A stretch of DNA of 64,000 nucleotides from Stylophora pistillata (taxonomy: Eukaryota), in NCBI RefSeq assembly GCF_002571385.2, contig NW_019217939.1, positions 154,326 to 218,325 of the forward strand, in the 5' to 3' direction. The notes below the pieces were generated by a model. The model was not told the origin of the DNA. It was given only the letters and a program-made list of their open reading frames with translations, and made no database searches. Shown here in pieces: positions 1 through 64,000 of this stretch. The number at the start of each line of letters is the position of its first letter. Position 1 is the first letter of the stretch. Position numbers and translations under genes: made by a program.

Positions 1-2600
1 TCTACCAGCATTTAAATTTGATCCGCACACGTCAACGGTGAGTGACAAATGAGCCTAGGTCTTCCCAACGACGACTTCCTTATATAGCACGCCTTCGTGT
101 TTAAAGTATTTCATCCTCAGATTCACTGTTTTCCCCTCTGTCATTTTGATCTCCTTATGCACCACTTTTAAAAAAGGTACGATGGTATTCTTCATAACAT
201 TTCATTTTGGTTTACATAAAATGTTTTGGTATAGTATCTTAGATCATTTTTTGAGTGCAAAAAAACTAATTTAAAGAATTATGGGGGGGGGGGGGATAGA
301 AACTGTGTCCCTAATAAGGGGAGGACTTAAATTTTTTGAGAAGTTTATTTCTAATTTCCACCAGCCCCCCCCCCTCCCCCATTAATAATGTTAGCTCCCC
401 CATTAATAATGTTAGGTCCCTAAAAAATTATAACATCACAAATTCTTTAACCCTTTCATTCCCAGTATTTCAGTTTGTAATTTTTTTTTAAGTAATTTAA
501 TCTCTTTATTTGTTTTGTCATTGCATTACATAGCTTTAATTATATGCCTGCTAAAATAAGCTATTATAATAATATTATGGCTGGAGATCTTAGTAAGCTC
601 TACTGAGCTTTTATAAGAAGATCCCCATCTAATAAAAACTGTAACTTATAGCAAACGGTTAATTCTCTTTATTATCCAACTGCGCTTTGAAGAGTACAAA
701 TAACACCCAAAACAAGTACAAATATCTTTTGGTATTTGAACTCTACAGAATCAGTTAGACAGGTTTTCTCACATCACACAAGCTATGAATAGGACTGAAG
801 TTATGAAAAAAATGGCAGACAATTTAAATTATTTTTCTGAGGACGAAGAGTTGGAATGGCCAGCAACTGTTGATTCAAGTTTATAAGATAAATCAAACAA
901 AGAAAAACAGTTAGACGTTAATGAAATTTTGTACCAAAAACTTGTGAAAAAATACTCAGCGATACAACACAACACACCGTTTAATAAGATGTATGTATTA
1001 TCTGGCCAAAAAATTCTGATGTTCTGATGTTAGTAAGGAGATTTTGGTATTTCTTGGTCACTCATGGAGGCTAAAGTGTTGACCCCCAAGAGTGACTAAA
1101 GACACAGTTTCTCCTTAAATTATCATCATTATTATACCAAGCAGAAAAGTGATGAGAATAGAGTAAATAATTAATTACACTGTAGAGGATAGTTAGTTGA
1201 TTCCATACCAAATTCTCCCAAAAAAATATCATAAGAATTGTACGGCAGACAGTGAGGAGAATTTCTAACAATTGTTATGAATGATCGAGATCTTAGGAGT
1301 GAAAGAGTTAAATTATTCATAAAAATGGATCTGAAAGCTATGTGGCAAACCACAAATTGAGTGTAAAATGCTAAAGCATTGTTAGTACCTTCTTTGAATT
1401 CTTCTATCATTTGGATCCATTATGAACTGATCATCTAAGCTTAAATAGACTAACACTTACAAAGTACACCTCCCTGAAAAAGAAGAAAGTGGGAATTAGT
1501 CTTTGATTTCATCAGAAATAACTGGATTTATCACATGACCTGTTTGGCCCACATTTAGCTTGAGATTTTCAACATTTACTGGTCATATGATAAAATTCGT
1601 ATTGACTGAGTTTGAGTGGGCTGGATGGGAAAATAATTTATTTGCTGCGCTTGGTCCGCATGTCATGACTTCAAGCCAAATATTTTCTTGTCTAGCCCTC
1701 CCAATCAGTCAATAAGTACATAATCTGGTAAATTTCATTAACCCTAAGTACTGCAAAATCACTTCTTCTGTTCCCTTTTAATGTATAGAATGATCATACA
1801 AGCATTTCAGATCTCTTTTCAGAGTTCCATGAGCTTTGGTAAAGGCTAAAAGTTTGTTCAATGGACAAAACAACGATTGCGAAATCCACTTTTTCTAACT
1901 TAAAGACTCAACACACAACAATCCAGAGAAAAATAATCACTCATTTTGTCATAAAAATAAAAATAAAAACAAAAACAAGAAAAACATGACGGTTCCTCGA
2001 AGTCAAATATCTTTGACCGTTAAATCCCAGTCGCACACGTAGTGCGCTTGGGCCGCCCAATTGGTAGGAAAAGCTATGGCAGAATACTAATACCGTAACA
2101 CATATGGTCCCTCATTATGATTGACCACGTGCATGATTCATTTCTTACATATGTTACATACAAGAAATCACAGTTCTGATTTAAATGTCTGAGACGACAA
2201 TGGCAACTATATGAACACCCTTCGAGGCATTCAAAATTGTAGTAGGCAATTATGAGACAGAAAGATTATGCGAGCATTGTTTTCGTTCATGCATCGACTG
2301 ATCAACCCAGCGATTTCAATAGCTTCCGTTGATCGCGAATGCTCATTCGATCGCTTCATTGAGAGAAACCGAAATGCTAAAAATAAATGTTCTTCCAACG
2401 TTCGAATTCGCGCCTTAAATTATCAGCCAAAACTCGAAGGTGTTATCACGCGTAAAAAGTATATTAATATCACCAAAATATAGGAACAAGGAGATATTAA
2501 TAATGCACAACGATTTATCACTCACCAAAATCTCTATTATAGATTCTCAAATCTGGTCGGCTTAGCCAAAGAGAAAGAAGAAAATGTTGCAGACGACAGA

Positions 2601-2778
2601 CTTCACTTTCGATTTCGAACTGTCGCATTAGTACATGTGATTGGTTGTTAGCCAAAGTCCTAATTTGGAAAAGCCTCGGAAGAGGTGCCAATGGCAACGA
2701 GTGTAATATCGCCAACCGACTTTAGGGGAATCCCCAAGAGCAAACTATCCTGTCGCCATGTTGAATGTTTTCAGAGAA
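2601..2778 (+). promoter_or_regulatory. Proximal promoter with ISRE/IRF-like, CCAAT, NF-kB and GAS-like motifs
   Basis: ACTTTCGATTTC 2605-2616 (reverse complement GAAATCGAAAGT); ATTGG/CCAAT near 2640 and 2688; GGGGAATCCCC 2725-2735; TTCAGAGAA 2770-2778. Confidence 0.55.
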
Positions 2779-2815
2779 TGTTCATGAAATATCGCACCTG
2801 ACCTTCAAGTGTACG

Positions 2816-3029
2816 ATGGCAGATGTCCAAGAGGATTTTGCAAACTTGTCCCTGAATGAAAAATCAGGAAATAGACTGGAATTGCTGACCGAAATTCAGA
2901 AACAAATTTGTGTTGCAATTCGCTCTCTTGAGGCCGGAAGTGACTGGGTAACAAACGAGCAAGTTCGGCACATCTTACTTCAAGTAAACAAGAATATAGA
3001 TTTGATAAAAGCCTCGTGCAACGATGAAG
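2816..3029 (+). CDS. Kinase-Nudix gene exon 1 (helical N-terminus, MADVQEDFANLSL...)
   Basis: ATG at 2816; G|GTATGC donor at 3030, phase 1, matches exon 2; paralogous exon of the same length at 15241-15454. Confidence 0.75.
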
Positions 3030-6000
3030 GTATGCCTGTCTATAATTTTCATTTGCTTTTCTCTTAGTTTAAGTCCTTTTTACAGTTGAAAACTGAAACT
3101 ATCGTTTCGCACTTCGTATGTTTTACGTGAGGTCTGATTTGAGTGGGTCGCTTCCTTTAAAAGAGGTGGCGAATAGTAAATGCGAGACTTTGCGAGACGA
3201 CGAGACTAGCGTTTTTCTTTGCGAGCCCGAGACATTTTGACTTTTAGATTGCGAGATCGAGACTTCAAAGGGTTTTGAGTGCGAGCGCGAGACGTTCAGA
3301 CTCTTAAATTGCGAGCCCCAGATTTGGTTGAGAGCCATGAGAATGAGCTTGAATGAGCTTGTACAAAAGTCTCACAAAGGATCCTTTTGAGACTTTTGTA
3401 CAAGCTCATTCTAGCTCATTCTCATTTCTCTCAACCAAATCTGGGGCTCGCGATTTAAGAGTCTGAACGTCTCGCGCTTGCACTCAAAACCCTTTGGAGT
3501 CTCGGTCTCGAAATGTAAAAAATAAAAGCTTTTTGTAGATGCAGATAGAAAATTTCTTTAAATTATACATACTATTTGTTCAAATATAAGCATTCTTCTC
3601 TATACTGTTGTGTTTGTTACACTTACAATTAACCTATTGACCCCAAAGAGTGACAAGCATCTAATTTCTCCATACATATGCATTATTACTCCTGAATCAA
3701 ACAGGTAAGGGTCACAAGAATAAAGGATTGAAAAGTTTATCAACTAAAGAATTTCTTGATTGTCAAGCAAATTTCTTCTTGTCAAGACCTTGAAATTGAA
3801 AGATGATATATTCAGTGAGTGACACACATATAGTTATGACCTTCCCATTTCTACTTGTACTTCAGATGCCCTACCTCTGAGCTGTTGGAGACTCTTAGCA
3901 GGCTAGACTGTTTAACTTAAGGTCCGTTGTGATAAACTTCCCACATGGTACTAGGATAGGTTAATGCTGCATGTGAATAGGCCATCTCCAAATTACCTTC
4001 AGCATCTTTTCCATAACAAGGCCTGATGCTCAACCATTCTTGTGAAAATGAGTTTAATTAACATGTGAAAGATAAATTGTAATCATTGATATGAAAGGAG
4101 GAGCACCAGAACTTGCTTTGTAAAATAGGGGCTAAAGGTAATTTGGAAATGGGCAATTACACTTGAGTGCAAAGATAGATGGAAATAAAGATGATAAATG
4201 TAAAGCCTTGTGATTTAAGTGAAAGGTGAATTCACTGATTGACACAGAGAGGATGGAAATGTTTGGAGAACGGTTTGGAGAATGTGCATTCTGATGTTTG
4301 GGTGTAAAGGGATCGCTAACAATAATTATTGCATGACTCGGGCAGTCAGAGGGCCAATAACTAAAATCAACCAATCAAAATGCTCTATTGCCGGTCCAAT
4401 ATTCTCTAAGTATTGGACCGGGCACTGTCCCGAATGGTCCCAAATGATACCGCACTTGTGTCCCTTTGAACTTCAGTCGTATAATGAATCTCTTATTAAC
4501 CAAGCTTGCTCAGGACCATACTGGAAGAATATCAGCCCTCAGTCTTTTTTGTACGGACCTCGCTGCGCTCAGTCCGTACTGTCAAGACGTCAGGCCAATA
4601 TTCTCCCAGTACGGCCCTCGCACTTGGTTAATAAGATATATTTATGGCTGCTAATCTATATTTGATGTATATTAATAAAACTGGTGGGTACTTTTGAAAA
4701 AATTTCCTTGCAGAGTCATCTGGTTTGAGGACTGTTGGTAAAGTAAGCCAGGGTGAATTACAAGCATGGGAGAGGCTGGGGGAAGGTGGATTCTCAAGTG
4801 TGTATAAAGCTAAGCTTAAAGGGAATGATGTTGCCGTCAAAGTGTTAAAAAATCTTAAAGAAACAAGACCTCTGCTTACAGAAGGAAATCTGTTGAGGTG
4901 GCTTTTAAACTTGACTGTGTTTGCCCTTCTTGAATAAATATATCTTATTAGACATTTTTTTGTGTAGTATTGCTGAGTATTTTTATGAGTTGTGCCGTAT
5001 TGACGAACCCGTAGGGTGAGTCAAAATACAAATAACAAGTAAAAATACTCAGCAATACTACACAACAAAAAGTCTAATAAGTTATTTATTATCCAACACA
5101 CCAAACTGTTATTTCAGTGCAGGCGAATTTTGTGGATATTTATTTACGGGGAGTGTGTGACAGAAGTATGCGAAGCAGAATGGAATTGGCGCGTTGTCAT
5201 GTTACTGTTTCTTTTTTCTTCAATAAATGAAGAAATTTCCAAGTCATCTAGCTGTTTTTCTTTGTTCAATTCATCTAATAAACGGATGTATATTTGCCAG
5301 CCATTCTGACTCTTCGTCGTCAGAAATATGATTCAAATCGTCCGCCATTTTTTTTTCTTAACTACAATTCAATTCTTTGCTTGTGCGATGCGAGAAAACC
5401 TGTTTAACGCGGTACAAATACCGCGTGATATTTGTACTCGTCTATGGCATTATTTGTACTCTACGAAGTGTAGTTGGATAATAAATGTCAATATTATTAA
5501 CTTAATAAAAGACTGGTAACCTTTCCAGGAAACTTTTGGTGAAGTTGAGTGGTTTGACTAATGCCAATTCTATTTCAGTCTTCCTTATGCTTTTAGTCTA
5601 TACTCGAGCTAAGAGTGGCTCACCCTGAGCTGGAGCTAATGTCCTGGCCCTGGCTGTTCGAAGGATGGATAACGCTATACACTGGATAAATCTCTATCCG
5701 GTGGATAGCACAGTACATTTTGGTAACACTTATCCGCTGGATAGCGATTTATCCATTGGATAGGTTTATCCGCCCTTTGAACAACCGGAGCCTGGTTCTT
5801 AAAACATGAAGTGACTAGGGCTGGATTGTTCAAAGCTGGGTTAAGATAACCTAGGGTTAGCATGAAATTTGACTTTAGATCTCAAAGCTTTAAAAGAAAG
5901 TTCAATTTGACTATTTTTGTCTGCAATTTGATGATTGGATGCTCTCGAAAGAATAGGGAAAATTATCCCCAAAAGGTTCTTGAACAGAGAAATAAGGAAA

Positions 6001-9000
6001 CCTGGATTACAATTTAACCCTGGGTTAGTGCTAATCGGCCTTCAAACGACTGGACCTAGTAGTATAGGCACTCCCCTGGATGGGATACGAGTCCATTGCA
6101 AGCCTTTATCAGGCTTCCTTGAGAATTTGCTGCTACCCATTTAACAGTAATCCTGGTTGGAGGGATTAGCACTGTGATAGTTAAGTGTTTTGCTCATTCC
6201 AAGAACAAAACACACTGACCTCTCGACTTGACTTCAATGTATAATTCCATTAGGCCTTCCCTTAACTATTCTTTTACTTATTATAATTTATTATATTGAT
6301 TATTGCAAACTGGATCATCAGATAAAGCAATTCAAGAGTTTTCATTTGCTTAGTCATCATGGTCATGAGTTATAATGTACCTGCATGTGTGTGCATGAAG
6401 ACGAGCTAAACGAAAGTGAAATGACCAAATTCCTCTTTGATGGTTTTCTCAATTGTTTCTTTAACCTCATTACTCGAATGAATCCCCAAAACCAAGGAAA
6501 TATACGAAGGACAAATGTAACTACCAAGCAGTTGACCAAAACAATTTCATTACACAGAACATTCCTGAGTGACAGCAGTCATGTGACCATAAAAGGCGGG
6601 AAAACAAAAAACAGGGAACCCAGCTAACAGAAAGTGGTTTTGTTGTATAACATTCTATTTATTCTTACAAAATAATGCACACTTGTGGAATTATTGTTAA
6701 ATATCGGGCCCCAGTTGCTCAAAGGATGGATAACACTATACACTGGATAAATAATCCTATCTGCTGGATAGCGCAGTACATTTTGGTAACACTTATCCAC
6801 TGGATAGCAATTTATCTGTTGGTTAGTGTTATCCGCCCTTTGAACAACTGGAGCCAGATTATTAAAGTTATAATTCTCAGTTACGTTTACTCAAAGTTAA
6901 AGACATTTTTGGAAAAATTAATTCCGTTGCTTAGTTAAAATTATTTTTATGATACACAGAGATCTTCGGCATGATAACATTATTGCATTTAGAGGAATGA
7001 ACATTTTGGAGAGAGATGTCTCATTTGAGAAATTCACCCTCAAAGCAGGATGCCCATTTCTGGTCATGGAATACATTCCTAAGAACTTGTATAGATTTGT
7101 AGAGGATCACAAAACTCCAGAGTCTCAGGGACTTCCTAAAAGTCAAGTGTGGACCATTGGTAGAGGAATGGCCAATGGTTTGATGTACCTACACAGTTTA
7201 GATCCTCCAATAAGCCACAGAGATTTAAAGCCTGACAATATACTGGTGAGATTCCAGCAGAAATCATCTGTTTTAGTAAGAACTTCTATCAGAAAAAAAT
7301 CATGCTTGTATTTTGAAGACAACAGCTTTATATTATATGTATTAAAAGAAAAGGAAATGATAAATTAAAGATATATTAAAATAAATGAAAATGAAAAAAA
7401 ATATGAGCAAATGAGTTAAATTTGACTGACTTATAATTAGTTGGATGTGTGATGTACAGCAATTAAAGAACCAAGGGTTTATAAAGTTACTGGATTTTTA
7501 TTAATGTTTCAAGAACTTTTTGCAAAAGATGAAAAAAAAAAAAGTCATTTCAAAAAAGATTGATAAACCTTGATGCAAGACCATCCTGTTTTTATGCAAT
7601 TAGATTAAGCAGCAAATTCATTCAATTCGTCATTCACTACTTCTTGAGGACACTCAATAAATACCATCATTAGTATTCCTTTATATCTATTAAATTATGT
7701 TATCCAGTTGGAAATCAGAAGCTTACGAGTGAAACTAGCAGACTTTGGTTTATCAAGAACAGTTGAGAGGAGTGGTAATGATCTGTCCTTGTTCCATGCA
7801 CGGTGGACAGCACCTGAAGTGTGGGATGATTACATCATAGATGATGAGTATAATATAGAAGGTAAAACTTAAAGGCATGAAAATTGTTTTGGAATTAACA
7901 ATTAATTAGATTTCACATAGTTGTCAGTTAGTCCAGTTATCGATTCTAATTACAGATGAGGTTATTACCACATTTTTCTATTTTTGGAATTTCTTGAGAT
8001 CTCTTAAAATCTGATACTCTCAAGAAGTTTGAAATAATTTTTCATCGAAAATTCTTTAAAAAGTTCTTCAACTACCAGGCATATAGGCAGGGGGCAGTTT
8101 CATTACAATGTTAATAAATTTAAACTAGTTGTAAATGCTGTAAAGATAAATAATTTATTGATTGGAAACTGAAGGAATCAATAAATCAAGTAATTAATAA
8201 ATTTATAAATGAGAGGGTCTTTGAAGTATATTATTCATATAAGATGTCATCATGTAGGTAAGTGAATTATTGGAAAAAGTAAGGAATTGGCTTCTTCAAC
8301 CCGATTGAGTGTGTTAGCATTTGAAATGAACTATTCTTTTCTTCATCCAGAACTGACCGACACAACGGAAGACAAAACTGTTGAAGAAGAGTGCATAAGC
8401 TTGGATGATGAGCTTTTCTATCTGCGCGCTGATGTCTACTCGTATGCTCAAGTGGTAGCCTACACCTTGACAGGCAACATGCCGTGGCAGGGTCGGAACT
8501 CTGTCAGTGTACAGGGGATTCAAAACAACTTGATAAAGAAGGAGGACAGAGTGGAGTTGCCTGAAGAACTTGGCGGTGTACTGAGGAAAGTTGTTGAGGA
8601 CTGTCGTTTGGAAAATCCTGCGAAGAGACCCACTGCTGACCAATTGGTTTTGGAGTATTTTAGTGGTAAAGTTTAAAAAAAAAGTTCTATTTGCTCTCAC
8701 TGGCAGTTGTTGCTTGCAAAACTTCTTCACTGTCTTTACGTATTCGTCATATACTGGATTAGATCAATTTTGTTGCCTGGCTCAAAATTTTTGTGTGTGT
8801 GTGTGTGTTTTTTTGTTTAGTTCTATTTCTTTTGTTGTTCTGTTTGTTATTTTGTTTGTTTTGTTTTGTTCTGTTTTCAGTTTTTACCTATCTCACGCAT
8901 ACATCCCTTTCATCATCTAAACAATAATTTTTTAACCTTTAACACGTACTTAACCGAGAGCTGTTAAAAGAGAGCTGAAAAAGTGTAATTTCAAGATACT

Positions 9001-12000
9001 AATTTATGCCATTTATAACGGCCTTTTTTTGTTTAGGTGATGTCAACCCGTACCAAACTGAAGCCAGAAGTGCTGAGTTCTTCTCCTGCGGGTTCCTACA
9101 GAACACTTATATCTTTGTTGCTGAGAGCTTAGTGGACGAGGTAATGGAGTAGGAGTAATTGATGTTTTTTTGTGTCGGTGCCTAATTAGGCACCTACCAT
9201 TTTTATCAGTGGTACATGATATCCTCATATCTTTGTATTTAGTAGAAGAGCAAATGATGGGTTGGTACTTTCAAAGTCTGGCCTTGGTGTATCAAATTAA
9301 CTGTTGTGAACTCGATTTGGACAAAGTTCATTTTCAAGTTGGCCAATTTGTGTTTTTTTTTTGGTTTTTTTTTTTCCAACACTGAGCATTTCTTCGCCCA
9401 TGAGGGAGTTTGAAGCGAGCCGGCGAGAGGTCTGCGAGGGGTCTGGAACTATTTTTTATTGGTTTCCAACTGCAGACCCGCTTTGATTCATATCTCAAAG
9501 TTTCTCGCGGGCAAAGAGACGCTCTTTCCACGGCGCCAATAATGAAGGCCTGCTCGTAAGCTACCTTACTGTTATCTGCCCCATCTTATCCTATTTGTGT
9601 CTTGATTGATTTGTCCTCTTGAACCAACAGTCCAGTGAAGGGTATTTTAAGACATCAGTTCGTCCGCACGGATTCCCCCCGGAGTGTCTGTTGTGCGCGG
9701 TAGAGGTCGGCAACGAGGAGTACAACGACGTGCCAAAAGAGTGGGTTTACGAACAGAAGTACAGAGAGCATTAGGGGCACTTCAGGCAGGTATATACGAA
9801 GACCAGAGTTTGGCATATGATTTTTTTTTGTATAATAAAATATAGGGAAGCGAAAAGACTCAGCTTCAAACACAGGAAATTTGAAGGACGAGTTCATCAA
9901 AGTAAACTAAAGGAAACAGTCACATGTAAGATTTAAAGGAGTGACCACCCCATTATTTCTCCTTACCTCATCACTTTTGAAATAAACATCAAGGTCATGA
10001 GTGTTAAGGAGAGTGACTTAAAATAAGTATTTAGAAATTTCGAGAATGCTTTGAGCCTCCAGTGAAACTATCTGGAACCTTTTTTGGATTTTGTTGTTGT
10101 GATGTGGTGACATCAGGGTGGTTATGTTGTGGGCTTCTGGAATGTTCCGGAATGCTTTGAGGATTTATGTGGAGACTCGGTCGGCTACTGTTATCGAGAG
10201 TAAGCTCTACCAAGAGAGAAAACTGTTGTAGAAGACTGTTAATTAATTTCAAAGTACTTTAAAGAAAACTGTGGGTTTGTGCAGTGGTGAGCTAAGATGT
10301 AGTTTATAGAGGGCTCATTAGTAAGTTATTGAAAATAACTACAGCTGTAATGTCTATACGAGTCGCTCCTAAGTAAGAATCATGATTGCACGTAAGTAGT
10401 TGAGCTTATAGGATTATAGTGTTTTTCTGGCGATTGAATTATACCGTAACATGAGACTTAAGAAGCTCCGCATTGTTTGAAAAAAATTCTTCTTTTCATT
10501 ATCCTCTTTAAGGACGCGAAATTCCAAGGCCGACTCGTGATACATCCTAGTGTTCTTACGGCTGATAAGATGTTAAATTGAACTTTTAATAGAGATTTCT
10601 AAACAATGCTTCAATAAACGCAGGAATTTCTCGTACCCACTACATCCTATAGAGAAGCTAGGTGACATTACAAAACAAGTTGGTATTTTAATGTTTAAAA
10701 ACATTTCATGTTGTGTGGTAGCATGCGATCTGTCGTTTCAAGAATTTTGGTTTTTGCATTCGGGTAAAAAAGCGCACATGTTTGATGGTTGAGGGGGATT
10801 CGGACCCAGTCCCTGGATCCGCCACCGCTCTTTACTAATTTTCTTTCACGTGTAGGCTGCTATCGACAAAAAGATTGAAGACAATCCTGCCATTGCCCTC
10901 AAAACATTGATCACCTCCCGGGAGGAGGAAGAAGAGAGCCAAGAAATACAACTGATGTTCGGACAGTCAACCTACTGTCATCATAGAGCCGTTCGGGAGA
11001 TCTGGAGGAACCTAGAAGACTCTAAAAAAAGAGAGTTTGTTGTGTGTAAGACTACGGTTCATCCGGTGTTCAGCACATCTTTTGGCCTCCATGTTGCTGT
11101 GCTAACTGCGGACAAACCTCAGAAATTCATCTTTGCTAGAAGGGCCAATAGAGGTACCTAGTTAGTTCACACACTCTTTTTGGCCTTTGTAAAGATTTTT
11201 GTAACTATTCACGAGTTTAGAATTTGAGTTAAAGGATCGTGAAATCTCAGCTAAATTTAAGGATGCTGCACATTTCAGTGACATCTAACCCTGATACTTC
11301 CCCATTAAAATCCCTATAATATTTTTTTTATGCCACTATATGGCTGGGTCAGAAGGAGGTAGTTTAGCAACGGCCAATAACACCGCTGATCTTTGCCGAA
11401 ACCCTTCGTAACTATGATTATGCGTCGATCAATTCGAAGCTTAGACATCCCCCTTGGGGGGCAACAATTGTGTTCAAATCCTCCACTCCGTTTTTTTGTT
11501 AAGGAAAAATCAGCGACGGCGACTTTCTACACTCGGACCAGGCCTTAAAGCCCTAGACCTTGCAGACCTTTTCTTCTTAGCCAGTTGCTCGCGAAAGTGA
11601 ACGAAGTGACGAGTGAGTTTTTTTAATGCATTGCAACGAGTGAATAAAAATCGTCCGTGCGCACTTTCTATGGTATGTTTTTATTTCATACATACTGAGA
11701 TTTTTTCTTACAGACCGGCACATTTGAAAGATTGGAAGCAAACGACTGTGAAAATACATCTTTTGTCCAATCAGAGACACGAACGGTAGTACTTCACAGC
11801 ATGAATCTCAATATGTATGAAACCAAAATTTGGTATTATCAACTGTGTTGATGATGTGAAGTGAATTAGGCACCGTAAAGAGATTCTAAAGCTTACGTTT
11901 CGAGCGCCAATTCGCTCTGGCCAGTTTACATAACATGTCTCACATTGCCATTTTTTTGCCTAAGCCCCGTTCTTCTATTCTTCGTACAAATGCAGATAAA

Positions 12001-12625
12001 CCCTCAAACTTTAATCAGGAAATTTCATGAGTGTAGACACAACGATTAGCGATTAGGCGTTCATAAATTTTCTTTTTTCTTTCCATGTTACTTTTTAGAG
12101 GGAATGGCAACCCCAGGAAAATTTACCTGCGGGGCTGTGGAAAGTGCCTCAGTCAAGGACTACATTTACAAAAACGGCAAATCTTACGTAGATCTGATCC
12201 AAACCGCTGCGCGAGGACTGGAAGAAGAGCTGCGAGTAGAGTTGAAAGATAGGGACATCGAGGCTCTTTGCCTCACAACAGTTTACCTCAAGTTCGACAC
12301 ACATGAGTGGGGTTGCTGTGGTTACGTAGACCTGTCGGATGAACGAGTGGCTTCCGAGCGACGACTGACGTTCGAGCAACTCGGCTCTCGGTTCACGACG
12401 GGTCCTAAAGATAAGTTTGAGCACGAAGAAGTAGTGGCTGTTGACTTCGAACTGTCGCGGATGGTGGAGTTCGTGCGAGAGAACTACGAAGATTTTGCTA
12501 GCTCGGCCAAGCTAGTAGTGGTGAAGGTTTTGCAGTCGTTTTTCGGAGTCGCTGCCGTGGAAAGAGCTTTTCGCGTTTATCTAGAAGATGGAGATGATAC
12601 TTTACCAAAGCAGATTCCATCTTGA
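2816..12625 (+). CDS. Multi-exon gene: N-terminal helical segment + TKL-like Ser/Thr protein kinase + C-terminal Nudix-hydrolase-like domain (9 exons; in-frame TAG in exon 7)
   Basis: Exons 2816-3029, 4714-4897, 6960-7245, 7708-7861, 8351-8665, 9037-9140, 9631-9789, 10856-11153, 12099-12625. All introns are GT-AG with matching phases; total 2241 nt = 746 codons + stop. Kinase motifs: [35 protein letters not shown], RPTA. Nudix-like motifs: ARR..PGK...GAVES...AARGLEEELRV. Confidence 0.8.
3242..3520. repeat. About 280-bp near-perfect palindrome (foldback/MITE-like insertion) in intron 1
   Basis: Arms are reverse complements centred on GGATCC 3379-3384 with almost no spacer; GCGAGAC sub-repeats extend left to about 3180; not seen in the duplicate gene copy. 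Confidence 0.85.
4328..4640 (+). mobile_element. Non-autonomous interspersed element family A, copy 1
   Basis: Highly similar to 16105-16416 and 38259-38570 with unrelated flanks; 3' half is an imperfect palindrome (CTTATTAACCAAGC...CTTGGTTAATAAG). Confidence 0.85.
4714..4897 (+). CDS. Kinase exon 2 (subdomains I-III)
   Basis: ttgcag acceptor; [25 protein letters not shown]...LLTEGNLLR; AG|GTGGCT donor. Confidence 0.9.
4938..5485. mobile_element. Composite hairpin + inverted-repeat non-autonomous element
   Basis: Inverted arms 4944-4985 / 5040-5081, then TTATTATCCAAC (about 5086) ... GTTGGATAATAA (about 5473). Confidence 0.6.
5645..5795. mobile_element. MITE-like element with TGGATA-rich inverted repeats
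   Basis: Termini GGCCC..TGTTCGAAGGATGGATAA / TTATCCGCCCTTTGAACAACCGG; second copy at 6707-6856. Confidence 0.7.
5817..6060. mobile_element. MITE-like element (related terminal inverted repeats)
   Basis: GGATTGTTCAAAGCTGGGTTAAG ... CTAATCGGCCTTCAAACGACTGGACCT termini; internal TAACCCTGGGTTA palindromes. Confidence 0.5.
6707..6856. mobile_element. MITE-like element, second copy of the 5645-5795 family
   Basis: CCAGTTGCTCAAAGGATGGATAAC ... GTTATCCGCCCTTTGAACAACTGG inverted termini. Confidence 0.72.
6960..7245 (+). CDS. Kinase exon 3 (subdomains IV-VIb)
   Basis: LRHDNIIAF...LVMEYIP...[29 protein letters not shown] donor at 7246. Confidence 0.92.
7708..7861 (+). CDS. Kinase exon 4 (subdomains VII-VIII; absent from the ORF track)
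   Basis: Manual translation LEIRSLRVKLADFGLSRTVERSGNDLSLFHARWTAPEVWDDYIIDDEYNIE; ccag acceptor, G|GTAAAA donor. Confidence 0.92.
8351..8665 (+). CDS. Kinase exon 5 (acidic insert + subdomains IX-XI)
   Basis: ...RADVYSYAQVVAYTLTGNMPW...VVEDCRLENPAKRPTADQLV; splice phases match both neighbours. Confidence 0.9.
9037..9140 (+). CDS. Kinase-Nudix gene exon 6 (linker)
   Basis: tttag acceptor; open frame DVNPYQTEARSAEFFSCGFLQNTYIFVAESLVDE; GAG|GTAATG donor. Confidence 0.75.
9631..9789 (+). CDS. Kinase-Nudix gene exon 7 (phase 0-0; in-frame TAG at 9772-9774)
   Basis: aacag acceptor; GC-rich coding-like SSEGYFKTSVRPHGFPPECLLCAVEVGNEEYNDVPKEWVYEQKYREH*GHFRQ; CAG|GTATAT donor. Confidence 0.65.
10856..11153 (+). 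CDS. Exon 8 (N-terminal part of Nudix-like domain)
   Basis: tgtag acceptor; AAIDKKIEDNPAIALKTLITSREEEE...SFGLHVAVLTADKPQKFIFARRANR; G|GTACCT donor. Confidence 0.8.
12099..12625 (+). CDS. Exon 9, terminal (Nudix-box-like helix)
   Basis: ttttag acceptor; GMATPGKFTCGAVES...DLIQTAARGLEEELRVEL...HEWGCCGYVDL; TGA at 12623-12625. Confidence 0.82.
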
Positions 12626-13994
12626 ACAAATTTAGTGATTAATGCTTTACTTTTCTTTCTCTTCTCAGTGAGAGCCTGACTTAAAATTACTGTAGTCTCT
12701 GTTTGGAAAGAATAGCCTTGCAAGGGTACATTTATAAAGCATATTAGGAACTTGGGACTCGGTTGGGTCCCCAACGAGCAGTTTGTATTTCATTGTTAAC
12801 TCTGCCTTTATTGACTCAAGACTTAAGTTCATAGTATGTCCCATTCTAGCTAATCATGCAAGTGCAACAACCGTGTAAACATGTCTTTTGTTGTGTTTTC
12901 ATTTTGTTTTTTCCTTGATTACCAAACAAATCCCCTTTACCACCACCTTAAAAAATACTACTACCGTAACACATGGTCGCCTATTATGATTTTTTTTTAA
13001 CAACAACAACCTTTATGTATTGTAATTTTTAATGACTAATGACTATTTTAATGATTGACTGATGTGAATGATTTCCATATAACCCTATACATAATTATGC
13101 ATTCCATTTCATAAAGACTTAAAGACTAAAGTTTTCTTTGCAACACTCCACGCATAATTTATGTATGGGGTTGTATGGAAATCTTGCCGAAATCATGGTT
13201 GTGATTTGAATATCTGAGACGACAAAGGCAATTATACGAACACCCTTCGAGGCATTCGGAATCGTAGTAACCATTCTTTTTTAGTAATTAACCCAATGAA
13301 AAAAATTATGATACACAGGCGGATCATACGAGTATTGTCTTCGTTCATACATCGATTGATCAACTAAGCGATTTCAACAGCTTCCGTTGATCGCGAATGC
13401 ACATTCGATCGCTTCATCGAGAGGAAAAGGCGACAATTTGAAGCCTTCCCTTATGATTTCCTAACCGAAATGCTAATAATAAATGTACTTCCAACGTTCG
13501 AATTCACGCCATGAATTATCAGCCAAGACTCGGCAGTGTTACTCAAGCGTAAAAAGTATATTAATATTACCAAAATATAAGAACAAGGAGATATTAAGAA
13601 TGCTCAGTGATTTATCACTCACCAAAACCTCTATCACAGATTCCCAAATCTGGTCGGCTTAACTTAGCCAAAAAGGAAAAAAGAAAATATGCAAAGGACA
13701 CAGTTTACTTTCGATCTGGAACTGTCATACATTAGTACATAATATGTGATTGGTCGTTAGCCAAAGTCCCGATTTGAAAAAGCCTCAGAGGAGGCGCCAA
13801 TGGTAACGAGTGTATTATCCCTAACAGATTTTGGGGGAACCCATAAAGCAGCTCTCTCATCGCCGTGTTGAATGTTTCCACAGAATGTCCATGAAATATG
13901 TCACCTGAGCTTAAAGATAGATAGATAGTTTATTATGATTAAAATCGCAGCCAAAAGCTGAATTAGATTAATCGTTACAATAGTAAAATCTAAT

Positions 13995-14042
13995 GATTAT
14001 AATAATTATATATAATTATATATAATTATATAATAATTATAA
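13995..14042. repeat. (TATATAATTA)n tandem repeat in the LINE 3' UTR
   Basis: About 4 copies visible. Confidence 0.8.
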
Positions 14043-14792
14043 GAAAAACGTACACAAATTAACTACAATTACTATATATAAATGTTTTCATGAGTCTCTT
14101 CGTCTTAGCCAGAGTGAACATTAAATTTCCTCTTTTCCCTCAGATTGAGTTCACAGTTGTTATTACTGTTCACAGTTGTTATAACTGTCTTAGCAAGAGC
14201 TTATACAGTTTATGGTCTGAGTTACAAGAGATGGAATCAAAAAGCTTAGTTGTGATAGACTGCCTGCGTTGGGAGAGCGTCTCCAAGTTGGTTTGATTTA
14301 ATGCGTCGCTATATGGAACAAACGGAAAAATAAATCGCATGGCGAGTTTCTGTAGCTGTTCTAAACTCAACAGATAAGTATGAGGGAAGCGCGTTGTGAA
14401 ACACCGGGCATGCGTATTGCATTACTGGGCGGATACAAGTCATGTAAAAGATTAGCAGGTCTTTGGCGGGAATATTCGCTCTCTTCAGTTGTTTAAGAAA
14501 ATATAATCGACTCGCTACTTTTTTACTTATTTCAGCAACATGGCGGTTCCACCGAAGGTTGGAAGAAATGTTCAGCCCTAACAACTTAACAGTAGACGCT
14601 ACCTCTATTGCTTTCCCGTTGATAACAATTGGAGCAAAGTCTGCGGCTGATTTAGCGAACGAAATCCGTAGTTCCTTACATTTCGATTCATTTAGCTAGA
14701 ACTTATTTTGATTAGACTTAGTAATCAGTTCCTCCACATCAGATTGAATACGACTGCCCTCCTTCTTGTAAACACACTCTGCAATATAACAC

Positions 14793-14899
14793 NNNNNNNN
14801 NNNNNNNNNNNNNNNNNNNNNNNNNNNNNNNNNNNNNNNNNNNNNNNNNNNNNNNNNNNNNNNNNNNNNNNNNNNNNNNNNNNNNNNNNNNNNNNNNNN
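14793..14899. other. Assembly gap
   Basis: N run. Confidence 1.
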
Positions 14900-15919
14900 T
14901 CTCTAATTTTCTTGAGAATTGATGGTCGCAAGTATTCCGCAACAACAAACTCCTCCGCCACCTTAGAGAGAACGGGCGTTAACGAGATGGGACGCAGGTG
15001 TTTATTTACGTCCTTATTTGGTTTCTGCTTTGGGATCGGAACGGTATCAGCAGATTTCCAAAAAAGGAGGTAAACGTCTTTCAGCAAAAGAAGTGTTAAT
15101 GATATCAGTTACAGTATTGAAAAAGAGATCAGCATTTTCCTTTAGCAACCATGCTGGAATACCGTCGGGTCCGGACGCTTTCCTAGGGTTGATCGACGCT
15201 AGCTGAAGGTAAACAGCATGCGTAGAAACGCATGTGTGCGATGGCAGATGTCCAAGAGGATTTTGCAAACTTATCCCTGAATGAGATAGCAGGAAATAGA
15301 CGGGAATTGCTGGGCAAAATTCAGAAACAAATTTGTGACGCAATTGGGTATCTCGAGGCCGGAAGTGACTCTGTAACAAACGAGCAAGTTCGACGCAGCT
15401 TACTTCAAGTAAACAAGAATATAGATTCCATAAAAGCCTCGTGCAACGATGTAGGTATACCCGTTTATAATCGTCTTTACTTTCTGCTTTCCATTTTTTA
15501 TTTTTGTTTTTATCTTTTTTTTTTTCAATTGAAAACTGAAACAATGCTTTCGCACTTCGTATGTTTTCTAATTTGTGGGTGGGATCAGTTTGGTCGCTTC
15601 CGTGAAAAGTTTACTTATCAAATAAATAAAACGACAGTCAATCATTTTTTTAGTGTTTCGATCGAAGGACCTGTTGTTGATCTCAGAGAGCTTGATAATC
15701 TGGGTTTTATCAAAGTGTACAGAATGACTACGGCTTTCCAATGGTACAACTCAAATCATGTTGTTCCAATCCTGTTTCTTCAGCCAAACTAAATAAACTT
15801 TTGAGTTTGAAAATAATTCTCTTTCACTGACCTCATTAGTAATAAAGAGGGGGTATCATAAACTTGTTGACAGATGGGTCGTACCTGGTGCATTTTAAAG
15901 CGAAATGCGATAAAGATAA

Positions 15920-15987
<68 letters not shown>

Positions 15988-16054
15988 CAGCCAATATACC
16001 ATAATCTAATATCTGTACATCGTAACATCCGGTCTCTTCTCACGAAATAAAGTT

Positions 16055-16088
<34 letters not shown>

Positions 16089-16104
16089 TTTTAATAAAAC
16101 AATT

Positions 16105-16416
16105 ATTACACGACTCGGGCAGTCAGAGGGCCAATAACTAAAATCGACCAATCAAAATGCTCTATTGCCGGTCAATATTCTCTCAGTATTGGACCGGGCA
16201 CTGCCCCGAATGGTCCCGAATGATACCGCACTTGTGTCCCTTTGAACTTCAGTCGTATAATAAATCTCTTATTAACCAAGCTTGCTCGGGACCGTACTGG
16301 AAGAATATCGGCCCTCGGCCTTTTTTGTACGGACCTCGCTGCGCTCAGTCCGTACTGTCAAGACTTTGGACCAATATTCTCCAAGTACGGCCCTTGCGCT
16401 TGGTTAATAAGATATA
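16105..16416 (+). mobile_element. Family A element, copy 2
   Basis: Direct sequence match to 4328-4640 and 38259-38570. Confidence 0.85.
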
Positions 16417-17403
16417 TATTACGCACAGTGACCACGGAACAAGTAAGTTGAATAACTCTCACTCCTAAATAAATAATAATCTTAATTCGCAGGGGAAGAA
16501 AGCTAAAACAAAGCCATGAACGAAATGTAATATTCGAGGACTTGCAGAAATTGCATTTAAAATCATGACCATCCTGAAATACTCTAGGATACAAAAAAGA
16601 GAACAACAAACAAACATATCAATGAAGTGAGCAAACAACCACATGCGTGACTTCCACGTAATCTAAAATTTCTTATAAGCGTCATTACTGAGTACCTGTT
16701 TTGTGCTAGCGCAAAAGCCGTTCACTAATCTGGCAAGCTTTCTTTTGGTTGATGCTGTTGTTGCCCACATTCGCTTTCTCTGTAATTACATAATGTTTCT
16801 TTACTTCTTTGTTTCGTGCTGCCACATTTGATCTAAATTGGATTATTCACGACTGTCAAAACGGACATAACATGACAAACAAATAATTACAATTTGATAC
16901 CCGTGTTCTTCTCATCGAAAAGACAAAAAAAGATTTTTTTGTATTTCGCGGAGCTTAGAACAATCCATTAAAATGCTTACCCCTTTGGGGGTAGGAGGTC
17001 AAAAAGAACAATACATGCAACTGTTTGGCCTGTTCACGTTTCACAATAATAAAGAAATGCATTTTTTGGTGTGCTTAACAAATGCTGTTCAAAAAAAGAA
17101 AGGTACCAAGAACATTTTACCTTTGTACTCTTGAGGAGGGTGGCATGGACCGTCAAGTGACAAGACCAAAACCAACGACTGCAAACAAGACCATGTGTAA
17201 AAAGTAGTAGCAGAAAGTTTTTTTTTAATTTTTTTTTTCAATGACTGTCACAAAAATATTTACTGCTCCAAGTATTTCCAGTATTGCTCTACAAGCAAAT
17301 GAATAGCGTAAGCCATCAAGAGGTAATTTATCTGTTGAAAACAATAACTAAATGTTCAACAATAGGCCTAAAAGCTTCCAGGAAGTAAGGGAAAGGCATA
17401 TTG

Positions 17404-17594
17404 CATCCCGGTTAGCTCAATGGATAGAGCGCTGGACTGATGTGCGGGAGGTCGAGGGTTCGAGCCCCGGCCGGACCAACACTGAAGGTCTTAAAGTAAT
17501 TGAGAAGAATATGTTGCCTTTCTATAACATCCAGAAATGGTTTAGGAATTCTAGTCTTCTCGGATAGGGACGAATAAATGGAGGTCCCGTCTCC
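17404..17594 (+). mobile_element. tRNA-derived SINE
   Basis: A box TAGCTCAATGG (17413), B box GGTTCGAGCCC (17457-17467); no proper cloverleaf; followed by non-tRNA body GGACCAACACTGAAGGTCTTAAA... Confidence 0.75.
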
Positions 17595-20500
17595 TGCAGG
17601 GTTAGGGGTAGGACGAGATTACTGTGTGATGGATGTCCTCCCCTGGGGAGTTATATTGGTGAGACCACTCGCCACATTTGTACAAGATTCTAAACAATGC
17701 TCTGCGCTTCAAGCAGGAATATACGAGGACCAGAGTTTGGCACATGGGTTTTTTTGTTTTTTTGTTTTTTTTGTTTTTTTGTTTGTACATAGAAGCTAGA
17801 AGATGGGGAAGCGAAAGACACAGCTTCAAACACACGAAATTTCAAGGACAAATTCGTCAAAGTAAACTAAAGGAAACAGTCATATGTAAGATTTAAAGGA
17901 GTGACCACCCCATTATTTCTCCTTACCTCATCACTTTTGAAACAAACATTAATGTCAAGAGTGTTAAGGAGTGTGACTAAAAATAAGTATTTAGAAATTT
18001 GGAGAATGCTTTGAGCTTCCTATGAAACTTTCTGGAACCTTTTTTTGGATTTTGTTGTTGTGATGTGGTGATATCAGGGTGGTCGTGTTGTGGGCTTCTG
18101 GAATGTTCCGGAATGCTTTGTGGATGTATGTGGAGACTTGGTCCACTATTGTTATCGGGAGTAAGCTCTACCAAGAGAGAAAACTGTTGTAGAAGATAGT
18201 CAATTTAAAGGAACTTTGGAGAAAACTGTGGGTTTCTACAGTGATGAGCGAAAATGTAGTTTGTAGAGGGCTTATAAGTAAGTTATTGAAGATAACTACT
18301 TTATCGTCTATCGGAGTCGTTCATAAGGAAAAATATTGCACATAAGTAGCTGAGTTTATAGGATTATAGTGTTTTTCTGTCGGTTGAATTATACCGTAAC
18401 ATGAGAATAAAGAAGCTCCGCACCATTTAAAAAAATTCTTACTTTCATTATAGTTCTCTTTAAGGACGCGAAATTCCAAGGCCGACGCATGTTACGTCCT
18501 AGTGTTCTTGCGGTTGATAAGATGTTAAATTGAACTTTTAATGATGATTTCTCAGTGTCCAAACAATGCTTCAATAAACGCAGGAATTTCTCGTACCCAG
18601 TACATCCCTTGGATAAGCTAGGCAATATTACAAGACGAGCGGGTATTTTAGTGTTTAAAAACATCTCATATAATTATTGCGCAGTAGCATGCGATCTGTC
18701 GTTTCAAGAATTTTTGTTTTTGCATTTGGTAAAAAAGCGCATATGTTTGATGGTTGAGGGAGATTCGGACCCAGTCCCTGGATCCGCCACCGCTCTTTAC
18801 TAATTTTCTTTATTTACGTATGGATCAAAGATAATCCTTCCATTGCCCTTAAAACATTGATCACCTCCCGGGAGGAGGAAGAAGAGAGACAAGAAATACA
18901 ACTGATGTTCGGACAGTCAACCTACTGTCATCATAGAGCCGTTCGGGAGATCTGGAGGAACCTAGAAGACTCTAAAAAAAGAGAGTTTGTTGTGTGTAAG
19001 ACTACGGTTCATCCGGTGTTCAGCACATCTTTTGGTCTCCATGTTGCTGTGCTAACTGCGGACAAACCTCAGAAATTCATCTTTGGTAGAAGGGCCAATA
19101 GAGGTACCTATTCAGTTCACGCACCCTTTTGGCCTTTGTCAAGATTTTTTATAATTATTCACGAGTTTAGAATTTGAGTTAAAGGATCATGAAATCTCAG
19201 CTAAATTTAAGAATGCCGCACATTTTAGTGCCATCTTACCCTGATACTTCCCCATTAAAATCCCCATAATATTTTTTATGCCACTACATGACTGGGTCAG
19301 AAGGAGGTAGTTTATCAAGGCCAATAACAACGCTGATCTTTGCCAAATCCCTTCATAACTATGATTAGGCGTCGATCAATTCGAAGCTTCGACATCCCCC
19401 ACCCAGGGGCAAAAATTATGTTCAAATCCCCCGCTCCATTTTTTTGTTAAGGCAAAATCAGCGACGGCGTCTTTCTACACATGGACCAAGCTTTAAAGCC
19501 CTAGACCTTGCGGACCTTTTCTTTTGAGCCATTCGCTCGCGAAAGTGAACTATTGACCATAAGTGAGCTCAACGAACGAGTGAGTCTTTAATGCATTACA
19601 ACGAGTGAATAAAAATCATCCGTGCGCACTTTCTATGGTATGATGTTTTTATTTCATGCATACTGAGATTTTTTCACACAGACAGTCACATTTCAAAGAC
19701 TGGAAGCAAACGACTATGAAATTACATCTTTCTTTCAATTAAGTGACCCGAACGATAGTACTTCCCAGTGTGAATCTCAATATGTATGAAACAAAATTTG
19801 GTTTTATCAACTGTGTTGATGATGTGAAGTGAGTTAGCCCCCGTAAAGAGATTCTAAAGCTTACGTTTCTAGCGCCAATTCGCTCTGGCCAGTTCGCATT
19901 ACATGTGTCAACTTGTGTATAAACCAAAATTGTCTTGTAGCCAAAGGAAGGCCTTCATATTTTGTCTCGCATTGCCCGGCATTTTTTCACTAAGACCCGT
20001 TCTTATATTCTTTATTTTACAAAAACAGATAAATCCTCAAACTTTTATCAGGTAATTACAAGACTGTAGACACAACAATAAGCGATTAGGTGTTCATAAA
20101 ATATTGTTTATTTTTTTTCTTTTCATGTTACTTTTCAGAGGGAATGCCAACCCCAGGCAAGCTTACCTGCGGGGCTGTGGAAAGTGTCTTAGTCAAGGAC
20201 TACATTTATAAAAACGAGAAGCCTTACGTGGATCTGATCCATACTGCTGTGCGAGGACTGGAAGAAAAGCTGCGAGTGGAGTTGAAAGATAGTGACATCG
20301 AGGCTCTTTGCCTCTCAACAGATTACCTCAAGTTCTACACCCATGAGTGGGGTTGCTGTGGTTAGGTTGACCTGTCGGATGAACGAGTGGCTACCGAGCG
20401 ACGACTGACCTTCGATCACCGCGGCTCTCGGTTCACGACGGGTCCTAAAGATAAGTTTGAGCACGAAGAAGTAGTGGCTGTTGACTTCGAACTGTCGCGG

Positions 20501-23144
20501 ATGGTGGAGTTCGTGCGAGCGAACAACGAAGATTTTGCTAGCTCGGCCAAGCTAGTAGTGGTGAAGGTTTTGCAGTCGTTTTTCGGACTCGCTGCGCTCG
20601 AAATAGCTTTTCGCGTTTATCTAGAAGATGGAGACAATACTTTACATAAGCAGATTCCATCTTGAACAAATTTAGTGTTTAATCCTCTCCTTTTTTTGTC
20701 TTCTCAGTAATAGCCTTACTTAAAATTACCGCTGTCTCCATTTGGGGAGAATAGCCCTGCAAGAGTAGATTTATTAAGCGTATTAAGCGCTTGGGACTCG
20801 GTTGGGTCCCCAACGAGTGTCTTTCAGTGCTAACTCTGCCTTTATTGACTCAAGACTGAAGTTCATAGTATGTACCATGCTAGTCATGCGAGTGCAACAA
20901 CCGTGTAAACTTGTCTTTTTGTTGTTTTCATTTTATTTTTCTCCTTGATTGCTATGCTAAACAAATCCCCCTTGCTACCACCTTGAGAAATATTTAAAGA
21001 ACAGTATGGAAAATATGCATACTGATGTTAGGGTGTAAATTGTCAAAGAAATGAAATGTCGATCCGTTGCCCGTTTGCGTTCGCTTTATTTTTCCGTCGG
21101 TGAGCGAAGCGAGTAATGGTAAGCTAGCCCCTTATGTTCGCGTTCTGCTCGCTCTCTCCCAGATGACGAAACGATCTGTTAGACGCTAAATACGTGTAAT
21201 TTGAAAAATTGCAAATGAAATTGCTGTATTTTATCCCACAGAAGAAATATTTTGGTTCCCTTTGATTTTGAAAGGCGAAAAAAATCGCTCAAAATATATT
21301 AGCGAAACTACTTTCTATCTCGTTATGCTAATTTTGCTCGAAAATGATGACATTTGCTCTCAGTTATTTTTATCCTAAACGTATATTGATATTTATCATG
21401 AAGTTAATTTGTTTACACTGTTGAATGAATTTCTTCTATGTTGCTCTTGGTTTCCTGTGTCATGACATCTCGAGCGAATCTAGATAAGTAAAATTTTCAA
21501 TGCCATTTCAAAAAATGCAGCTATTTCTTATCGCACTTGGCAGTAGCAAATCTTCCGAACAACTGCTTCAAAGCACTTCACTCACTTGAAATTTTATCTA
21601 TATAAACCTAACTCCACCAATTGAAAATGACACCTGCCTTTGAGATGGCGATCAATTATTGATCATTTTAATATGAACTCATGAGAACTCCATGCAGCCA
21701 ACTTGCGGCTTCTAATAACAGTTTCGGTATAACACATGTTGAATTCATTTATCGGTGAATGGGTCCCTAATGTTCTCATGACTTCGTTACTGACCCGCCC
21801 GAGATTTGCACAACAGTGTGAAGATCACGTGAAACCAGTAAGTGCTACTTAAAACAGCGTGCGATTGTGAAGACCTCAGTCGCGCGGTTTTCCGGCCAAC
21901 TCGAAAGGCACTGTTTTGTTTACATCACCATCTCTTCGAGTGGGATGAAAAACCAGACAGTAAATCGAAGACACGCAACTTCCATAGTTTATTTAGCGTC
22001 ACATTTTCGAAAAAAACTACAGATATAAGCTTGTTGTGGATTTCAAGACCGGCGGACAACAACACAATGATTGATTTATTCCAAGTCATTATCGCTTGAA
22101 AACAGACAGACTTTGGGTTAAGTAATTACGGAATAAATTCTTTTTTTAAGGGGCCTTTGAGCCACGCTGCCAAAAAATAAACCAGATGCTTTGCTAACAG
22201 GTAGAAAAGATGTCTAAAGGTCCAGAAGGAGGAGAAGAAAAAATTAAAGTTGGTAAATGATATTTGAGGTTGGTATATAATTTGGTTTAAAAATGCTCAG
22301 TTGTCTTTATGCATTGTATGCAATAAAATTGTCCTTAAGGGGCTTAGAAAAGTTTGTTTAGTGTAAAAACAAATTGAATTTTCAGTCTTCTGTCAAGGCC
22401 CATTAGGATCTGTGTTTAATATTTTGTCGTGTGTCCGAGGAGGGACAAATTGACTCGCCTAGCTTCCAGCTGAGGTATTGTTTCGTTGACATTGCGTTGT
22501 AGACACAATTTGTAACGCTCACGGAATATGTTACTGGGAAAGAATGGAAGAGATGGTCGTGCGTAATGTTCAGATCATCTCTCGAAAATAGCATGCATGC
22601 AATCGGGCGGGAGATCAGATTTCCTTGTCCGACAAATGGGTCATAATCCTTCCCTTTGAAGTCTGAATTACCCAATCATATCTTGTCTGTTCCAACCACC
22701 AGGGACTGACTGAGTGTGAAAATCAGTCAACACTATATTTTTCTTTGGAGTCTTAGCGAAGAAACATTTTGTGAAAATTGCCGCTTCAATGTTAGAAGAA
22801 GTTACATTCGAGCAGTAATAATTTTGACCCTTGACACGCACAGTTCTTGCCAATTCGTGCCCTTCTCTTGTTGTGAAGGAAAGCTTATTAGTCCGTCCGA
22901 CCTTGGCATTGACTTCTCAAGAAATTGTACTTCTAGTAACTTTATATGTGGGCTTCATACGACTGAAGTGGAGTGTCGACTGAAGAAAATACTTCATTCG
23001 GGTAAAGAGTCACGAATTAGCTTGAACCATCTGGAAAAACGATGATGCCTTTCTAAACAGATTCAAGAGAAAACACTGCAAATACTGACCGCCGCTTGGA
23101 ATAATGTACAGTGTATTTTGAAGGTTCGTGAACGGGCCGGAGAA

Positions 23145-23678
23145 ATGAATTTAAAGAAACTTGAACGTATTTCGCCACCAGTGGATCGATTCTGGAGGCG
23201 AAAGAGAACCCAAACGTGGCCGAATGTTCCGTTATCGGAACTGAGTAAATTAAAGGGATGGAATCTGCTAGCGACGATTCCCGAAAGCGATGCAGTAAAA
23301 TCTTCGGAAAAGAGTTCGGGGCGACGAGCTCGCGCCAAAACTGTTTCAGACCTCCGAGTGCGTATTCAAGATGAGCAACTGAGAAAGATTATCTTGGAAG
23401 TGCTTACGTCGTATTTGTCACAATTTTCAGAATATAATCATATTCTTTTCGGACGGCTTGGCCCCTTGCTAAGTGAATTGATAAAAGTTCGTGTCGAGGA
23501 GTGCATTGAGGAACGATGTAAAATAGTCTCACAGGTTTATATCGGAGCTGTTGTTGGTGAAGGAATAGACGCGGCAACACAATGTCTATGGACGCCACAT
23601 TGTGATAAATATGCCACGGCTAGTTATGGTACTCAGTTTTTATTTGCTGTGGGAATCGTGTTCGTTGTACAATTATAA
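23145..23678 (+). CDS. Tctex-1 domain-containing protein (dynein light chain Tctex-type family, TCTEX1D-like), single coding exon, 177 aa
   Basis: C-terminus LSELIKVRV...RCKIVSQVYIG....GIDAATQCLW...DKYATASY....LFAVGIVFVV fits the Tctex-1 pattern; first ATG at 23145. Confidence 0.8.
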   Translation: MNLKKLERISPPVDRFWRRKRTQTWPNVPLSELSKLKGWNLLATIPESDAVKSSEKSSGRRARAKTVSDLRVRIQDEQLRKIILEVLTSYLSQFSEYNHILFGRLGPLLSELIKVRVEECIEERCKIVSQVYIGAVVGEGIDAATQCLWTPHCDKYATASYGTQFLFAVGIVFVVQL

Positions 23679-26370
23679 AGTAACGTAGACATCCCCAACA
23701 GGGTGCTGCGTATCAATTACGTGTGTCTGACACCCTTAGTTTGGTGAGACAGCACGGCAGCTCACGTGCGCGTTCCCAGCAGACGGGGACATTTATCTGA
23801 TGGGCTTGTTGATGTCAAATGGAAATCCTCTAAGTACGGGAGAATTTTTTAACATTTTGAAATTCCAATAAATCGATTCTTTGCCGGCTAGAAATAGGTT
23901 AAAGCCTGTCAGAAATTTATTTTCTCCTCGACTGATACAACCCAAAAAATTAATTTCAGAAAGGTTATCGAAGGGATTTAAATAAACTGCGAACTAAGGA
24001 CGATTAGTATAAATCATAGTTAACATGGTACTTTCCATCTGATTCTTGGTCTTAAGTTGCATCTTTAATCCACTCATGGGTTCAGCCTTATGAGCCGAGC
24101 TTAATACCTTGTTAGAAAATCAATGAACGTTCTTTTTCGATTGAGATCTGCTCAGCAATATAAGAGTTCCTTTTGCGCACGCGCGGGGAGAGGGGGTTGA
24201 CTCTTGTGTCGTTCGCGTTCCTCGCGAGAACTTCAAACCTGGAAATCATTGATATTTCTCTGGGTTGCGCCACAGTTATTACGAACTAAGACCAAAAAAG
24301 GGCAATGCATAGTGAAATTTTAACATTAACTTTGACTTACCCTCTCAAGGATGACTACTGGGTAAAGTATCTGCTTACAGCATCATGAACACATGTTCAA
24401 GCAGAAAGGTGATGGGAAAAAATATGCGAAGGTGACGTTCAATTTCACAGAGTCCAAATGAAAAGAAAACTGATAGCAGGCTAGACTTGACTGTGGCAAA
24501 AACTGATTATGAGGCCTTAAAGAGTGAAAAGGTATCTGGGGGCTGGTGGTATTATTAGGATCTTTTACCTCGTGGAGTCTAATTAGTGTGATACGAGCTT
24601 CCAAAGCCTTGAAAAATTATGTTTTCATAAACATATGAACGTGTGCTTTCGTTGCACTTCTTACCTACGAGGGAAGAACTTTGCAAAGCATGCTTCACGG
24701 GTGAACTGTAGATGCGCGTCACCAATGTCTTTGCCGGTATTGAGTTGCAACGCGTTTCTATGTGAATCACTAACGTTTTCCTTGTACAACCCTGCATAGC
24801 CAGTCATGCAAGTTCTGCCGGGAAGGAGAGTTTAGGCCTCTCTAGATTGTGCTTGTAAAAGTAGGTTGTTATACCACTAGCATTGCCCATTCTTTTTCCA
24901 AATTATACTCAAAATTATGCCCTTTTTTAACTTTATGCTTCTTTTGTGCTTTCCGAAAAAAATTTTCAAATCATGAATTTATTGTTGCTCAGATAAAACA
25001 CAACTACTACCATTTTGTTGCATGTGAAAGCGTGAACAATCACCCATCCCCCAATGCAAAGTTCAATGATCAAGAGCAATCAACACTTCCGGCGTGTACC
25101 CAGTCATCTAAACGAGGAGCAACGCGAGTGTTGTGTAAATCTTCTTCCCCCAAAACTGCAAAATTGAAAATAGGCTGAGCCGTGGACCGCACTTGCAATG
25201 GCTCATTAATGTTCCCCTCAGAAAAAAATATATATCATCTGGTCTCAAACCTGACCATAACCATCCCTCTCGTTTAACTCTTTTATACGCCGACCCTTTA
25301 ATTAACGTCCAATAAATAGCAACTCTCATGTGATGAGCTAGAGTTTTAGGCGTTCATCGATCATTTGAGATAGCTGAACTGATATAATCGAAGTGAGGAA
25401 ACAGCTAGAATTAGAACCGTGGCTTTTAAGTGACCGTAATGGTAGTAGCCCTGATGATCTTTACTTCTATCGCCTAGAGCAACAATCGTTTGAATTGAAA
25501 GCGCCTGGCAAACTGTCTGTGAGATAACAATTGTGAAATACTCCACGATTTTCAAAGAAAGAAAAAAAAGAACGATACAAAGTGCTAGGAGTCAAGACTA
25601 CTTTCTATAATTTTCAATTCTTCGGACAAAGTGTGCTTGCGAATTTCTCTCCCTTCTCCCACCATGATATCGACACCAGCGATTATTATTCTTTTACTCT
25701 ACATCCTATTTTTTTTTAATCTGACGGGGATAAGATAAGAAGTCGCAATAAACTTAACCTTGTAGTGTAAATACCTCAAACGAAGCCAATTCAAGTCATT
25801 CTTGTGCAAACGGCAGATACCATATGGCGCTCAACAAGGCTCATTTCTTGTTTGCATAAGAAGCCATAGGAAATTTATTATCTCATGATTTGAAACTTTT
25901 TGATGATGTGCCGTAACTTCAAAGTAAGGCATTTTTTTTTCCTCTTGTTTCTCTTGCGTAAAATAATCTGTGTTTTGAAAACTAATTATACCGTACATAC
26001 TTGAAAAAAAATAATCATAAAATAGAATACTGAGCTGCGGTTGTTCCTACGAAAACAGTTTTAGTTGGGACAGCGGTTGCGCAAACGGGATGGCACCATT
26101 GACATCAGCCCAGACAGATCGGATTCCGTCTCCATTCTAACCAGCAGCATGCAGCATGGAAATCATGATATCGGTTATGCTAACGTAAATTTTTAATTTT
26201 CGGCCATCATGTCATCTTTCTTATTTTAAAAGACGAATGAGAAATCTTGGGCATTTTGATATTAATAAGTTTTTATTTTCAACAAGCTCTCAGTTTCCAG
26301 AACGAAATTCTTGTTTATATCACAGGTACCATCAGTTGACGCATTGGCGGTGCAGCGGCCTAACCATACT

Positions 26371-26446
26371 TGATTCATGCGCGATTCACGCGCGATTCAC
26401 GCGCGATTCACGCGCGATTCAGACGCGATTCACGCGCGATTCACGC
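26371..26446. repeat. 11-bp CpG-rich minisatellite (GCGCGATTCAC)n
   Basis: About 6.5 tandem copies. Confidence 0.9.
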
Positions 26447-26813
26447 ATGACCATGCTCGACTCGCCAGCCTTCGATAAAGGCCTAAAACGCGGCCCAAGC
26501 AAGCCGGGAAGAAATGTGGTTGTTCTTTTAGACGCACGAAAAGACTTGCTTCGTCCGGGATGCGCTCTGATTGGGTTGATCACGCGCTCCATTACAGGTC
26601 GGGAGAAAGATTGTGTAACGCAACTTCATGTGTGGCCAGTCGGCTTGGCGAAGGGAACATTGCACCTTGACGAAACGAAATGCTCCTTGGAAAGTCGAAA
26701 ATGAGCAAGGGAGAAATAATAAGATTGATTTTAGCCAACTAAATGTGGAATCTTACACGATAGACTGCAGAAGGGATTGGTTTTCATCATCTCCCTTTTT
26801 TTTTTTGGGGGGG

Positions 26814-28160
26814 TTGACTGTGGCAAAAACTGATTATGAGGCCTTAAAGAGTGAAAAGGTATCTGGGGGCTGGTGGTATTATTAGGATCTTTTACCTCGN
26901 NNNNNNNNNNNNNNNNNNNNNNNNNNNNNNNNNNNNNNNNNNNNNNNNNNNNNNNNNNNNNNNNNNNNNNNNNNNNNNNNNNNNNNNNNNNNNNNNNNNN
27001 NNNNNNNNNNNNNNNNNNNNNNNNNNNNNNNNNNNNNNNNNNNNNNNNNNNNNNNNNNNNNNNNNNNNNNNNNNNNNNNNNNNNNNNNNNNNNNNNNNNN
27101 NNNNNNNNNNNNNNNNNNNNNNNNNNNNNNNNNNNNNNNNNNNNNNNNNNNNNNNNNNNNNNNNNNNNNNNNNNNNNNNNNNNNNNNNNNNNNNNNNNNN
27201 NNNNNNNNNNNNNNNNNNNNNNNNNNNNNNNNNNNNNNNNNNNNNNNNNNNNNNNNNNNNNNNNNNNNNNNNNNNNNNNNNNNNNNNNNNNNNNNNNNNN
27301 NNNNNNNNNNNNNNNNNNNNNNNNNNNNNNNNNNNNNNNNNNNNNNNNNNNNNNNNNNNNNNNNNNNNNNNNNNNNNNNNNNNNNNNNNNNNNNNNNNNN
27401 NNNNNNNNNNNNNNNNNNNNNNNNNNNNNNNNNNNNNNNNNNNNNNNNNNNNNNNNNNNNNNNNNNNNNNNNNNNNNNNNNNNNNNNNNNNNNNNNNNNN
27501 NNNNNNNNNNNNNNNNNNNNNNNNNNNNNNNNNNNNNNNNNNNNNNNNNNNNNNNNNNNNNNNNNNNNNNNNNNNNNNNNNNNNNNNNNNNNNNNNNNNN
27601 NNNNNNNNNNNNNNNNNNNNNNNNNNNNNNNNNNNNNNNNNNNNNNNNNNNNNNNNNNNNNNNNNNNNNNNNNNNNNNNNNNNNNNNNNNNNNNNNNNNN
27701 NNNNNNNNNNNNNNNNNNNNNNNNNNNNNNNNNNNNNNNNNNNNNNNNNNNNNNNNNNNNNNNNNNNNNNNNNNNNNNNNNNNNNNNNNNNNNNGACCAT
27801 GCTCGACTCGCCAGCCTTCGATAAAGGCCTAAAACGCGGCCCAAGCAAGCCGGGAAGAAATGTGGTTGTTCTTTTAGACGCACGAAAAGACTTGCTTCGT
27901 CCGGGATGCGCTCTGATTGGGTTGATCACGCGCTCCATTACAGGTCGGGAGAAAGATTGTGTAACGCAACTTCATGTGTGGCCAGTCGGCTTGGCGAAGG
28001 GAACATTGCACCTTGACGAAACGAAATGCTCCTTGGAAAGTCGAAAATGAGCAAGAGAGAAATAATAAGATTGATTTTAGCCAACTAAATGTGGAATCTT
28101 ACACGATAGACTGCAGAAGGGATTGGTTTTCATCATCTCCCTTTTTTTTGTGGGGGGGGT
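26814..28160 (+). repeat. Second, gap-containing copy of a 2.3-kb segment (24487-26813)
   Basis: 26814-26899 equals 24487-24572; 27795-28160 is nearly identical to 26449-26813. Confidence 0.8.
26900..27794. other. Assembly gap
   Basis: N run. Confidence 1.
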
Positions 28161-29384
28161 ACTACGTAGTTCTTTTTTATATCCTTGCGTGACAATGCCT
28201 ATTTTCGACCATTATCGAATACCTGAGAAAATACACGCGCATTAACTAGTCAAAAATCTATTGTTTATTACTCTAATTAATTAAGAAAACTATTTGAATT
28301 AGACAGATGAATAACGAAAGCTCATTTCCTTTCGGGTTTTCAAGATGATTATAATTCTTCTGAGATTCTTGTGGGAAAACTTATAAACTATGATGGCACG
28401 TGATTTACAAACTATGTGGGCGCGACGTTGCGTCAGCAACCTCATGTGACTCCGATTCACGGGAACGAAGTAGACCAAGATAGTGATTCTGGAAAGCTGT
28501 TTACAAAGGCCAATGGGTTAGAAAAATGTTAAAAGTTTTCGTGTTTAGTTTTAAAGAAATGGTTTCGGTTTGTGTGTTTACGCGAGACAATTTCCATAAA
28601 AGGGATTAGGGAGATGTGAGGCGGTAGATTCGACACTATGACACACGAATAAAAGCTTACCAAAACAGCTGTAATTAAAATAACACGCACTCTTCAGTGT
28701 TCTTCATGAAAAGAAAGAAATACTCTCTTAGTGCATTATTTAAGCCGGTGCAGTACTCGATTTTAAGTTTTCTCAAGAACCAAACATTTACATGGGCAAT
28801 TAACATCGTTTATCTATGAGAGAACAGGAAATTCACGCGTTTCCTCGCATAACGTAGTGTTTGTCAATCGGAGGACTGTTTAAGGAAGTGTAGCACGTAG
28901 TACCCTTTTGTGCATTATATCGATTTTATAAGTGGCTAGACGGTAGATATGAATCAGGTTTTATTGTCCGTGCGAATTCTCCCAGATGAGCGGTGTTTGC
29001 CAAGTCGCTTTTGTTATGATAGGTGTGAAAAAGTTAAAATCCCTTTACTAATTATAGTTCTTTACTATGATTTGTCGAAAACTCGAGATCCAGATCAACA
29101 TAGATTGATACCTATCAAGAACAAAGCGTACTAAATTGACACCTAACTTGGTAAGTCCCGCCTTCTAATCGCGACAAACGGACTTGTGACCAAAGAATTT
29201 CCGATGTCATCGATTAGAGAACTTACGAGCCAATCAAGATACGCGGTTTTGATTTGTAACAATCTTCTGTGGCATAATCGCACATTTAGCTGTTCAGCCA
29301 CTCTCACTTGAAAAAGTAAAGGGACAATGCATTACCCTTAGCCCTGTGAGGCCAGAGAAATTTGATGTTCTCGAAAGGGAAGAT

Positions 29385-30783
29385 ATGGAAGCTTTTGACA
29401 ACGTCACGCCAGCGAAAGCGGAGGCTGCTACTCTAACATTTTCCACCGATCAAGTAGCTTGTGTTTGCGATGCGTTGAGGCAGTCGGGAGACATCGAGAG
29501 GTTGGCTCGATTTCTATGGTCACTCCCACCAAACGAGCTTCTAAGCGGAACGGAGAGTGTGCTGAAAGCGAGAGCTTTCGTTGCTTTTCACCGTGGAAGG
29601 TTCCGCGAAGTGTACACGATACTCGAAAGTCATGAATTTGATCCGTCTTCGCATGAAATGCTGCAGAACATGTGGTATAAAGCTCATTACTGCGAGGCCG
29701 AGAAGTTGCGTGGACGAGAGCTTGGAGCTGTGGATAAATACAGGATAAGACGAAAGTATCCACTCCCACGGACTATTTGGGACGGCGAGGAAACAGTTTA
29801 CTGTTTTAAGGAAAAATCACGGCAGCTGCTGAAGCAATGTTACGAGCAAAATCGCTATCCTACCCCGCACGAGAAGCGACTCATCGCTAAACAGACCGGA
29901 TTAACTTTGAAGCAAGTGAGCAATTGGTTCAAAAATAGAAGACAACGCGACAGAATTCCCTCGAACAAAAGGTACGATCACACGAGAATTAGCTCTTTAT
30001 GTAAAAAGGAAATTATTCCACGCAGTTGTTTACTTATGTGTTTTTACTTTAAGATATGTCGTTTAGTGCAGTTGGTATTATTTATTCGTGATACGTTAGT
30101 AATTGTTCAGTCGATTACCTGGTTTCGTTTCTTTTTTGTGAAAAGAATACTTTTCAAAATTACATAAATCCCTCCATTAAGTAGCTGAATATATTTTGAC
30201 GAGAACTCTTTAATCAGCTGAGATTGAAAGCTACGCTATCTTTGTAAAGTTAACTGCTTTCTATAGTCTCCTAATGGCCCACATCACAGGCTTAATTCGT
30301 ATCAAACCGAGCAGTAATTTTGAGTTGCGTATTTGAGAGCGTGCCTTGTTAAGAACAGGATTTGGTATATATGAAGTTTCCTTCGACTATCAAATCTGAA
30401 CAGCTGGGTTGAAAATGACCCTTGTCACAACAATGCGATTTATTTACCTTTTTATATTTCAATATACGTTCTCATGTTGCACAAAGGTAAACTAAACATG
30501 ACTTCCCTGGTGTTTATTTCATAGCGACGAATCACTAAGGAAGAGCATAGAAACAATGGCCCCAGATTCTCCGAATGGAGGTGTGGATGAAACACTATTG
30601 AGTGGTAATGTCGAGTCTGAAGACGATGATATTCCTCCGCCATTGACGAAAACTGAACAAGAATTATTAAACAACTGTCTGTATCCTTCAGCGAATCTCA
30701 ACGGACCGGGCGAGGCGGTTCAACTAGTGTGCGTAGAAATGCCGAGCGAAGAAGTAATTGTTGTGAAGAAGGAGCAATTTTAA
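29385..30783 (+). CDS. six4/5: SIX-class homeobox protein, Six4/5 subfamily (exons 29385-29971, 30525-30783; 281 aa)
   Basis: SIX domain ([13 protein letters not shown]...[12 protein letters not shown]...[20 protein letters not shown]) + homeodomain with the diagnostic ETVY tetrapeptide and K50 (WFKNRRQR); phase-2 GT-AG intron joins in frame to an acidic C-terminal exon. Confidence 0.95.
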
Positions 30784-33203
30784 CGTTAGAAAATTGAGAA
30801 ACTCGTGCATGCTGTAAACTTCAAACTTTGAAAATGGCAGAGAACGTGTCCTCGATGATTTCGGGAGACAATGAAATTTGGATTGAACTGAAAATGAGTT
30901 TTGTATAATTAATTTCTTATGAAGGAATGTCAGTCTCTAAAGTTGTGTCAGAAGCAAGCCAAGGACAATAACTTCAATTGCGCCAAAGTGAGTTTTCTTT
31001 CGTGTTATTATTGTACAAAATGCGACTTGTTATTTTAGTAACTCGAATGACAGGAGACAGATATATGTCTATCGCGTTGTTATCCGATCTTCAGGTGGGA
31101 AAGATCGAAAGAAAAAATGAACAGTTCCACTATTCCAGTCGTGTGTGAAGCCACTCAGGTGGCGAGAGAGCTAGAGGCTAGTATGATTTTCATTTTCGCA
31201 CACTGATTTTGGATTCCCCTGATTCGACTTTTTAAGAAGCTGGAAAAGAAGGACTGCTCATATCTGTGATAGATGGGTGGCGGGCGACACAGAGACATAT
31301 CATAACAGAACGCCTTTCATCAGATTCTAAGTGCATATCAGTCATCTGTTTATCTTCGTTTCGAAACACTATACGGTTTGAAGGTGATTAGTGGTAAAGA
31401 CCTTTCGCGAAGTAATGTAAAACGTGATCGGTCATTCTCGGTTTTATTAAATCGATTTCCGTTGCCGGCGACAGCGACATTCCATGGGCATTACAGCGTC
31501 CTCAAACGATATCTACAACACGTTGATGAAATTTTAATGTAATAATCCTTTCATGAGAAAATAATGTACACAATGAAATGTTCGCTCCAGTTAAATAAAA
31601 ATACGGAACTTGCAAATGACCCCACACGGGGCTTGGAGGAGCGATTGACAAATGTTGTTATCCTTTGGTTAAAAGCAGGGCGAAAAAAAAAAAAAAAATC
31701 AGCGGTGAGGCTCTTAAGCTTATTAGTCTTCTTCTCAGGTTTATTTCTCAGAACACGGACGCCACGCGCGATGGTGGAGAAATCCGAACTCGTGCGTTTT
31801 TGACGCGTGACTGTGGTAACGCTATGCTGGCAAAAGCTCTTCTTTTGATTTCTCCCCCATCCCAGCCTCGTAGCCCTTTTCACGCTGTGGTTATATCAAC
31901 TGGATTAAACACGTGGAGTTCAGAAATTGCACACAATCCTCTCCGAAATGTTCGAAATTCTTGGGAGTGTTGGATGTTTCTTCGAGAAGTGTCAATGGAA
32001 GACAGTATATTTGTCCTTTAGTTAATGTAATATCCGAACTTATGCAAATCAATCAATCTCTCCTTTCGTAACACATGAGAACTTGAATTTCGAAAATTTT
32101 GATCGAATGCCTGCAGAAGACCTTTTTTGCGAACGTGACGAGAGTATTTTCCATTAGTTGACTAATTTTCAATACCCGTGTTACCAGCCGCGCTCAGTCT
32201 CAAACCGAACGAATGCCCGACAGTTAAAAAGTTCGGTGTAACCTCTGTTTTCTCTCTGTTTTAAAGTTTGTTTGGTCTGTCTTGTCATAATCGCGTTATC
32301 AAGATGCTCCTTCGCAGCTAGCTCGCAATGAATCTGATATGACTGAGAAAGCCTGGGTTGAATATCCGGGAATTTTAGAAAATCGGCGGGAAATTACAGA
32401 AAGAGTTCGGAACGTTGGCTTACGAAAATGAAGCTTTTAAGCTCGAAATTTTACGGCTGCAGCGCCATTTAAAGGTATGTTTTGGTTATTTTGTAATTCA
32501 GTTCACTAAAAGTCATTTTTTTTTTTGCGGACCCAATCGGCTGCGCCTCATTTTGACCACTATGATGACGAATATCTTCGATAAGAGTGCAGAGCACGCG
32601 TCAAACTACTGTCGATTTGTTAACTCGAGATCTTATCTACAACCTCCAAGAAACTTCTCTACCGGCAGCCCACGACTACTGAATGAAATGGTCGATATTT
32701 AGTTGAAGTCAAAGCAAAATTTTGTCACAATGCAAATGTAGAGCATTTATTATTTTGCCCAAACCCAACGTAACGCCGTATTTATTCTTTTCACAATACC
32801 CCAATACCTAGCTAAACAAGACTAGTCTTTCATGTTTAGAAGTAACACTGAAAAACTTCGTCAAATACTGAGTTAGGACAATACCTCTGAGGAAAAAAAT
32901 AACTAACTTGAAAAAAGTTTTTGGGTTGACTTGAATTCTGTTGCTTTTATTTTTTTGTTCAAGTGGAAATTTCGGCTCTGTGGAGGCAAGAATGAAATGT
33001 CGTATACTTAACATAGTTTTTTGGGTTGCATCTAAGCGTAACAAATGTGGGCTGTTCCCATTCCTTAGGTTCTTCAAAAAAAATGTGAAAGGGGGAATCA
33101 TCTGGGCAGAAAATAGCATAGACCATAAAAATTTTGTTGTATAATTCCACATGTTAGCAAACGAGTTCTCTGATAGTTAAATGTACACAATGTTCCTCAA
33201 GTG

Positions 33204-33391
33204 NNNNNNNNNNNNNNNNNNNNNNNNNNNNNNNNNNNNNNNNNNNNNNNNNNNNNNNNNNNNNNNNNNNNNNNNNNNNNNNNNNNNNNNNNNNNNNNNN
33301 NNNNNNNNNNNNNNNNNNNNNNNNNNNNNNNNNNNNNNNNNNNNNNNNNNNNNNNNNNNNNNNNNNNNNNNNNNNNNNNNNNNNNNNNNNN
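33204..33391. other. Assembly gap
   Basis: N run. Confidence 1.
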
Positions 33392-33544
33392 GCTCGACCA
33401 ATCAGATTGCTGGAAACTCTTCGCTCAGCTCTGTAATTATACTAAATACAATTAGAAACATAAATGAGTAAAAGTGATTAAAAGAATTTATAAATACTCT
33501 GAATGTCTTAATGTTCAATAATGTTATATGGAAATCAATTCCAC

Positions 33545-34140
33545 TGTTCATATGCTTAAATGTTCTTGCAATATGAAGTGAAATTACCAGGATGGCCTTC
33601 TGCATTCTTGGTCCACCTCTCTTGAGCAACCGCCAAGGACATTTATGATTAATATATTATATTGAATGATCTTGTACCCAGGGTATCTGTTTGTGAGCTC
33701 TAATCATAGTTGACGATACTTTGGTCTTTTCAATGTCTCTCACCTCTCTGTTTTCCAGCCAGGGCAGCTCATCTCGCTGGCTGCAACTTTCTTGTTTCAT
33801 TTGTCAATAATTGGGACATCGATTCTGTTGGCTTTCACCAATGTCGTGTCTGCATATAAGGCAATGCCCTGGTAGGTGGTAACATGTTCATTCTTGTACA
33901 TTGGCTTTGGTACAGCTGTTGAGAACTTGGCTCCACTTTTACTGATGAGGTTCAAGGATCTCAGGACTTCGAAGAATAGGATTTTAAGGTCATTATTATG
34001 TCTCCATAAGTACTTGGTTTGCGCCAAGTGCTGCAGCCAGATAGAATGTACCGTACATTCTCTCTGAACCAGTATTTCTAGTCATGTATAGCATCTTTTG
34101 AATATTCACCCGTAGCAAGTCTACCTCAATGTGTGCTCCA
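33545..34140 (-). mobile_element. Degraded 3' fragment of an RLE-type (R2/R4/NeSL-like) non-LTR retrotransposon
   Basis: Minus-strand peptides LAQTKYLWRHN, KANRIDVPIIDK, EMSC/PWLENREV..IEK, LELTNRYPGYKI, VLGG, MQKAIL..SLHIARTFK match the RHN motif and restriction-like endonuclease region; frameshifted. Confidence 0.75.
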
Positions 34141-34650
34141 TCCTTCTTACTGTTTTCTGAAAATGACCATTAACTGAAAATTTAGCTGAAGTTACGGTAA
34201 GTTAGTTGTGATTTTTAAATTGTGATGAAGAATCACCTACAACAGCTTAATTATTACTGAAAATATGAATTAAAATTGTTTAATTCTCCATCATTTCACC
34301 ATGGATGTCAAATTCCTATACCTTTTAACAAGGATCAATTTGTCAGACATTATTAAGCCTATTATTTCTACTTGATTTCAAGGCTAGAAGAAGCTGGGAA
34401 TGGGTTTCTATCCACACTTTTTAGCATTTGTTAAACTATGAAGTTACCTTTGCCAGTTCAAGTTTGTGCATCGTTTCTTTTTGAGTTAACATTGAAATTG
34501 ATAGGCCTTTTCTGAGTTACCTTTGGCCTCTTTTTCAAAATGAGGCCTGTTGTTATTAAACCATTTGTATGAAAATGAGTTTAGTTTGCATGTGAAAGAA
34601 AGTCTGTAACCATATGAAAGGATAAGCACCAGGACTTGTTTTGAAAGAGG

Positions 34651-34826
34651 CAGGGCTCAACACTCACTTTTCAACTTACTGGCCAAGTGGCTAGTGACAT
34701 CTTAGATGTTAAGACAATTTCAGGTTGTTTACAAGTCAAACTGGCTAGTGGAAATTGAAAATCACTAGCCAAAACTGAATTTCTACTAATCTGTGGCTAG
34801 TGGGCTACTCTTAGTGTTGAGCCCTG
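34651..34826. mobile_element. hAT-like MITE with 14-bp TIRs and 5-bp TSD, nested in another repeat
   Basis: CAGGGCTCAACACT ... AGTGTTGAGCCCTG; AGAGG on both flanks; host repeat 34501-34857 resembles 3977-4157. Confidence 0.75.
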
Positions 34827-37800
34827 AGAGGCCAAAAGCAGTTTGGAAATGGGCTATTAATTCCTAGGCTATCCGCAGTATGTAAAAGATTCTTTTAGAT
34901 GTTAATTAATGTAACTATAGAATTTAGAATTCAGTTCCTTTTCAGTCACATGAATTATGCAGTGTGTAATCAGTATTTATAATTATTATGGTGAAAATTT
35001 CTTGCAAACTCCCTCCCAATCCCCTCCATCTGTGATTCAGGTGGCTCCAACAAATGTTTTATGTGACTTCTCAATTATTGCTGTAATCCTGGTATTTTCT
35101 AATCAATCATGAATATTTAGTGCAGTATCGTTGGCTCCAAAACACTAAAAGGTAAGAAGACAAAGAGATGACTTCCCAAGTTAAAAATAAGACTGGGGCA
35201 AGTTTAAAGGTGACAAATTACTGCAAAGTTTAGAAATGACAACATCCAATGCTAACTTCTCATTTTGAGCCAGACTGAAAAGAACTATTTGTTTTATGTA
35301 CACAGTTGAACCTTGATTATTTGCATTTTTCAATTAACCACACCCACGTCTCTGGTCCCCTTTGTTTGTGAGTATCTCTATAACAACTTTTTCTCATCAA
35401 ACAAAGCAGATGCACTGAAACATTGTTGACAATATTTCAAAGAATGATAGAATTGGCAACTCGCGCACATTTTTTCAAGAAAGCTTTAATAACCTTTTGC
35501 AAATAGTTTTGGCAAATGTTAACAATGAAGCACAATGATTTGAGAATGTCCATTATTGATTAAATGATATATATTGAGTTTTATTGTTGGCTCATTTTTG
35601 TGAACAATTCAGCTGTCTCCAAGAGTCTGGATAATTAGGGTTTGACCATACTTTATTACAGCTTATCATGTACATGTCAAGTCCTCTATTAGGTTACAGG
35701 ATCTGGCTCCTCTTTAGGTCAGGAACTATCTTTCTGGTATCAGTAGAATCCAAGGAGAGGCTGGACTTGTGCTCTTTCATCACAAGATAACTTAACAATT
35801 AGGATGGTGATGACAAAAACAAGGATATGATAGTACCAGTAATAATGATAATGATATGAATTATAATGAAACAGTGATAATCATTATGGTAGGAATAATA
35901 ACGATGTGAATTATGCACATGTTTTGAAACCAATAGATGCTTAAACTGTATAAAGCAATTCTTATTAATGAAAGTATAAATAGTAAAACCTTTTATTGTT
36001 ATATGAACTATCAAAATGAATCAATAGTTTGAATACATTGGTCTTGACTTTAATTTTTGCTACTTTCAATATTAAACTCAGTTGACTTTTCAAGGAATTT
36101 CTAATGCTTCAGCTAGATACAACAAAGTTTAAGTTCTCAACACTGTAATATAAAATTAACCAGGTTTTTTACATGTTCCCCTGCAATAGCATTTTAATAA
36201 TGAAGAAGTTTAATTCGGGTTTACAGCGATTCTAAAAAGGCCTCAAAAATCCAGGCTTCTTTTCAGTTTAGCTTTAACTTGCACTCAGACTTCAAAATTC
36301 CATCACATTTTTTTTCAAACAGTTGACCTTGCAGAAATTATAAGATTTGTAAAAAAGACAGATTTTTGTTCATCTTGCTCACGGGTATTTTAGTACAGTG
36401 ATTGTGCTAATATTTTAGTTTTAACACTTGTATACCTTACTTTGGGTTGACAGGACCATCACAATCTCTCCAGAGGACGTTTAGGGATTTTCAGCTCATA
36501 TCAACGTACGTAAAGAGATGGTAAGTCTGCGAGCTTGTCATCAAATTTTCTTTACTTCTAGTATGTTTTTATATTCCTTTATGTATGTCTAAAAAACGTT
36601 TAACAAGTTTCGGTTGAATCCTAAATAACCATAATCGCCGTAATATGTTTCAGTCGTTTCATTCCGTGAATCAGAATGAAACACAGTTGCCCAGCTTCTG
36701 CTTCTTGGCTATTCCTCTGAGACAGAGGTAAACAAGACTAATAGTCATTCAGAACAACTCATGAGAGTTGTTTTAGAGAATGGTATTTATACTGAGCAAA
36801 GGATGGAAGTTAGCAGAAATTTCTTACGGAGCCTATGCATATCCCGGCTTCAAAAGCATAATGCGACCAGGAATATTGACTAACACTCCCGCAAGAGATG
36901 TCTGTTACCAAACTCAAGGTCAGAGGCATTTGCAGAAACAAGATATGAGCAGAAAGGTAAGGTATTACTTTCTCAGTATTTCACGGTACCACTTGTGTTA
37001 CCACACATGCAATATTCTTCATGATCTTACTTTAGAAGTGAATCATGTTTAATTATATAAAAGAAATGTTTAAATCCATTACAAAAGAGCAAATGTGCCT
37101 GTTTATAGTTCTAGTTTGGAGAGAGATATTGCCACCCTAAGCGCCCCAGCCTGGCCTACCTTGGCCTCGCGATCTCTGGAGTCAAGGGTGCAAACCATAA
37201 AATACCAATGTCTCCAACATGAAAGAAGTGTTGGTGAAATTCAGGTATTCCAAATAAAATGTTGACTGCAATGCGTCGTTGAAATGCATAGTCCCGAGTA
37301 ACGTATGCCCACATTTAATAGTTGCGGGAAAGTTATTTGCATGTCCATCATATCATTTGCCTTCGCTTTCTTTGCTGTCCTCGAAGATAGTATCTCATCA
37401 AATAATCTTTTCCTGTCTCTGAGGGCTACACATACGTAACGGTAGTTGGTTTCAGTTATGAGCCTTAAGATTAGCGTTTTAGTTAATATATATTTGATCC
37501 AACCTAGACCGAAAAAAAAGTCCTAAAAACTCCTGCTTTTCTTTTAGATACCATGGCCTTCTACACAATGTGTTGGTGGTGTATGAAAAGTCCGTTGGTC
37601 CCTCTTTCCCACTTTTTATGTCATGCCATGCGAAACATACGCTTTACTCTCTGGTTTCAACGGCATTACATAAAGACACTCTTGGCGGACAATTCACTGC
37701 TTTTCTTTCAAGGAAAAAATCAAACAAAAACGGCTCCTTTAGGAGCCATCAATTATTTTATCGAGTTTTATAGCAATGACTAACGTACATATTTTGTAAT

Positions 37801-38258
37801 ACGATGTTCGCACTCATGTGTCGTTGGGCCCAGCGTTTTGCGGCATCAAAGAAGTAATGATAATAGTAATGATAATCAGTAACAATGATAAAAAAGGGTT
37901 GAATGATTAAGGAGTCAACTGATGAAGGTGGGGGAAGAACTCGTTTTTCTTAAGGGGGCGAAGTTACAATGGGGCGGGTTCACCGGGCTTCAAATACTGA
38001 TTAGACACAGACCAGTTCCATCAATATATTTATCGCATTCGTGCACTAGTTCTCGTTTTCAAAACCGGTAACAGGTAAATTGAATGTCCTTCTAAGACCT
38101 TCAGAAGGCTGACGGAAGCATTCAGTGTATCTTATTGAGCATGCTACACTATAAACCCAAATATCTGTCCTAATGACCTCTCGATGATTTTCAGAGAAGC
38201 AGTAGCTTTAGATTACCGTTTTTTTTTTTTTACTTCTTAGAAGAAAATAATCAAATTT

Positions 38259-38570
38259 ATTACACGACTCGGGCAGTCAGAGGGCCAATGACTAAAATCA
38301 ACCAATCAAAATGCTCTATTGCCAGTCAATATTCTCTCAGTATTGGACCGGGCACTGTCCCGAATGGTCCCGAATGATACCGCACTTGTGTCCCTTTGAA
38401 CTTCAGTCGTATAATAAATCTCTTATTAACCAAGCTTGCTCGGGACCGTACTGGAAGAATGTCGGCCCTCGGTCTTTTTTGTACGGACCGAGCTGGGCTC
38501 GGTCCGTACTGTCAAGACCTCGGGCCGATATTCTCCCAGTACGGCCCTCGCGCTTGGTTAATAAGATATA
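38259..38570 (+). mobile_element. Family A element, copy 3
   Basis: Direct sequence match; inverted arms at 38421-38435 and 38552-38566. Confidence 0.85.
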
Positions 38571-41500
38571 TTTAAAACCTTGAGTAAAAGGAGTGCATTT
38601 CATGGCAAAATTAGAAAAAAATCTCATCTTTTAGTTAAAGGATGGCATGGTGGAGGCAGATTTTAAAATAGCATTGAGTATTAATCGCACAACTGAGAGG
38701 TCTCTTGGTATTCGAAACTACGAACGACGCTTGCCAAGCATGCTCGTCAACAGTCGTTAGTAGCCCATAATCAATTTGAGAATTATAACAAACAATAGCA
38801 GAACTTGAATAACTCTTGTTGTTTGGATATTTATCTTCTGTCTCACCCTAATGCCAAAAAAGAGAACCAAAGGAAAAGGGAAAGGAATGACTAAGGTAAT
38901 ATGACTGAAGCATGTTAAGAACTGGCGGATGTTATTTAGATTAAACATCAAATTCTAGCAAGTAGCTATTAGTTAAAAGAATCATCTTTCACATCTGAAA
39001 ATCCTCCAAAATGGCGACCTACGTTATTTGTTTTAACAAAAAGTACTCCTTGTAAGTTGCTAGAAATAGCGTGCGCGTGAATCAAGTGGTAAACCCAATT
39101 TGAGTGATTTATTTCCGAAAAAACCGAAGATCCCAAATTTTTCTTATTATTCGAATTTCTAGCATACTTATCCTTTGTTCATCAAGTCCTGACCCATCCT
39201 CATTCCCACTCAGTCTTTTCCCCACACGGGGAATGACGATTATGGTACAGTCACTGCTAAGAATGTCACTGAGTCTGCTGAAACAAGCATGATAACCCTA
39301 TCTTGTTTAGATTGATCCGACTACAGCTGCCATCTTCTCCTATTGTACTCTTGACTTTGAATGAAATTGAAAGGACGCGAGTGATAATGTTTTGCCCAGT
39401 GTCTTATCCTTCTTCTATCGTTTGCCATTCCTAGAATTTTGCAAGACACTAGTCACAGGCGAACACCGTATATGTCCTCTCTACCGGAGTTTCCATGTTG
39501 TTCAGTCGTATGTTCGCTTCCTCCTTCGAAAAGACTCCTTATATTTATTGATAAGACGTATTCTGGTCAGGAACAGACACGTTTTATTTGTGACGTATCA
39601 AATGAGGTTTTTATTGTGGACCATACAAACGAGTGGTTAGTCCTGAGACACTATATACCTTCTAAAGTATTCTTCTGTACAACTCAATTTAGTAATAGTT
39701 GAGGAATCAGTCCAATACATTCTCCACAACTAGTCATTTTATTTTTCAACGAAGGCATTCGAAACTTGTAAATCTTAGTATTGTTATGTTAATTTTTACA
39801 GGTTTGATTTTTTAATTATGGACTGAAGTGTCATCTTGAGTGCATCAAGTTAATTGTGATGAATAATGCTCCCGTGATCTTCTTACTGACGGAAGATTTG
39901 AGTTGACGAGCCTATAACTGTTGGTGATGTCATGACCAAGTGTTATTTACAGAGCATTTGTTTGCTTAGTTTTTTCCTTCAGCATTTCATAGCTGGTCAT
40001 ACGGTGCACTGTAAACCTGTTACATTTTTTCCAAGTACTTTTAATCTTATTGTTGTTTTAGCAATAAAAGGTACTTTCTTATTTACAGGTTATTCTTATA
40101 AATCATTTTCTTATTTCACGTTTTCGGCCTTTTCGCATGATTGGGAACTTTCTTTTCTTAGTTTGTGATTTTCATTTAAAGTTCTTGTTATTACTTTTTG
40201 GAAAATGGCTGTAACCGTTGTTTGCCATCCCGGTGGAAACTTTACTTTATAATTGTTTAACCCAGTTGTTGATGAAGTACAGTTTTGACCATTACACCGA
40301 GTTTTTTGTTTTGCTTTTTTTTACTGCGGTTTTCAAGGGGCAGATGGCATAGTGAAACCTTCCAGTGGTGAAGCAAATTAAAACTGCTGCGCATAATGAT
40401 ACTTATTCCATGTTTTCTCATCTAGAATATAATCGTGATACCTCATGTATCATAATAGTATTATCTATTTGTTATGGTTTGTACTTGGCAACGACCATGT
40501 GTCATAGTTTTGTGAGGGAATCAATTTTTTATAGATAACAGGCTCCGTGTGTGAGGACTTAATCTTTGTCATTTGTGGGGGGTTTTGCGCAACACATGGA
40601 ATGTTCCGGAAAAGGTTCATATGAGACCTTGAATCACGCAAGTATTTCCTTGGTACTTCCTTTAGCATTTATCACTTACAACCTTTTGAAATGGGTTACT
40701 TGTAACTATTTTTGGAAGGTTACTGGCTTGTATGTAGCTGGGACTTTATATTATCTACTTTGAAAGATGAATCGGCTTGCGTGTATCGCATTTTCACTTA
40801 AACAGACTCGAAACATTTAGACACCTGTATGGCTGGAATATTCTCACGCCATCGCGTGACTTAGTCTCATTATCTCAATGTAGGCTACCTCTTTTTGACC
40901 TCTGATTACACCTTAAATGGTTTCCTCGATTTTACGGCCATTAAAGCTGTCTATTTCGGGAAGTATAATTACCCCCTCCTGGTCTTTAACTCGGTCTCTC
41001 GTCTGTAACTAACGATCAGCAATCAGCTAGTCACGAAATGGATACGGCAAAGTTATGTAAACATTGTAAGTTAAAGCTGGTTATGTATCATTTGTTGTCT
41101 TTGGAGAACTTTTCCATGTGTTAAGATGATTGTAACGGAGTCATCTCTCCTCCTCAATGTTGATCAACTGTACAATTAGCTCTGTATTCCTCGGGCATTG
41201 CGTAGACACCCATAAGTGAATGACACAGATGATTGACTCAACACGCGATGATAAACTGTTTTGGTTTCTCTTACTTCAGCTTTTCCTTTGTCCTCCCATT
41301 AGTTTCTTTGTTCTCTTCACACTTCGTTGTACACTGAAGTGTTTTTCGTCTATTCCGGATACTTGATTCCTACAGTTGCCCTTGTGCCACTACACGACTA
41401 ACGTAAAAGCACTTCTGTTCTCTCACGAAATGTTTGTGTCGCGCTTCGGAGACTACGTGTCATAACTTGATTTTATGCCAGTTGCGGTCCATTCTGTTGT

Positions 41501-43149
41501 GCTTCACGAGGCTACACTCTAAGATATCGTTGCGTTTTCTTTCTGCTGAGCTGACATACAAAGATCTGCTCTCTCGCTAATCCGTATTGCTAAGGTAAGA
41601 TAAGCACTATTTAATGGAGGGTATAAGTCCGCATCCTGTCACATTATTTCTCCCTTATGAACTTTTCCGGTGGCTATAATGAGCAAATACTTAAAAACAG
41701 CTCTCAGTTGTGCCTGAAATACTAGAGATTCCCTTTATGCCACAGTTTGTTTTTCGTTTCGTTTCTTTTTTTTTCGGAATGGACGTCAATTTGTTCTGAT
41801 TCCACGCCCTATGCCTTTGTACAGGTATGTTTGACTCCCACTGGACATTGCACTCTAAGAACTTTCACAGTACAGGCATGCTGGTATTACTTCACTTGAC
41901 CAAATCTCCGCCCTTAAAGTCAGTACATTATAGAGATTACTCTTATAACTTGCGTACGGGAAGTGATATTGGCTAATTCCAATTTCATCTCTTCTGAGTT
42001 ACTATTTCCCCGATGGTTTTAAAATAAGGCAACTGAAATTTATTTTGCTATTTGCGAACGCTAGCTTTGAATATTAATTAAAAAAATAAGTTCAGTTGTT
42101 TCTCAAGCCTCCGGGTAGTTGGTTGGGAAGTGCTTGTACACACTCTACCCTCTATAATTGAATTCTTTAACGGTTGTAATGTAATCCGTTAGTCAATCTG
42201 GTGATGAAGGACAAATTGCCTTCCGTTATTGTTAGCCTGACTGGCCATGGGCTGTTTGATAGAAATAGAACATCTCTATTATAAGTAAGTGTACTGTCCG
42301 CTGGCGATAGGTATTCGTTGCTAATATGGTATTTCACAAGATATAGTTTCATTAGTACTCAGTTCTTTAAGCTGAAAACAAGCTTAAGACACTGCCCTTG
42401 ATGGCTGTTTTGCTGTACAGTATTGCTGGTCTTTGGTGGCACAGTGGAAAGATGACAGTCTAAAATACACTCTGCCAGAATCACATCTAGCTGTTGAATG
42501 TGAACGTTCTTAAAAGTCTTTGAAAAGTCGGTCGTCATCTTCAAACGATTAAATTCTTGTATGGTCTCAAAATAAAGTTAGCGTGTCTAAGCGTAGATGA
42601 AAGCTATGGGCTAAACGTTGACATTTTTCCATGGGTCAGGGAACAACCCTGCGCAAGACGGTTTTGCAGCTCTTCAGCGATGAGTTTGAGTCAAGTTGTT
42701 TAATATGTTAAATCAAGCGGGTTCGCGTTATCTCTGGAAAAAGAAGCATAAAATTCAATTGCAAGATTTTCCAATCGTGACGCGATTTTCTCTGGGGTTT
42801 TTGTATTCATCAATGAAACGTCACTGACAAAGAAGAGATGGATAAAAAGTCAATTTAATTACGCAAAAAGCAAGTTAAAAAATCAATACGATTATATCAA
42901 TATCACCTGAAAATTCCAGAAACATTTGCTATGTGTGTGATTTACTCGTATAAAATAAAAATGCTTGTTGCATTATTTGACAAATTAAGTGAAATTATTT
43001 GGAATGGAAGACTTAGACTTAAGATTCCCTTCTTAAACGGCTAAACAAATCATTACTCCCCTCAGAATGTTTGGTCATCGTTTTGTTGATATCACAGAAT
43101 CATTTCTATGTATGTGAATTTCTCTGATGGAGAGTAATGTACAGATCAC

Positions 43150-43230
43150 TCCAACCATATGGTGCCAAGGAGATCAAGGGCTCGATTCCTCTCAGGGACC
43201 GAAAGCGTTTTCTTTGTTCTGTACGCTTGA
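43150..43230 (+). mobile_element. Possible degenerate tRNA-SINE head
   Basis: B-box-like GGCTCGATTCC followed by GGGACC...TTTTCTTTGT; weak. Confidence 0.3.
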
Positions 43231-46200
43231 GAAAAAAAAAGATGTGGGGTATTTCATTATAAAAGAAAAACACTAGATGGGCAGATGGGGTGCGTGGGAA
43301 CTATGCTGGAAGTTAACTTATCGCAAAAGAAGTGGTGAAATATAAGTTCATTTTCGCTTACAAATCAACTGGCTGGCATGATGTGGCGCATCATTATTCT
43401 TCCTCTGTCGTCGCCTGACAGACCTTAACAAAAGAGCTAAGGCTAAAATCAGTCTCAATGTCGTTGTGGGCTGTGTTGGATTGGTAAAACTATGTATTAG
43501 AATCTATTAGTGTGTATGTGTGGTAAATTTAGGCTGTGAAAATGCCATTAGGTTTAGTTTGTTTCAAATACTGTTTGCGGAGGGTCTAGGAGTCTTCAAT
43601 ATTCAGCTTCTCATTGTTTTCACGTGCAACAAAGGACTGATATTCGTTAGGGCGGGTACAGAAAGCGAACATGTCTTAAATATGTGCCCCGAAAATATCG
43701 CAGCAAATAAACTGGCTTACTGATTGTATGCGTCGGGATTTAAACGGCTTATACACTATTTCTCAAAACGTTTCTTTATTATAAATGAGATAATGATTAA
43801 GTCCTATACAACTTACAAATTAATTACACTTCTTACCATCTGGTCTTTATGGTAGACATAAGATTTGAAATCTAAAGTAGAGTTCCAAAAGTGACTTTAT
43901 GTGAGTAAGCAAAGTGAAGTCATTGGCTTTGCCATGAGTATAATTTTGCGTTGCCTTGATCCTTCGATATTGTAAAACTGTTATGATTAGAAAGTTACTT
44001 CTTGTGTCCTAGTGTTGGTGGCGGCCTCGAGTTTCCAGCAAATTTGTCAGATTTTAATCTATATTGAGGGTAACAGGTTAATTTTTCTGAATTAATCACT
44101 CACAACAGTTAAACGTATGACAAGATTTTTATCTCGCATGTATTAGCCACTTAGATCCATATCAGAAATGCCTTCCAGTTATTATCATGTCTTTCTCTGA
44201 CACACGCGTCCCACAGGTGTAGTTGAAAAAAAATTGCGCAATTTACGCGCTCTACAGGTGCAGTTTGGAAAAAATGTGTGCTATTCTTTGCCCTATTACT
44301 TTACTTACATGCTTGGGAAAGTTTTTCCAAAGAAAGTCACCTAAAAGGTTGTAATGCGGCTAAATCTCAGTAAGACTTTTAAACATTTATTAAGGGTTTA
44401 TTAAGCACGTTATTTTCATCGTAACTTTTGTTATCTCTTCGCTAATTTTGTCTGTAAAGAAAATAAACGTGTCTAGCGGTAAAACTGATTTTCTTTTAAA
44501 AGTCGCGAAATTTTTTGAGATGACCGCTTTTGGCGCCAGATAAAAGATAAAAGACAACGTTATTAAATTTCAATTTGGTGGTACACTTTGAAATCTTTCG
44601 GCAGAACTTTCCGTTTTGAGTGGCTTCGAATCATAGTAAATGATAATGCTTTTTAAAGCATTGAGCTTGAAGTTAAACCAAATTAGCAATTATGAATCAT
44701 ATTTTGTCTTGTAGGCACTGGAGTTGTTAGCTCCAACACGTGCTGTGCTTATAAAATTGTACACATGCATGGCTGATAATTGCCATGGAGGGTTATGTAT
44801 TCCTCCCCGTGGTAGCAGATTTAAAAAATTGCGGGCTAAATCAAGTAGAATTTCGCAAAGATATTATGAATCTTAAAATTAAATAAGATTAGCATATTTT
44901 TTTCATATGGCTCTACCTATTTGTATTTTCGCTGATAGATGTACCTAACAGTTTACTGCTATTTTCCTTTGTCAAAAGCTACTTCAGAGACTTTTTCTGT
45001 TAGTCATTCACATTGATTCTTCAATCAGTTTTGAAAATGTTTAAGCGAATGAGGGCCCTTTATTAAGTTGGAATATTTGCCTTTATCTCATCATTAAATT
45101 GAATTATTTAAGAATGGACATAAAACTACGACCTTTAATAACCAATCAAAGTGTTCACCCAACCGCGTAGTTTTCATTCCAAGCTGACCATTTTTAAAAT
45201 TGTTGGCCGAGTTGTCACGTAAAATGGTGGTTCAGGGTGTAACTACTTAAAAACCAGAATATCTGAAACTACTCGAAACCATGGACAACGTTGCGATATC
45301 AGTGTAACTAGGGTGCATTCGTTCAAGTCGATACCAATTCTTTTCATAGGGGGTTTTCTAAATACAATCCATCAATCTTGGTTGTAAATATGTTCATCAG
45401 TTATGTATTTTTGCCGCGCATCGTTTGTTTTAATGATCACAGTGATTCTTTTATTTCATACAACTTAAGTTCTAACCGAAGGCGTACTTAATGTTACTAC
45501 TGTTTTATGTTTGAAAACGTCTATATTTGGAGGTAATGCTTCGAGAGAATGTTCAGAGGACATCTTTTCTCGAGCTTTTCCTTTAGTTTCATCCATTTCA
45601 AAAGTATTGATAATTAAGGAAATTGTTGACTTAAAAGAAAAAGATTGTATTCCAAAGATAAAAAAATATCAGTAGAATCTTCGCAAAACTTTGATATGAC
45701 TGAGTCTTGTGCGATTGTATGCGGGTGTCTACAAATTATCGCCCTTTTGGTTACGCCTATTACTGGCATTCTATCTATGTATTCTCTACAATCTAGAACC
45801 ATCCTGTGCATCTACTGAAGCGTCATGTTTGATTAATGATCTTGAATGCAATTCCGAGAAATTTAAAAACGCGAGACTCTTCCAGGGTTTTCAAACTTAT
45901 AATTTGGAATTTTGTGTTACTTTTTTATCACGTGATATCATAGTATTGCCAGAATACAAAATGCACTGGTTAAATACGGAAATGCAACCGCTAAAAGGAT
46001 TTTCAAGTATTGTCCTTGATGTAGTTGTGATCAAAACAAGTCCTAAGCGTTTTTTTTTTTTTTGCTTTTCTTTGCACCCGTGACAAATATATCAAGTGGA
46101 GTCTTTCGAACTTTAACAAAGAAGGAGCTATCAGTTGTTGGTTTATCCTACGTCAGTTTAAATAATTGTAAACATTGAAGATCAATTCATTCTCAAAACA

Positions 46201-49200
46201 CCAGAATTATCACATTCCTGCATTCGTGATCATGCTCAGCAATAAGCGATACCAGCGTTTCATGACCTGACTTGAATGACATGTGATTGTGTTGTGGTCA
46301 TCTAACTAAGACTTAATATCAGTTAGAAAGGGAGAACAAAATCAAAAATGAGATGCCATGATTTTTACAAAATATTTCCTGATAGTCGTGGCGTTTTACA
46401 GTGATTATGACTAATAGGTTCTCAAGCTTCTTTCTCTCAATTGGTTTCTTTAAGTTCTAAGGCGCACCGCTCTAAATAAGCTTGTAAAGAGGGTGATATC
46501 CACCCAACATATTTTCCACTTGCTCTGATTATTTTTGCCATCCAAGTTATATTGATATCAAAATCTAAATATACACATATGTTGTCAGTTTTGCTTACTC
46601 ATTTTTGTTTACTGGTTTTGTTTTTAAATAGCAGCTTTCGTCAGGAGATAAATATCGGCTTTGAGCGATCGAGTGTCCTCGAGTAGACTTTTATCACTTG
46701 TACGTCATAGATACCCAGCGCGTGAGAACCGGCCCGCTTCCTCAACCTCTTACAGGAACTGTGGCGCTTTATTAAGTACCGCGGTGGGCTTAACATCACT
46801 TGACTGTTAATGAGTTCGTGATCCTAGCCTAGGCTTCGCCAAGCGCAAGCATAACTGTGCAAAAAGGGGAAGAGATCCAAATATTGTCAGTGTCGTAATT
46901 TTTATCTCTTGAAATTGGTTTAAGAAAAGCCCTCCCCTCCAAAAATCATAATTTTCAAAGCCTGATCTGTAACCCTATTAAGAAGGAACGGTGAGAATTA
47001 GAGATACACCCGACCGTGGGAAAAATCCCGCCTGCTCAATTATTTTGTAATTTGCAGAATTTAATTTTGAAACGAATCCAGGAAATTCTCTTATGAGCAC
47101 TTTTAGAGATGACGTGGGTTCTTCTTCTCCTTGCGATCAAAATCTTTTTGTTTAAAACAAAAAGAACTAGATGACTTATTTGTCTATCTTCAATCGACTA
47201 GCCCATGGCAGAAATAGAAGCTGTCTTGGTGACTCCCCACTCAGGAGTTGATGTTTCCATAAGGTTCCAGTGTATTCCTCATAACAATGTCTGTAGGTGG
47301 AGAGGCCAGAAATCATACGCCAGAGTTGGTGATATTTAGCGTCAAAGAAACAAATAATATCATGTGCAGTTTATGAACTATTACTAAGCAATTTGTTGTT
47401 CACGTCAAGCTTTAATTTCTGGTCATAATATTTTTTGAAATATTGTTTCCCCTCTTTACTATAAATAAGGTTTTAGTGGTTCTGTGTATGCTTAGGTGGA
47501 CCACTGATATCTTAAAGGCATCCCCGTCACATTTCAGTAGAAAACAAAAGTGGTCGAACTTTGAATTTTTTTAGGTATTAAAAAAAAAAAATGCCTTTTA
47601 CTGCTCTCAACTTCACCTTTTTTATGCTACGGTTGAAGGTAGCCGTTCTTCTCTAGTTTACATTTTTTTCCTTTTTTATTTTATTGCAGTTTTCACAGAA
47701 TAGTTTTTTCACAGAAAGACAAAACTTATCTCCTCCCTACTGACGTCAGTTTTATGTAACATAAGATTTGTTAATACGCGATGTTTCATCCTGAAATACT
47801 CTAGTAGTCTCAGCAGTGATACAGCACCCATTTTATTCCCTTTATACTGAGAACTATAACAGTAAAGCTCTCAACTTTGAGAGAAAAACAACCGGGTTTG
47901 TGACGTCTATGATAGCGTGCGATATGTGTGATATTGACCGACTGTGCGCACCTTCCCACGCCAGCCATTCACTTGTACAACATCGTCGCATCAAGATACT
48001 GCCGAGACTGACTAAGTGATAGTATCGGGCATTCGATATTATCTTAAGAACTTGAAGCAATAGATCATCATAACCATCTTCGTAATCTCCAAACAATCAG
48101 TTCTTGAACAACAAGTGTAGCTTTTCCTCTTGAGCGTTTTCAGTGGTTTGCTTGGTTTAAAGGGAAGTCCATGTCGAATCAATATTAACCTATTGAAAAC
48201 GACCCTCCAACGACTATTTCCGTTAATATAAAAGCCTCTCTTTATTTATCATAATCATATGTGTTTAAATCGACTGCGGGTTCACTAGTGCTGCGGCCCG
48301 AACATAACCATTTCAAAGCAACCTACTGTGGAGTTCCTTTACTTTATTCTTTTCATCTGTGGCAATCAACTGATTCCTTCATTTCTGTGTAAGTATAAAC
48401 CTTAATTCATTGAAAATTCATTATTATTGTTTATCTACTCCATCGACCAACGATACTTTCAAATGATGCAAGGAATGAAAAAAAAAAAAAAGCTTGGGAA
48501 AAAAATGCTGCAGAAATATCTACAAACTGAGATCACTGTTTTGTAATCTTAAGTTTATAGTTCCAGAATGTTCGCGCTGCGCGTGCCTTGTGGAAAAATA
48601 CTACCACTGCCCGACATGGCAACAATATATCCCGGCAGATATAGTACAAATATTCGATTCTTCGTCTTAGATTTCTATGCCTATCTTATTTGCTGTTCGT
48701 TTTTCTTATCACAATTATCTGCACTGTTTGCTTTTGTCGAATACTACAGCGTAGATCGTTCGATGAGCGCTTCCCTGAAGTTGGCGAGTTTGTGCGATTG
48801 CAATATACGCTTCTTTTTTAATGCACAGTATTGATTTATGAGAAGGAAAATCGCTTATTTTATTGATTAAGTGCAGTGTAGACGTCTTTGTGCCGGGAAT
48901 CATTTCCACTATTGTTAACTATTTCTATTTATCACTGTTTTACTTCGATGAATATCTAAGAATAAACCATCGTGGTAGGAAAAACAAAATAAAGGAACTG
49001 TCTTCAATTAAAATGAAACAGCGATCAACGTCAGTGGGTTAGACCTTAAGGACTTTAATTTTCTTCCACAAAATCATAATCACCTGTGTTTTTGACTTAA
49101 TTATTCAGGAATATTTTCCTTTTGAAGCACACGTGTGTTATCGTGTTTCCAAGGTTCAAAGAAGCCAATCTGGTTTTTGTAAAATAAACACTTCTTTTCT

Positions 49201-52200
49201 TAGTGCAAAGAAAATCAAGCCAAAAGTCAAAGGCGTGACACACTTCCTTGTTCCGATGTTTTGTTCTCACGATCTATGACTCACTGCAAACGAAGTGGAG
49301 ATCATATATATTTAATAGCGTAGCTTTTAGTACAATAAGTATTAGCTTTTACGATACTGCCGACCTTGCTGGTTTTTAAGAAATCAAGTCTTGTGAACAA
49401 GTATATTAAACTCTAAACCGCAATTATGAAAATGTATCTCTATGACGAACACCAAAAACCGCGTTTGAAGTGTTTTCCTCCTCTGAGTCTTACACCCGCA
49501 GTGTTGTAATCATTTCTTTTTTTAACCTCTGAACTTGAATTTCCTTAGTTATAGTTCTGACTCGTTAATTTTGTTTTTGCTTTGGTGTGGCGCTGAGATT
49601 CCGTTATATTTACATAACGGCCCGTTATATATGTCTGGTTTTCAATTTCTCTTCGCTTTCATCGCCCTTTAATGTAATAATGCTACTTATTTTTTTTTTT
49701 CATTAAACTTTAGACTCTTTAATAATCGGCTGCCGAGACCACTTTAATAATTACTTATTTTGCAGTGAACCCAAATGGGAAGATGGAAATTTATTGTCAA
49801 GTAATGAAACAAATTGTACAAGATTACTTCCAGTGGCATGGGGCAAAGAAATGGCTTGGCTTCTCAAAGCAATTTACCACCCATGTAGTCTAACTGAGAA
49901 ATAATTCGAAACTTTCAGGATTGTGTACTGAGAAATTGCTGTCTCGATGTTGAAAATGCGCGTGTTCTTAAAGGTGAACAATTTGACGTTGTCAGGGACA
50001 TTTTTAAACTTGCCCAGGGCGAGAAGACAAAATCGCACGTGTCTTTAAAAATAGAGAAGGGAAGCTGTAATTGGAAGGCCCGTGCTAAGCGCCAGCATAG
50101 TTTTGTCTAATCTTTCTCTCATTAAAGTGAAGTCTGCGGGAAGTCAATTTTGTAAAATCAGGGATACAAAAAGTATCACATTCATAGTATTATTTCTTGT
50201 ATCATAATAAGACATCAAAATATAAATAGAGGAGAAGGAAATCACTTTCTTCATAATGTAATTAGTGGAGACTTCATGCGGCGATCACTAACGGGGCACA
50301 ATTATCCGTGTTTTTCTCGTTATTAACGATTCTTGACCGAATTAATTGATGCAGCTGAATTTAGAACATGGATCTTCGATTTGGGATTCGGTCTTGATTT
50401 CAATTTGAAGCGATACTCTTCTTGATTTTATGATGTTCTAATCATGTAGTTAAATATATCTTCATGAATTAAATGTTATTATGGTGTTCTGTACGCCTCC
50501 CGCCGAGACACCACTGGAGCATGGAATCTTTGATATTAGTTTAATTAATGCTTAACAGGAAAACTTCGACATTTCACGAAACTTCTGTTTCTGTTACATT
50601 TTTCTGTTCTTCAGGGTGTGATGGTCACACATCTTGAGAATAGCAGTTACGACGGTGTATAAGGATGATGATTAAAGTTAAATGCAGAAACAAGATTTAT
50701 TTTCGGCCGAGTTAATTACTGAACCGAAGGTCACTCAATCATTTGATCGAACGTTATGTTTTGTGGCCAAGCCACCTGTTTTCGGCCACCTTGCTTTCCT
50801 CTCTTCTTCTCATAGTTTTATCAAAATTTGCCTTAACTTAACGGCGTAAAGGCTGCTTGCTATGCCCGGTCGAATACTCTCGACGAGTCGCCAAAGCTGT
50901 ATTTGTGCTCGCGTGCCACAACATCACGCTATTATACCCATCACTTAGTTTGCTTTGGATGAACTTTTGGTGTATAGTGGATACAGGTCAACGGAAAAAT
51001 GTAAAACACATGTTTTCCGTCGCTATTGAATATGTTTTTCTTTTCAGTCTTATTTATAATTCTGCAAATAGCCTCTGATTCCTAATAGTTCCCAAGAAAT
51101 GATATATTGTGAAAGGAATATTTTTGCGTGATCGTGCGCAGCGGTGATGATGCGTGAAACAAAAAAAATTCCAATTTGTTGCGGGAGAACTTTCTCTATT
51201 AGTATCATTAATAGACTAGAGTCATCGATGAGGCTATTTATCTTTCTAAGGATGTCCTCGCGTAAAGCAACCGTTTATACACTCACTATCATCACGGGTA
51301 TGATAGCTCCAGATAAGTCGCCATCTTGTCAAATGGAAGAGAAATATATCTTTTTTTTGTCAAAACACGCTCGTTATTCGATCAATCTTAGACCATGCTG
51401 GGGAACTATTCGCCATACTTAAGAATAGTCTGAGGTTAATGAGATTCTCCACCACACTCTATAATTATCCAAAAATTTTCACGAGACGTTTTCACTACTG
51501 CCAAATTGAACCCTCACGCCGCAAGAGTTGAAACAGCGAATCGCACGCAACGGGCTAATTCTGCCGTGATTTGCTCAAGCGTCGCAATCTTGCATGTGTG
51601 CTCTTATCGTAGCGAGGTCTTCATGGCAATTTAGTTAATCCCGTTGAAATGCTCGTAACGGCTTAAAAGAAGACGAAATTTGGTTGATAATACGGTGGGC
51701 GTATCACTTCTTAAATGTTAATTCAAACAACTCTTTTGGTACGCCAGTGCGAGCCATTAGTACCAGCATTGACATTTGATTTAAAGGGGTTCCTTATTGT
51801 TCTTTATTGGAGTATATTACTGCTCCCAGTGGGATACGGCGTGCAAATAGGAAAGCTTCTAGATACGTTGGATGCTTAACAACATTAAACCTTTTGTTGT
51901 TTAACATTACGAGCCATTGTTGAGCACAAAGGGCTTGATAAGCTGAAGGGCTGATTGAATTGCATAATCCGCTCGATGAATAGTAAGCGGAGCTCTATTA
52001 TGTCCTATCATTTACATATGACAGTAAAAGCAATTAGGAGCGTAACAAGTGGTAGTTAGTTGTAATAGAACGGCTTGATATTGTGTCCGATATTTTGTCT
52101 AATTCTCAGTCTGTTTGTATAGTCATTGTTTAGAAGCAAACCCCCCGAGCTGGGGCTTTTATCTCCCGGTAGCATAGCACGCCCAAAAAACATTCGCCCA

Positions 52201-55200
52201 TTGTCAGCAACTGAGTGTAGTGAACGGTTCACAAGCTAATCATAAACGTTATCTGAAACGATTACTCTTACGGCTGCTGTTCAGATCTCTTGAGAGTGAC
52301 ATAGATCTCATAACGCAAGGTAAGAAAGCATGATCGCGTTAGGTCCTAATGAGTTTTTTTGTATTTGATTCTACTAAGGCAAGTACGCGCCGAAAGAAAA
52401 CTGAACCGCGTGGTTGCTTGATCCGTTTTGAGTACAAACAAAGACTTTGATGAACCAGTTGGCCAAACATAAGTCGATTAGGTCAAGTAACTGGACGTAC
52501 TTTTTCGATGCGCACGGGTCCTACTACAGCGTAAACGGTCTAGATTCTAATCAAAGCACACGGTGGGTTGGAGAGAAAACTTCACACCTGAAGCATGGTG
52601 GAATGAATCCACAGTGCTAAGTGAAATCGGAAGTCGACTAACTGAAAAGTATGTATACAAGAGAGATTTAGAGTTCATGAACAAACAACCAAACCACATT
52701 TCCTTACAAGATGGCGAAGGAATCGCATGCTCGAAAGATATTTTAACAGATGTCGCAAAGTTTTGCGTCGGGAAACGCTCAAAGTTGTCCTGATGAATTT
52801 AAGATTTTTGCGAACACTTTTGGACAAAGGTTCTCCGCCCCCAGCTGATTCTTGCTTTATTCCAATCGACAATTTTTGTTATAGATGTTACAGCGTATTT
52901 TTTTTTTTTTTTTTTTTTTTTATTTATTGCCGCGTGTTTTAAGCCGGTCAAGCATAGTTAGAAAAGCAGACAATTGGCGGTTAAGCGCCTTGTCGAGGTC
53001 TTGATTCAAATGTCGTCATATCGCCAGGTTCACCTTGCTCAATATAATGCACTTTTTTCACTGGATTGTTCATGATTTACGTTTGTTATTTCCGATTTAT
53101 TGTGGAAAGAATTTTCAGAACTTATTTTACCGTGTTAGCTCTCCTTGTAATCTCATCCTAAACTAGCAGTTACTGTATTTCGTTTTTTTATTGCCTCGTC
53201 TCCTTAGTTTCAAGAAATACCGTTGCGGCATGCTTGACGAGATTTATCCTTCGCGTTAAATCGTTATTTCAAATTTTCACCAGACATTTTCCGTACAACT
53301 CACTTCAACTGAACACCCTTCGTTGGCGCGAAACAAGATCTTTTTCATGTACTACATCATCTTTTAATTTGAACATTAAGTAATTGACTTTTGGCCTCAA
53401 ATTTTCTCTTTCCGAGGCCAAACTGTAATTCGAAAACATTACCATGAATGATTTATGATAGAAGGCACAAGCACAATAGCATGCATTTTGAAAATTTGCG
53501 TATTAATTGTGACGTTGTACTAAGTGCTTTTTCTGTACACGGTTTGTCCATTCAATCTGCTCCGAGTTTCGATTTTCGTCGGTTGACTGTTTGAGTTATG
53601 TCGTCTCAATGTGTTCTTTAATTGCTTTGTGCTATTAAAGAGGAGGCAAGTTGCCAGATGAAGAAGCAATGTTTTATCAACTAAATCCTAGGAATTTTGA
53701 TGAGCTCACTGAATGTGCTCTTAGTTTATATGATTATAATTGAAAAAAAAGTAAGGTTGTGATTCATTTAAACCATTTAAGTTTCACATTTGGTGTTGTA
53801 GGAAAAAAGGTACGGATTTTCATGAGAAGCAGAACCTATTTTATCTCAACACCAATACAATAGCTACTCCTACGAAGTTTAATTTTTTTTTTTGCCTGTT
53901 GCGATCAATTCTTACCACCAGTTTAAATTAATTCTAAGTGAATTCTAGTTCATTTCCTATACTAGTTTTGATAAAAAGCCATGCTTGTTCTTGCTACGAT
54001 TTATGTGTGATTTTTTTCTTTCGTTTGGGATGCCTGAGTGCGTTTACCTGGAGTTTTGAGTCAATATTTTTTAAATGGTTTCAGTATCTAAAGCAGTATT
54101 GTGCCCGCTCAGAACACGCTTCTTCACTTGGTATTTCTAATTTAAACTACGACAACAAATGTACGACATAAGTGTAATCCTCGAGTCAGCCAAGCCATTC
54201 TTAGTACTCCCTCTAGGGGGAAAAAGGTCCGTAGTTGTATTTAAAGTCCTTAAGATCGATAAATTCAATCTAATAGACAAAAGTTGGCAGTATGGCTGTA
54301 CCGGGAAATCAAACATCCAATCGAATATCATCAAAGGCCACGAAGAATCGTCTAAAAACAGTCACCTTTTGATGGCTGGATTGAGTTGGCATGCCAGTAT
54401 GGCGCTAGTGTAGGTTCGTTGTCGTAATTAATTACTTTTCATTCGCAGATGACACATTTGGCAAATCATTAGGGACAATAATAAGGTGTTTATACATCTG
54501 AATCTGCTGTCTGGCGAACTAAGACTCCGCTATTTAAGTGACATTACTGCGACCCTGAATAGCAAAGTAATTATCTGTTGTTGAGCCAAGCGTACTATCC
54601 GCGGCGAGTTTCATTTCAGATTGTTTACATCGACATAAAATGGTTGTTTTGACAATCTGGGAAGGTACGTAGCGGGTAGTAAAAGGCACTGCGGGTTGCT
54701 AAACAGCTGAACAAGGGCCGATATTTCTTTCTCATCATGCAAACAATAAACTGCTTGTATTTGCTATTTTCTGCCTATATCGGGGAAGGTAAAAACTTTT
54801 TCTCTGACGTAGCTATTACACGATTTTGTAAAGTGATTCACAATAGAAACCAAGGACTGTGGCAACGCACAAAGAGAACTCACCAATGTTGATGCTAAGA
54901 GCGCTTGTTCGCTAATGAGCTTTCGCTTTTTTGTTTTATTTCTTTGCGTAAATATATCAGAAAGTTAAACTTCGCAAATAAACATAATAATGATAACATG
55001 TCTGCTAGATGGAAAAGGAAATAGTCCCGCCAACTGCGAAGTGATGTAAGTCCTGTAGATTTACTTTGTGTATTTTTTTAGTTTCTTTAGGCAATTTACT
55101 TTTAATTCCTTATTTTCTGTGATGTGTTTTTAATGTTTAGCCCTTTGCAGCTGCGCCCTTGCCCTCGGCGAATCCTGACGAATGCCAGGCTTTTGATTCC

Positions 55201-56625
55201 TCTCAGCGAGCCCAGCACGTTGCCAATTGACTAAATCACAAACTTGAGTTTAGGGCGCATCTTAATTTTATGTTAATTGTGCAAATGACACATTTTTCTT
55301 TTTTTTTTTTTTTTTAAAAAAAAGCATTCATCTCTCGGAACTATCAATAAACGTGGCCATCTTAAACTGCTGTTCTCAATCATGAGGAGGCCATCTCATT
55401 CAAAGATTATATTCATAACGGTGGATGAGCATGACCTAAAGATAAGCTTCGATATCAATACTATATGTTTTTTTTACACGAAAAATAATTACTGGACGTA
55501 ACGAGACGCCAGATTTAGTCATATTATGTCTTTGCTGATTGAGAAATGCCATGTTTGTGAAGCTGTACAAAGTCACCGAAAGAAAGAAAAAAATCAGTTT
55601 TCATAACAATCGTGCATTGTCGCGCCAGGGTCTCACGTTTTATACATAACCTTATTTTCTCGATGTGTGTGTGCTTGGGAAAAAGCAATTAGGAGTCACT
55701 CAATTAGTAAGAACATGGCTCGCGAGAAAACAGAAAGACAGTCGAAATACCGTCCAGGCACAGCGTGCAGATCACGACTTAAAGCTAAATCGACTTGTCC
55801 GGAAAGCCAGAGAATAATGGGAAATTCATATGTGGAGGCGTGCCATTTTACGTATTGTTCGCACAGTCTTGGGCTATAATCCATCGAACTCAATACGCTA
55901 GATAAACGATCATGTCACTCAAGGCTCATGGCGTTTAAATTTCAATCGGAGACAGCCGTGCATGCCTCTTACACTGTTTAACTTTTGATTATATCAACTA
56001 TTGAAGGTGATGAGTATTGTTATTTTTTGTCGCGCTGAGGAAATGTTGTGTTGTTATCTGCTCGGGAATCTCTATTCGTCTAACGGTGTGGAATAAATCG
56101 CATTGAAGCCATCCCCCGGTACAGCTTTTTTACGACGATATGTGATTTTCTGTCTTGCATCTGTCAGTGAAAACGATAACGGGAGCATTCAAAGAAAGAT
56201 CGATCGAGAGCTTCGTTCTTAGCGCCCACTTCAAGCAATTTTTGGCGGTGCAAATCCCCAAGTTTGGCCTGGAGGAAATATTTCTTCGTGGTTACTTTCA
56301 CACTTTGGGCCGTAAACCCTGGAGTATCGTTACGCGATATCTATATTTTTCTGTCCCATCTGCCCTGAACATTTGTTTAGACCTAGTTAAGAACACCTTG
56401 CGTTGGTGATTGACACGGTTGCCATAACAGCCTTGTAATTAGAGCTTTGCACGCCAATCAGCTCGCTAGAGTTTAACAGACGTAATACTCGATCTTAGCG
56501 ATAATATACCCCATGTTTCTAACCCTCTTGATAAATACTGACACTTTGCAGAGACGTTACCACACCCCTGCATTTAGCCTTAATAGTCGGAGACCAAGTA
56601 GGAGAATCCGTAGGCAGTCAGCGTG

Positions 56626-59600
56626 ATGTTTGCCCCGCTTCCAGCTCTGAGCTTCACGCCACAACAGATCGCACAAGTCTGCGAAACTCTGGAAGAAAGC
56701 GGTGACATCGAGCGGTTGGCCAGATTTTTGTGGTCCTTGCCAGTGGCCCCTGGAACGTTAGAAGCCTTGAGTAAACACGAAAGCGTGCTCCGAGCGCGGT
56801 CTATAGTGGCATTTCACATGGGAAATTTCCGTGACTTATACCACATATTGGAAACTCATCGCTTCGGCAAAGATTCGCATGCCAAATTGCAAGCGATGTG
56901 GTTAGAAGCTCACTATCAAGAGGCTGAGAGGCTTCGAGGGAGACCGTTAGGACCTGTCGATAAGTACCGCGTTCGCAAGAAGTTTCCTCTTCCCAGGACA
57001 ATTTGGGACGGAGAGCAGAAAACTCACTGTTTCAAAGAGAGGACAAGAAGCTTGCTTCGCGAGTGGTACCTTCAGGATCCTTACCCGAATCCAACGAAGA
57101 AGCGCGAACTAGCGCAAGCAACCGGTCTTACACCGACACAAGTTGGCAACTGGTTTAAAAACAGAAGGCAAAGAGATCGAGCCGCAGCAGCTAAAAACAG
57201 GTAATTGTAAATTTTATTCTTAAACCTAGCGAAGATGTCGCTTAACAGATTTTCTTTTTTGCGCTGTCTTCGACCTGTGTCGTTTGTGGATTTTTCTGTA
57301 GTACGCAAGCATAAACGCGAAAATCCTCTCAACGAGAATTCTCTTTTCGCCACCAAAAGCTCAAATCGCGGCTCAGCTCAGCTCGCTTGATACGGAAGCG
57401 GGCAAATAGGTATCGCATTCAATAGCGTAAATGCAACCGTTGCTAATATTTATGAGGTATTCCTGGCTAGTTCTGTTACACAGAAAGCTCCACACTTTAC
57501 TTAAATTGGTTTCGGCGGTTTGCAGTGAAACAGATGGGCTGGAACGACGTTTAATCCTGAAACTTACACCACATGGATAAGACCATTGATAGTCAGTCTC
57601 GGTGACAGTGTGTATATCTTATTGAGGCATGTGGTCAGAAGATCGGAACAGCTATCGCTATTTGTTTCAAAGAATCGCATTTGTTTTCTTTTATTCCAAA
57701 TCGTTCTTCTCTAAACGGGAGTTAGTATCCATCGCTTTGTTCTCAGTAGACCTGGAGCCAGAAAAAAGTGTGTACAATAACGCGAGTTTATCGGTTATAA
57801 ATTGTACACATGGTTTTCATCCATATCATCACCGTGCTATATACACTCGTCTATTGAAGGAAATTGATTGGGATACCGTTTCCCCTGAGATCTTCCGGAA
57901 TTGTGTAGCATCTCTTGAATTCCACTCTACTGTCATTTGTTTTCGCAAGGAATATTTGATAATTTTCTTAGGTACTTAGCAAGGATTATGAGCTGTATTT
58001 AGTTATTTGTTTACCGTATTTTCATCTAATAACTATTTTGGGGCATTAGGACAGCAAATGGATTGGGTTTTCTTTTCCATTCACGCGCGGGCACATTGCT
58101 CGTGGCTCGCCAAAAATTGTAATTCTATCTTTCTGAAATTGTTTTTAATCGTCCACGACGAAAGATGCAAAAAAGTTCTCAAAAGGGAACCAAAAAGATT
58201 ACGGAAAGAATATGAGAAGAGTTAAGAAATAAAGAAAAGGTGAAGGAAGAAGGTAATCTATTTAGCGTTCAAACAGTGATATTATGTGTGAAGTGGGAGG
58301 CTCTCACACTTTGATCAACTTTTACAACGTGAAAAGGCGATAACAAGGTTTCGCATTTAGCAAGCAAACATTAAAGCTAAATGACGTGAAAGCTTTAAAT
58401 ATTAATTAAACTCATTTGCCCGACGCAGACGGGGCGGATTGTGCGGTATTTAAAACGTTGGCTTCTAAATCCTAATATTATCTGTAAACAGAAAGCGAGA
58501 AAAGAAAAACATCCCTTTCTATTCCTAGACATTCCTTTACATTTTGAAGGATGATATTTTTTCTCCGTTCTTTTGGTAAGATTTAGGCCCAGATGGATAC
58601 GTTTCGTTTTTACCGGTTTGCCTTTGTGGGTTTTCGTGCGAATAAATTTGAATGAATTTGATGTTACAATAATCTCCAAATCGTATGGTAGGACTATTTT
58701 GAGAACTAATGAAGTATTCATTTGAACGTTTTATTGATACAAGAATCGAAAATTCTTCTCCTCCCTGCAGATCAGTGTCTGTCAAGGTGTATTACCGCAG
58801 CACTCATGTTTACAAACTGGTCGCTGTTTTCTCTTTTATTTACAACTTGTTAGTTTGGTGGCAAACCAGCGTCTTAACACTTTCATATGCACAATGTAAA
58901 TCCGGTGGGAAGCCATGTTGGCAGTTGGTTTTTAACAAATAGATCATCTGGTTATTTTCCACGGAAGCGTGCTGTTCTTGTCTTGTGTTATGAAAATCGC
59001 GAAATCTTTGTCGAGCGCAAATTGAAATCATTCACACCTAGTTTAGGAGTTCAGAATTGGCAAACTGAGTGCCTCAACAGTGATAAGTATCATTAAAGCC
59101 ATTAGGCCTTTGAGGCCCAAATTTAAAAACTTACAAGTGAAAAGTGTGCCGAGATAATGGCCTCCGTTCAGTTGATTGACAAAACTTGACCATGATTACT
59201 ACTCGCTAGGCTAAGCTGTATGTCCCAATGCAGGGTGCAACTCTTGTAGATTTAGCATACTTCGAACTTAGACTTTGACTTAGACCATCTAGACTTTTTC
59301 AAACTTATTTTTTTTCAAGCATTTTCTCGTGTTTGCAAAATTTGTTTTGAAACTGTTTCCCCAATCACCAAAAAGAAACACATCAATCTACTTTTTTCTC
59401 GAGTCGGAGATTCAACAATTCTGCTTTCCTAAAGTCACTTTATCGAAAATAACTGATTATGGTAAACAAAAAGCCGATTTCTGTTTCATCGAATAGTGTG
59501 ATTTGCTAGTATAACATAAAAAATTTGTAATGTCAGTGGACTTTTCTTTTATATTTCATTCTGCTATCCGAACGGAATTATATTTATTGTAACAAAAAGG

Positions 59601-60492
59601 ATAATTCTGCGTTGTTTGGGAAACGTGCACTTCTTGCGAACACTGTTTTCTCGACGCGATTTCCTTTGTTCATTATTGGCTTTATGAAATCAGTTATGGT
59701 TATTTATTAAAGAGGTGATTCTTTAAAAAAAGAAAACCGTTTCAGTCAGGTTTTTCTATCGCTTGATTAAAGTTCTGCAAAGGATAGCTTTTCTGAAAGT
59801 ATGTCTGTGCGTTTTTTTGACACCGGCTGCCTTCGATCCAACCAAAATTTCTTCTGGTCCGCTCTTTGGTTTCTTCCCCCGATTGTATAAATTCAGGATT
59901 CAAACTCATGAAGCCGTATACGGAGTTGCTTATCGCTAACTTTTTCTCCCGTTCATAAGAGAAGTAACTGTTGTTTGGCTTGACGTGAGAAAAGTTTCTT
60001 TTGTTTTACCCCATCCGCGATGTGAAAACCTGCAAGCCACCAATGTAGTGCAATCAAACCATTATAAATTATTTTTATTGCTTACCACATGTCTGGTTTT
60101 GCTCTTCAAACAACAGGAACGCCTGGAAAAAACGCTAATCGAGCAACTGAGCAAGATGAATTTGTTTCTTTTGAATTCAAGAACCTATTCAAACAGGCGA
60201 CAGCCAAATCACAGATGTATACTCCCTGTAGCGATCCTATAATAATTCGAATTATCCTTTGATTTCTTTCAATTTTCTTCATAGTGAAAGCAATCTAATC
60301 CTTTTGGTTTTTCGATAATCGTTAACGATTTATTTTATTATTTTCCTCCACAGAATGAACCAACAACAAGGTCAACACATCTCACAATGCAAAGGCAGCT
60401 TTTCCCCAGAGGGAAAAGCTATGGAAGACTTTCGCGGGCTAAAAAATTCACCGATTTCAAAATCAACAGACGATCTACGCAAAGGCGAGTGA
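56626..60492 (+). CDS. six3/6: SIX-class homeobox protein, Six3/6 (optix) subfamily (exons 56626-57200, 60354-60492; 237 aa)
   Basis: SIX domain with VAPG insertion, homeodomain with diagnostic [21 protein letters not shown]; AG|GTAATT donor and long polypyrimidine ..cacag acceptor give an in-frame exon [22 protein letters not shown]...RKGE*. Confidence 0.95.
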
Positions 60493-63400
60493 TTCTCAGG
60501 AAAAATGTAGAAATCAACGCTTTTGAACAATTAAAGAGAAGCAGAGAGAGATTATTTAGAAAATAAATTGACGCTATGGATGACGACTATTTAATATCGA
60601 CTTTTTGAAGTCAAGAGACTAAAGCGCCCGGCCTTCTCTCTCAAAAACTGGACAAATGTAAGGGAAACTAGAAGAGCACTTCGAAAAAAAGCTACTCTAA
60701 GTTTATTGTCAAATTTTGAATAGTTGTACAGAGATATAACGTTGTAAATGTTTAAATATATAAATATAATCTGCATAGGGCGCAGAACTTGTAACATAAG
60801 ATATCTTCGTACAGGGCTGCCCTGTTTGTCTTTATGTGGCGAACGAAAAAAAATACAACACGTTGCGGCTGACATCTTTCTGTTTTATTGTGCGATCTTC
60901 TTCGGTCGCCATTAGTTTAAAGAGAAGGAGTGAAAAATGAATATAGTAAAGTTGTTCTGACACAATAAGCATTTACTGTCCTCTTGTAATCTACCCGACA
61001 ATAATACCCACCAGTTTACTGGATGTTAGGTTTGGGGTTTCTGCCTGAGGTTGTTAGCTTTTTTTTTCTTCTTTCAACTGTCGCTAAGTGAGCTGTTTAG
61101 CGTTGGTGTCATGTCCTATTCAGCTGTTGCAGCTTTACTTTAATGGAAAATCCTTTGTTCGTATCCATTGACACTATTTCTTACTTACTCGTTGTCTTTT
61201 CGAACTCTTTTCGACTACGTGATTAGCATTTGAAAAAAGAAATTGAAGAAAAAGAAAGTCGCTAATAAATCCTTTTTGTAGAAACAGCCTGGAAGTGACA
61301 GCGTGTCATAACGATTAGCACTTTGCCCTAGGGTTTATGAAAGGCGCGTTAATTGCTTACTATTTCTATTTTTCTTCGCTAAAAATTGCGTCCAAACACT
61401 GCTTTCAAAGGATGGGAATACCGTTTTGCGTTACACAGAGGTGAGGGTGCTTATCGATGAAAGATGTCAAACTCAGGTCAAATACACTCTTAATGAGTGC
61501 CACCCAACAATAGTTAATTACCATTATGTCTCTGTGTAATACACCTCAACTGTAAACATGGTGGTCATCTCGAAAGAGCGTTCAGATGTGGGGGTCTCTA
61601 AAGGCCCCGATGGTCTCAGTTATACCTATTAATGGTGAAAGCTTTCACGCGCTGTCGTTCACTTTTAGTGAAGTTTCTTTCAGCAAAGCGCGCGTTTAAT
61701 CTGTCTCGCCAAACTTCAGATCGAAAAAAAGCTATTTCCTCGATTACATACTTGAAAACGTAGTTTACGGATAAGGGCACTTAGCAGATGTTTTAAATCT
61801 CGCTTCAAAGGTTCATTTAAGAGATAACAACTAAGTGAAGGTTTCATTGAGGAAGATATGCTATCAACGCTGGGGAAAATATCGGGTCAGATTTGGTCAG
61901 GTGCGGTTAAACTCAATGACTCCAAAGAATGGTGACACATTCTCGACATAGGCTTTATTAAAAAAGCACTTTAAGTAAGCTTATCGGCGATCTGTCAGTC
62001 ACGTGCAAATATTTGCCAAACAGCCCCAGATAACGCAAGAAGCTATCTTAGGTTATCGATGTTCAAATCCTACAAATTCTCTCACTTCTTCTACCAAAGA
62101 AATCGTACAAATAAAACTAGTGAACTATGACAAACTCTGCGCGATGTTTCCCTTATTTAATCGTCTCAAGTCAAGGGTATGAAAATGTCTCGCCTCGTGC
62201 TTTGATGGTCTGTCGTATCATTAGATTATCGCTTTCTCAAAGCTTTTATGACACCTAAAAGCGCCGGAAAAGAGGTATTTACAGTAATACATCCGAAACC
62301 AAACAAAACCGATATGTACATAAAGCGCTTTAAATATTAGAAATAAACAATTTTATTTTCGGAAATTCGCACCATTTCAGACAAGGGCAGTGGCTATAAT
62401 GAATTTAGAAAATCGCCTTCAGCCTTCGTCGGAGAAGTGTTTTGTAGCCATCCTCACGCAACATTTACATACTGAGTTATATTTCATCGCCGCATAACAG
62501 ATGCGACGCATTTGGCTGAAATCTCAGTAATTACCGTCCGTCACATATTGTCTTCAATTCAAAGCAAGACCAGGTCTTTTACCGATGTTATCTCAAAGTA
62601 AAAGCAAACAAGAAAAGCTCTTAATATGTGTAGTTTTCAGTTAACTTTTGCTTCAGATATTGTTTCGGTTCTTTATCATGTCGACTTTTTGCATTGCAAT
62701 TAGCAGTTCTTTAATGCAACATTAGTACATTCAAGCTTGCGTGCGGTCTGTTAATGGTGAATTGAAAAGAAAGAAAAAAACAATAAAATGATAAATACAT
62801 AGAAATCAGCCTGAGAAATGAAAATGTTTGAAATTGTCTTGCGTTGACGAAGGTCTAGCCTAGCTGTACAAACTGTCATGCTTGAGAAATTAATCTGTCC
62901 CTTTATGTGAGCAACACTTAAAATCGGAACAGAATTGGATGTGATTTACAGATTTATTTGTCCTGCGGAAATTAAAGGCCCTTTTTTAAATGTATTAAGA
63001 TCCAATAAGGTTGTGAAAAGTAAAACAAATTTATGTACGTATGTCGGGTCACAACTGACACACAGTTGGAAAAAAAATAAAAGTCCGACATGTACTTAAA
63101 ATCGGTAAAAGTTAAATCTGCTATATTGTAAGTTGGAATGTCATTCCTCAAAGGATAGTAATAAAATTGAAAAGTAATATAGGTTCGATTCATTCCGTGA
63201 AGATTGAGTAAATACTGTTTGAAAAACTGATAGTAATCTCTCTTTTTAGTCCTTTCAATCCCATTTGAACCTGCGAACCTGTTGAAAGAAATACAATAGA
63301 TTTGCGAAAACCGTAAATATGTCATACTTAGATTTTTCACTGCATCATATGAACATTGCTTCTACATGCAACGAGCCAAACGGCCTACAAGACTCGTCCT

Positions 63401-64000
63401 GAAAAGTACCAATCATGTCGGGGAAGGAATTTTTGTTCTAATAACTCGTAAAAACCTGCCCTTACGTTGAATGTAGATGACCACCTCAAAGGGACTTCAC
63501 GATGTTTGTGGAACTTGTGAAAAAGATATTCAATACTTTCATTACGTATAAGTGGCATTGAGTGAATTGATAGAGTAGTACTGAATTAACAAGAAACTTT
63601 TACGTATGATGCACGATCCTCGCAGTAGATAGCGCTATTTGAAACTTTTGTTGCACGGATTGGAACCTTAGCGTGCTTCTATGGCACAGTGCGTTATCAG
63701 CTTAGACTCTAAGACGCAAAGAGATGATTTCAGAGTGTTGTGGTTATGTAATCCACTTTTTTTTATGAAGTACTTAGCTACCAATGCTACACATGCAAAT
63801 ACTCTGAAATATACAGTCCTTAACTAAACCGTCGCATTATAGTGGTAAAGTTCTCGAAAAGCCTAGATCCAAAAACAGCATTTAGGGAAAAACAACATCA
63901 GGAGTCACTGCACCTGCAGAAAAAGAAAAACAACACTCAGAATTTAAAATTACGTGCAACTTTTGAACTAAACGCGAATTCTCGGATTTTCCGAAACTAA

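What the first reader, a model, noticed from the sequence alone, without database searches (positions are those of the whole stretch)
2816..12625. Protein kinase fused to a divergent, possibly bacterial-type Nudix domain: candidate novel innate-immune effector
Seen: nine GT-AG exons join in one frame, giving a helical N-terminus, a kinase with intact catalytic motifs (VAVK, [11 protein letters not shown], APE) and a C-terminal region of about 330 aa. That region has the Nudix layout: strand HVAVLT, 'IFARR', 'PGKF..G..E', and helix 'TAARGLEEELRV' against the canonical REUxEExGU. Established: Nudix enzymes hydrolyse nucleoside-diphosphate-X substrates (ADP-ribose, RNA caps, ApnA, alarmones), and I know no standard animal kinase family with this architecture. 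Inference: the module, including the upstream 'DNPAIAL...SREEEE...STY' segment and downstream 'HEWG', reminds me of uncharacterised multidomain bacterial Nudix-like proteins rather than animal NUDT enzymes; this is recollection, not a search result. With the promoter motifs and local duplication/decay, it may couple phosphorylation to sensing or destroying a nucleotide signal in cnidarian defence.
Basis: partly seen in the sequence, partly recalled or inferred. Interest (0 to 1): 0.85.

Follow-up and report, generated by a model that had tools for sequence, protein, structure and literature searches.

The report
Kinase fused to NUDT22-like Nudix unit
This coral gene joins an active-looking signalling kinase to a complete copy of an unusual nucleotide-splitting enzyme (NUDT22-like); many marine invertebrates share the fusion, nobody has studied it, bacteria attach the same enzyme module to immune-type TIR domains, and the copy in this reference genome carries a premature stop.

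Summary
The nine-exon gene is real. RNA contigs and reads confirm six GT-AG junctions, and one contig joins a kinase exon to the C-terminal exons. The window is Stylophora pistillata.

One caveat: exon 7 carries an in-frame TAG (codon 467; 9772-9774). Every transcript-derived protein of the species has Tyr there, so this is an allele or an error of the reference. It is not a species-wide pseudogene.

The C-terminal ~340 aa is more than a lone Nudix domain. It is a complete two-domain NUDT22-like unit (AlphaFold2 pLDDT 87; VIA Z 21.9 to human NUDT22 over 270 of 282 residues; next tier Z at most 13.6). Profile homology supports this (E 2e-4; hhalign 92%). The coral also has a true NUDT22, so the fused unit is a paralogue.

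The R-G-L-x-E-E Nudix helix is nearly invariant, and the module is the best conserved part of the protein.

The architecture recurs in cnidarians, molluscs, a hemichordate, amphioxus and a tunicate, all unnamed. Their modules form one clade, which argues against recent transfer. Bacterial relatives carry TIR domains in defence-like loci.

An immune role and the substrate are inferred, not shown. The scan's only earlier notes lie on this same window.

The parts
2816..3029 (+). Exon 1. ATG at 2816, with an alternative in-frame ATG at 2765. It encodes two long N-terminal helices (residues 3-40 and 44-74).
   Evidence: Frame and donor GT. Transcript-derived proteins start at either ATG. Helices in the AF2 model of the intact allele.
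4714..4897 (+). Exon 2. Start of the kinase N-lobe: Gly-rich loop and VAVK (Lys114).
   Evidence: Pfam Pkinase piece. Its end equals the loose end seen at 6958 in RNA.
6960..7245 (+). Exon 3. Kinase, through the catalytic loop HRDLKPDN.
   Evidence: Pfam Pkinase E 2.9e-11. RNA joint 7245/7708.
7708..7861 (+). Exon 4. DFG and APE motifs.
   Evidence: Pfam. RNA joints on both sides.
8351..8665 (+). Exon 5. Acidic insert and kinase C-lobe.
   Evidence: Pfam. RNA joints.
9037..9140 (+). Exon 6. Linker and start of the NUDT22-like N-terminal domain, from about residue 392.
   Evidence: RNA joints. The VIA alignment to NUDT22 starts at residues 86-95 of the proxy model.
9631..9789 (+). Exon 7 (159 nt, phase 0/0). 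Part of the NUDT22-like N-terminal domain. It is included in the RNA.
   Evidence: RNA joints 9140/9631 and 9789/10856; no exon-skipping joint is listed.
9772..9774 (+). In-frame TAG (codon 467) of the reference allele. It is Tyr in all transcript-derived proteins of the species and in other corals.
   Evidence: for the codon; for Tyr elsewhere.
10856..11153 (+). Exon 8. End of the NUDT22-like N-terminal domain and the first strands of the Nudix domain.
   Evidence: RNA joints. Profile alignment to NUDT22 over this stretch.
12099..12625 (+). Exon 9. Nudix domain proper and TGA stop at 12623-12625. The 3' UTR continues beyond 12700.
   Evidence: RNA joint 11153/12099, and a contig that runs about 300 nt past 12700. 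73 homologues at E <= 1e-3 in 1.84 billion representatives.
12212..12232 (+). Nudix-box helix core R610-G-L-E-E-E-L616. Glu614 is invariant; Arg610 and Glu615 are nearly so.
   Evidence: Alignments. It lies on helix 604-616 of the model.
13202..20992 (+). Partial decayed tandem duplicate. It holds promoter plus exon-1-like (15241-15450), exon-8-like (18824-19129) and exon-9-like (20111-20662, with an in-frame TAG) parts. Exons 2-7 are absent.

Best explanation
Shown. This is a single, spliced, expressed Stylophora pistillata gene of 746 codons, or 763 from the upstream ATG. It has three parts. The first is an N-terminal pair of long helices. The second is a TKL-like Ser/Thr protein kinase with every catalytic motif intact. 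The third is a complete two-domain NUDT22-like Nudix unit, from about residue 392 to 735. That unit is a distant paralogue of the coral's own NUDT22. The reference assembly carries a nonsense allele (TAG467) that cuts the protein inside the NUDT22-like unit. Other individuals of the species express the intact form. The same architecture is inherited across marine invertebrates. The NUDT22-like unit is the most conserved part and keeps the metal-binding Arg/Glu/Glu of the Nudix helix.

Inferred. The unit binds, and probably hydrolyses, a nucleoside-diphosphate-X compound. An NDP-sugar fits NUDT22; an ADP-ribose-type product fits the TIR partners. This is coupled within one polypeptide to kinase signalling. 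Either the ligand state gates the kinase, or the kinase controls removal of the nucleotide. Bacteria fuse the homologous unit to TIR domains in defence-like loci, so a role in stress or innate-immune nucleotide signalling is the leading guess. No data here test it.
For: Gene structure and single transcript.

Species and alleles: PFX25231.1 and XP_022791284.1 match the window, and ten transcript-derived proteins at 98.2-99% identity all carry Tyr467. These sit on contigs of 2-3.7 kb, too short to hold the 9.8-kb gene unspliced.

Kinase: Pfam hits. Nearest solved chains are CTR1 (E 2.4e-22), Roco4, RIPK3, ZAK and MLK4. Motifs are conserved across 40 homologues.

Fold: AF2 of the Acropora orthologue fragment has pLDDT 87.4. 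Foldseek puts NUDT22 first at E 4e-11. VIA gives Z 21.9, rmsd 3.7-3.9, 270-276 residues aligned of 282-291, against at most 13.6 for all other Nudix folds. The full-length intact Stylophora allele gives the same secondary structure.

Sequence homology to NUDT22: profile E 2e-4 and hhalign 92%, E 6e-7. A separate true NUDT22 sits on contig C19.

Constraint: identity between Stylophora and Nematostella is 81% in the Nudix domain and 56% in the kinase; against amphioxus it is 75% and 39%. Of six listed RNA variants downstream of the TAG, five are synonymous.

Bacterial relatives: a Rubrivivax MAG protein has a TIR (PADLOC PDC-S66, E 3e-56) plus the module, followed by a TIR-TM gene (E 1.8e-54). 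A second TIR-plus-module protein was found in another genome. The module is rare, in 3 of 401 Pseudomonadota genomes. Atlas structure neighbours include TIR_2+Hexapep+GMPPB_C and HTH fusions.
Against: No biochemical, expression-response or genetic data exist for any member. The substrate is unknown.

The Nudix box is not canonical. The Glu after Arg is Gly. The G..E part lies about 23 residues, not 7, before the helix. In corals the box Gly is Arg. Pfam NUDIX does not hit. The unit could therefore be a non-catalytic binder.

The full-length model has pTM 0.50, so no fixed contact between kinase and Nudix unit is predicted.

The allele in this window cannot make the fusion protein. The bacterial TIR loci are candidate defence systems, not proven ones. 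NUDT22 itself is a metabolic enzyme (pyrimidine salvage, PMC10101856), which fits a housekeeping reading equally well.
Confidence: 0.6

Rival explanations
1. The NUDT22-like unit is catalytically dead and serves only as a ligand-binding or protein-binding regulatory domain of the kinase. Human TRPM2's NUDT9H domain and the Nudix-fold protein TIRR/NUDT16L1 work this way.
For: The box departs from the consensus (Glu to Gly after Arg, a long insertion, Gly to Arg in corals). Pfam NUDIX gives no hit. TIRR and Syndesmos are among the fold matches.
Against: Arg610, Glu614 and Glu615 of the helix and Glu586 of the GAVE strand are invariant or nearly so across animals and bacteria. Such retention is typical of a retained metal site. 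Human NUDT22 is an active hydrolase (its activity is stated in PMC10101856), although it is reported to lack a conventional box (PMC5688067).
Confidence: 0.25
2. The gene has a housekeeping metabolic role. A kinase-regulated nucleotide-sugar pyrophosphatase would tune UDP-sugar or pyrimidine pools, with no link to immunity.
For: The closest characterised relative, NUDT22, hydrolyses UDP-glucose and feeds pyrimidine salvage (PMC10101856). The family is inherited vertically and is single-copy in this genome. The Nudix domain is strongly conserved.
Against: The coral already has a true NUDT22. The family is missing from the vertebrate, arthropod and nematode hits returned. That patchiness is more typical of immune genes than of core metabolism. 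The bacterial homologues are rare and fused to TIR.
Confidence: 0.3
3. In this species the locus is a dying pseudogene, and the downstream Nudix exons are untranslated remnants.
For: There is an in-frame TAG at codon 467 in the window. A decayed partial duplicate lies next door. The reference haplotype has three further private amino-acid changes: H432, S500 and R623.
Against: All transcript-derived proteins of the species carry Tyr467 and a full 746- or 763-codon frame. Variants downstream of the TAG are almost all synonymous. Exons 8-9 are fully open. Orthologues are intact in Pocillopora, Porites, Acropora and beyond.
Confidence: 0.05
4. Kinase and Nudix parts are two separate genes, wrongly joined.
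For: RefSeq annotates a kinase-only product of 483 aa. Depth over exons 8-9 is higher than over the kinase exons in one run.
Against: One RNA contig spans exons 5 to 9, and every junction between them is seen in two or three independent studies. More than 35 full-length orthologues have the same order. The RefSeq product simply ends at the TAG.
Confidence: 0.02

Closest known systems
Human NUDT22 (UDP-glucose/galactose pyrophosphatase; PDB 5LF9, 5LOR, 5LOU)
   Same: Both domains of its 'unique' fold are reproduced: an N-terminal beta-rich domain plus a Nudix domain (Z 21.9, 270 of 282 residues). Profile-level sequence homology is detectable. Neither has a conventional Nudix box (for NUDT22: PMC5688067).
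   Different: Only 13-14% identity. It is a paralogue, since the coral has its own NUDT22 on another contig. Here the unit is the C-terminal part of a kinase. The helix keeps Arg and two Glu in canonical register. The substrate is untested.
TRPM2 channel with C-terminal NUDT9H Nudix domain, including the Nematostella orthologue (PMC4917252)
   Same: An animal signalling protein with a whole Nudix enzyme unit fused at its C-terminus. There the unit binds or hydrolyses ADP-ribose and modulates the output domain.
   Different: The output there is an ion channel, not a kinase. The Nudix unit is NUDT9-type, not NUDT22-type. There is no homology beyond the superfamily.
Bacterial TIR-plus-module proteins (Rubrivivax MAG JALHOU010000048; PADLOC candidate PDC-S66 TIR) and TIR_2+Hexapep+GMPPB_C+module clusters
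   Same: They share the homologous NUDT22-like module, with the same invariant Arg/Glu/Glu, at the C-terminus of a signalling or effector domain.
   Different: The N-terminal partner is a TIR, or a transmembrane helix or HTH, not a kinase. The module clade is separate from the animal one. The defence function is only a candidate.
TKL-group kinases (CTR1/Raf-like, Roco4/LRRK-like, RIPK3, ZAK, MLK)
   Same: They are the best sequence matches of the kinase domain. The catalytic motifs are intact.
   Different: The matches are weak (E 1e-22 to 1e-14 over about 180 residues), so orthology to a named family is not shown. None of those families carries a Nudix unit.

Membership tests
Nudix superfamily | Alpha/beta/alpha Nudix fold | tested here: met
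   The AF2 model (pLDDT above 90 over the domain) matches dozens of Nudix structures at Z 10-13.6 and NUDT22 at Z 21.9.
Nudix superfamily | Nudix box GX5EX7REUXEEXGU | tested here: inconclusive
   The helix part is kept as R-G-L-x-E-E-L-(G/R)-U on the predicted helix. The G..E part is present but lies about 23 residues upstream. The Glu after Arg is Gly.
Nudix superfamily | Match to Pfam PF00293 above the gathering score | tested here: not met
   No hit for exons 8 and 9 at E <= 1, nor for full-length orthologues at E <= 0.01. Only one distant homologue reaches E 0.008, below the cut-off.
Nudix superfamily | Metal-dependent hydrolysis of an NDP-X substrate | not testable with these tools
   Needs an enzyme assay.
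NUDT22 family | Two-domain NUDT22 fold (N-terminal domain plus Nudix domain) | tested here: met
   270-276 residues aligned of 282-291, rmsd 3.7-4.0, Z 21.2-21.9. Foldseek target TM 0.72.
NUDT22 family | Detectable sequence homology to NUDT22 | tested here: met
   The profile of kinase-less homologues finds NUDT22 as the top PDB chain, E 2e-4. hhalign against the coral NUDT22 exon gives 92%, E 6e-7.
NUDT22 family | Orthology to NUDT22 | tested here: not met
   A separate gene on contig C19 matches human NUDT22 at E 1.2e-24. The fused unit is only 13-14% identical.
NUDT22 family | UDP-glucose/UDP-galactose hydrolase activity | not testable with these tools
   Needs an assay.
Eukaryotic protein kinase (TKL-like Ser/Thr) | Pkinase domain with Lys (VAVK), HRD, DFG and APE | tested here: met
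   Pfam hits on exons 2-5 and on orthologues up to E 2.8e-40. Motif table. Nearest chains are TKL kinases.
Bacterial TIR defence candidates (PDC-S66 / Thoeris ThsB-like) | TIR domain | tested here: not met
   The coral protein has no TIR. Only its bacterial module homologues do.

The most novel reading that the evidence does not exclude
The NUDT22-like unit is an ancient conflict-system module shared by bacteria and animals. It would sense or destroy a nucleotide-sugar or ADP-ribose-derived immune messenger. Bacteria would wire it to TIR NADases, and marine invertebrates to a RIPK/TKL-like kinase. That would make this family a so far unrecognised nucleotide-sensing kinase of invertebrate innate immunity.
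Probability: 0.25. Interest if true: 0.85.

Novelty: new variant of a known kind. Interest (0 to 1): 0.6.

Why it matters
Both domains belong to known superfamilies. Their fusion, however, is a conserved and expressed protein family that databases list only as 'uncharacterized' or under borrowed kinase names. It spans cnidarians, molluscs and invertebrate deuterostomes. No paper on it was found in the held library.

It gives NUDT22, an outlier human Nudix enzyme with a fold called unique, a large set of relatives in animals and bacteria. It also links that fold to TIR-containing candidate defence loci.

If the unit senses or degrades a nucleotide signal, the family would be a new example of immune nucleotide signalling shared by bacteria and animals. 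This could be tested in Nematostella, which has an orthologue.

For genome annotation, both public Stylophora models of this gene are wrong. One is truncated at the TAG and the other skips exon 7.

Tried and rejected
No orthologue DNA could be fetched, so no dN/dS was computed.
- The search for related loci with alignments A2 and A3 failed for lack of a conserved stretch. A single protein worked.
- The profile A1, which included the kinase tail, found only kinases in the PDB. A kinase-less profile was needed.
- A profile of the exon-9 region alone found nothing significant in the PDB. It gave only sub-threshold alignments of the helix to ADP-ribose pyrophosphatase and NUDT7.
- Pfam, NCBIfam and PADLOC have no model for the module.
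- A 30-nt loose end at 10922 in RNA contigs maps to another contig (C48). It abuts the low-complexity Glu-rich codons, so I read it as a contig chimera and did not pursue it.
- The careful phylogeny did not finish in the time allowed. The quick tree was used. It is rooted at the midpoint only, and several bacterial rows have long branches.
- Literature searches for the locus names, for kinase-Nudix or TIR-Nudix terms, and for Nudix+kinase+Nematostella found nothing relevant.
- One search lists no variant at 9772-9774, but its table is incomplete: 31 rows are hidden. The contig pieces over exon 8 each carry one more difference than the table lists, which fits the unlisted S500R. It therefore cannot show whether those RNA samples carry TAG or TAY.
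- The joined nine-exon model was assembled only inside local scripts, for frame bookkeeping and comparison with fetched proteins, with X at the stop. It was not sent to any search or folding tool. Those tools received single exons by reference or database proteins (P0092, P0203). The N runs in the window were left alone.

Full report
**What is in the sequence.**
Six-frame reading and splice-site checks give nine exons. They are 2816-3029, 4714-4897, 6960-7245, 7708-7861, 8351-8665, 9037-9140, 9631-9789, 10856-11153 and 12099-12625. The seven boundaries from the donor at 7245 onward were checked directly and all carry AG/GT. Together the exons make 2241 nt in one continuous frame. An in-frame ATG 17 codons upstream, at 2765, is used by some public models. 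Pfam recognises protein-kinase pieces in exons 2-5 and nothing in exons 8 and 9.

**Transcript evidence.**
I laid two poly-A RNA-seq contig sets from different studies, a third contig set and one raw-read run on 6900-12700. They show GT..AG joints at 7245/7708, 7861/8351, 8665/9037, 9140/9631, 9789/10856 and 11153/12099. One 827-nt contig runs from kinase exon 5 through exons 6, 7 and 8 into exon 9. Raw reads support five of the six joints. A loose end at 6958 equals the end of exon 2. No joint that skips exon 7 is listed. The 'two separate genes' refutation therefore fails: kinase and C-terminal exons are on one mRNA.

**The stop codon.**
Exon 7 is 159 nt in phase 0/0 and contains TAG at 9772-9774, which is codon 467.

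The window is Stylophora pistillata:
- GenBank PFX25231.1 equals the model minus exon 7.
- RefSeq XP_022791284.1 is 100% identical over 466 residues and ends at the TAG.

Ten transcript-derived proteins in the same 90% cluster have lengths of 598, 671, 746 and 763 aa. They are 98.2-99% identical to the model and all carry Tyr at 467. They also all have Gln432, Arg500 and Ser623 where the reference has His, Ser and Arg. Their contigs are 2-3.7 kb, too short to hold the 9.8-kb gene unspliced. Orthologues in other corals also have Tyr.

Tyr to TAG is a one-base change. The TAG is therefore private to the reference haplotype, or an assembly error, and the species makes the full protein. Of the six variants that one search lists downstream of the TAG, five are synonymous. 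That fits continued translation of this part in the population. cannot say whether its RNA samples carry TAG, because its variant table is truncated.

**The duplicate.**
A partial tandem copy lies at 13202-20992. It keeps the promoter and exon 1, and then intron 7 through the 3' end, at 82-88% identity. It lacks exons 2-7 and has its own TAG in the exon-9 copy. No other copy of exons 8 or 9 was found in the 398-Mb genome.

**What the C-terminal region is.**
A HMMER scan of 1.84 billion representative proteins with exon 9 found 73 relatives. Eight of them, 708-755 aa long, were scanned with Pfam or aligned: all carry the exon-9 region at their C-terminus behind a Pkinase domain.

I folded an Acropora digitifera fragment, P0092. 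It matches residues 333-736 of the model at 72% identity. I used it because the joined window model may not be sent to the tools. With a 64-sequence alignment the result was mean pLDDT 87.4, above 90 over almost the whole module.

- Foldseek against the PDB ranks human NUDT22 first, at E 4e-11 and target TM 0.72. Generic Nudix proteins follow at about 1e-4.
- VIA-align gives Z 21.9, rmsd 3.7-3.9 and 270-276 aligned residues out of 282-291 for NUDT22. All other Nudix folds score 13.6 or less.

So the region from about residue 392 to 735 reproduces both domains of NUDT22, not only its Nudix domain.

Sequence agrees with structure. A profile of 33 kinase-less homologues finds NUDT22 as the top PDB chain at E 2e-4. 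The same profile finds a weak second locus in the coral genome, on contig C19, whose exon matches human NUDT22 at E 1.2e-24. hhalign between the profile and that exon gives 92% probability, E 6e-7. The coral thus has a true NUDT22, and the kinase-fused unit is a distant paralogue.

The full-length intact Stylophora allele, P0203, folds with the same secondary structure. It adds two long N-terminal helices (3-40 and 44-74). Its pTM of 0.50 means no confident arrangement between the domains.

**Active-site features.**
Across 40 full-length homologues the kinase Lys, HRD, DFG and APE are kept, with a few degenerate paralogues. The motif R-G-L-x-E-E-L-(G/R) sits on helix 604-616, in register with REUxEExGU. 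Glu614 is invariant. Arg610, Glu615 and Glu586 of the GAVE strand are nearly so, and the bacterial relatives keep the corresponding residues.

The box differs from the canon in three ways:
- Gly replaces the Glu after Arg.
- About 23 residues, not 7, separate the G..E part from the helix.
- In corals Arg replaces the box Gly.

Human NUDT22 is itself reported to lack a conventional box (PMC5688067), yet it hydrolyses UDP-glucose (PMC10101856; Carter et al. 2018 as cited there). I judge a catalytic unit more likely than a dead one, but this is inference.

**Distribution.**
Full-length relatives occur in the following groups:
- Cnidaria: Pocillopora, Porites, Montipora, Acropora, Orbicella, Nematostella (LOC116619161), Exaiptasia (LOC110254472) and Xenia.
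- Invertebrate deuterostomes: Branchiostoma, the hemichordate Glandiceps and the tunicate Clavelina.
- Molluscs: Mytilus, Pecten, Ylistrum and the chiton Liolophura.

All are 'uncharacterized' or carry borrowed names such as drkD, CTR1 or dlk-1-like. No vertebrate, arthropod or nematode appeared among the hits returned.

In a quick maximum-likelihood tree of the module, the animal kinase-fused sequences form one clade (SH-aLRT 99). Inside it, anemones, robust and complex corals, bivalves and deuterostomes group as the species do. The bacterial TIR-linked sequences form another clade. The tree is rooted at the midpoint only and has long branches among the bacterial rows. This speaks for old vertical inheritance with losses, not for recent transfer into corals.

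The module is the most conserved part of the protein. Between Stylophora and Nematostella, identity is 81% in the Nudix domain and 56% in the kinase. Against amphioxus it is 75% and 39%.

**Bacterial relatives.**
- One distant hit, P0067, lies in a Rubrivivax MAG. It has an N-terminal TIR (Pfam TIR_2 E 8e-21; PADLOC PDC-S66 E 3e-56, ThsB-like) followed by the module. Next come an overlapping 283-aa ORF of unknown family and a TIR-TM protein (PADLOC E 1.8e-54).
- A sample of 401 Pseudomonadota genomes held the module in only three. One of these is again a TIR_2-plus-module protein.
- Other relatives begin with a hydrophobic helix.
- ESM Atlas structure neighbours include large bacterial clusters called Nudix-domain proteins, HTH fusions, and 757-aa TIR_2+Hexapep+GMPPB_C proteins. 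These are leads only.

They are not, however, the closest relatives of the coral gene.

**How it probably works.**
Shown: a helical N-terminus, a kinase that looks active and a conserved NUDT22-like unit in one polypeptide.

Inferred: the unit binds or hydrolyses an NDP-X compound, and this is coupled to kinase output. An NDP-sugar is suggested by NUDT22 and by the GMPPB-like partners. ADP-ribose-type molecules are suggested by the TIR partners. TRPM2 with its NUDT9H domain, which is also present in Nematostella (PMC4917252), is a precedent for a Nudix unit regulating a fused signalling domain.

An immune role is suggested by four things: the TIR fusions, the rare and patchy bacterial distribution, the TKL/RIPK3-like kinase and the taxonomic patchiness in animals. 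A metabolic role is not excluded.

**Novelty and verdict.**
No curated family model (Pfam, NCBIfam, PADLOC) covers the module, and no paper in the held library describes the fusion. The domains are known kinds and the architecture is new to the literature, so I class it as a new variant of a known kind.

Its interpretation needs three corrections: the module is NUDT22-like, not bacterial-type; the family is ancient and widespread, not coral-specific; and the immune role is untested.

**Limits.**
- The joined exon model was never sent to a search or folding tool. Single exons by reference, or database proteins, were used instead.

Noticed in passing
window 29346-30164 (+) and 56623-57201 (+): Two open frames encode SIX-class homeodomain proteins: SIX1_SD E 2e-48 and 6e-48, each followed by a Homeodomain. 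This is a linked pair of Six genes about 27 kb apart, downstream of the kinase-Nudix gene.
   Followed up: partly
window 23118-23675 (+): An open frame with a Tctex-1 dynein light-chain domain (Pfam E 1.2e-17).
   Followed up: partly
G000:C19:265115-265654 (L016:1309-1848): First coding exon of the coral's true NUDT22 orthologue (phmmer against human NUDT22, E 1.2e-24). Its later exons were not traced.
   Followed up: partly
L006:6389-9560 (Rubrivivax MAG JALHOU010000048): A three-gene block: TIR plus NUDT22-like module, an overlapping 283-aa ORF with no family, then a TIR-TM protein. It looks like a candidate defence operon.
   Followed up: partly
window 11556-12048 (intron 8): RNA depth of 34-45 with many loose ends at 11664-11706. 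It probably reflects an expressed repeat or transposon fragment present elsewhere in the genome.
   Followed up: no
window 10922; G000:C48:88779-88808 (L003): RNA contigs of two runs switch at 10922 to a sequence that maps to contig C48 with one mismatch. The switch abuts the Glu-rich low-complexity codons, so I take it for an assembly chimera.
   Followed up: partly
window 9664-9681: Three sites in exon 7 (9666, 9669, 9681) each show two different alternative bases among RNA samples. All three are third codon positions, and 9669 gives His432Gln. This is unusually dense multi-allelic variation.
   Followed up: partly
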